Positions 1 to 64,000 of a stretch of 64,000 bases of DNA are shown in pieces. The stretch spans positions 186,001 through 250,000 of the forward strand of contig NW_026929376.1 in NCBI RefSeq assembly GCF_032062105.1. The letters are read 5' to 3'. Within the stretch, counting starts at the first letter, position 1. Every line of letters starts with the position of its first letter. Source of the DNA: Saccostrea cucullata (lineage: Eukaryota). Position numbers and translations under genes: made by a program. The notes beneath the pieces were generated by a model, which was not told the DNA's origin, did no database searches, and was given only the letters and a program-made list of their open reading frames with translations.

Positions 1-177
1 GAAACTGGTAGTCTTCCTTATGTGTTTAGGTGTTGCACCAGTCCCTTTGTATGACCTATCACCTAATGTGGTACGCCTGCTTTCAGGTATGCCTGAATCA
101 TTGGCGTTTGCCTTCTTAACTGTTTCTGACAAGCTGTCTTGTAAGCTCTTTAATTCCTTCTCAACAGCAGCCATCAT
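1..177 (-). CDS. 5' start of a gag-like ORF of an LTR retrotransposon (runs off the window)
   Basis: ATG at 177/174 opens MMAAVEKELKSLQDSLSETVKKANANDSGIPESRR... with no stop to the window edge; lies just downstream of the PBS and LTR on the minus strand. Confidence 0.55.
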   Translation of the reverse strand, partial: MMAAVEKELKSLQDSLSETVKKANANDSGIPESRRTTLGDRSYKGTGATPKHIRKTTSF

Positions 178-262
178 ATTTTACAAAAACAACCCAGCAA
201 TAAATATACAAAACAAAATTTACAAATTTAAAAAATCAACCAATGATCAAAATGTAAACCGA

Positions 263-283
263 GATCCCACCGCGCTGCCACCA
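263..283 (-). other. Primer-binding site complementary to the tRNA-Leu 3' end
   Basis: Minus strand TGGTGGCAGCGCGGTGGGATC, 5 nt inside the LTR end (..GTTACA). Matches the complement of the tRNA-Leu end (ATCCCACCGCTGCCACCA) with 2 extra nt. Confidence 0.75.
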
Positions 284-288
284 AATTT

Positions 289-1005
289 TGTAACGTGTTG
301 AGGGGTCGTACCTGGTTGATTCCAGGATCTCGGTAAAGATGATATTTACAATAAATAATTTTCCTCTTAAACAAAATGATTAGATAAAATGATTGGCCTG
401 CAAATATATACAAATAGGGCCCTTCCCTTACTTAGGGGAAAATCACACTTGATTGTCGGCCTTATATTTACAAAATCACTGGTTCGCCCAGTAGCACCGG
501 ACTGACACCAATATTGCCTTATTCAGGTTCGTAGTGTCAGTCACGGCGCTAAGTCCAATCCCCTAGTGGTCAGCCTGTGACAACAGAAGATACTGAATTG
601 TCCTTATTCAGGACGCACAGTCATCCACTGCTATCAGAGACTTACACTATCATAGAAGCTTACCAGGTAAGCCTCAAGGGTTGACTTCATTCTATGGTCG
701 GCCTCTAAATGGTTAGTCACACAATACTAACTTCTTTATTGTGGCAAGCCTCCATTGTCAGGCAATCCACCTAGTATTGATAAAATATTGTGGTAAGCCT
801 CAGTAGTACTAGGCCACCCACTCGACTAACCATATCGCCGAAATCTGCCTGTTCTTCCCTCTGGCAATCGGACTAAAGGAACCTCGCAGCTTAGCTGCGC
901 TTATTATATATCTTTGTTTTAGGTCATGTGATTTGCTTCAGCCAATCACAGATCCTCAATGGCCGACTTGCATAATTAGAATACACAAACCCATCAATTG
1001 TCACA
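289..1005 (-). mobile_element. 5' LTR (~717 bp) of a Gypsy-type LTR retrotransposon
   Basis: Minus strand starts TGTGACA and ends GTTACA (TG...CA); TATA-like TATATAATAA near 901-910; followed by the PBS and gag start; GC content higher than the flank. Confidence 0.7.
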
Positions 1006-2102
1006 CATACATCATGCATACAACTATTATAAAAAAGTAAGAAAATCTGAAAATACAGTCATATATTAATACAAGCCATACGTATACATACATTTCATTT
1101 CAAAGAAAGATCTTTCTAAAAAGATGAGTCTTGAGAACTTCAAAGAAGAAGGAACAGTTTGGTCTATATTGTGCCCTAAAAATTGAATGTCCTAAAAAGT
1201 TATGAAATTAATTGGCTTTAATATGAGTTGAATAAATGAATGTGATAAACCATTTAAGAATATATGCATGATAAGGTATGATGGAGAACCATTCTGGAAA
1301 TATGACGTCATTAATAAGCTACATTTCTAAGTTTTACGCAGAAAAGCTTAAAAATGACATTTCTTTTTGGTTATTTTCTTTTAGATAATGGTGTCCACAG
1401 CCGTCGCCCACTTCAAGTTTTGAATATATTGTGTAAATTGCTTTGAAAAAACACTTATATAAAAACCTTTGTGGGCGATACATGTGCTGTATGTTTTCTG
1501 AAAGAAAACTCCATTGAAAGTTGATGTCTACATCTTTTTAAGAAAATACGGGAAAATGCACTATTAAGTTTATGACGTTAAAATCAGTTAACGTTAAGAG
1601 ACCATATATGAAAAATAAAATGTGCATTTTTACTGCATGGAATTTCTATACATGTAATTCAGAAAGGATGAATTTTAATTTCTTACACTACTTCTATATT
1701 TTATAAAAATAAAGGGCAAATTTTGTATTAAAACCGTACCTTGTTCTTTGTTAACTCGTCGAAGATCCACTGATAGCTGATTCCTCGCCATAAGTTTTTT
1801 TTATTCTTATATAGGAAAAAAAACAACCTTGTTAACTTTCAATGGAATCTAATTAGAATGCTTGTACATGCAGCTGAAAATTTCATCTTGAAATTTGTTA
1901 ATGAGTGAAACGATGTCAAGATTTGCAGTGAGATACTTTTTTAAACATTATATTGTGTTCATATCGAGACTTTAACCTGCATATTTACAAAGCCATGCTT
2001 GCATGTCTTTAATATTATGTCAGTGTCATAAAAATTATTAATTGAACATGTTTTTGTAGAATGACTGTTATATAATTCTCATTTGAGAGAACACGCATAG
2101 GG

Positions 2103-2610
2103 TTAAAAGGACATGGAACAGTTTCAGCTGATTTTTTTTTAATCAATCTTAATCATGTTTTACAATTCCTAGCTAAGACAATTCAAACGACAAGCAAAGA
2201 TTCGAACATCATTTGTTGATTTACAAAGGAGAGAACTTAAAAATCTTCATAATGTAAACAAGACGTGCGCCTTGTTCTTGTTTTCATATTGAAAATATAT
2301 TCATACCAAAAAGTAATTCAGCAAATCACTAGAAACTGCATGTTTGGTCGTATTTAGAATCAACTTTATTGAAAGAATCTGCTTTGATCGAACATATTAT
2401 TATTAGTATATCTAACTTATATGTAAACAAAAACATGGCATGTGCCCTGTTTACATTATAAAAGTTTGGAGCTCTAAATCTGTCATGTATCTCGACCACT
2501 GAAATTCAAAGTTTTGATGGTCATTAGAAATAACCGAGTTAAATATTTGTCAACATGAACAAATATATTTTTTGAAATTTTTATCTGCATCTGTGTCCAT
2601 GTCCCTCCAA
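2103..2610. mobile_element. Degenerate non-autonomous DNA transposon (MITE), possibly Kolobok-like
   Basis: Imperfect terminal inverted repeats ttaaaaggacatggaacag / ctgtgtccatgtccctccaa, plus internal inverted motifs (aatgtaaacaa...cc.tgtttacatt); TTAA at the left end. Confidence 0.45.
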
Positions 2611-3281
2611 GTATTTACTGCCCTTATTTGATATTAACAATTTAGCTTTTGATTCGGTTTTATCATTTATTTGAATAGATGAAATGTACAAGTACAAATT
2701 CAATGTACATGATCATGAATGATGTCACTGACTATAGAATATGTCTTTATAATCGAACTGTCAACATGTGACTTCACTTATTTGAATGGTTGATATGACC
2801 TTAATAATTTTAAATTTGTAAAATCGCATTTATCAGAATTTAACCTAATATCTGCTTTAGGAAAATATATATGGAAAACCAAGAGGGAAACTGGTTCCTC
2901 TTAAAATTTTAAACCATCGTATTTCCGTCAATAATCATCGAAACTAAATGTTCTAATCTTATCTTATCTTATTAAGGTACACTAACATACTCAAAATAAA
3001 TTCAACTAAATTAACAATATGAATAATATTGTTTTCAAACTCCTAATCTTTCCCTAATTCATTTTTAGTCTTAATTTGTCATAAAACAAAACAAACAAAA
3101 CAAAAGCATATCAATCAAACTATCAATGGGAAGATTCATAAATGGTTACAGCAAACAACAATTTTCTGACAACTCAAACACAATGAAAATGATTGTCAAT
3201 GTCCTGTCTTGGAAGTTAATGAAAATAAAAAAATTATAATATTTTCTTTGTTGAATCTGTTAACTTATTTGCGCTATAGTT

Positions 3282-4976
3282 TTACTTCTCCTCGGTCTGA
3301 CTTCTCGATCCACTAGGTTCAAAACTGTACAGTCTAACTTCGTTTTGACATGTTAGTAAAAGCCTCGGTCTAGATCCCATTACAGCTACACGAACTGCCA
3401 TTGGATTGTCGATTGCTTCGTCTTTGTCTTTAGAAAGAATCTGCCTCACAAACTCGCCATTCATGTTCAATTGTGATACATTGTTGGTACTACACCCTAC
3501 AATATAGATATTCCCATCAGGATCACAAGAAACTCCTAGAGGATAGCTCAAATGTTCGTGTTCGAATGTAAATTCTTGGGTTCCCAGTTTATCATCATTC
3601 AGAACATAAACTTTACCATTTTCAATATGGTGCGAATAAATGATACGTCTAGAATAAAGACAAAGTCCATATACGTAGCCCTTTTTGACTGTTACGGTGT
3701 GTAGAATGGTTCCGTTGTCGTCAATATGTCGGAGCAATCCATCGGTTGAGGAGACAATGAGAGTACCATTGTCACAAGCAATTCCATTCGGTTTGAATGA
3801 TAGATTGAGTATTTTGGTAGTAGTCAGAAAGGGGCTTTTGTCCATTGCCAAATCAACAAATTCTATGCTTGAACGTGGTGAGCGAATGGTGACTGCAACC
3901 GACAATTCACCTGTTTTTGTCATTGCCCAAGGTTTCCCTGACAATTTACCCGATGCAACATGACATTCGTTAATATGGAAGAGATCCAATAAATTGTGAT
4001 TGTCGCATATTGCAAGAACATGGTCGTCTCTAATGGCTTCAACGTCTGTCAGTCTGCATCCAGATTTAACCAAGACACTGCCCAGAACTAAAGTGGAATT
4101 CAAATAATCAGTCTTTGAATTTGTGTCCGTTTCCTCAACAACAAGTTCGCCAAATGGTTTTGGTTCTTGCAGAATTTTTGTCAGAATGGCATCATCCTCT
4201 AATTTTATATCAACACTTTTATAACTGGATTGAACTGCACCTAAATTTTCCTTAAGGGAATTATAATTTTTCTGTATTTCCTTCCTTGCAAGGAAAAGTG
4301 ACATCTTGTTTTTATCGTTTGGATTTTTTAATTTTTCAATGTCGTTATCAAGATTTTCTTGAAAGTCGGATAACATTTCGATCTTATTCACAAATTGTGT
4401 GTTTTTGTCCCTCTCAACTCTCTGTAGCTGTTCTATAAATTCAGCCTCTTTCTCGTCCAAAAACTCTACCATCAACTGTTTTATTGATCGTATATGCGAA
4501 CGAACATCATCAACTTTAACATTGAATTTCTCTTTACTCTTAGTAATGTTAGCTGTGTCGTCTATACATTCTCCTTTCAAATTTTCTAGTAATTCTCGCA
4601 ATTTCTCTACTTCATTATCATCACTTGCCTGTTTAGCACATTCCTCCAAATTTTCGACCTTCTCGCATTTACGATGCTCTGTCGTTGCACACATCAAACA
4701 ACACGCCTGCTCATGATCAAAGCAATACACCTCTAGTTTCCGATCAGCATGTTTTTCACAAAAAAGTTTCATGTTAGAACAACATTTCTCTGTTTCAGCA
4801 TCATCTAGCGACAGCACGCGGTGTTCCATAGACAAACGGTTAGCGTGGTGGCAGTTGGCGCATTTCTCGCACAGATCGTCACAGCAGTCGATACATCGTG
4901 ACGTAGCAAGTTCAACCGAGTTCATACGCTGACAGATGTCGCAGGATTTTTTGTTGGAATTTTCCACACGTGCCAT
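3282..4976 (-). CDS. TRIM-like protein (B-box1, B-box2, coiled coil, NHL/beta-propeller), no RING, 564 aa, intronless CDS
   Basis: CDIC..ATSRCIDCCDDLCEKCANCHH..H (B-box1); CEKH...EVYCFDHEQACCLMC...HRKC (B-box2); heptad-rich middle; PNGIAC, YPLGVSCDPDGNIYI NHL-type repeats. The real start is likely the ATG at 4976, preceded by an acceptor (ttttgcatacAG), not the GTG at 5027. Confidence 0.9.
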   Translation of the reverse strand: MARVENSNKKSCDICQRMNSVELATSRCIDCCDDLCEKCANCHHANRLSMEHRVLSLDDAETEKCCSNMKLFCEKHADRKLEVYCFDHEQACCLMCATTEHRKCEKVENLEECAKQASDDNEVEKLRELLENLKGECIDDTANITKSKEKFNVKVDDVRSHIRSIKQLMVEFLDEKEAEFIEQLQRVERDKNTQFVNKIEMLSDFQENLDNDIEKLKNPNDKNKMSLFLARKEIQKNYNSLKENLGAVQSSYKSVDIKLEDDAILTKILQEPKPFGELVVEETDTNSKTDYLNSTLVLGSVLVKSGCRLTDVEAIRDDHVLAICDNHNLLDLFHINECHVASGKLSGKPWAMTKTGELSVAVTIRSPRSSIEFVDLAMDKSPFLTTTKILNLSFKPNGIACDNGTLIVSSTDGLLRHIDDNGTILHTVTVKKGYVYGLCLYSRRIIYSHHIENGKVYVLNDDKLGTQEFTFEHEHLSYPLGVSCDPDGNIYIVGCSTNNVSQLNMNGEFVRQILSKDKDEAIDNPMAVRVAVMGSRPRLLLTCQNEVRLYSFEPSGSRSQTEEK

Positions 4977-5491
4977 GTCTGTATGCAAAACAAGTACACC
5001 TACACTCGGGTCACGTAGTTTGTTCACTATGCTAAAATATATGCAATAGATTTAAGGAGATAACATTACTTTTACAGCAAACCTCGTCCTTTGTGTTTCC
5101 TTACAGTACAATGTATTGCGTTATTCCACTGATTTTTCCACAAACACTGCACTGTTTTATCTAGCCACTTTCGGAAAATAAAACACACGTGTTTATCTGT
5201 CAGGTGAATTGAGATTCTGCGCTTTCGCAGCGCAATGTTATCTTTAAATTGCGGAAATGTTTCACACCGCAGTAAAAAAAAGCTACCAATTTAAGACAAC
5301 TGGATTATTTTTGAAACGTTTGCAGACTCATCATTATTATTAAATCATCACCAGTTACCGTAATCCCTGACATATCAAATCAAATAGCATTAAGATTTCC
5401 GAGGGTGCGATGTACAAAATACGATCAGGAAACGGAAATGCGAACATGTACACAGCGAGTGTCTCAATTTATCATCCTGTTTTTATCTGTG

Positions 5492-5854
5492 TTAAACATA
5501 TTTAAATTGTGATAAGGTTTGTATACATCAGAATTTATCGTTCGTGTCCCATGGCAATTTTTTAAAATATAACTGAAGTTAGGTACAACATTTTTAATAA
5601 GGATATTTATTTTATAATAAAAAATGTTGCATAACTTCAGTTTCTGTCCTTTGGAACTTATAAGTTTAATTAAAAGAAATAATGGAGCCTTATTAAAAAT
5701 GTTGTACCTAACTTCAGTTATATTTTAAAAAATTGCCATGGGACACGAACGATAAATTCTGATGTATACAAACCTTATCACAATTTAAATATGTTTAAGT
5801 TCCAAAGGACAGAAACTGAAGTTATGCAACATTTTTTATTATAAAATAAATATC
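5492..5854. repeat. Perfect interleaved inverted duplication (A-B-spacer-A'-B')
   Basis: 5492-5602 is the reverse complement of 5688-5798 (111 bp); 5602-5660 is the reverse complement of 5796-5854 (59 bp). Confidence 0.9.
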
Positions 5855-7149
5855 AAAATTATTAAGACAAAAAGAAATTAAACTGATAAATGAACATAAA
5901 TAATAATTTTAAAAAATGTCATTCTACTGATAGTGGAGCGGATGAGACTCATTTTAATCCTCTATTTTTTTTTTTTTTTTACTTTTGTATCAGCAGACAA
6001 TTTTGAGGATACTGGTAAACTCATTGATTATTGTACCTCCATAAAAACATTGCCTAAATAAAAAACGCGTGGATAAATAAACTTCATTTTGTCTAACTAC
6101 ATTCTCATAAAATGTATTGGAGTTATCTTTCTTTTTATGTACATGGGAATATTAGTTGGATTTTTTGCAAAAGGACTAATGAGAAAACTTTTGATCATCA
6201 TAACAAATTGGGACGAAATGGAAGCCCATCGCCACCGCGACCAAGAGCAAAGAACAATGAAGATTGTGTACAGGGTAACCAGGTCGGAATGTACAGTCAT
6301 GCATGTAGAGAGATCAAATAAGCTCTTTTTAAAGGTATTCAATGTATAAGTAACGGCCACACTAAATGAATAGTTCAAATTGATTAATTGCGGCATGGTA
6401 GCATTTTGAAAGTGTTTGAAATAAACATACTCTACCAAAGCAATTTACAAAAAATTAATTTTGTCCAATATTAAAATTTTGCCCCTTATGTAAATTATGT
6501 TCTTTTCTTCCATTCGTTATATATTGAATTGCTTAAGTTCACCAATTTTCACGCATTTCAATGTTATATATCAGTCTGTATTGGTATATCTTGTACTGTT
6601 TTTCATCCCTTCAGAAATTTTTGCCGACACCTGATCTGATTTCTGCAATATCACTAGGATTGGATGACACTTTTCCAACAACAATGAAGAAATCCACAAA
6701 ACCATATCCTTTGGTATAAAAAGTGATAAACAACGTTTTCATAATATATATTTTAAAAAAAGATGACAGAACTGACCTAGCTAATTACTGCGGTTCATTA
6801 CCAAAATTGAAAAAATAGACTACTGAAATTGTATATTTTTTTTAAGTATATTTAATAATAAAAACTTAAAAAGGTTGTATGGAAATATAATCAATATATA
6901 CATATACAGAGAACAACTTGGCAATGGTGAAACGGTTACAAATAACATTGTGAATCACTACAACCTTTTACAAATGTTTCACAGAATTGATATGGCGTAC
7001 AGAATATCAATGGTGAACGATAAACATCATCATCATCTGCTCAATAAAATGGAATTAAAATAAGAATGTCGACGACTACATATACCATGATTTATATATT
7101 ATTACAAATAACGGGAACAGATAACGATTGCAATAATTCGATCACTTGT

Positions 7150-10100
7150 CTATTTATCAGACTTGTGGTGGGGTGGAATGTAGTAACGCTCAACTTTGTA
7201 TAGGCCAACTAAGCCACAACGACGGGTTTTCAGAGTCTCAAAGAAATCCATGGCCACATTTAAGTGTTCCATTCCGTTTTCACACTCACAGAGGATCAGG
7301 TATGCAAAATTTTCAGTTCGCATCGTTGCCCTGAGAAAAGTTATCCTTCGAAGCTTAAGGACCCTGGGACAGTTCCAGAGAATGAATTTCGCGCCACTCC
7401 ACGTGCTCCACAACTCCTCCATTGATGGCGTCTGCTCGAGCGCGTGGAATGACGTCAGATAATACACGCTATCCTTGCTGACTGGTGTACGAGGTAACTG
7501 TTTCACTCCATCTCTTACAATACATTCAATTTCATCGTAAAATTCTGCAATATAAATTAATATTCATAATTACATGTACCTAGTTCCACAATCTCATGTT
7601 TTTAAAGACATACTAAGTCTTCATTATTATTCTCCAAATCTCTGAGTTTCACAAATAAAATATGGAGACAACGAAATGTAATCAAGTTCAAAAGGCCATA
7701 ATAATTGAAACAATTCAAATTGGGAGGAGAGTAATCAGGACCTCTTATTATCGGAGGGGGGATCAGGTGCCAAAGAGGAGTAAGCATCCCCTGTCGACTG
7801 GTCACAACAGATGAGTCTGAATTCAACTAAACGATAATTATACTATATGCTGGAAAGGTCACTCTTTCACCCCCAAAACTTGCAAAATGTTGACTAGCAC
7901 TGTTGATATTCTTGTTCTTATCAACTTGTTTGTGAAAACCTTTCAGAGACCAGAAGAACGTATGCAATAGTAAGACGTTCGTCGTCTGTCTGGCCGTTCG
8001 TCTGTCTGTAAACAATATTTTCAAAATACTTCTCTTCTTGCAGTTTTGGTCTGCTTTCAATACTAGTATTATAACATGGAATAAAGGCAAACTACATTAA
8101 GACATATGATAGACCTATATTACTTAAAGTAGAAATTTCTGTTATTTGGTCCGATTTCAATATAATTTTGCACACAAGTAGACAACACTAAGGTACATAA
8201 ATCTATGTCGGTTTTTGATTTTTGATGAGCTGAGTTGCCACATGATGGTTACTAAAAGTAGAAAAATCTTGAGAAATAGTTTTGGAACACTTATCTTCCT
8301 ATATATACAGATTGGTCTGATTTTAACGAGACATGCAGTAAGACTACACAGAGATGTTTTGTTATAGGTACAAACCAGCTGAGCTGCAGTCTCGACAGCT
8401 TCTTCTGATTTAGAAATTGTTCCTAGTATATAGAGCCTGCTTTCGCGAATAGTATCAAATGGCAGACAAAAACTTCAAATTACGTGTATGGTTCTATATA
8501 CAATAAGGGAAGTTGAAGTATACAAGTTAGGTATTTTTATATTGTATACCATTAACGTATTTGAATTAAATGTGTCTGATTTGCTGGTATCTTTTATGTT
8601 CATTAGCCTAAGCTATATCAAGTTCTTTATTTAATGGAGTGTTTTTAATTGAGAATACGTCGTCAATGTACCGCGGTATCTGAATGTCGTTGAAGGCCAA
8701 AGCAAGTGTTTCTTCTTCTCATATAGTTTGAATTATACATTATATATAGGCACACTGTGTTCCCATTAGGAATTCACGCAGATTGTTGGAAGACCTTATC
8801 TCCAAAAACCACAAAGATATTGTGAATCAAAAACTCAAGCAATTATTATAATCAACTCCAGTGAACTTTATGTGTGCACAATCAGAATGTTTTAAAAACG
8901 ATAATTATGCGTGTTCCATTATCTTATTTTGATAGCAACAAGAATTCAAAGGAAAAAAAACCTTTAAAAAACCTATGTCCATTTTTTTTTATCCATTTAG
9001 AAATTCGTTAACAAGTATTGGTTCAACACATTTAATACAATTTCTCTTCATATATAGATTTATCAGCTGTCACAGAAATAATTACTAAATATGTTGATTT
9101 ATATTTGTGATCACGAAAATCCCAGAGAAGCAGCTGTGGGGATCTGATACAAAATTCTCGTGGGTCTGCAATTAACTCAATTTGTCATTCTTTTATTTCA
9201 TTTACTTTGTATCCATCCTATGTATACATGCAAGCGGATCAGACTCCCTTATGCCACGAGAAATGTACGAACCAAAGCTTCGGGATCTTTTTTGTTTGGT
9301 AACTCTTCTGGGGGGATATCTAATTCTTAAGGGAGAATATAGTTCTTATACTAGTTAAAAAATGACAGTTTCAGTTAAACAGGTCAGCAAGATCTTTTGT
9401 CTGGTGTCCCTTCGCTGATCAGGAGATGGCATTCATAATTATACAATGTACGCTTTATTTATTCAATATCAATATTTTCATCCATATCATTTTAGCAGAT
9501 TTAAACATTGTTCCTTTATGGGTTAGGGAAGAAAAACGCCCTGCTAAGAAAGATACTAGTAACTTTTCCAATGATACTTTTAACAAAAATACAACAAAAA
9601 AAAAAATCAGTTTAGTAGGTGAATTTCCGGTTCATTATTTCATAATGAAAATACAGCAATATAAATAAATTCATCTTTTATTGATAAAGAAGGAAACTTT
9701 ATAAGATTTCTCAAAATATCTATCTCCTACCCTTTTAAAAATTGTTCCATTTCTTGCATTTTTGACCAAAGTGAACTTGCACGGCAGATATACAATATAA
9801 CAAGAGGACTCAGTCAATGGATTTTTGGATTATGTTTTACATTCCGACAAATTGTTTTCCTCTTATATGACAATATTGGCGAAGGATTATTTTTATATCG
9901 ATTTTGTTGCATTGTCGCGCTTTCCCATGATAACGTTACTCCGTTAGCCCAAACATAGTGCTCAATTTTATCTAACAACATAAAAAGATCTCCTTAGAGG
10001 GGGGCGATCGTGTTCAACATTTATATTTTATCCAATGATGAGATTTCTTATTGAAACAGAGGAACTTGCCGATCCATTTCTGAATAAAACACTTTCACAC

Positions 10101-13100
10101 GTCTAGAATCCTGCAAATATTTTTTTTAAATCTTCTTTTGGGGGTTAAATATTCATCTTTTCACCTTAATGAGATATCAAAATTGTCCCCATGTTTGATG
10201 TGTCAATAATTTAACATTCAGATCCTTTGAAAGGCATCCATTGGAAAATCAAATTCAATGGGGACAGTCGAGAAGTAAATCATATTATCCGGAATTTCCT
10301 TTACTTCTGCTGGAGATAAAACTAATAAACTTTTAATTCTTGATGTAATTCGGACCTAAAGCAGAAGTCAGTAATTTTAAGCAATCCTTAAGTTTACATT
10401 AAAGGTATGAAGCAAAGCGGTATTTTAAGAGAGCGAGTACTCAAGCTATTTTAATTATCTACACAAGCAAATAAAGTTAGTAACGGGGGGATTTCGGTCC
10501 AGAATAGAATGGGAGAAAGAATTCAGTAGAAGGATGTCTATATGAAGAAAACAGCTTGATAAAGTTATGTGGAATGTTGGTATACAAATATAAATCGTAT
10601 TTTTCTATTATAGACTATGATAGAGACGTGCCACTGTTCGCAAAATCTTTATTAAGCTGAGAGCAATTATGTTGGGGTAGGGGGGTTGGGGTTACGTTTT
10701 GCCTATTCCCCATTGATAATTGAAAACAAAGAAGTCGACTTATTTTGTTAATGACTTATTGAGCATGCCTGTAGATTAAGCTAAAATTTGTTATTCATAC
10801 CTGGTTGTATTATTCTGTTCCCTAACACTTCTATGGAAAATTTATGGTTGTGGACGCGTAGAATGTCCATCTGGGCATGGTTCTTTTGTTCTGACTGTCT
10901 TCGGAAGTCCTTGATCCCACTGAAGAAGACCGAGTAATCCACATAAGAGTACTGAGCTGTAACGAAAAAATACACACTGATTGAGATTAAGCTCATTCAA
11001 GCTAAAACTAGAGAGGGAAAAGATGGGGTTACATGAGAATATCATACCAAAAAAAAAATCTTTAAAATTTTACTTGTAAAGAATTCCAAGCCCATAATTA
11101 TTACTGTTAATAATAATCATCGTGAATTTTTTTCCCCAGAGCTGACCCCTAGCAGTAGGACGGGGCCTCAGAAAGAAGTTTTACATAGGAATATAAATGA
11201 AAAGAGGAAAAAAAATCTTTACAAAATAAATCATCTTCAGTAAATCATGTAGAAGCATCCTTGAGTAAGACATATTTAAATTTAATAACAGCCAAGGGTT
11301 TCCGATTGAAATCATGTCCCTCAAAAGGGGGAAAATTTGCTTCTTTTCAAGATAAGGACGACCAGTGTGAATAAGGTGAGCGTTCTGACCTATAGGCCTT
11401 CTGCTTGTAAATAAGTTTTCGTTTTCGGCTTTTATGATAAATATTGAACGATTCATTTTTTTTTAATTCAGTGGTAGATGAGGTTGTTAAACGATATTGT
11501 AATAATTAAACATAAAGAATAGGTCAGAGATAAAAAGAAATTTGTAGACAAAATCAGTTGTAAATGATTCTGTAGAGCAGGTGATTTCAATTTTAACCCA
11601 AAATGTATAATACGCATGCATCGAGATCCCATGAGATGATGAAATTTAACTTACAATAACTTCACAAGCAAGTTCAAAAATATTAAAATTCCAATTTGAT
11701 TTCAAGGTCGTAATTTTTGTCATCTCTATGTAAAAGTCAAATGAATTTCGAGACCAAAAATTGATAATGATTTGATAGTTACATATATTACAAGTAAATT
11801 AGTGGTCAGCGCTACACAAGTATCGACAATACTACTTCATACTATAATTATTTTACACATCATATTCCGTATTACACATCGTATATAAAATTATTCGTAA
11901 AATAAAATAATCAAGTAAAGCAAATAGACCTAAAACGATATGGTCTCCGGTTATACATAGAATGCTGTAGTTTTGCGCCCAAGCCATCAATCAATCAATC
12001 AATCATTTATTTGAATCTCATCACCATTTTACAATAGCGTACAGAGACTACAAAAACATATAAGTGATTTTATATACAACAATAGGTCTAGAAAGGCATG
12101 CGTGAGTAAGAAACTAAACAAAAACAAAAAAAAAATTGTAGGTTACTATAAATGTGAAGTATGGGAATTTAGGCCGGGGAGCATATTTTATTTATTTTCT
12201 TTACAAAGGAGCACAATTTTCTTAGAAAGCAGTGTTTATTGTTGTTCATAATGTTTTTAAAACTAATTATATTCTGGAATTTTATGTGTTTTTCTGTTAA
12301 GCAAAGTTTTCTTTCTGTTTGTAGCGAGTTGCACTTTAAAATGTAATGAAACTCATCTCCGAGTTCTTTTAGATTACAATGGGGACAAATTCTATCTTGT
12401 CTTGGTATATTAAGCCAGCGTCCACTTTCAATTGGTAAATGATGGTTACATGTTCGAAATCTACAAAATGTTATGAAGTCCTTTTTTGATAAAATATTAA
12501 AATAGTTTTCAAATTTTAGTTCGTCTTTGTATATTCTATAATTTAAGGCTTTGGGTGAGGTTTGAAGGATTGATTGCCAACTTTGTTTGAATTGATCCAA
12601 TAATGTGAGTTTAACTTTCGCCTTTAACCATTTATTATTAATTGGGTTTTGTCCAAGCCATACATTTGAGAGTCCACAGTTATTTAAGATATTTCGAATA
12701 TTTTCAAGCCAAACAATTTTCCCTCCTATTTCTTGATTTATAATGAAGCCTAATTTATAACATAAATTTGCAATTTTAATTTCCTTTCCAGTGATTAATT
12801 TTGACCAATAAGATATCATGCGCGTTTTTATTTGGATTTCCATGGGGTGTCGGCCAAGTTCGCCATATATCATAAAATCTGGGGTTGAATCTTTTAAATG
12901 GAGTAGAAGTTTACAAAATTTTAGGTGAACCCTTTCTATTATTGCATTATTTGAAAATCCCCAAACTTCACATCCATATAACAAAACAGGTTGCACAATT
13001 TTATCAAATAGATCTAGCTGACACTGTATTGATAGGTTATGTAATCTTCCTTTTTTTAATACTTCGTATAGTGCTTTTGTTGCCTTTTCAGCTATTTTCT

Positions 13101-16100
13101 TTTTTGTCGTTATAAATGAGCCAGATTTACATAATATAACTCCCAAATAGTTAAATTCTGTTACTACATCTATTTTCTTATCATCATACTGCATCTGTAT
13201 ATTTTCTTCACGTCTACTTTTCCTGAATATTAATATTTTTGATTTGTCGATATTTATCTTTAAATTCCATTTTTTACAATATTTACAGAAGCTATCTAGT
13301 TGTTTTCGTAGCTCTTCAGAAGATTCTGCAACCAATACAGTGTCATCTGCGTATAAGATTGCAAATAATTTAAAAAATATATTTAGTTTGTTTTCAAACA
13401 TTTCTGATATGGTTGATGAACCTTCAATATTGGATGCATTCAGGAAATCATGTAAATCATTAAGATACATAGAAAATAAAAACGATGACATATTTTCACC
13501 CTGTCTAACACCATTTGCACATTGAAAATCAAAGTACTCAGAAGTACAGAGAGCCGGGTTCATTTACAGAGTAGAATGGATTTCTTACATGAATCACGTT
13601 TATATTCTGATGAAAAAAAATTATTTTAAAACTATCAATATAAATGATAAGACACTGACAGTGAGTTTTTCAATCCTAATACCACGGTCCGATTTTGTCA
13701 GAATCAGAATTAATCTGGTACCGCAGCTGAATGTAAACAAACAGGCCAGTCTGGTTCCCTCTCCTGCTTTACCTCGTATGTGTAGAGAACTACGGTAACA
13801 CTGATTATCAAAAATCCTTACGCTAATGAACTATGTTCTTTGACTTATGAAGTTTTCAAAGTCATTACTACTAATGTTTATTTTATATAGATAAAACTTC
13901 GTTTTATTTTTGTTGCTTTATTTAGCGTTTGTATTATCTCAAAAGCGGTTGAGAGTAAGAACTATATTTTTGCACGTAACTTTAAAATGGCGACTATGGG
14001 GTCAACATCCTGCCTTGAACAGGATCACATAAGCCGGCAATTGCTCTTTGAGCAATAAGCCCGGCTAAAAATCTGACTGTTCTTGATTATAGACAATTCT
14101 GGATTTTATCTGACTGTACATATTCAAAATAATGTCATACATTTTGCCGTTAATATTCTGAGATAAAAGTTTAAACCACAACGCTTTCAAGATTTCATTT
14201 GGTCATGTATCAGATCTAATTGTTTTCACAATAAAGGCTTGAAGACAGATACACCATTTTTTTTCTGAGAGAGAGAGAGAGAGAGAACAATGGAAGGGTC
14301 ATTTGTTTGTGTCAAATTAAAAGTCGCAGTAGCGATTTCAAAATTTTTAGAAACTATCTAAAACTTCTGTGATGATTTTAGTTATATATAAATCGGTATT
14401 CGCAACATATTTTTTTTTCGTCATTAATTGGGTTTCATGTATCTCAGAACATTCATTGTAAAGAGGAAATGAGAGCAAAATAAAGCTAGCCAAACAAATG
14501 ACATATACGTATCTATACGGAAACATAGTAAGACCAAATATATAAACACAGAATTACAAAATCGAATTTGATTTCCTTGTAGACGGCAAATTATCGGAAA
14601 AGCAACGAAAGAAGTGGATTTGTTACAAAGTCCATTAACTGGTAATTTAAAGGAATCGCTAGATCTAAACAGTATCAATTTGGACTCCGTTTTCCGTTGC
14701 GTGAAGGCCCTGAATCTAGTTTCTGAGGGCGTTAGATTATACACCATGGCTGCTAAAACAAAATCCCAGATACTATATATAAATCGATTTCACTTTATCA
14801 GCGGATATGCGAGATCGTGCTTAATTTAAAAAGACAGGATAAACGAAAATCTCTTAGCTTAAGGATTAAACGAAAACTAATTTGCAGCAAAAACGCGAAT
14901 ATGTAATTGTGTGAAAGAAAATTATGATAGTAATCAGCCGTGACAGGGTTAATTTTTATGTACAGAATTTTAATATCCACTTTATAACTTTTTATATTGA
15001 AAATTCTTTGTGAATTATCATTTTCCTCTTTTTATTCAAATATGAATAATTTGCACCTTAAACGTATACGTACATTGTGTATTTATAATAACTTTTTACA
15101 TTTTATAATTTTATTTATTACTAACTTTATAATTTTTTTAATTAAAAAAATATAGAAACTATTTTCACATTGCTTCGTTTTCCCTGGTCGTATTTGTACT
15201 TATTATGAATTTTATATTTAAACAACAAATTTTTAATCAGTATTTGTGGACTTAAAAAGTTTCCAAATCAATATACAAATACATATTTCTGGTAATATAT
15301 ATGTGCAAATAGGTCCAGAAGAACATACTTTTTTTAATTTTGTTCTACATTTACATATTTGTTTTGGCTGATAGTTTAAATGAAAAACATGTACAATGTT
15401 CTTTTATATAGCTATTGAAAGATCTAAAACATTTAGAAAAGCAAAATTTTCAGCATACCTAGGCAAGTTAAAATTTCTTGTTATTCCAGAAGCAAAGAAT
15501 TCAATTTCAATCGGTAGTCAAAATATCATGTATGCTTTTTCCTAAGGATTTTTCTTAATTTTTTTTTTTTACTTCATTATTATCTTTTTAATTGTTTATT
15601 TTTTCTTTTTTTTAAATTATGTTTTATCTCATTCATTTATTTTTTTTTTGTTTTCGTTTTGTTTTGCCTATTTTTTCTACCATTTTAAAAAAAATATGTA
15701 CATTTTATCTTGCAAAGGTACGATACCACATATTTATAATTATATTTCATTCTTAAAATTTGCATCGTTTTTTGCCAGTGACTTTTTGTTTTGTGGTGTT
15801 GTCAATAAAACGAGCTTTAGCTGAATTGTGTGGACCCGAGTTAACAACAAATATTTCTTTACACACTCATCAGTTTACTACCCTGTTCTAAATGAAACAG
15901 ATTATGGCAATAATGGTACCAAGGCGACATAGTTCTGACAAGTTATTACCTCTGCTACTTATAAATAGTCGAGGAATCTTCATAATTATCCTAGATAAAC
16001 ACATTTTTCTTTGTAAACATTCTTTTACACGAATAGAGAGACTAAGAAATTTATTATTAAATGTATTTATCATATTCTGGATTATAATTTTGAGGGGTAA

Positions 16101-16544
16101 AATGTGCATTATAGGTATAGACCGGTACCTTAACATTCTGTTTTCAGAACGATGAAGATAAAACTCGTAGCACTTATACAAGTCTTAGTCTATTACTGGA
16201 GCATCCGTAATAACATGCAGATGTGCATGTACCTACCTCCCACCACAGAATAAATATAACCACAACCCAGCAAAGGTCGAGAGGTTTAGAAAGAAAGTAG
16301 ATCTTTCAATACAATGGGTTAATATGCCATTGTTTCTGACCCAATGCTGTTAGAAAATTGAATGCATGATAGCAATGTTTCTTTCTGTTTTCTGATTTCT
16401 TGACACTGATCAAAAGAGTATGTCCGTCGATTTTGTGTCAAGCCATAAAATTAGTCTTAAGCTTGGTAAATATGTACATTCTGTATGTTCATGTATTAGA
16501 CTATTAATTATACGTGAAAAATAAAATTATCTAATATTAGACCT

Positions 16545-16580
<36 letters not shown>

Positions 16581-18538
16581 TGCGATACATAGTGTACCAT
16601 TCTTCAGTGGCCCTAATGAATGGCGGGTAACTGAGGTATACTCGATTCTCTCACTCAGGTAACTCATATGACACGTGGAGTTAGTAATTTTTTACGTAGA
16701 ACTTGAGTCTATGGTGTCTAAGTGATAAACGAAGCCTCGTGGCTTCTACATGGTCGTATTTGCGTCTATCCACATACCATCCATCGTTAAAATAATTACC
16801 ATTCTGACGCAGGAATAACTTGGTCTCATTTTCTGTTAATGAGTTATAGTTGTGCCAAATTGACAAAGACGCACGTGGGTACCATATGGACACCATTTAA
16901 GAATGTTGACCGGTTAACCAAGGTAACTCGGCAATTAATAGAGCAAAGTGCATTCCTATCCACTTCAAATGGAAGTCTGTATCGTATCATACCTATATTT
17001 CCATTACTTCATTGACAACTTAAAGTAGGTGTTTTGCTTCCGGTTTGTGCTAAATATATTCAAACTTTCTTATTTTATAACAGCTCATTTCTGATCAGAT
17101 AATTTTTTTTAACAGTATTCTCACCAAAATCAATACTATTTAAAATCCATATTGAAATTCAATGCAAAAAATCTGCTTTAAAAATTCCAATGCCCCTATT
17201 TTTCCTTATCTTGTTCTCCTACATGCTGGTGTATTTGATGTATTAATTTACAATGCCTTAATTGTGATCAATGACCAGGCATTAGAATTTCCAGTTTTCA
17301 CAGACTTTACCCACAGCTTACAGAATTTATTGGACGGGCATATTATAATTTAAATGAGGATGCGTAATTGTGCAACCTTTAAAAAATCTCTAAAAAGCAA
17401 CTTAAATTCAACTTTGGCCTCGTAATATTTTTTTTTATTATCCTTTAATATTTCTCCTTTTTGTATGAAAATTAAAATGTATGAAGAGTCGGGACCATGC
17501 AGCGTTTCAAAGATTTCTATTGCAATTTTGAGCTTTGCGATTTTCTTTTTCCATTTTGTAAGTTTCAACTTCTGAATGGAGGGTCAAGAAATAAAAAAAA
17601 AAACAAACAAGATTTTTATTATTTTACATATTTATTTATTTACATTTCAAAAGAATATTCCCATCGCACTTGAGATGCCTGAAAATGTGACATACAGACA
17701 CATTTCCCTAGTTCTGGTATGCAGTAACATGTATTTTTGCCTTGTTATATTGTACAACCTACGTCTATTATTCTTCATAATTCACAATAAAAACAATAAT
17801 ACCCAACAATTCTATATTCAGACTGAAAATATTAGGTTATTGTGACAATAAAATGTTAAATTCCTGAAAGTGATCGTTAACGGGTTGTTAAAATATTTTT
17901 ATTGCATCATCGATTCTTCGGACCTTGTTTTAGTTGATGTCAGTTATATTATTCTGGTAGATACAGGAAACTTCAAACCCGATAAAAAGCTAATTACCAG
18001 AAACGGTGGTGTGATAATACCCTTAAAATGATAGTTTCATGTCTATTCAATCCTCCTAAAACATTTCATGAAACAAAAGAAGAAGGATTGAATAAAAATC
18101 GATACCGAATACATGTATATAATCTTATTCCCAAGTCAATTGAATAATGCATAAAGAATTTATTCTGTGGTAAGTAATATGTTTTATATTACAGACTCAG
18201 CTAAATTATTTGAAATAGTTTCGAAGCTTAATACACCAATACACAGAAAACGATCTGCTAATAATATAAATCATCAAAGACATGTCGATAACGCACCAGA
18301 TATGTCATAAAACACAAAACTTTTCTGCAATATCACATTTCTTTTGTAACAGATATCAATCAATAGAGAGATAATGCTACTCACCATTTTTCTCCAGGCT
18401 TTTTAGAAGAATTCCCTCTAAGAACGTGGCTTGATGAGTGTTAGATTTGGCTGAGGACTTCCATTCCTTAGCGAGATTATCTTCATTCATATAGAATTTA
18501 AATCTGGCCTGGACATTGTAATGCGGTAGACTGGACAT
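7150..18538 (-). CDS. Uncharacterised 234-aa protein, 3 coding exons (18538-18385, 10956-10801, 7544-7150); from memory resembles the invertebrate DUF7153-type family
   Basis: GT-AG introns with matching phase 1/1 join into one frame: MSSLPHYNVQARFKFY...FLEGILLKSLEKN-A-QYSYVDYSVF...RIIQP-E-FYDEIEC...LWSTWSGAKFI...FAYLILCEC...RRCGLVGLYKVERYY...*. Total 705 nt = 235 codons. Confidence 0.8.
7735..7810. repeat. Fragment of a Penelope-associated terminal repeat
   Basis: gatcaggtgcc...gaggagtaagcatcccctgtcgactggtcaca matches 57167-57215 and, inverted, ~59240-59290. Confidence 0.55.
7945..8410 (+). mobile_element. Degenerate HINE/Helentron-type element, same family as 25458-26542
   Basis: agagaccagaaga...gtcgtctgtc...ctgtaaacaat...ttttggtctg.tttcaata matches the reverse complement of 26400-26530; contains decayed 156-bp units. 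Confidence 0.6.
11050..11406 (+). mobile_element. Decayed 3' part of a HINE carrying Cg170-like units
   Basis: gacccctag..gtaggacggggcc unit remnants and a terminal aggtgagcgttctgacctataggcct motif resembling 54132-54166. Confidence 0.45.
11986..13526 (-). mobile_element. 5'-truncated non-LTR retrotransposon (RTE-X-like); RT C-terminal half with intact frame
   Basis: GVRQGEN.S, LYADDTVL, FNYLGV, LLYGCEVWG and a C-terminal CPHC-x7-EFHYILKC zinc knuckle (stop at 12169); 3' UTR with AATAAA followed by a (TGAT)n tail at 11986-12004. Confidence 0.9.
13527..14071 (-). mobile_element. Full-length ~545-bp HINE/Helentron-type non-autonomous element, copy 1
   Basis: Near-identical inverted copy of 40574-41118. 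5' hairpin agccgg..attgctc-aaa-gagcaat..ccggct; 3' subterminal cccggct plus hairpin gtact-tctg-agtac; T-rich ends. Confidence 0.8.
14267..14286. repeat. (GA)n microsatellite
   Basis: About 10 GA units. Confidence 0.9.
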
Positions 18539-18625
18539 TATGCCATCTTACTACCTCCACATATCCAGCTTATTTGATCCATTCAAGGAATGAAACCTTG
18601 ATACCGAGATACAATCGAACACCCG

Positions 18626-18831
18626 CAAAACTGAGTCGTGTTAAAACACCGAAAAAAATGTTTCGAATCAAATCATAGTAATGATTGATTTATTCACAAA
18701 TATGATTTAGCCAAATCTTTCAATATCCCAAAACTGAGTCGTTTAAAACACCGAAAAAATGCTTTGAATCAAATCATAGTAATGATTGATTTATTCACAA
18801 ATATTATTGAGCTAAATATTTCAATATCCCA
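18626..18831. repeat. Tandem duplication of ~103 bp, 2 copies
   Basis: caaaactgagtcgt..aaaacaccgaaaaaa..gaatcaaatcatagtaatgattgatttattcacaaatat..ttcaatatccc occurs twice in direct orientation. Confidence 0.85.
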
Positions 18832-20747
18832 AATATTTCCCTCCAGGCGACAAAAGTCCTCCTCCCCGAGTGAGTTGTCAAATCGTTCCTCGACCTTGTC
18901 GCTTAGCCTCGCGTTTGATTACACAGTTACATTATGTTTCATCAATGTAAACGTCCGAACTTGTGGGATCCAGATGATTTAAACTCATAATTTCACAGGA
19001 TATAGATTTTCCTTACATCCGCGAACTCCCCGTTATCGAAATGTCGCATCACACGGACAGGGAGGAATTAGATCTATAGTGGCATCACTCCGAAATCTCG
19101 TACTTCTTACGCCGTATTACCAGATGCCTCGCTCACTACACCAGTACTTGTTCCTGGGAGTAAATATTGTTGCTCAACTCGCCAAAATCTCACAATTAGG
19201 TCTTTACTACTTCATAAATCACTAGCATATGTGCTGGGTGTCAGCGATACTGGTGCTGCTGGTACATATTCTACATCAAGTAATTATTTCATCTAGGAAT
19301 GAGGGACATATTTCCTACATATATACTTAATGATATTTCTGTTTGTACAATATACACACGGCGTATCACCCTGATGGCAGTACAAGTCAAGTCGCTGACG
19401 CAATATTTTCAGTCTGCGGGGAGTTTGAAGAGAGGTTTTGGTGACAGAGCGGGGATTGTCTTGCAGAAAAAAGGTGACAGTGCATCAAGGCTTGGAATAC
19501 ATTTTTAGCGATAATTCTGACATTTAGAAGGGAGGATATTATCTTCTTGAGAGCCTGAGATCGATTTAATGGTGTATCTAACAGCCTGGTGCCAAAAAAT
19601 ATCTGACACTGATAACGGTGTCTTTACATCAAGCCAACGACAAATTTACCGTTTACAACCAGAAAAATCCATATGTAAAGAGAAAACTGCATTTTGTACA
19701 TTTCTCAGACACTTTAATTATATAGATAGTGCCTTGCCAAGTAGGATTTATTATACATTATGGGATTTGATTGTTATAGATCTGTACGGTGTACAGGGTT
19801 TTGAAATAATTGTAATAATTTGATAAATTTGTTCTATTAAAATTACCATGGAAAATTTTCACGATTACAGCATTTTGGCGAAACAATAGCATATGTATAA
19901 CTCATATTTATCTCCGCCAAGGAAGTTTTGTATTTGATGTATCTTTATTTTTGCCCGTTTGTCTGTCTGTAATTGGTCATGTACATTTCTACATTTAAAA
20001 GATGCCTGGATATCCTTCGTTATATTTTACAGACCAACTATAAGTGCGTATATATGATGAGCCACTGTCTCAAGCCACGGTCCGGAGTCCGCATACCTAG
20101 AATGGGAGAGGATCGTACATTTTGGCCGTGGTGTGCGAAGATGATGATGAGCAAGCTAGGGTAAGCTCTTCCAAACTGCAAATTTTAATCAGGGATTTTA
20201 GCGTCAGAGCAAGCTAGACTGTCTTTATTATTCATTGAAATACGTCTAATCTTTGTCTATTTTTTGTTGATTTTTAATAAAGTGGCGTCTAAAAAAATCA
20301 AAATTCTCAATTATGATTATTTAAAAAATCTAAAAATTTTCGAGTGTAACTATCTGTCAAACACTCGATCAGAATTTCCTTTATATTTTTACAGCTCGGT
20401 AGTACATGTACACTCATCCGTATGTGTCCCCTGCCCTTACAGTGTTCCTCAACACACCCCTTCCTCTGAAAGCTACGATACGCATTAATTTTACGTATAA
20501 ATGGTCAAAAAGTAAAAATCACTTCGAAATACTTCATTTTTTCTTGTTTAAATTTATTCAATTTTCATTAATTATTCATTTTATTTATTTGTTAATTAAT
20601 TAATTAATTTATTTTATTTATTTATAGTGTATATGATAATAATATAAATGTGTCCCTTTCGAGGTCCTCCGTAGTTTTTTTTTCTCCTTTTAGAGTTATC
20701 TCCCGTATGCCGTTTACTATCAGTGGCCGGTGTCTATGGTATGACCA

Positions 20748-23477
20748 ATGGATAAGTTCCGTCTACTGGAGAACGTCCATACATCGCTTACCCCCGTCGT
20801 CACCGACGCCGCGCTGGTTCGTGGAGATTACATGTATTATCACTACGGCTGTGACGGGGTAGATGATAGGGTAAGTAATAACATCTGTAAGCGAATATTT
20901 TCTCTGTTTACAAAATTTTCCCACGTGTGGGAGGCTCACTACAGGTAAAAATGCATTCTTAAAAAATATAGCTCACTCAACTTTGGTATTTAGAATAATG
21001 AACTCACTGACAAAATAAGTACCTCGACGATAAATGAAATACTGAAAAAAATATTTTAATTATTGCCTTTAGTAATCACTCGGTCAAAATTGATACGGTG
21101 TCTGAATAATTAAATATTTATATTAAAATAAAATTGTACAAATCCTTCTTTCAAATTGAATCAGCATGTTTTAGGGACAAGGCACGTATTATCTGGGGCG
21201 GGGGTGGGGGTGGGGAGGGGGTAGTCGCTGGCTCCCAATTTTTTTCCTAGCTGTATATTAGTAGCTCGCTGGTCTAAAAATTTCAGTGGATGGATGACCT
21301 GTCAGGTCCGTCTGTGCAAAATTAAAATTCTTTGTTGATAATTAGATACTTTTTTTTCAAAAAGTCAGAAAATGTGTCTTTTTACTGTCTATTGAGATTT
21401 TTATTAAAGATTTAAAATTTTATCCAATTTTGAAAAAAAATTCCCTCCCACCCTCCCGTGTTTGAAACCCTCCAGACGGCAATTTCAAACAAGCAATTTT
21501 TAAGGATGGCCGTGGTAGTCTCAGTGTTTAAGACAATTCATTAATTAGCATCTTTGAATAATTTTATACGATTTTTGAACACATTGCAGACATGAGTATT
21601 TTCTATAAAAGTTAATAATAGGTAATTTAAAATTTATCAGGGATGGGGTTGTGGATATCGCACACTTCAGACGATGTGTTCCTGGATAAGAGGACAACGA
21701 GGAGAGAGCATGCGCGAAGTTCCATCACTAAGGAAAATTCAAAACGCACTGGTTGCTATGGACGACAAGCCAGACTCATTCGCTGGTTCCAAAAACTGGA
21801 TAGGAAGCTTTGAAATATGCATTTGCATTGACTACTTTTATGAGGTAAACTATATGCTTTAAGTTTTTATTACACGAAAATAGAAAAATCGAAATGAGCT
21901 TTCTGATCAAAGATTTTTCGTCGCATGTAAATTATTGCTTGACATGTGTCGCGGGAAACAACTAGGCGTTACAACTGACCATCCAAAATAAATGACGTAG
22001 AATTAACCGTTACTTTGGATTTCTAATATGTGCATTCGGGAAGAGTCCTAAGAATACGGCTTTACTACTTCCGGCCAACAGCGCCATTCATTATCCCTGC
22101 CAACATTCCCTTTCCCGATCAACGACATATTATATTTTTGACCCAAACTATGTGATCACAAATCTGCCATAAAAGACAAAATCCCGGTATTGAAGACATT
22201 TGTACAGTTTCCCTATAATGTGTGCTGGTTCAAATTTAACTTATCTTGGTCTTTTGGGATAACATGCTCTTACTGGTATAAATGACTATTATATTTTCTT
22301 TAAAGAATGTCAAATACCCTGGTACATGTTTAAAAAGCAATTTCTAGTATTTAATTTTGTACCTTAAGATATGCTAAAATTCTTTGGATTTTACTTATAA
22401 ATCAGTAATTTTATTTTGGAAGAATTAAAACAATTAAATCCAAATTAGATATGCGTTTAATATCTATTTCAAGGTTCCATGTAGGTTAATTCACGTAACT
22501 TCTGGAGAAAAACTGATTGAATATCTACCAGACCTTCAGAAGCACTTCCAGGAGATAGGCTCAGTTATAATGATGGGTAAAGTTTTCACTCTTTATCAGT
22601 TATTTAAGGTTTATTGACCCCTCTCATAAGAGAGGTAACTCGTACTAAGGTAAATAACTGTTATTTATTTTTTTTTTAATAGTCAAGTTAAAAGCTCATT
22701 TTTTTTTTCAAACTTTGCGCAGCAAGTTTTGTTGAATTATGTACATTTCAACTTCAAATTATTTGTTTTGTAAATTCAGGAAAGTCATAAAAATTAGATT
22801 TAGAATTTTATATGAGTGATTGAACAGTGCGGTGTTGAACCCTGTTTTTGTTGTGAAAAAAGTGACATCTACCAAAAAAATATCTGTAAAATGTAGTCGA
22901 AATAAAGAATTACAGAAATGCAGTATTATACTGACGGGTTTTTTTTGCCTGTTGTTATATGTACACAGGCGGTGATACAGACAACGCTTCCAAAGGAATA
23001 GTAGGAGTCTCCATGGAAAAGAAGTCCCTGCTAGTTATAGTAAGTACATTGTACCTTATTTATCTGTTAGCTTTATTGTCTTAATTGTGAAACGAGACAC
23101 AAATGGTCAGTTTGCTTTTATTGTTTTAACAAATTTCAGATGATATCAGAAAATAAACCTATTGAACAAAAATCAAATAAAAATCATGATTCATAAATAA
23201 TCCACCGAAATCCATACACGATTTATCATACCTTTTGATTTACTTATATTTGATAATTACAGTGTATAGTCTATAACATTACTTACTTTTTGATGGATTA
23301 TATAATAATATTCTATAACTTTTCTGTTTAATCTCGTTTAAGGATCCTCATTACTATGGAGATATTACGACTGTAACAGAACTCTATGACAAAGACATGG
23401 TATCCTGGCGGCCATTAGATTCATTTCTTCACCATTCCTTTTATAACTTTTGTTTACCTCAACTTAAAGCAAAGTAA
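20748..23477 (+). CDS. UFSP1: Ufm1-specific protease 1 (peptidase C78), 211 aa; exons 20748-20870, 21641-21844, 22474-22576, 22969-23039, 23343-23477
   Basis: Spliced frame gives [23 protein letters not shown] (catalytic Cys), [20 protein letters not shown] and DPHY (catalytic Asp/His), ending FYNFCLPQ. It is short and lacks the long N-terminal domain of UFSP2. All introns are GT-AG and in phase. Confidence 0.93.
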
Positions 23478-23615
23478 TATCTTATTGTCTTTATTGCCTC
23501 GGTTTTCTGGATTTGAAGAACAAAAAAGTTAACAATGCATACAGTAGATAAAAATAGAAAGCGATATGTTTTGATAGAGGATTCTACAGCATATTGTACA
23601 AATATGGAGTCTTTG

Positions 23616-26443
23616 TTAACACCCATAAACTTCAACACGAAGGCCTGGTTTCCCGCCATTATGCCACGTGAGAGGAACAAACCGGATGAATCTTGCACTG
23701 ATTCTGCTCGGAAGGTGGTGTTTGACAACGGTGTCATAAGTACTGCTCCCAAAGAATTCCTATAAGAAAAAAAAATAGATGGCATGTTTTAATGAGATTT
23801 CTACACATAATCGCTCTTGTTACATTTATAATTTCCTAAATAATTAACATTTATTTTCGCTATAAATAATTTTTTACTCGAGTGATAAGGACCAAATCTC
23901 ACAACTTAGAAACAAGGAGTCAGTAAATTATAATATGCTTTAGCCTAAAACTGTTTCGGAAGATAAAAGTTTAACCTTTTGAGATCCATTACTTCCGATG
24001 ACGTCATGGAAGTTGTTTCCGTCAGTGCTATATTGGATTTTATAGGACAGAGTGTAGTAGGTAGATGAGCGATATCCTTGTGTTGCTATGGAGTAGACCA
24101 CACGCACTTGTCCCAGGTCAACCTAATCATACAAAGATTTAAAGATTAGTGAATTTAATGAAAGGAGCTGTGAAATGATTGATTGATTGTAACTATGTTG
24201 TTTTACGTCCCATTCGAGAATATTTCGCTCATAAAAAGACATCACCATATTCAGGTGAAGGGCTTCAAGTTTTGATCGTTACTCGGCACTTACGGCCATT
24301 GAGCATTAATGAGCAACGAGGGATTTTTTGTGTCAACTTTACGTCTACCCTGACACAGGGCCTCGGTTTTTACACTCTCATCCGAAGAACCCTTGTGAAA
24401 TGATTGAATATAAAAAGTTTTGATACTACTGCCTCGATACAACGTCTCAGACTATGCAGAACATTGGCAGTTAACAATTCCATTCAAATATGTGTGAAAG
24501 TCAATTCTTACGGTACAGCTGTATAAAAACATGTATGAAAGCTCATGACCAAGAAATTTTTTTCAAAAGAAGATCAAACCCAAGGTCTTTGTCATGAGAT
24601 CAAAATGAAATATGAAAGCTATGGCATCAACCGTTCAAAAGATATAGCCAAGGATAAAGTTTTTGTGAACTATCTGACAGATAGACATACCAAAATCTGT
24701 ATACCCTTGAATCTTTGATGTTTATTTTTTAGTACGTGTAATATACAGGTACGTATAATCATGATTTTATAAACCTGTAGCCATGAGTTGGAAGTCTCTC
24801 CTATCCATCCGTCTGAACTGTGTAGTCGACCATTGGAAGCGAAATGGTTGGAGAAAGTGTAGTGTGCTGACATTTGGGCATCAGGAATTGTCTTTTTGGC
24901 GTAGTCTATACCAAATGCATTTGCATCACAGCCTAAGCAAAGAATTTAAAAAAAGGTCAAAAATGCAAACTTGCATGGCTGCAATGGTATCTACTTCACT
25001 ATTTATACTTAAAATCATTTTTGTTACATACGCAGTTCACAGCGTTTGCCACCATAATATGTAGAGCATGCGCATTTGTAATTTCCAAAATCGTCTGAAC
25101 ACGTTCCGCCATTTTGACATGGATTGCTAGTGCATTGATCTCGTTCTGCAAAAATATGACGGTATCCTTATTTGATAAAATCGTTTTAATTAGATATTCT
25201 CTCGCATTGTTGTTTTATTTTTATATAATTGAGAATTAATTAAATAAATGCTCAAAAATAAATTAAATGTTTAATAGTTTGAAACCTCTAATATCGATAG
25301 AAAATGTTCCGTCTGCGTATTTTCCATGGCGATCAGTGGCTCGTATTCCGAACGTGTATGAAGCATCTATATCGGGTGCTGTGCCACTGATGACACCAGT
25401 GGTAGAATTAAGAGAAGTTCCGGGAGGAAGATGGCCAGAAATTACTTTATACTGTATGTTATTGAAATCAGACTAAAACTGTAGGAGGAGTAGCATTTTG
25501 AAAGAATTTCACAGAAATTTCTATTTTTAGTAACCACGGCAACACCGTTCATCGAAATCAAAATCCGACACACAGAATTGTGTATCTTAGTGTAGTCTAC
25601 TTGTGTGCCAAGTTATATTGAAATCAAAATAAAACTGTAGGAGGAGTAGCATTTTGAAAGAATTTCACAGAAATTTCTATTTTTAGTAACCACGGCAACA
25701 CCATTCATCGAAATCAAAATCCGACACACAGAATTGTGTATCTTAGTGTAGTCTACTTGTGTGCCAAGTTATATTGTAATCAGAATAAAACTGTAGGAGG
25801 AGTAGCATTTTGAAAGAATTTCACAGAAATTTCTATTTTTAGTAACCACGGCAACACCATTCATCGAAATCAAAAACCGATATACAGAATTATGTATCTT
25901 AGTGTAGTCTACTTGTGTGCCAAGTTATATTGAAATCAGACTAAAACTGTAGAAGGAGTAGCATTTTGAAAGAATTTTACAGAAATTTCTATTTTTAGTA
26001 ACCACGGCAACACCGTTCATCGAAATCAAAAACCGATACACAGAATTGTGTATCTTAGTGTAGTCTACTTGTTTGCCAAGTTATATTGAAATCAGACTAA
26101 AACTGTAGGAGGAGTAGCATTTTGAAAGAATTTCACAGAAATTTCTATTTTTAGTAACCACGGCAACACCATTCATCGAAATCAAAAACCGATATACAGA
26201 ATTATGTATCTTAGTGTAGTCTACTTGTGTGCCAAGTTATATTGAAATCAGACTAAAACTGTAGAAGGAGTAGCATTTTGAAAGAATTTCACAGAAATTT
26301 CTATTTTTAGGAACCACGGCAACACCATTCATCGAAATCTAAAACCGATACACAGAATTATGTATCTTAGTGTAGTCTACATGTGTTCAAAGTTATATTG
26401 AAATCAGACCAAAATTGTAGGAAGAGTAGCATTTTGAAGAATT

Positions 26444-26476
<33 letters not shown>

Positions 26477-27580
26477 CGGACGGACGACGGACGCATTACT
26501 ATCGCATAAGCTCTTCTGGTCTCTGACCAGTAGAGCTAAAAAAGTAGCGTGTTTTTAATAATTTTTTTTCTACTTAGCATCCTTATTTACATATAAACAA
26601 TCCATTATCAAGCTAAATATTTGAAAATATTTCCTTTTCTTCTCATCATTAATTTTGTCGTCAATGTCGAACAAGTTCACTTTGTTTAATTACCACAGCC
26701 TCCACAGACACAGCTATTTTTGTTCCGGAAGTGAACGCTCCCAGTGATCCATGGACCGATTGTTTCGTCCATATCGGGGGAAGACTTTTAACTTTCTGAA
26801 AATATTTACTTTTTCATGAGGAGGAAATCATAGATCCATGAAAAACTACCAACTGAAATAATTTTTTTTTAAAGTAAAAAGTTAGTACTAAAAAAGTAAC
26901 AAGTTTTTGTACATGTAGCCATGTTATTATCTTATAAAAAACACTATACCTCTATAAATTTTCGGAGATCTGTTCCACCAATGATCACGGTTCCTCCAGA
27001 CCCTGGTTTTAGAATAACATTACCACCCACTCCTGCCTGTCAATAGAGGTATTAGTAATACTTTTAAACAAATACAAGGGAAGTAATTGAATCTTAAGTA
27101 AGGCAATGCCACTTCTAACCTCAAATGTGAGATCTCCCCCGGGCTCTGCCGATACATTTACATTGGGGTAGTCAATCTGGAAGAAGCTGAAAAAACACCA
27201 CAGAGATATAATCAAGAGAATTGGTAGAATTTTTGCGAATGAAAAAAAAGCAAACGTTTTGTTTTCAAATCATATTAATGTTCATAAAAAGCAAAAACAA
27301 AATAAAAACAAAAGTGAAAAATAAACAGCATTAATCTAAATACATGTACAGAGTAGACAAACAAAAATGACAATAGTGCATGAGTGAAAAAAAGAAAACA
27401 AAACAATTTTTTATGAAATGCCTCATGCCACTCATGTAGAACATCTGGCAAAATTAAAAAAAAACATTTTATCCAGTGAGTTCAAACTATCTTAAATGTA
27501 TATGAATATAAATGTTATGTTTACCTTCCATAAGCAATCCCAGGAAGACAAATTATTGAGAATATAAAATACTGAATCAT
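23616..27580 (-). CDS. Paralogue A: secreted SP + cubilin-N-like + He_PIG-like Ig + EGF + F5/8C protein (~346 aa; exon 5 damaged at its 5' end)
   Basis: Exons 27580-27525, 27186-27120, 27036-26950, 26795-26694, 25451-25286 (cryptic acceptor), 25145-25032, 24932-24775, 24122-23976, 23759-23616. Translation MIQYFIFSIICLPGIAYG..SLPPIW..SGHLPPGTSLNSTTGVISG..CTSNPCQNGGTC..IPDAQMSA..WLQVDLG..ARFIRF..LRVEVYGC*. Confidence 0.8.
24175..24400 (-). mobile_element. SINE fragment (same family as 54170-54445)
   Basis: ttttacgtccc..cgagaatatttc.ctcat...ctcggcactta.ggccattgagca...gacacagggcctcggtttt...tctcatccgaag resembles 54177-54348; (TGAT)n tail. Confidence 0.6.
25458..26542 (-). mobile_element. HINE/Helentron element with a tandem array of 156-bp units (~6.3 copies), 3' end deleted
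   Basis: Minus strand starts ttttagctctactggtcagagaccagaagagc (hairpin), then a (GTCT/GTCC)n microsatellite; unit starts at 25464, 25620, 25776, 25932, 26088, 26244, 26400. Confidence 0.9.
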
Positions 27581-27810
27581 AACTTAACTCGCCATCGATG
27601 ATGTGATTAAAATGGGCAACGCATTAGAAAACTACTTCCTTGGCAATGACCAAATCCCTATATTTACAAAATAATTAATCATTCCATTTATTTTATTAAT
27701 TGCCTTAAATGTATTCTCTTTGCCCTGATGATTTTGTTTCTAGAGACCTAAAATTTTGCCTCACGCCTCTTTTTCTTTGGCATGACCTTGAAACATGCAA
27801 TCTCAAGGTT

Positions 27811-29077
27811 ATGAAAATGGCTTCCAGGCTTGTTCCTGTGGTACTTTTCCTAAGTAGCATTTTGTGTGATGATGGGTTTGTAAATTTATTTTATGTAATA
27901 CAGCCGTGTCGGAAGAGACAAACCCATGATGCAAGTATTCCTTTGATTAGAAATTTTGACTAATTTTCTATTTTCTGTAGTGTTTTGGACATAGAATATC
28001 CAAGTCTTTCTATTCATGCACCTGCCGATGGAGACATTATTTTACAGGTAAGTCGTGATAAAAATGTCTCTATCTCAGAAAAAATAACATCTCGAAATAT
28101 ATTTTTAAAGTTAAGTAGAGTCATATGTACGTAATGACGGTTAAAGAAACTGTTTGTTTACAACAAAGAGACTGACAGCAAAGTCTGTCCTCATTGTAAA
28201 AGATCATGTTCTCTCCTTTAACTCTACCTTGAAAATATTTTGCAAGATATTGTAATATTGATTTAAATGAAATCAAATTGGTTTTTTTTTCTAATTTTAG
28301 TAAAAAGCAATGTTTGACTTTGACAGTAGTTCAGTTGTTGTTTCTAAAGTTTTAAAACAATGACTTCTGAAATGTTTATTCTAATAGAAGAATGTTACTG
28401 AAGAAAATACTTCATTATGCTTTATATATTTTCTTTCTAAACTTATTTTTTTCAGTCTGGATACGGTCTAAAAGATGTATACATCAGCCCAGGCCCTAGC
28501 GGCTCCGTTATATTTGAAAATCAAGATATTTTAAAAATCATAGAGGTATCACTGATCCCGCCTGTTAAATACATGTCAAATGTACATTGTTATCCCACAT
28601 AATTTATTAAAATTATATCTATAAATAGCGTATATATATATTTTTTAAATATTTGATAACATCTTTTTAAAAGGTAGCAAAAAGCTTGCCTCCTGTATGG
28701 TCAAAGCATGCACACATGGGTTTCTTTGGAACATTCACTGGTGAGCAACGGATTAACATCAAACTTGATGCAATAGTAAGTTTTCTGCAAACTCCAAGCT
28801 ATTAATTCAAATCACATTTCATATATTTTTCTAGCTGCAGAACTGTAGCTCTCTGCTTGAGAAAATTCGGACACATAAAGCAGAGAGCTACAGATCCTAG
28901 CGTTGTAAAAACCTTCGATTTACGCCGACGATTTTTTGTCGCTACTTTAGGTATTTATTTCGTGTAGTTTAAGCTTTCTCTGGCTTTTAGAAAATGTGTA
29001 TCCTGTAATTATTCATATATTTACGCCTAACTCTTATTTTTTATACTTTATTTACCTTTTAATGGTCCGAAACAGTC

Positions 29078-29113
<36 letters not shown>

Positions 29114-31227
29114 TTTTGTAATGTCTGTTTAAAAGAGTTCCATTTCGACGTCCGTAACCACAAACAGTCATTTGTTAGCGTTGATAGGTAAGTAAATTAT
29201 CAGGAATTTAAAGTTAAATGTATGATTAATTGTAAAATACCATTTTTAAAGCTGGGAAAAGTATAAAATACAAGAAAAAATGCCCGACGTGAGCGACAAA
29301 AAATCGTCGGCGTAAATCGAAGAGTTTTATAATGCTTGGATCTGTAGCTCTTTGCTTTATCTGTCCGAATTTTCTCAAGCAGAGAGCTACAGTTCTGCAG
29401 CTAATATTTTTCTTGAATAAAAAATATTAATCTAACATACAAAGTCACAAAGTATGATTACCCTTCTCATATCTTTAAACTAGGACCCCGAAGGTACAGA
29501 TCTCCATTTCATGATTGTATCTGGTGATCTACCGCAAGGAGTATCCCTAAACAATGTCACAGGTTACATAGAAGGTGTGATTCCGGATGTAGAAGAAATT
29601 TTCAAATTTGGAGTTCGTGCTATTGATGAACATGGAAAATATGCTGACGCAATCTTTAAAATGGAAACTGTTGGTATGGTTTCTTATCATAACTGTAAAA
29701 TTAGGGACAGAAGATATGTTTAAATTGTTTTTTATTGCAATGTAATTTTATTCTTTTCTTAAAAATTTGAAGTGAAGGACCATTGTCAGACAAATCCTTG
29801 CTTGCATGGCGGATCATGTACAGATACCAAAGGTTGGTTCAACTGTACCTGTCGAAGTGGATATGGAGGTCCCAGATGTGAATTTTGTAAGTAAATGTTG
29901 TTCATAAAATCTTGATTTACAATTACGTTTTTCTATAACCTGTAGAAATTATGTTGCACAACAACTTTTTTAAAGGACTATCAGTGGCATACATATATCG
30001 TATGTAACGACACAATGTGTATCAAAACGAGGCCATACAAAACTTGCATGTTTCAATAAAACATGTATTACTCGTATTATACTTAATACATGTATACATG
30101 TTTACATAAATTATTTCACATTTCAGTATTGTATTTCAGATTTTAATGATTTACTTTCTTTGCCCACTACAGCTTGTGCCTCCCAAGCATTGGGAGTAAG
30201 TGACAAAAACAAGATTCCAGATGCTCAAATGTCTGGTTACCTTACGTACAGCTCATACTTGGAATCAAATGGACGATATCGCGCTTCTGGGTATGGATGG
30301 GTGGGATCCAACAGCAACTCATGGTTACAGGTGGATCTAGGTATTCACAGATTTGTAAGGTTTATGACCGAATGCAAATAAAATTTAAGTATGCAGCCAT
30401 ACAAGGCGATAAGACTGCACATCATTCGGTTAAAAAGTAAACAAACTCTCTACTCCTTCTTTAATATATTCAGGTAGAAATACTAATAAAACATACTGGA
30501 TAAAACATAAAAATGAAGAAAAAAATCGTAGCTTTTCAAGCAACTTAAAAGCAATTCTACATGTAATTTAATAATCATATCTATTCAAAAACATGTTTGT
30601 TCTAAATTCCCTTTCCTGGAAAAACACGAATAATGCAATCTGAATAAAATTTGATTTGAATAGAAAAAAATTCTAGCGTAATTTTATTAATTTGTTAAGA
30701 ACAATTTATAAGGCATGTTAGGCAATTTAGTAAACTTGGTATTGAGTTGCTTAATTTATTTTGAAAGGTAACCTGACTAAAGTGTATGCAGTAAGGAATC
30801 AGGGCTACAGTTCCACGTACTATAGTCGTGGGTATACCCTCTCTGTTAGCACAGACGGCACCTCATTCCTGTCCGTAAACAACACTAATGGAGGAATACA
30901 TGTAAGTACTAAGTAGTACCATGTCTAATTCTGCTTATCTGATCCATTTGTTTCTTCATGTATAGCTGAAACCCTTTATTGTAGTACCTGGTGGTATTGA
31001 ATAACAACGACTGTCTAATTTTACTGACACATGCATGAAGTATTTGAAATCTCTCTAAATATCAATGGTGCTTTTTTTTCTTCTTCCAGACCTTCTCTGC
31101 CTCCACAGGAAATTACCAGTACTCACTTCCGGTTCCTGTAGATGCGCGATTTGTTCGATTTCACCCAACTTCATATCACACTAAACCACAATTTAAAGTA
31201 GAACTCTATGGATGTCATTACCAGTGA
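27811..31227 (+). CDS. Paralogue B: secreted SP + cubilin-N-like + He_PIG-like Ig + EGF + F5/8C protein (355 aa)
   Basis: Exons 27811-27875, 27981-28047, 28456-28545, 28674-28775, 29484-29673, 29773-29886, 30173-30340, 30768-30901, 31090-31227; 1068 nt open frame; AATAAA at ~31281. Confidence 0.88.
28832..29403. mobile_element. MITE with ~110-bp TIRs and a 9-bp TSD (Mutator-like), central (TA)n
   Basis: TIR TAGCTGCAGAACTGTAGCTCTCTGCTTGAGAAAATTCGGAC...; TSD ATATTTTTC at 28823-28831 and 29404-29412. Confidence 0.88.
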
Positions 31228-31689
31228 CACAGGAAAGCGAATCATAACGGAAATGATTACATTGTTTCCAATTTCTTTCAAATAAAATGATCTTTTGAAA
31301 GAACTTTTATTTTATTCATTTATTTTTATCCCAGTAATAGTAGTAAATTATATTGGCAAATTTAGTTTGCTTCTTCGAAAATTACGAGTAAGAACTGATT
31401 CAGAAGCATAGTTTGTATTGGATGACATATACATGCACCAATTGAAACTGAAATGGAAATGAAAGCAAATACGATTTAGCAACTATTGATGATTAAAAAA
31501 TCTTTATGGTAAGAAAGCATTATTGAGTGATATTGCATTGCATCATTACAATTAAAAAATAATTTCTACGTGAGCTTAATTTTGGCTTAGTAAGTGGGAC
31601 CATCAACTCGCGTAAATTGCGTTCTGCCAAACAATTAATTGCATCATTAGGGATTTTCAAAAGTTGCAAAGTCAATCACGTTTTACTCC

Positions 31690-32666
31690 TGACGATGTTC
31701 TGAAAACATATCTCACAGGATGAAATATCTGAGGGAGAGTAGATTCGAAATTGTTCAGATCATGACCCTTGGGCTTCGATGTGGCCACAGTAAGGAATCA
31801 AATTTTGAAATTGCATTATATAAGTAAATCTTTTTTCACAATAACCACTGTGCCAAAAATGATGAAATCTTGTGGATGCTTCCTAAAGTAGTTTTGATAA
31901 TAAATCGTTTAAATCGTGCACCTCTCCCCCCCCCCCCCCCCCGCCCCCATCTAGGGAATCAATAGGCGGAGCCGCAACAGGAAATCAAAATTTTACATTT
32001 TGATATACAGGAATTTAAATTATTAAAATGAAAAATCGTCTCAAGAACCACTGGACCGGAAATGGTGAAATATATGTTGAAGCTTCCTTAGGTAGACAAA
32101 AATGCAGATTTTCAATTGTTCGAATCATGGCCCCGGGGACAAGGGTTGGCTCACAAGAGGAAATATTAAAGTATCACATTGAAATATATCTTAAATAAAT
32201 ATAGACAAAAGTGTAGATTCTAAATTGATTAAACAGTGACCCCTTCAAGTTGATACGTTTGGGCCACAATAGTTAATCGAATTGAAATATTTAAAAGTAT
32301 CTCTTTAAAAACCACAGGGCCAGAAGTTGTGAAACTTATGTTGAAGGTTTCAAAGGTATAGTGTATATTCTGAATTAATTAAAGAATGCCCCCCGGGTAT
32401 GGGCTACAATGGGGAATCAAAGTTTTACATTGATATACGGGTATTTAAAGAAAAATCTTAATTATTCTTCTTTTCAAGAACAGATGGGCTAGAAAAAAAA
32501 TAAAACTTATGTGATAACTTCATATGGGAGATTGGATTTATAAATTGATTGGATCATGTTCCCTCGGGAGTAGGTTGAGACCACAATAGGGAATCACAAT
32601 ATGTCGGGGGGGGGGGGGGTTGAAGCCCAAGTGACTCAGGTGAGCGTTGTGGTCCTTGGGCCTCTT
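31690..32666 (+). mobile_element. Degenerate HINE with ~5-6 decayed Cg170-like ~166-bp units
   Basis: Repeated tagattc..aattgtt...atcatg.ccc...ggg.ccacaa..ggga.tcaaa units; terminal actcaggtgagcgttgtggtccttgggcctctt. Confidence 0.7.
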
Positions 32667-32829
32667 TTTATATTAGTTGTCTTAAACATACATGTACATT
32701 AATCAGCTGACCACAATACTTATATCGATTTTATTTTTGATCAAATCAATGTTAACAGTCAGGAAGATATTAATAAAATAATGTACCACAAAAAAAGTTT
32801 ATTGTCTTTTTATTTGCCGTTATTCTTAT

Positions 32830-35040
32830 TCAAACATCACATCCATACAGCTCCACTCTCATTCCTGGCTTACTGTGGAACGTTTTGGGTATAAACTTGA
32901 CAAACCTCGCTTTGAATGGCGTCAGAAACGTGTGTTTTATCACGGAGTTTACGTTACTGCTCCCGCTAAAATCCTAAAGCAGTAAAAAAAGAGTATTATT
33001 TATATCCATTTGACCTTCTTTCAACAATTAAGATTCAAATCTTAAACATTTTTCAATACTGATTAACGACGTATTTATTATTCTTTACTCAAGCATGTCT
33101 TGATGGATAGATATATGGAGGGAATCATATATTTACCATGACCGAGGTTCCGTTTTTGACGTCATAGAACGTGTTTCCGTTCACGCTGTATTTGATCGTG
33201 TACGCCAAGATGTAATAGCTGGAAGATGCGTGGCCTTGGTTTGCCACAGCGTGTAACTCCATTTCTCTTCCAAGGTCCACCTACAAAAAGAATGTCCATG
33301 CTGAGCTATTTCACTGAATATTAACTCGCAGGACAAAAAAAACAACAACATTAAAACAGTTTTAAATTACCTGCAGCCATGAGTTTGTATTTTGTCCCAC
33401 CCATCCTTGTGGAGAGTGAAGTCGACCGTCTACACCGGCGCTATCGTCATAGCAGTAGTGACAGGACATCTGAGCGTCCGGGATTTTCTTCCTGTTCTGG
33501 TCAATTCCAACAGGTGCAGAAGCACAGTCTAAGGGATGATATATATCGTATGCTTAAGAGTGTGACGTTACTGAAATAAGGCGATATTGATGCAATTGTT
33601 ACATGTAGGATAATGAGGAGTAGTTACTTAGTTGACATGTTTTCCCGCCATACGGTTTCACGCATGCACATTCGAAATCTTCAATATCGTCACTGCAAGT
33701 TCCACCATGTAAACATGGTGAGCTTAAACATTGGTCTCTCTCTGAAAGTTATAAAAGAAAGGTGCGGATCATGAAATCCAAGCAAAACTAAAGACCTGCT
33801 CCGTATCAAACTGTTTGAAATAGAAGATTAATAGCTGATTTACGGACTAAAAATTACTTAATTATCATGCAGGACAGAAAAATATATTAAAGACATAGAA
33901 GATGCCAATCATTTTGGTATCAATAAATACTTTGAAACATGGTGTACTGTGGAAAAATAAAATTCAAAACATTTTAATTCATGTTATTATAACCTCTGGT
34001 ATCAATCGAAAATATCTGATCAGCATATTTTCCATGTTTATCTGTAACTCGGATTCCAAATTCGTACGTTGCATCGACATCAGGAATGCGCCCAGTTATT
34101 TCACCAGTAAGTTTGTTCAGATGAACACCAGGTGGCAGTGCGCCAGATACTTTTTCATATGTAACAGCTCCTTTTTCAGGATCCTGTATTATAAGTTAAC
34201 TTTCAAGTTTAAGCAGTTTAGTATAATCAGTATATAAAGAGAAAACACTTGTATGCATGTACTTGCAGATTACACACCTGAGCTGAAACGCTGAGAGACA
34301 CCGTTTTTCCTCCTAGGAAAGTTCCTAGAGTTCCATGCGGGGATTTTTCACTCCAAACAGGCGGAAGGCTATTCACAAGCTAAATGCAATATAAAAAATA
34401 TTGCCAGGTTAAAAAAGGTTAAAATGTTGAATTTGGTAGTATTGTATATGTATCTATTTTGGTGCCGTGACCAGGATCATAAATACCTCAAAGAGTTTAA
34501 GCATATCTGTTTGTCCGATGAAAACTGTCCCATTGCCTTGTGGAATCATTATTATGTCTCCCCCATTTGGACCAGCCTTTTGATAAAAAAAATATTGATC
34601 AACAAAAAGTCGAAAGAAATGCAGAATTGATAATTTTAATTTATTGCCAAGAACTAATGATCTATAAAAGGCTTAGTTTCATCAATTAAAGAAATAAATT
34701 TGTTAGATGAAAAAAGTGTTCACCTTTATAGTAAGGTTTCCACCTTGTTCTGCCGTAAAAAATACATCTGGATAGTGAATATCAAAGAAACTGAAATAAA
34801 TTTTATAATTTAGCTTTAATTTGAAGCAGATGCCTTATATGAAAATGTATCTGTTTTAAATCTAAATTACGCAATTACATATTTTCAAAATGTACATTTA
34901 TGAGTCATGAACGTATTCATTAATTCGATTCTTATTCAAAGAATTCAGAAAGCAAAAATCAAAAACATTTACCTTGCAGCACAACTTTCAAATCTGAAAG
35001 TTAAAATAACAGAAAATGCTACAAAGAATAACTTGGACAT
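32830..35040 (-). CDS. Paralogue C: secreted SP + cubilin-N-like + He_PIG-like Ig + EGF + F5/8C protein (358 aa)
   Basis: Exons 35040-34973, 34790-34724, 34576-34487, 34379-34278, 34183-33994, 33741-33628, 33528-33371, 33280-33137, 32973-32830; 1077 nt open frame MSKLFFVAFSVIL..SLPPVW..DPEKG..SGALPPGVHLN..MRVELYGCDV*. Confidence 0.9.
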
Positions 35041-35456
35041 CTTGGTTTATCCTTCGTCTTCAGGTAATTCCAAATGTGTATCTTCGAGCAAGATATTAAT
35101 CATCTAAACCTCATTAGAAACCAAGGATTGCTACCGTGTTTGGAGTTTTTCTCTAGTACGATTTACAGGTAAACTGTGTTTTTCAACTATTCTTCAAAGG
35201 GTAAGAAAATTAATTTCACTCTTAAATTGATATTTATGAACGATTAATCACTTAAAATTACTATTGGTCTAATTGTAATATTAACAAAAAAATGAAAAAC
35301 TAAATAAATGAAAAATTATTTAATTAAACCAGCATAAAACTAGAAAAAAATATATGAAGAATAATGGTAGTTTGTACATCTCAAAGAATTTACCGACTTA
35401 CTGATTTTTTACTGTCATATGATAGACGTATAATATTTTATTTTAAACAGTGCACC

Positions 35457-48400: not shown

Positions 48401-51400
48401 TAACGTTTTCATGAGATCAGTAAGATGTTAAAGAACCCATTTCAAATCGATAACCATATCGAAATATTTACCGTTTTTGAGTTATAAAGCAAAAACTTTC
48501 GAGCGCCCTTGACCCCTAATTTGAGGGGCCAGCCCCTTTTTAATAATGTCAAATAATAGATCTTAAAATTATGCACAATATTTGTGAAATATGTCTTAAC
48601 AAATTATTTTTAGTTTAAAAGATATACGAGGAAATATATGTAAAATTTGGCGCTTTTGGGCATTCTCATTTTTGACCCCTACCTAGCACCGTTTGGAGCG
48701 CAGAAATCGAAAAAGAAAAACCGATAGGCACAACTTCAATTCTTCTAGTATTTAAATGCAGTAGACATTCTGCTCCAGCTTTTGTCGTTTCTGAGCCTTT
48801 GTCTGGAAACGAACAGTACCAAATTTTCACTTAAAGGGAAATAACTCGAAAGCGGAAGGGATTTTTTAAAATGTATGAAAACATTTAATTGAGTTTTGTA
48901 ATGTCCAAAAACTCTGAAAATTTGAACGAAATCCGTTCAGAAATGAGCGAGTTACGAGGTCTCAAAGTTGGCGTCTAGGAAAAAAAAAAGAATAATAGGG
49001 AATAATCTTAACCATCAGAATCAGTAGAAGGTCTTCCGCCTGAGCGAAAGACCTTAATAAATCAATTATTGCATATACATGTACATGTACATCACAAGAT
49101 TTATAGAACATACATCACAAGATTATAGAACATACATCTCAAGATTTTGCATATACATCTCAAGATTTTGAACATACATCACAAGATTATCGAATATACA
49201 TCACGAGATTTTGCATATACATCACAGGATTTTGAATATACATCACAAAATGTTGTATATACATCACAAGGTTATCGAATAAAGCAACGTTTTAGACGCC
49301 ATATCCAACAATTATATGTTTTTATTGAATATTTTTCTAGTCTCTTTTGATCCCAAATTGATTTGTAGATTTTTTGCTTCTTATTATTAACTTGAGTAAA
49401 TGACAAGTTTAACTGTCAATGCTGCTGTAATTTTTGTATTCCTCCATTAAAAAGCTTTGCTTTATAAGGTCTGGGCTTCGTTTTTCTTTAAAATAACAAT
49501 GGGCTATACATGTACATAAGGAGAAAAAACATTTTACAGGTACCTGGATCCGGAAATCTAACTTTTGAGATTGTTGCTGGATCACTTCCACCTGGAGTTT
49601 TCCTTGATTCAGCAAATCGCCGGATATCCGGTATTGTACCAGATCAAGATGCTGAGTACATCTTCACTGTAAGAGCCAAAACCGAATACGGAAAGTTTGC
49701 AGATGCCGTTTTCCGATTTGATTCTTACGGTAAAGCCTCGAAATCTATATATTAAAGCATAAAACTTGTGATGCAATTATGGAATGTTTTGGTGGATTTT
49801 TTTCGATTTTTTTTTTAAGAATCTGATCAATGTCAAGAAGAGCCATGCCACAATAATGGTGTATGTAACGATACACGTGAGGGAATAGGCTACACGTGCA
49901 TCTGTAATGGGCACTATGGAGGACTTCAATGTGATACAGGTAATAATGTTCTATCTCTTACCATCTTTAATTTATATCCGCTGAAAAAGTCTAACAAGAG
50001 GTTAATACCCTACATGCATTTCTACGCGTCTAATATATCAAACATTTTAAAATTTATTATATGATACCAAATAAGTATTTTAACCCTTTCATATTAGTAA
50101 CTGAGAATATCAAATGGAACACTACATATCAAGAGTTTGTATTGATTATAACATAATTTCGATGATTTTACCTAGATTGTAGATTAAACAGTTTAGAAGT
50201 TAGAAACAAAAATGTCATACCGGATGCTCAACTGTCAGCATACTTATCACGTAACCAATCTCTGGCCTCGGAGGCGAGGTTTGATAGCAATGCTTCAATG
50301 GGCTGGTGTGGGGAAAACGCAAACTCATGGATACAAGTAGATTTGGGTATGATATCAATTTGAATATGTTTACAAACTAAATCCATGATTTCAAGGTGTG
50401 ATGAAAAAAAATAGTTATAGTACTATACGTATTACAGGTGATGAAGGGAGAATATTTGCTGTGACCACTAAGTCTAGGGATAGTAACCGATTCATGAAAT
50501 CTTTCTCACTGTCTTGCAGCACTGATGGTACAAGATTCTCAGACGTCCTGGATACTAACAATACAATAGCTCACGTAGGTTTATATATAGTATATAATAT
50601 TTCGAAAGGGCACATGCCACTCAGATACTTTCTTATTGTTATGTAACGTTCTATAGATTAGCAAACGTACTTCAACTTCAGTACGATGTTGGCAAACATA
50701 TATTTCTAAAGGTTTATTTACCTGTCGATCACATGGTGATGAAATTTAAAAATGATGTCGCATATATACCGAATGTAGTTATTGAAAAACATTCAAAGGC
50801 CATACCAATTTCTAATATAGTTCGTCGGATTCGCCGCTTCTATTTTCAACAAATCGAAATTATAATATTATAAAAATAAAATCCGCGCGCGCGTCCAAAA
50901 ATATCCGAATATATTTTTTTTTCTCGACTTTTTTTTGGTATCTGACAGAAGCGCGGGGTTTCGTTAGTTTGTTTGTACTTTGTAGCAGTCTGTGAAGTTT
51001 TGCAAGACGCCCGTGTAACTGCTCGTATGTACCTGGGGTGAGCAATTAGCATAGGGGCTATCATTTTTGGGGGTCAGGCTAGTTGTTTTCTGCAAGGAGG
51101 TAACCCGTCGGGCTAGTAAAAAACATAACTACACACGCAATACATGACAAGCACAATCAGTATTTTCACTCGTTTTTTGCTATAAAATTTCCAAGCAGTT
51201 AAAATTTTCCAGACAACATGCTCCTACTGTCAATAAATCTCCAGAATCTTATCTGTTTTGCACTTCTAGCTTACTTCCAAAAACGATCGTTTTTCCTAAT
51301 CCGAATTTCCTCTATTCTTCCATTCATGGTAAATACATGCAGATATCTCATTAAATTATTTACGATCACCCAATCAACTGAAAGATAAGGTTTTTGTGAC

Positions 51401-52287
51401 TCACATGAAACATATTTCCAGTGTATTTAATGATATAAGATGAAATCAAAATGAGCTAATAGTGCAATGATCAGAAAAATGGAAGATAATTTATTTAAAT
51501 TAATTTTAATTTTCTTTCATAATAATTTATGCATGATTAATATTGAGAACTTTTAACTGTAATTTTAAAAAGAATGACCTCAGTACCCTGACTTTTTCAG
51601 CAATTAATTTTTTCTCAACATTACATGTAGTATTTATTTTAATTTTTGCCCCTCTATGTGGGCTAGTAACTTTACTTGGGGCTGGTAACTTGAAAGCTGC
51701 CACTAGCCCGTGGGAAAGTACTTGATTTTTGTTCAATTGCATACCCCTGTGTACTGTAGTTATAAACACTGGGTACAAAGTAGTTCCGTACATAGCAAAA
51801 GAAATGGAATCAGAGGAGATGTTTGACAAAAAAGAGAAGAACTTAGAAATTTTTGCCACTAATATTAATTATATTCGCTCGCCTCATGATTTTGAAACCT
51901 GAAATAAAAAATAATATTTGTAAAATATTTTCGCTCGCTCGCCTCACTTTTTATTTTTGAAAATCCGAAGAACTATATTACAAACTGGTGTGGCCAAATA
52001 TAAATATTATACTGTCCAAGATATGGCAATGTGTCACAATTTATCATGGTATATGTCAAACTATTTTGTTTATAATAGGAGAAGCAAATGATAGCAGAGG
52101 GCATGAAGGGGGAAAGAATATAAACTATTGATACTGATTCTTTCTATATCAGGTATTTTCCAGTGGTATTGGGGCTTTAACCCAGCCCCTTCCTGATCCT
52201 GTCACGTGTCGGTTTGTGAGACTCCATCCCAAGTCCTACAAAGGTCATCCCTGTCTTAAGTTTGAACTTCATGGCTGTGTTCCTTAA
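42499..52287 (+). CDS. Paralogue E: secreted SP + cubilin-N-like + He_PIG-like Ig + EGF + F5/8C protein (364 aa), most divergent copy
   Basis: Exons 42499-42581, 42976-43042, 43155-43244, 43716-43817, 49540-49729, 49820-49939, 50176-50346, 50438-50574, 52153-52287; 1095 nt open frame; AATAAA at ~52327. Confidence 0.87.
43400..43653. mobile_element. GC-rich MITE remnant in intron 3 of paralogue E
   Basis: GC-rich core gggggcttcgccccctgggcccccaccagggc...gcccccagacccc ending cctggatccgctcctg; left terminus not recognisable. Confidence 0.5.
44035..49302. mobile_element. TIR element with 21-bp subterminal minisatellite arrays, carrying a nested insertion
   Basis: TIR TATGGCGTGTCAAACGTTGCTTTATTCGA / TCGAATAAAGCAACGTTTAGACGCCATA. 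21-bp unit AATCTTGTGATGTATGTTC.. repeated at 44065-44430 and inverted at 49088-49275. Confidence 0.8.
44734..49057 (-). mobile_element. ~4.3-kb non-autonomous Helentron-like element nested in the TIR element
   Basis: One end: hairpin ctcgttgc-aaa-gcaacgag plus aggtcttccg. Other end: aggtcttccg-cctgag-cgaaagacct subterminal IR. Decayed ~160-bp aaggtcaaggtca units at 44810-45720; no coding ORF. Confidence 0.65.
50798..51995. mobile_element. MITE with ~34-bp TIRs in intron 8 of paralogue E, with a probable second MITE nested at 51033-51749
   Basis: ggccataccaatttctaatatagttcgtcggatt versus reverse complement ggccacaccagtttgtaatatagttcttcggatt. Inner element ctggggtgagcaatt...aattgcatacccctg flanked by tgtac on both sides. 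Confidence 0.65.
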
Positions 52288-52440
52288 AGTGAGCTAGTGA
52301 GCTGCATGTGACTCAATCATTTATCAAATAAAACTTAACAAAATTGTGCATTGAATACTGTATATTATTCTTTCAGAATTATTGCGTACAAGTAAAGGTT
52401 GTTTGTTGGCAATTAGGGCTTTATTCATGAACCACTATGG

Positions 52441-52441
52441 T

Positions 52442-52488
<47 letters not shown>

Positions 52489-52517
52489 CATTTTGTCCGG
52501 CGTCCGTCTGTCCGTCT

Positions 52518-52548
<31 letters not shown>

Positions 52549-52592
52549 TACTTCTTCTCAAAAACCGCTGGGCCAATTTCAACCAAACTTGC

Positions 52593-52634
<42 letters not shown>

Positions 52635-54132
52635 CGAAGGGCCAAGCCCTCATTCAAGGGGAGATAATTGGGAATTAATAAAAATTTGGTGGCATATTTT
52701 AAAAATCTTCTTCTCAAGAACCACTGTGCCAGGAAAGATGAAACTTATGGGGAAACATCCTCAGGTAGTGTAGTTTCAAGTTTGTTCAAATCATGACCCC
52801 CGGGGGTAGGGCGGGGCCAAAATGGCCGACCAAAGTTTAACATAGAAATATATAGGAAAATTCTTTAAAAATCTTCTTCTCAAGAATGACAAAGCCATAA
52901 TTCATCATATTTATATGGGAGCATGCTCAGGTAGTGTAGATTCAAATTTGTTCAAATCATGACCCCCGGGGTAGGGCGGGGCCAAAATGGCCAACCAAAG
53001 TTTTACATAGAAATATATAGGAAAATTCTTCAAAAATCTTCTTCCCAAGAATGACAAAGCCATAATTCATCATATTTATATGGAAGCATGCTCAAGTAGT
53101 GTAGATTCAAGTTTGTTCAAATCATGACCCCCGGGGGTAGGGCGGGGCCAAAATGGCCGACCAAAGTTTTACATAGAAATATATAGGAAAATTCTTTAAA
53201 AATCTTCTTCTCAAGAATGACAAAGCCATAATTCATCATATTTATATGGGAGCATGTTCAGGTAGTGTAGATTCAAGTTTGTACAAATCATGACCCCCAG
53301 GGGTAAGGCGGGGCCAAAATGGCCAACCAAAGTTTTACATAGAAATATATAGGAATTTTTTTTAAAAAGCTTTTTCTCAAGAATGACAAAGCCATAATTC
53401 ATCATATTTATATGGAAGCATGTTCAGGTAGTGTAGATTCAAGTTTCTTCAAATCATGACCCCCGGGGGTAATGCGGGGCCAAAATGGCCAACCAAAGTT
53501 TTACATAGAAATATATAGGAAAATTCTTTAAAAATCTTCTTCTCAAGAATGACAAAACCATAATTCATCATATATATATGGAAGCATGCTCAGGTAGTGT
53601 AGTTTCAAGTTTGTTCAAATCATGACCCCCTGGGGTAGAGCGGGGCCAAAATGGCCAACCAAAGTTTTACATAGAAATATATAGGAAAATTCTTTAAAAA
53701 TCTTCTTCTCAAGAATGACAAAGCCATAATTCATCATATTTATATGGAAGTATGCTCAGGTAGTGTAGATTCAAGTTTGTTCAAATCATGACCCCCGGGG
53801 GTAGGGCGGACCAAAATGGCCGACCAAAGTTTTACATAGAAATATATAAGAAAATTCTTTAAACATCTTCTTCTCAAGAATGACAAAGCCATAATTCATC
53901 ATATTTATATGGAAGCATGCTCAAGTAGTGTAGATTCAAATTTGTTCAAATCATGACCCCCAGGGGTAGGGCGGGGCCAAAATGGCCGACCAAAGTTTTA
54001 CAAGATATATATAGGAAAATTCTTTAAAAATCATTTTCTAAAAAATAGCAAATCCATGATTGGTCATGGGACTACTTTTGGATTTAAACTTTACAATAAA
54101 AAGCCATTTTCTACTTTTTCCTACCTTTAGTG

Positions 54133-54166
<34 letters not shown>
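52441..54166 (+). mobile_element. Complete HINE (Helentron-associated) element with a Cg170-like 166-bp satellite array (~8 units)
   Basis: 5' ttttagctcacctgagccgaaggctcaagtgagc hairpin, (GTCT)n microsatellite, tandem ~166-bp units (tcaaatcatgacccccgggggtagggcggggccaaaatggcc), 3' caggtgagcgatgtggcccatgggcctcttgt. Confidence 0.92.
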
Positions 54167-54169
54167 CTT

Positions 54170-54445
54170 TTGTTGTTTTAACGTCCCTCTCGAAAATTTT
54201 CACTCAATGGAGATGCAACCACTTGCAGGTGGAAAACCGAAAGTATTGTCCTATACTTGGCACTCATGACCATTGAACAGTGAGGGATCTTTTTCGTACC
54301 AATGCCTACTTCGACACGGGTTCTCGGTTTAAACTGTCTCATCCAAAGGACTGGTCTCCACGTCCCACAGTGGGATCAACCCGTGACGTAAGGACCAACT
54401 CTTTATTTCTCGACTCTAGAGCAGACGCTCTAACCACTGCGCCAT
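54170..54445 (-). mobile_element. tRNA-derived SINE
   Basis: Minus strand A box TGGCGCAGTGGTTAGAGCG and B-box-like GGGTTGATCCC, followed by a body shared with 24175-24400. Confidence 0.7.
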
Positions 54446-55133
54446 GAACCACAATGGTCCTGATTATTTCTATTATAGCCAAGACTCTTCCTTTGCCAAA
54501 AACTTACACTGTGTTGCATACTTAACCCCCAGGAAAGATTTGAAAACTTGTATATTTCAAACATGTATGTCAACAAGATGTGAGTGAGCGGTCAACACGT
54601 TAGCCCAAAACCTAGATTCTCTACTTATCTTTGAATTCAAATGGCATTAGAAAATCAGGGGAAAGAAAACGTCATTTGTCACCGAAAATCTCATTATGAA
54701 ATATTCCGTCTTGAATTCTAAGCGTACAATGGCTTCATGATTTAACTAACTCATATTTATTCGGTGTCATGGTATAGAAAATCTGAAATGTTGAATTAAT
54801 TTGTCTTCTACTAAAGAACAAGTATTGTTACTTTTCTCCTTCACAATCGACATTCTATGATTAAAAATGGCAACAAACTGGACAACAAACATCCGGTTCT
54901 GTCAATTTTAAAACCTTGTCTCTATTTTTCCCTTTTACCCAGTGCAATGCCTACTCCAGTTAAAACAGATTCCATGCCATCTTTTACATAATTTTTATTT
55001 ACTTAATGTTTCATCAATTATTAGTTTTTTTTCTTAATAAAGAATCAAATTTAAAAACAAATAATCAGAAAACATTATGATTCCAATAACACGGTATACT
55101 AGTATTTTTCATATTAATGTTTGCTTTTTGTTT

Positions 55134-56158
55134 TTAAGAAGATTTTTCTTTCTTCGAAGAGCCTAGTTTAGTAGCAAGAGCAATATCTTGTAGAAGAGAA
55201 TCCAACCCATAACCCAGCACAGAGGCCGACTTCATGTTGTAAGCCTTAAACGACGGGTGGATAGACACTACGATTGGTCGCCCTTTCAATCCATCCATGT
55301 AGGATTTCTTAGACTTGGTGTGTACATATTTCTTATGAGAGGGAAGAAATGTTGACTTCAGAGGCAATCTTTTAGCAAAGTTTTTCCAGTACGATTTTAC
55401 CTTTCTTTTTCTTGGATATCTTGCTTTAAATTTTCGTTTTTTATTTATTGGATAACCGTGAAGCATCCACCTGTATCCCGAACTTTTCCCAAGGTCGTAA
55501 TGGTGTCGTAGTGGTCGATAATGATGCCTCTTAGTTTGATGTTGATATTTGTGATAACGATGCCTCGTAGTTTTATGTTGATATTTGCGATAACGATGCC
55601 TCTTAGTTTTATGTTGGTATTTGCGATAACGATGCCTCGTAGTTTTATGTTGATATTTACGATGGAACTTTGTGGGAACTACTTTTTTCAGCGGATACTT
55701 TCGTCTATGAGAGTAATTTTTACCTTCCTGTTTTCTTCTTTTCGGGTAAGGCTTCTTTGTTATGGGTTGAATGATGTTATCATTGTTTTCAGATTTCAGC
55801 GATTTTACGGACTTGAAGGATTTAAAATGTCTCATCTTCTTTCTACCAGAATGAAGTTTTCGGCCAAAGTGAGAAACCCTGGCCGATCTGTAGCGCATTT
55901 TTGTAGCATCACTCAAGATAACTAAAACATGAAAAAATATATACCGGTAACCTCAGAAGCAAAACTTTTGTATTTATGAACTTTGATTTTTCTAAAACGA
56001 AACGATCCTTTATATGCCTAAATCTAAATTAAATACCACAATAATTAAAAAAAGAGATAATTACAAATGTTAAAAAGACACTAGTTGGTCTGTTAAGGAA
56101 ATGAACAAATACCTGCTAAACTCAAGAGAAGAAATATCCCAAGGATATACTTGGGCAT
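55134..56158 (-). CDS. Secreted highly basic Lys/Arg/His/Tyr-rich repeat protein, 277 aa; exons 56158-56113 and 55921-55134
   Basis: A phase-1 GT-AG intron joins the signal peptide MPKYILGIFLLLSLA-V-ILSDA to the long ORF; four 12-aa repeats [H/Y][R/H]KYQH[K/Q]T[T/K]RH[R/H]; no Cys. Confidence 0.82.
55505..55665 (-). repeat. 36-bp coding tandem repeat, 4 copies
   Basis: gataacgatgcctc[g/t]tagttttatgttgatattt[g/a]c repeated with a 36-nt period. Confidence 0.9.
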
Positions 56159-56688
56159 TTCTACTGGCTTTTTCGAGCACCTGCTCTTCCCAAATGTAGA
56201 CCTTATGTAGCACAACTATGTACGGTCTCTACAAAAGTGGCTAGTAAACTTATCATATTCATAGGATTACGCACCAGATGTCCATTATCTGGAGATGTAG
56301 AAGACTTCCCTTTTCGTGTTAAACCATTTTTCTACATCGTTAATTTGGTTCAATCTTTCATCAAATAGTGTTAAGAATAAAAAATCCGTTATGTTTACCT
56401 CATATATACCTTTGAATAACCATGTATAGGAGTTATCAAAAACGGAAATTGTGTAATATGTATCTTATTCTAGCGAATCCTAACCCGTTGTAGTACTTCT
56501 ATTTTAGTTGTCCTCATTGATTTTTTTTAAAAAATATGAATAACGTAACAGAATATGCTTTTGTTTTTAGTGAACATTTTGAGAGTAATGAAAATACATC
56601 TATATTGTTGTTTCATAGTTTTTTTCTTCATCTTAACATTTGAAAAATATTTTATGCAACAAACCATCTGTAGGTGGAGCTTGTGTGG

Positions 56689-56769
56689 TAGCTGCAGAAC
56701 TGTAGCTCTCCGAAAAAAAAAATATTGACTGTCAATTTATATTTTCGGAGAGCTACAGTTCTGCAGCTA
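56689..56769. mobile_element. 81-bp miniature MITE of the same TIR family as 28832-29403
   Basis: TIR TAGCTGCAGAACTGTAGCTCTCCGAAAA; 9-bp TSD CTTGTGTGG on both sides. Confidence 0.88.
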
Positions 56770-57069
56770 CTTGTGTGGATGACCAGAGAGCAACATATCC
56801 GTTCTTTGAAAAAAAAGTTAATTTTTGTAAATTGAGAAAAGAAAAGCTTTCGAGTTAGATCTCTGGAATCATATACATGTTTTCATCTTGGAATGATTCT
56901 AAACAGGTGTTCAAAAAACATCATTTATTACTAAATCTAGATATATTATAGCAAAACAGAGATATGACGGATAGAAGCATCTAGCAACATTACAGTAACT
57001 GGACTCTTGTGCTGTGCTTCCATATCTGTTCACTCTTTTTTTTTTTTAATTAAAATAAATTTTCTACAA

Positions 57070-58790
57070 ATGAAACATATGGAGATAACGAACCGTAGAT
57101 CAAAAGTTCATAAAACAATATAAAATAGGAGCAGAGCAAACACGGACCTCCAAAACATCAGAGGTGAGATCAGGTGCCATGGAGGAGTGAGTATCCCTTG
57201 CCGACCGGTCACACCCGCCGTGTGCTCCTTGTCATGATGGGGAAATAAAGGGATAATCCGTCGTCAATTCAGGGTATGAATAATGGACGAACAATAAGTA
57301 TGAAAAACGTCAGTCAGTATTTGACTCAATGATAAATTGTATTTGCTGACAAGGTCATTGTATCAAGAACTTACGAAATGATGGCTTTAAACGAGACTGA
57401 TGCAGTTCTTGTTTCATCAACTTGTTTGTCTATAATTTACCTCCTTTTAGAAATTGTACATATATAGAGCATGCTCTTGCGTAACGAATCAACTGAGATA
57501 TATAAACTCGAATGCAGGTAATGAAGGTATGTATACTGCTAAATAAGTAAGGGAAGTTGACGGTAGAAAAGTTAAATTCATCACGTTTATCATTGACCTT
57601 GGTTGTTTGATTATCGTTAACGTCCTTTTCAAGTAAAATATCCAAATATGAAACAGACGTGTCAGATACTGTGGTATCTTTTATCTCAAGCTCACCAGGA
57701 TAATCGACATAAGAATGGAATTATTACCATTGTTTATTGACAATACGTCGTCGATATATCTAAATGCCGAGTTAAAGGCCACAGCAAGTGTTTTCTTCTT
57801 TTCACGCATAGGATTTTGCATGAATTCTACTTCATATGAATACAAAATAGGTCTGCTAATAACGGCTGGGCGCAATTGGTATCCATGCATTGGATTTCCA
57901 ACAGATCGTTGGAAGACTTGGTCTCCAAAAAGGCATAGATACTTGTATTATCAATCAGAAACTCTAGCATCTTTTTAATGTCAACTTCAGAATACTTTTA
58001 TGTACAATCAGAATGTTTTTTAACAAAATAATTTTGCAATGGACCTATTACAAGGTAAGTATGAAGAAGTCCAAGGTAATTTACGAGTTCCATACTTATT
58101 GAAAGAGTAGTTGTCAATGATATCAAAGAGCCTTGACTTTAAGTTATCGCGGTGAATGGTTGTGTATAAAGTGAAAAGTCGTAAGTTTTTAAGCTGTTGA
58201 TTTTAGTAAAATATTGTGATTTCAAATTGTCTAAAAGTTCCTTGGAATTCTTATGTATTCACTTCTGCTTTACACCTCTTCTAGAATATATTTTTGCACA
58301 GTACTGTTGACTTCTTCACTACTGTTAATATCTTAGTGAGGAGTACAGAAAGAGGCTTAGCTGAACATTTACTGGAACCCGCTATGTATCTTTGTTTGTA
58401 AGGATTCTTATGAAGTTTCGGAATCCAATATATAGTAGTAAAAAAACTGTTCAAATTCCTTTTGGTTCTTTGGGATATTAAAATATTCAAAACTGACATA
58501 TAATTTGGAAGATTTTCTTCCTTAAAAAGGGAACTATGGGTATAAGTTGGATTACCACTTGTATAATTAAATCCTTGCAAGTTCTTCTAAAATACAATTT
58601 ATATAATGAGCTTTACAAACATAGCCAATGTTATTACCTGCTTTGTCAGCAGGCACTAGTACGTACTGATCATGTAATCTATCTAATTCTTTTGTCACTT
58701 CTGGATTATTGGATACAAAAGGATAGATGATTTTCATATTGCCCCTCAATCTGTTAATACGTGATTTTAATATGGATCTTTTTCATATCT
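57070..58790 (-). mobile_element. Decayed Penelope-like retroelement (frameshifted RT) with terminal repeat
   Basis: Fragments LVPADKAGNNI, YWIPKLHKNPYKQRYIAGSSKCS.KPLS, FRYIDDVLSINN, DKRDEFNFS.VNFPYL, VYISQLIRYARACS in colinear order across frames. Confidence 0.85.
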
Positions 58791-59224
58791 GGCGTAATCT
58801 TCAACAGTATCCATAATATTTATGAAATTCCGACGAAACTTTTTTTAATTTTATTTTCAATTCTTTAATGTTCATTTTGTATAGAGTTATAATTTCTTTT
58901 GCATATTGTATATAACAAGCTTCTATGGTTTTAGAAATATAATTCAGTTTAAACTTTTCAATTGTTGCATTCAAACAAAACTCGTTTGATGGGGTTTTCA
59001 GCTTTTTTGGTTTTAACATGTTTTGTATGTCATGTTTATGGAGGAGAAATATATGACGCTTATTTTTGTTTAATTTAGGAACGTACAAATGTAGTTTATT
59101 GCTCGATCGTTATTCGAATAATCTATCATTAATTCAAATGCTGATGGACTTCTTCATACAAGTTAAGCCATTATTTACATACTGAATTTTTACTGATTTT
59201 CCCCCTTTTCCCCTCGACCACGAC

Positions 59225-59350
59225 AAGGAGCACACTGCTGATGTGACTGGTCGACAGGACAGGCATACACCTCCATGGCACCTAATCCCACTTCTTTTAT
59301 GTCTGCTCTGCACCTCATTTGTATTGTTTCATGGACTTGTGAGCTTAAAT
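59225..59350. repeat. Penelope-associated terminal repeat fragment, inverted relative to 57140-57235
   Basis: gacaaggagcacac..c.g.tgtgactggtcgacagg...cctccatggcacctaatcccac is the reverse complement of the 57165-57232 segment. Confidence 0.6.
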
Positions 59351-60098
59351 ACTGTTCGTTATCTCCATATTTAATACAATAGGATTGAGAGGGAATTGAA
59401 TAAATGCCAATTTAAGTATAAGATGTAAATATTTAGATTCACTAATTTTTAAATGTGGAATAAATGAAGTTGCTCTCAGTTATTGCCCAGAATACGTGAA
59501 TAACTCGACCCTCTGTAATCTTTCGGATACGAGTGTTTTAACGACTTATGATAAGTTAGGTACCATACTTGGTTTTATTACATAATCTCATAGTATTCTT
59601 TTCTGAATTATGATATTCATCTCTTTCATTTTTAATCAGGAGGATATTAAATAAAATTTCGACAAGGAAATCGAACCGTTATTATTCATCTGTAGGATTC
59701 GCTTCGTTTTTGCTTGTATATGAAAAGAGAAAACACAAACAAAAGGAAAACAAAGAAATATATGAAGGAAGAATCCTGGATTGGCAACGTGTTTCTACTC
59801 GTCCTGAGAGTCCATCCAAGGTGCTGCATATAAATATATAATGCAGTATTGTTTTAAAAATGAATTCTTAACGAATTGGTGAGTAGAATGGCAAATAATT
59901 TAGATTTATTATACAATGGATCATCGTACGAAATATGACAAATTGTAACATAATTAAAATTGGTATGATCTCTTTTATGCATTCAAAAAATAATTCTGAA
60001 TATAAAAGTGTAAAAATAATCTTAAACATAAGACATACATCATGCACATAACATTTATGGACAAAGTTAAATGTTCTTTTAAAAAGTGAAACGAATCC

Positions 60099-61040
60099 TC
60101 AACCAATCTTTTTCATAAAATCTTTAAACTTTTGATTGACAGCATGTTTTCGTTCTTCGTTAATCTGCAGTTTGCAGTTCATTATTCGTTGCCTCTGGGA
60201 GGCCATTGACATGGGAGCAGCACCAAATTTAGACTGTCCAGCAAGATGGGATTTCCACGCTTCAGAAGTTACAGTAGGTCTTCTCTGGTTCAGAATCTCG
60301 GATATCCCAGCATTCCATCCGAGTGACGTAGATGCGCGGCGTTCCTCACGAGCATTTCCTTTGCTACCACCATCAAGTGGCATCAATTGTCTTGTTAGTG
60401 ATTGGATATTTGCAGAACTATGACTGCGCACTCGCTTTGTTCCTTTTTCATGCAGACTTTCTCGTCTGGGTCGTCCCTGATTTGCTTTTATGAGTTTTCT
60501 CGTGAGACTTGACGACCCAGACATCCATGATAACGACGTGCTCTCGGAATGTAGCGACTCTTTATCTGAGCAGGGATCGTTTTCTCCTGCATTGTCTCTA
60601 TTCGGCAGAGTCGTCACAAAAGTGGCTCGACCGACAGGACTGCTTTGTGGGCGAACGGCGGAGGGTAAAGCAGAAGGAATGGATGACAAACTACTGGAAC
60701 TTCTGCTGTTAACAGCTGCCGACTGAGAACGTTTGAACCGTCTTTTCTTGCGGCTGACGATTCTTTCGCCGTACATAAAGCAAGGTCCTTCGTCCTCTCG
60801 TTCGTACTCTTCTTCAGAATCCGGTGCTAGGCCTTCAGGACTGTGTCCGCTACAATTGTTAATGTAGTCTAATGTCAGAGAGATCAATCGTATATCCTGG
60901 TTTATGACTCGTTTGGAATGAATTTTCTCCTTCTCCAGTAGATTTAATTTTCCTTGGAGTTTTGCATATTCGATGTTGTTTATTCTATAAGCTCTCTGTA
61001 TTCGAGAGGAACTAAAACTTGGTGTTTCTAATGCTGGCAT
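60099..61040 (-). CDS. Uncharacterised 313-aa protein: N-terminal coiled coil, Ser/Arg-rich disordered middle, short C-terminal helix; intronless CDS
   Basis: Long ATG ORF with coding-like GC content; acceptor cttacAG at ~61087 suggests 5' UTR exons; NNIEYAKLQGKLNLLEKEK..INQDIRLI heptads. Confidence 0.8.
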   Translation of the reverse strand: MPALETPSFSSSRIQRAYRINNIEYAKLQGKLNLLEKEKIHSKRVINQDIRLISLTLDYINNCSGHSPEGLAPDSEEEYEREDEGPCFMYGERIVSRKKRRFKRSQSAAVNSRSSSSLSSIPSALPSAVRPQSSPVGRATFVTTLPNRDNAGENDPCSDKESLHSESTSLSWMSGSSSLTRKLIKANQGRPRRESLHEKGTKRVRSHSSANIQSLTRQLMPLDGGSKGNAREERRASTSLGWNAGISEILNQRRPTVTSEAWKSHLAGQSKFGAAPMSMASQRQRIMNCKLQINEERKHAVNQKFKDFMKKIG

Positions 61041-64000
61041 TGCAAAAGTTTAAAAGATTTCCCACAGAATATCTCACTTGTCTTCTCTGTAAGATTTCAG
61101 AGAGAAAACGCCGCCTGTGTGACGCATAATTGGTGACAAAAGCATTTTCTTTTGATTAAGAATACATGGAAAAAATGGTCCAATCACGTGGTGTGCAACT
61201 GCATTTAGAGCTTTGTTCTACGATTTAAAAAATTAATCCTGTTGGAAAGTCTTCGAAAATTAGTAAATTGATGCCAAGTTTTTCACTTCTTTGTCCATTA
61301 AGCACTTACTGATGATTAATTAATGTAGAAATTAATTAATATCATTTTCCTGCATATCGTTAATTGCGATAAAACATGGCCTATGGTGTTCGCTGGTCCT
61401 CGCGTTTCCTTCTTTGGAACAAAGCGGGAATTAGGCTTAAAATCTAATCCCTTAATATACACAAATCTCGCCCCCAGTCTATAGATACAAAGATGGTGTA
61501 CTTCACATAAAATCCGGTTTGCACTTCAAATCGTTGTATCCAGTTTCGGAGAACCACCACTTTGTTTACCTTATCAGCCAGTTCCGAACTCTACCTGCAA
61601 ATATACCGAGTTCAAACATTCAATCCACACCTATAAAAATCGGGCATTAAATACTAAGCCATATGTGATAAAGGAATTTGGGAGTCAGATTTACGTATAA
61701 AAGACCCCCAAATCGATTAATACAATCATTGGAGATTTGAAATTTACGTTATCTAAACATTCAATATTTGGACAAGTAAAACTCTCTCTCTCTCTTTTCG
61801 AAATTGAAACGCAGATACTTAAAACTATAGTTGTTTTTCACTGAAATTAAAATGAGGTTTTGCTCTGCAATATTTTCTGCAAATCAAATACACACATGCA
61901 TTTTTTAATTCATTTTTACTTTCTTCTCATTAGCACATATATAGAGATAACACTTCGACCATTGCTTATTTCTCAAATATTGTAGATATGTATACTTTAG
62001 CTTAGTCATAAGCACTTAGAAATTGATTTTGGATTGTTTTAAATCTCAAATTGCATTAGAATTTTGTAACTCTATAGAACACAATCCATTAACAATTTAC
62101 ATAGCACTTCTCAGTAGCAATAATTCGACGACTGAATTGAGAGGATGGAAAACCCTTTTAAATCCTCTGTATATAAATGCAAAATCAATTTCAATGCTGA
62201 CTGAAAAATTATTTGTTTCAATTTTACGTCAATATTTAGTCTGCAGACTGAATGGTGAATCTAATTTTCTAATTTGCGTTCGATAAACATAGTTAAGGAA
62301 GAAAGATTTTAAGGGATTAAATTTCTCAGATATAAAATATAGGTATGGAATGAAATAGGTGAACGAGAGAGATAATTTATAAACTTTGTAGATGGAGATA
62401 AAAATTCGTTTCCATTGCTAAAAAGGTGCCATTGTATGACTTAGCTCGTTTTGTTGTTTTACTTATATTACTGTATAGAAATACAAGAAAAAAATGAATG
62501 AATGAATGACTTGATTTAAAAAAGTACCTGGAGGTTTTCTTCACACTTATTAAATGAACAGGTGGATTTATTTTTTGTTTGTATTTTTTTTCAATTGACA
62601 GCACTTCTGCTCATTTTAAATTCACATTTGACGTAATTAGTAAAATACGTTTGAGTTGCTTTCAAAAATTCTATTCAATTTTTTAACAAAGAAGTGAATG
62701 CTGTTTAATACAGCTTGTGAATATGCATTAATAAATAGTCCAGATGTTAAACGCCCCGATTGTCAAAAGATAAAACTAACAAATAGCAAACTAATGTAAA
62801 TAAAAGAATAAAAAATACCAATGAGTTAAAGTCTGCAATGATTTCACGAATATAAAAACGCTTGAAAATACGGAATGAAACAATTAGAAATTATTGAAAA
62901 TATCTTATACATTTTTCAAAATCAATCTTGTATTTTACCTTATATATTGTAAATGGAAGGAAAAATATTACTCTGCGATAGACACTGTTTCCAATAGTCA
63001 CCCACCCCAAAATGCAAAAGTCGAACATCTACTTACCGGGTACCAAGATTAGGTACTGTTTACCAATTCACCAAGAAAACGGCATGCTAAAATTTGTCAC
63101 CGCTTCAACCTTACATAATAAATCAAAACTGAAGGTAAATAAATCCCGACAAGTATTGATAGCCTAGGTCTTTCTGAACCCACGTCTTACGATAGGGGAC
63201 AGCTTGGCTTGATTTAGGATCTAGTGAGGGGCAGAATATCAGGAATCGACCACATTTAACACTGACATTATAAACACTGAAAAACGTGATTTATGGGGTA
63301 CTTTGTTCTTACTCTCTAAAACAATTCTTCATTTTCGATTGCCAACATCGGAAATACTTTAACATACTCCACACGGCTTTTTAAACATAATGGCTTTAAA
63401 TCTGCCATTATTACCTGTGTCTATGATGGGGTTTTCTCTCTGAAGTGCCCCTCAACGACAATAATAAAAATTCAAAAGAATGCCATAAAATGACTTTAAC
63501 TTGGTGGCAGTTTTTCTGTCGGCTTTTTTTTTTATTGTTTGCTACATTTTTCTTTTCAGCCCTGTAGGTGTCACTTTTTCTGAACAAATTCAAGGTACAG
63601 TGAAAAACGCGCTAACAGGTTTAAAGTGTCATAATAGTTTGAGAAAAATAAATATTTACCACCTACCAAAGTGTTAAAAAAAGAAGACTGGGCCCAAATA
63701 TTAGGGTCTATTTATTCGTGTGAAAATCTTATCAACAGTGGCTAAATAAAGAAATAATTGCCATTGTAAATATTGGCCATCTGGTGAAAAAAGTTCATGG
63801 AGCTGAATGATTCGCCGTAGAATCTTTTACCCAAACAACGGAAATTTGAGCCGAATATATCTACAAAATTTTAATGGACATGCAAAACAAATATTAACTG
63901 TACATTATTCTTTTACCTGTGCAAATTTATGGATAAAAAATATATATATTCGAGGGAATTAATTGATGTTTCCTCGTTACACACAGACCAGAAAATGCAC

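Follow-up and report, generated by a model that had tools for sequence, protein, structure and literature searches.

What kind of protein is encoded by five neighbouring genes of Saccostrea cucullata whose relatives carry only automatic database labels ('lactadherin-like', EDIL3 or uncharacterized), and what might such proteins do together? The genes, designated A to E, lie in the 64-kb stretch of DNA analysed here (the window), which contains no N stretches. Reading of the window together with scripted spliced models gave nine coding exons for each gene (Table 1). The encoded proteins share one order of modules, namely a signal peptide, a beta segment of ~55 amino acids, a He_PIG Ig domain, an EGF domain and an F5/8C (discoidin) domain. 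Database searches were queried with single exons or with natural full-length database proteins, and the window exons entered the alignments as separate rows alongside natural proteins.

Table 1. Coordinates of the five genes and of the features discussed in the text (positions in the window; exons in order of transcription)
Feature	Position	Strand	Exons or remarks
Gene A, type I, 353 aa	23616..27580	-	27580-27525, 27186-27120, 27036-26950, 26795-26694, 25472-25286, 25145-25032, 24932-24775, 24122-23976, 23759-23616
156-bp tandem repeat x6.3 + ACAG microsatellite, intron 4 of A	25460..26493	.	clips exon 5 start
A-B spacer between ATGs, 230 bp	27581..27810	.	putative bidirectional promoter
Gene B, type II, 355 aa	27811..31227	+	27811-27875, 27981-28047, 28456-28545, 28674-28775, 29484-29673, 29773-29886, 30173-30340, 30768-30901, 31090-31227
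Gene C, type I, 358 aa	32830..35040	-	35040-34973, 34790-34724, 34576-34487, 34379-34278, 34183-33994, 33741-33628, 33528-33371, 33280-33137, 32973-32830
C-D head-to-head spacer, 416 bp	35041..35456	.	probably holds D 5'-UTR intron, about 35201-35449
Gene D, type II, 361 aa	35457..40447	+	35457-35527, 35653-35719, 35808-35900, 36155-36256, 38645-38834, 38920-39033, 39260-39427, 40039-40169, 40298-40447
Likely cubilin-type beta segment ending in ~10-residue helix (D shown)	35653..35900	+	exons 2-3; family profile, fold searches
He_PIG / cadherin-like Ig domain, ~97 aa (D shown)	36155..38834	+	exons 4-5; PF05345
EGF and F5/8 type C (discoidin) domains (D shown)	38920..40447	+	exon 6 (EGF, PF00008); exons 7-9 (discoidin, PF00754)
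Gene E, type II, 364 aa	42499..52287	+	42499-42581, 42976-43042, 43155-43244, 43716-43817, 49540-49729, 49820-49939, 50176-50346, 50438-50574, 52153-52287

The frames of all five models are open throughout, predicting proteins of 353-364 amino acids; AG/GT splice sites are present in every model, intron phases match among the genes (2, 0, 0, 0, 1, 1, then 0 or 1, and 0), and pairwise protein identity is 34-51%. An earlier, sequence-only reading of the locus as five mutually diverged nine-exon genes with open frames is thereby borne out. Its claim of conserved exon sizes stands for exon 2 (67 nt in all five genes), exon 3 (87-93 nt), exon 4 (102 nt), exon 6 (114-120 nt) and, in B-E, exon 5 (190 nt), and fails for exon 5 of A, where a 156-bp repeat array (25460-26443) takes the place of the first five codons; the frame of this exon stays open only if splicing uses an acceptor within the array, which makes it 187 nt long. 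The allelic contig C12690 carries an intact 190-nt exon 5 of A and an annotated protein to which the gene A model is 95% identical, and identity between this contig and the window is 99.6% to the right of 25460 but only 80-93% to its left. Because identity breaks at this point and exon 5 is intact on the allelic contig, the assembly has most likely joined two haplotypes at 25460, and gene A is accordingly not counted as a pseudogene. A further complete cluster with the same gene order was seen on contig C14363, its D gene being only 79% identical. In A and C, intron 7 is shifted 10 nt upstream of its place in B, D and E, a difference that defines type I (A, C) and type II (B, D, E) genes.

RNA contigs from four runs, which come from a near relative and are mostly 90-99% alike, join the predicted splice sites of introns 5-8 of B and of 8/8 introns of C. 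The proposed splicing is thus confirmed for 12 introns of B and C, the two genes covered by RNA contigs, and E is supported by RefSeq identity, its model being 100% identical to the protein of LOC134280647. Orthologues of A and D occur as full-length annotated or transcript-derived proteins, and the D protein is 92.5% identical to its S. echinata orthologue and 82% identical to that of Ostrea. Comparison with a Magallana-like transcript gave dN of 0.11-0.16 (0.11 for C) with saturated dS, and dN/dS of about 0.04-0.05; the family is under strong purifying selection. Spliced RNA, purifying selection and the orthologues rule out a cluster of artefacts or pseudogenes, and the introns, the animal EGF and discoidin domains and the conserved synteny rule out bacterial contamination.

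Each protein has one EGF domain with six cysteines (PF00008) and one stretch matching PF00754 at 63-72 bits against a cut-off of 28.2. The latter is predicted to adopt the discoidin jelly-roll fold (Z 23.9, rmsd 1.4; neuropilin b1 and factor V C2 both score Z 23-24), with an invariant terminal cysteine pair and tyrosine-rich loops conserved per clade; structural similarity extends to DDR (Z 21.8) and to CBM32 and discoidin I lectins (Z 13-18). The pair of loops that insert into lipid in factor VIII C2 are shortened in the B-type head, rich in serine and tyrosine, and devoid of long hydrophobic tips. When the whole model was searched with Foldseek, lactadherin C2 was the top match (E 2e-11). 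To judge from these comparisons, lactadherin is a best-hit label only, as the discoidin domain is about equally near to neuropilin, factor V/VIII and CASPR2. An RGD motif is absent from the five window proteins and occurs in one of 54 family sequences, outside the EGF domain. Membership in the lactadherin/EDIL3 group is ruled out by the single discoidin, the absence of RGD and the extra N-terminal modules, in agreement with the sequence-only reading, which had set these proteins apart on the same features.

Upstream of the EGF domain, exon 5 alone matches the He_PIG family (PF05345) in all five genes, above the cut-off in four, and full-length members score 29-40 bits against a gathering cut-off of 24. 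The nearest relatives found are metagenomic, phage and bacterial repeats, including those of Pelagibacter phages, with 40-47% identity over ~93 amino acids. These two results uphold the earlier description of the domain as a prokaryote-style Ig, and a horizontal origin of the domain, by transfer in either direction, is plausible. Solved cadherin domains reach at most 20 bits per domain against the family Ig, and cadherin superfamily membership is ruled out, since the domain is single, without tandem repeats or a membrane anchor. Two further He_PIG-like places were noted in the same genome.

The beta segment belongs to no Pfam family. Single exons 2 and 3 gave nothing useful against PDB and Pfam, nor did the N-terminus of one family protein alone against PDB, and no match was obtained for the segment among phages, viral contigs and PHROGs. 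The likeness to cubilin was set down as a hypothesis ahead of the profile search, in which a 38-member N-terminal profile placed cubilin 6gje_B at the top of 177,635 PDB sequences (E 0.011; next 0.55), the match covering 43 positions and ending in a helix. The type II profile alone retrieved 6gje_B at E 0.063; the type I profile alone did not retrieve it from PDB, and this profile picks up beta-propeller blades too, with 8-10 bits for each blade. With an AlphaFold model of the segment, 6gje_B was the sole match among 48,161 chains, a weak one (Z 2.1, rmsd 7.3, 53 residues aligned) at a Z far below the usual trust level, and Foldseek ranked it first or second, again weakly (E 1.6 and 5.4); the profile and the two fold searches share overlapping information. 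The cubilin docking strand (residues 42-49) lies mostly outside the aligned stretch. In the AlphaFold monomer the beta segment has a pLDDT of 34-51 compared with 83-98 in the other domains, as would be expected of an intertwined oligomer. Few parts of the type I proteins are better conserved: identities in the segment are 58-77% as far out as clam, Solemya and chiton, versus 48-60% for the discoidin domain. Taken together, the profile and fold matches make it quite likely that the beta segment is homologous to the N-terminal trimerising beta-helix of cubilin. Of the two N-terminal modules that the sequence-only reading had called unrelated, the beta segment would thus lose that status, since its best match, at weak scores, is the N-terminal helix through which cubilin trimerises. 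This part of cubilin holds three chains together and binds amnionless, and open beta-helices can join by their ends (PMC6283879), while in Drosophila two paralogues, Cubn and Cubn2, form one heteromeric complex (PMC8710305). One clear amnionless gene is present in this genome, on a different contig. Membership in cubilin proper is ruled out by the lack of CUB domains, the single EGF and the absence of an extended coiled coil; the family probably works like a miniature cubilin.

Full-length homologues were found in the bivalves Ostrea, Crassostrea/Magallana, Saccostrea, four scallops, Mytilus, Ruditapes, Mercenaria, Mya, Mactra, Dreissena and Solemya and, outside bivalves, in the chiton Liolophura. 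The matches of a word-based search, which needs shared exact words, included no protein from gastropods, cephalopods or non-molluscs, and a chiton family protein gave no match in metagenomes; an all-protein HMMER search was dominated by multi-repeat He_PIG proteins. In the ESM Atlas, a 58-member cluster has the same domain set, with Mollusca as its commonest taxon. A quick, midpoint-rooted IQ-TREE run separates type I from type II (support 100) and resolves five clades, each holding oyster and scallop members; heterodont clams are found in clades A, C and D and mussels in A, B, C and E, and clade A takes in Solemya and the chiton as well as scallop, mussel and clams. All nine exons are kept in the mapped scallop, clam, Solemya and chiton genes. 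Because the five clades are shared across bivalves, the exons are conserved and dN is low, the paralogues are judged to predate the main bivalve radiation; by the same comparisons, the family predates the bivalve-chiton split (~500 My). The earlier view of an old and maintained family is therefore supported by the orthologue clades from oyster to chiton and by purifying selection, and its "lineage-specific" has to be widened, as the family has five orthologue clades that are fixed, and its range takes in Bivalvia and a chiton; the tree likewise rules out an oyster-specific expansion. No account of the architecture or the genes was found in the searchable literature, including by gene ID, with subscription journals outside coverage, which is in line with the earlier reading, in which the architecture was assigned to no described family. 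All the parts are known modules; it is their combination for which no description was found.

In Ostrea edulis the same five genes are found with order and orientation unchanged. Ostrea has 249 bp between A and B, including an AT-rich block of 39 bp that is conserved; the C-D spacer of S. echinata and Ostrea measures 364-384 bp, that of scallop 1241 bp. In oysters, scallop (C/D), clam, Solemya and chiton, a type I gene, which is A-type in the last three, faces another family member at 230-1240 bp. By its score, this partner belongs to type II in the oysters, the scallop and the clam and only marginally so in chiton and Solemya, and E has no partner gene. On an intronless contig, C- and D-type ORFs stand back to back, 169 nt apart. 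Since the genomic spacer is 416 bp, it probably holds a 5'-UTR intron of D, so that the 5' ends of C and D meet or overlap. The contig shows spliced RNAs of both C and D in one sample with their 5' ends meeting, which does not imply a single transcript. Head-to-head COL4 genes encode chains of one heterotrimer (PMC12141075).

These features are best explained by secreted heterotrimers carrying three discoidin heads, a reading to which, for its four steps jointly, we assign a probability of about 0.55. A shared promoter would drive joint production of a type I chain and a type II chain; the cubilin-type three-stranded beta-helix, with its short helical neck, would interlock three chains as heterotrimers; the Ig and EGF domains would serve as arms that spread the three discoidin heads; and the tyrosine-rich head loops would use avidity to grip a repeated ligand, such as a glycan, an acidic lipid or a matrix protein, while the combination of chains would determine specificity. 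The trimer, its stoichiometry, its ligand, its tissue and its docking are what we infer. The proteins are probably multimeric and secreted, as suggested earlier: the N-terminus is signal-peptide-like and no further hydrophobic segment follows residue 30. Five fixed 1:1 clades are more in keeping with a set of conserved subunits than with an immune lectin that diversifies quickly. Head-to-head pairs often mean co-regulation only, which counts against the step from pairing to heterotrimer. As a fifth and more tentative step, which we hold to be rather unlikely, the open face of the beta-helix could dock on a partner, with amnionless as the first candidate, and cargo would be routed to endocytosis. 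No report of a non-cubilin partner for amnionless was found. More speculative still, and doubtful at present, is the idea of 'mini-cubilins' as a second class of amnionless adaptor, combining a cubilin hub, a phage or bacterial Ig arm, combinatorial I/II heterotrimers and exchangeable discoidin heads.

Two of the competing explanations overlap with the trimer model. The proteins could be free soluble trimeric lectins or opsonins of haemolymph or mucus, similar to C1qDC proteins or ficolins and acting without membrane docking, as may be suggested by the absence of a transmembrane segment, the sharing of the discoidin fold with CBM32 and discoidin I lectins (see above) and the clade-wise conservation of the tyrosine-rich loops. 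Bivalve immune lectins usually expand and turn over fast, however, whereas here the five 1:1 clades are fixed across bivalves at the low dN/dS given above; as a weaker point, the main text of PMC12064177 does not name the family as a haemocyte marker. We regard this explanation as possible but improbable. A slightly less probable one is that of structural matrix adaptors in basement membrane, shell, periostracum or a filter barrier, whose trimers would either stack by the open faces of the beta-helix or tie matrix proteins together through the discoidin heads. It would draw on the resemblance of the pairs to COL4 (PMC12141075), on the end-to-end joining of open beta-helices (PMC6283879), on the structural closeness of the DDR discoidin and on a range that covers bivalves and chiton, but no collagenous, chitin-binding or acidic low-complexity segment is present, and literature text searches found no mention in shell proteomes.

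The third explanation abandons the trimer. The proteins would be monomeric, lactadherin-like bridges to cells or vesicles exposing phosphatidylserine, with a beta segment unrelated to cubilin and a likeness due to chance. The EGF-discoidin tail, the rank of lactadherin C2 in the whole-model search and the propeller-blade matches of the type I profile are compatible with this. Set against it are the single discoidin and the lack of RGD in A-E, the short, serine- and tyrosine-rich loops of the B-type head as compared with the lipid-inserting loops of factor VIII C2, and the fixed type I/type II pairing, which it leaves unexplained; we consider it the least probable of the explanations weighed here.

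What is new here is the cubilin match of the beta segment. When the cubilin beta-helix was described, it was as part of a single receptor. If the family uses it, the helix would be a portable module for trimerisation and docking, and cubilin may not be the sole partner of amnionless. A five-member set kept 1:1 across bivalves, with a paired layout reaching to the chiton, suggests that farmed molluscs have a core function so far overlooked, for which nutrient uptake, filtration, immunity or matrix are candidates, and transcriptome papers that treat the family as 'lactadherin/EDIL3' would infer wrongly. The family is also a candidate for an ancient phage or bacterial domain fixed inside an animal protein.

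Comparison with known systems indicates how far each likeness extends. With lactadherin (MFGE8) and EDIL3 (Del-1) the oyster proteins share a signal peptide and an EGF domain followed by coagulation-factor-type F5/8C, whereas lactadherin and EDIL3 have two tandem F5/8C domains, an RGD in the EGF, and the EGF directly after the signal peptide, a position at which the oyster proteins interpose ~150 amino acids in two modules. With the He_PIG repeats of phage and bacterial surface or tail proteins (Pelagibacter phages HTVC104P and HTVC200P) they share a full-length domain of ~95 amino acids and its Pro-Pro-Val-Trp N-terminal strand, but the oyster copy is single, split by an intron from oyster to chiton, and embedded in an animal EGF-discoidin protein. 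The collagen IV genes likewise form divergent pairs of two subfamilies with a short shared spacer, maintained for hundreds of millions of years; there is no sequence relation, and the heterotrimer, demonstrated for COL4, is a deduction for the oyster family. Cubilin, too, is secreted without a membrane anchor, starts with a beta segment followed by a helix, has EGF domains downstream and ligand-binding domains at the far end, and can form heteromers of paralogous chains. It differs in being a 460-kDa protein, compared with ~355 amino acids in the oyster proteins, with a long coiled coil instead of a single ~10-residue helix followed by the inserted He_PIG Ig, and with eight EGF and 27 CUB domains instead of one EGF, no CUB and one discoidin; docking on amnionless, established for cubilin, is a candidate step for the oyster proteins.

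The assembly that contains the window holds another full cluster, in the order E-D-C-B-A (contig C14363; G000:C14363:5900-51231). The D protein encoded there is 79% identical to that of the window, which makes it about as distant from window D as the D proteins of Ostrea or Crassostrea, and the D protein of Saccostrea echinata is closer (92.5%). The C14363 cluster is either an old duplicate cluster or the DNA of another oyster. A comparison of the window with C12690, the allelic contig, revealed an identity of 99.6% to the right of position 25460 and just 80-93% to the left of it. A haplotype join or misassembly at the 156-bp repeat is probable here.

Features in and around the cluster are listed in the table. 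In three oysters, public gene models join the UFSP-like gene and gene B, giving proteins of 511-519 aa; these fused models probably represent mis-annotation or read-through. The insertion in intron 4 of D looks like the remnant of a mobile element, and its 343-aa ORF has no match in Pfam. The two long ORFs at 55137-55952 and 60102-61049 have no Pfam match either.

Features of the window and the amnionless gene (window positions unless a contig is named)
Feature	Position	Strand	Details
TRIM-like ORF	3285-5051	-	589 aa; B-box/beta-propeller
DUF7153 exon	7153-7563	-	
LINE-type reverse transcriptase fragment	12172-13563	-	
UFSP-like peptidase C78 gene	about 19000-22100	+	adjoins cluster; PF07910 at 21626-21859
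Intron 7, type I	24775/24122 (A), 33371/33280 (C)		
Intron 7, type II	30340 (B), 39427 (D), 50346 (E)		
Insertion	36340-38330	-	inside intron 4 of D; ORF at 37157-38185
21-bp minisatellite	44085-44435, 49084-49281		inverted copies, both ends of E's long intron 4
166-bp satellite array	52698-54061		directly after E
Long ORF	55137-55952	-	very basic; His/Arg/Lys/Tyr repeats; adjoins 36-bp tandem repeat
Second long ORF	60102-61049	-	
Amnionless gene	G000:C16241:74241-76863		three exons above Pfam cut-off

Amnionless, the docking partner of cubilin and a proposed candidate partner of the cluster proteins, has a second, weak match on contig C6925. Two further matches resembling the He_PIG domain (PF05345) are present in the genome, at G000:C16345:68068-68283 (35.7 bits) and G000:C2810:42133-42291 (25.7 bits), and both fall outside the family of the cluster genes.

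Within this family, intron 7 is displaced by 10 nt between the type I genes (A and C), where it is in phase 0, and the type II genes (B, D and E), where it is in phase 1. This shift is an old case of intron sliding, and the type I position is identical in scallop, clam, Solemya and chiton.
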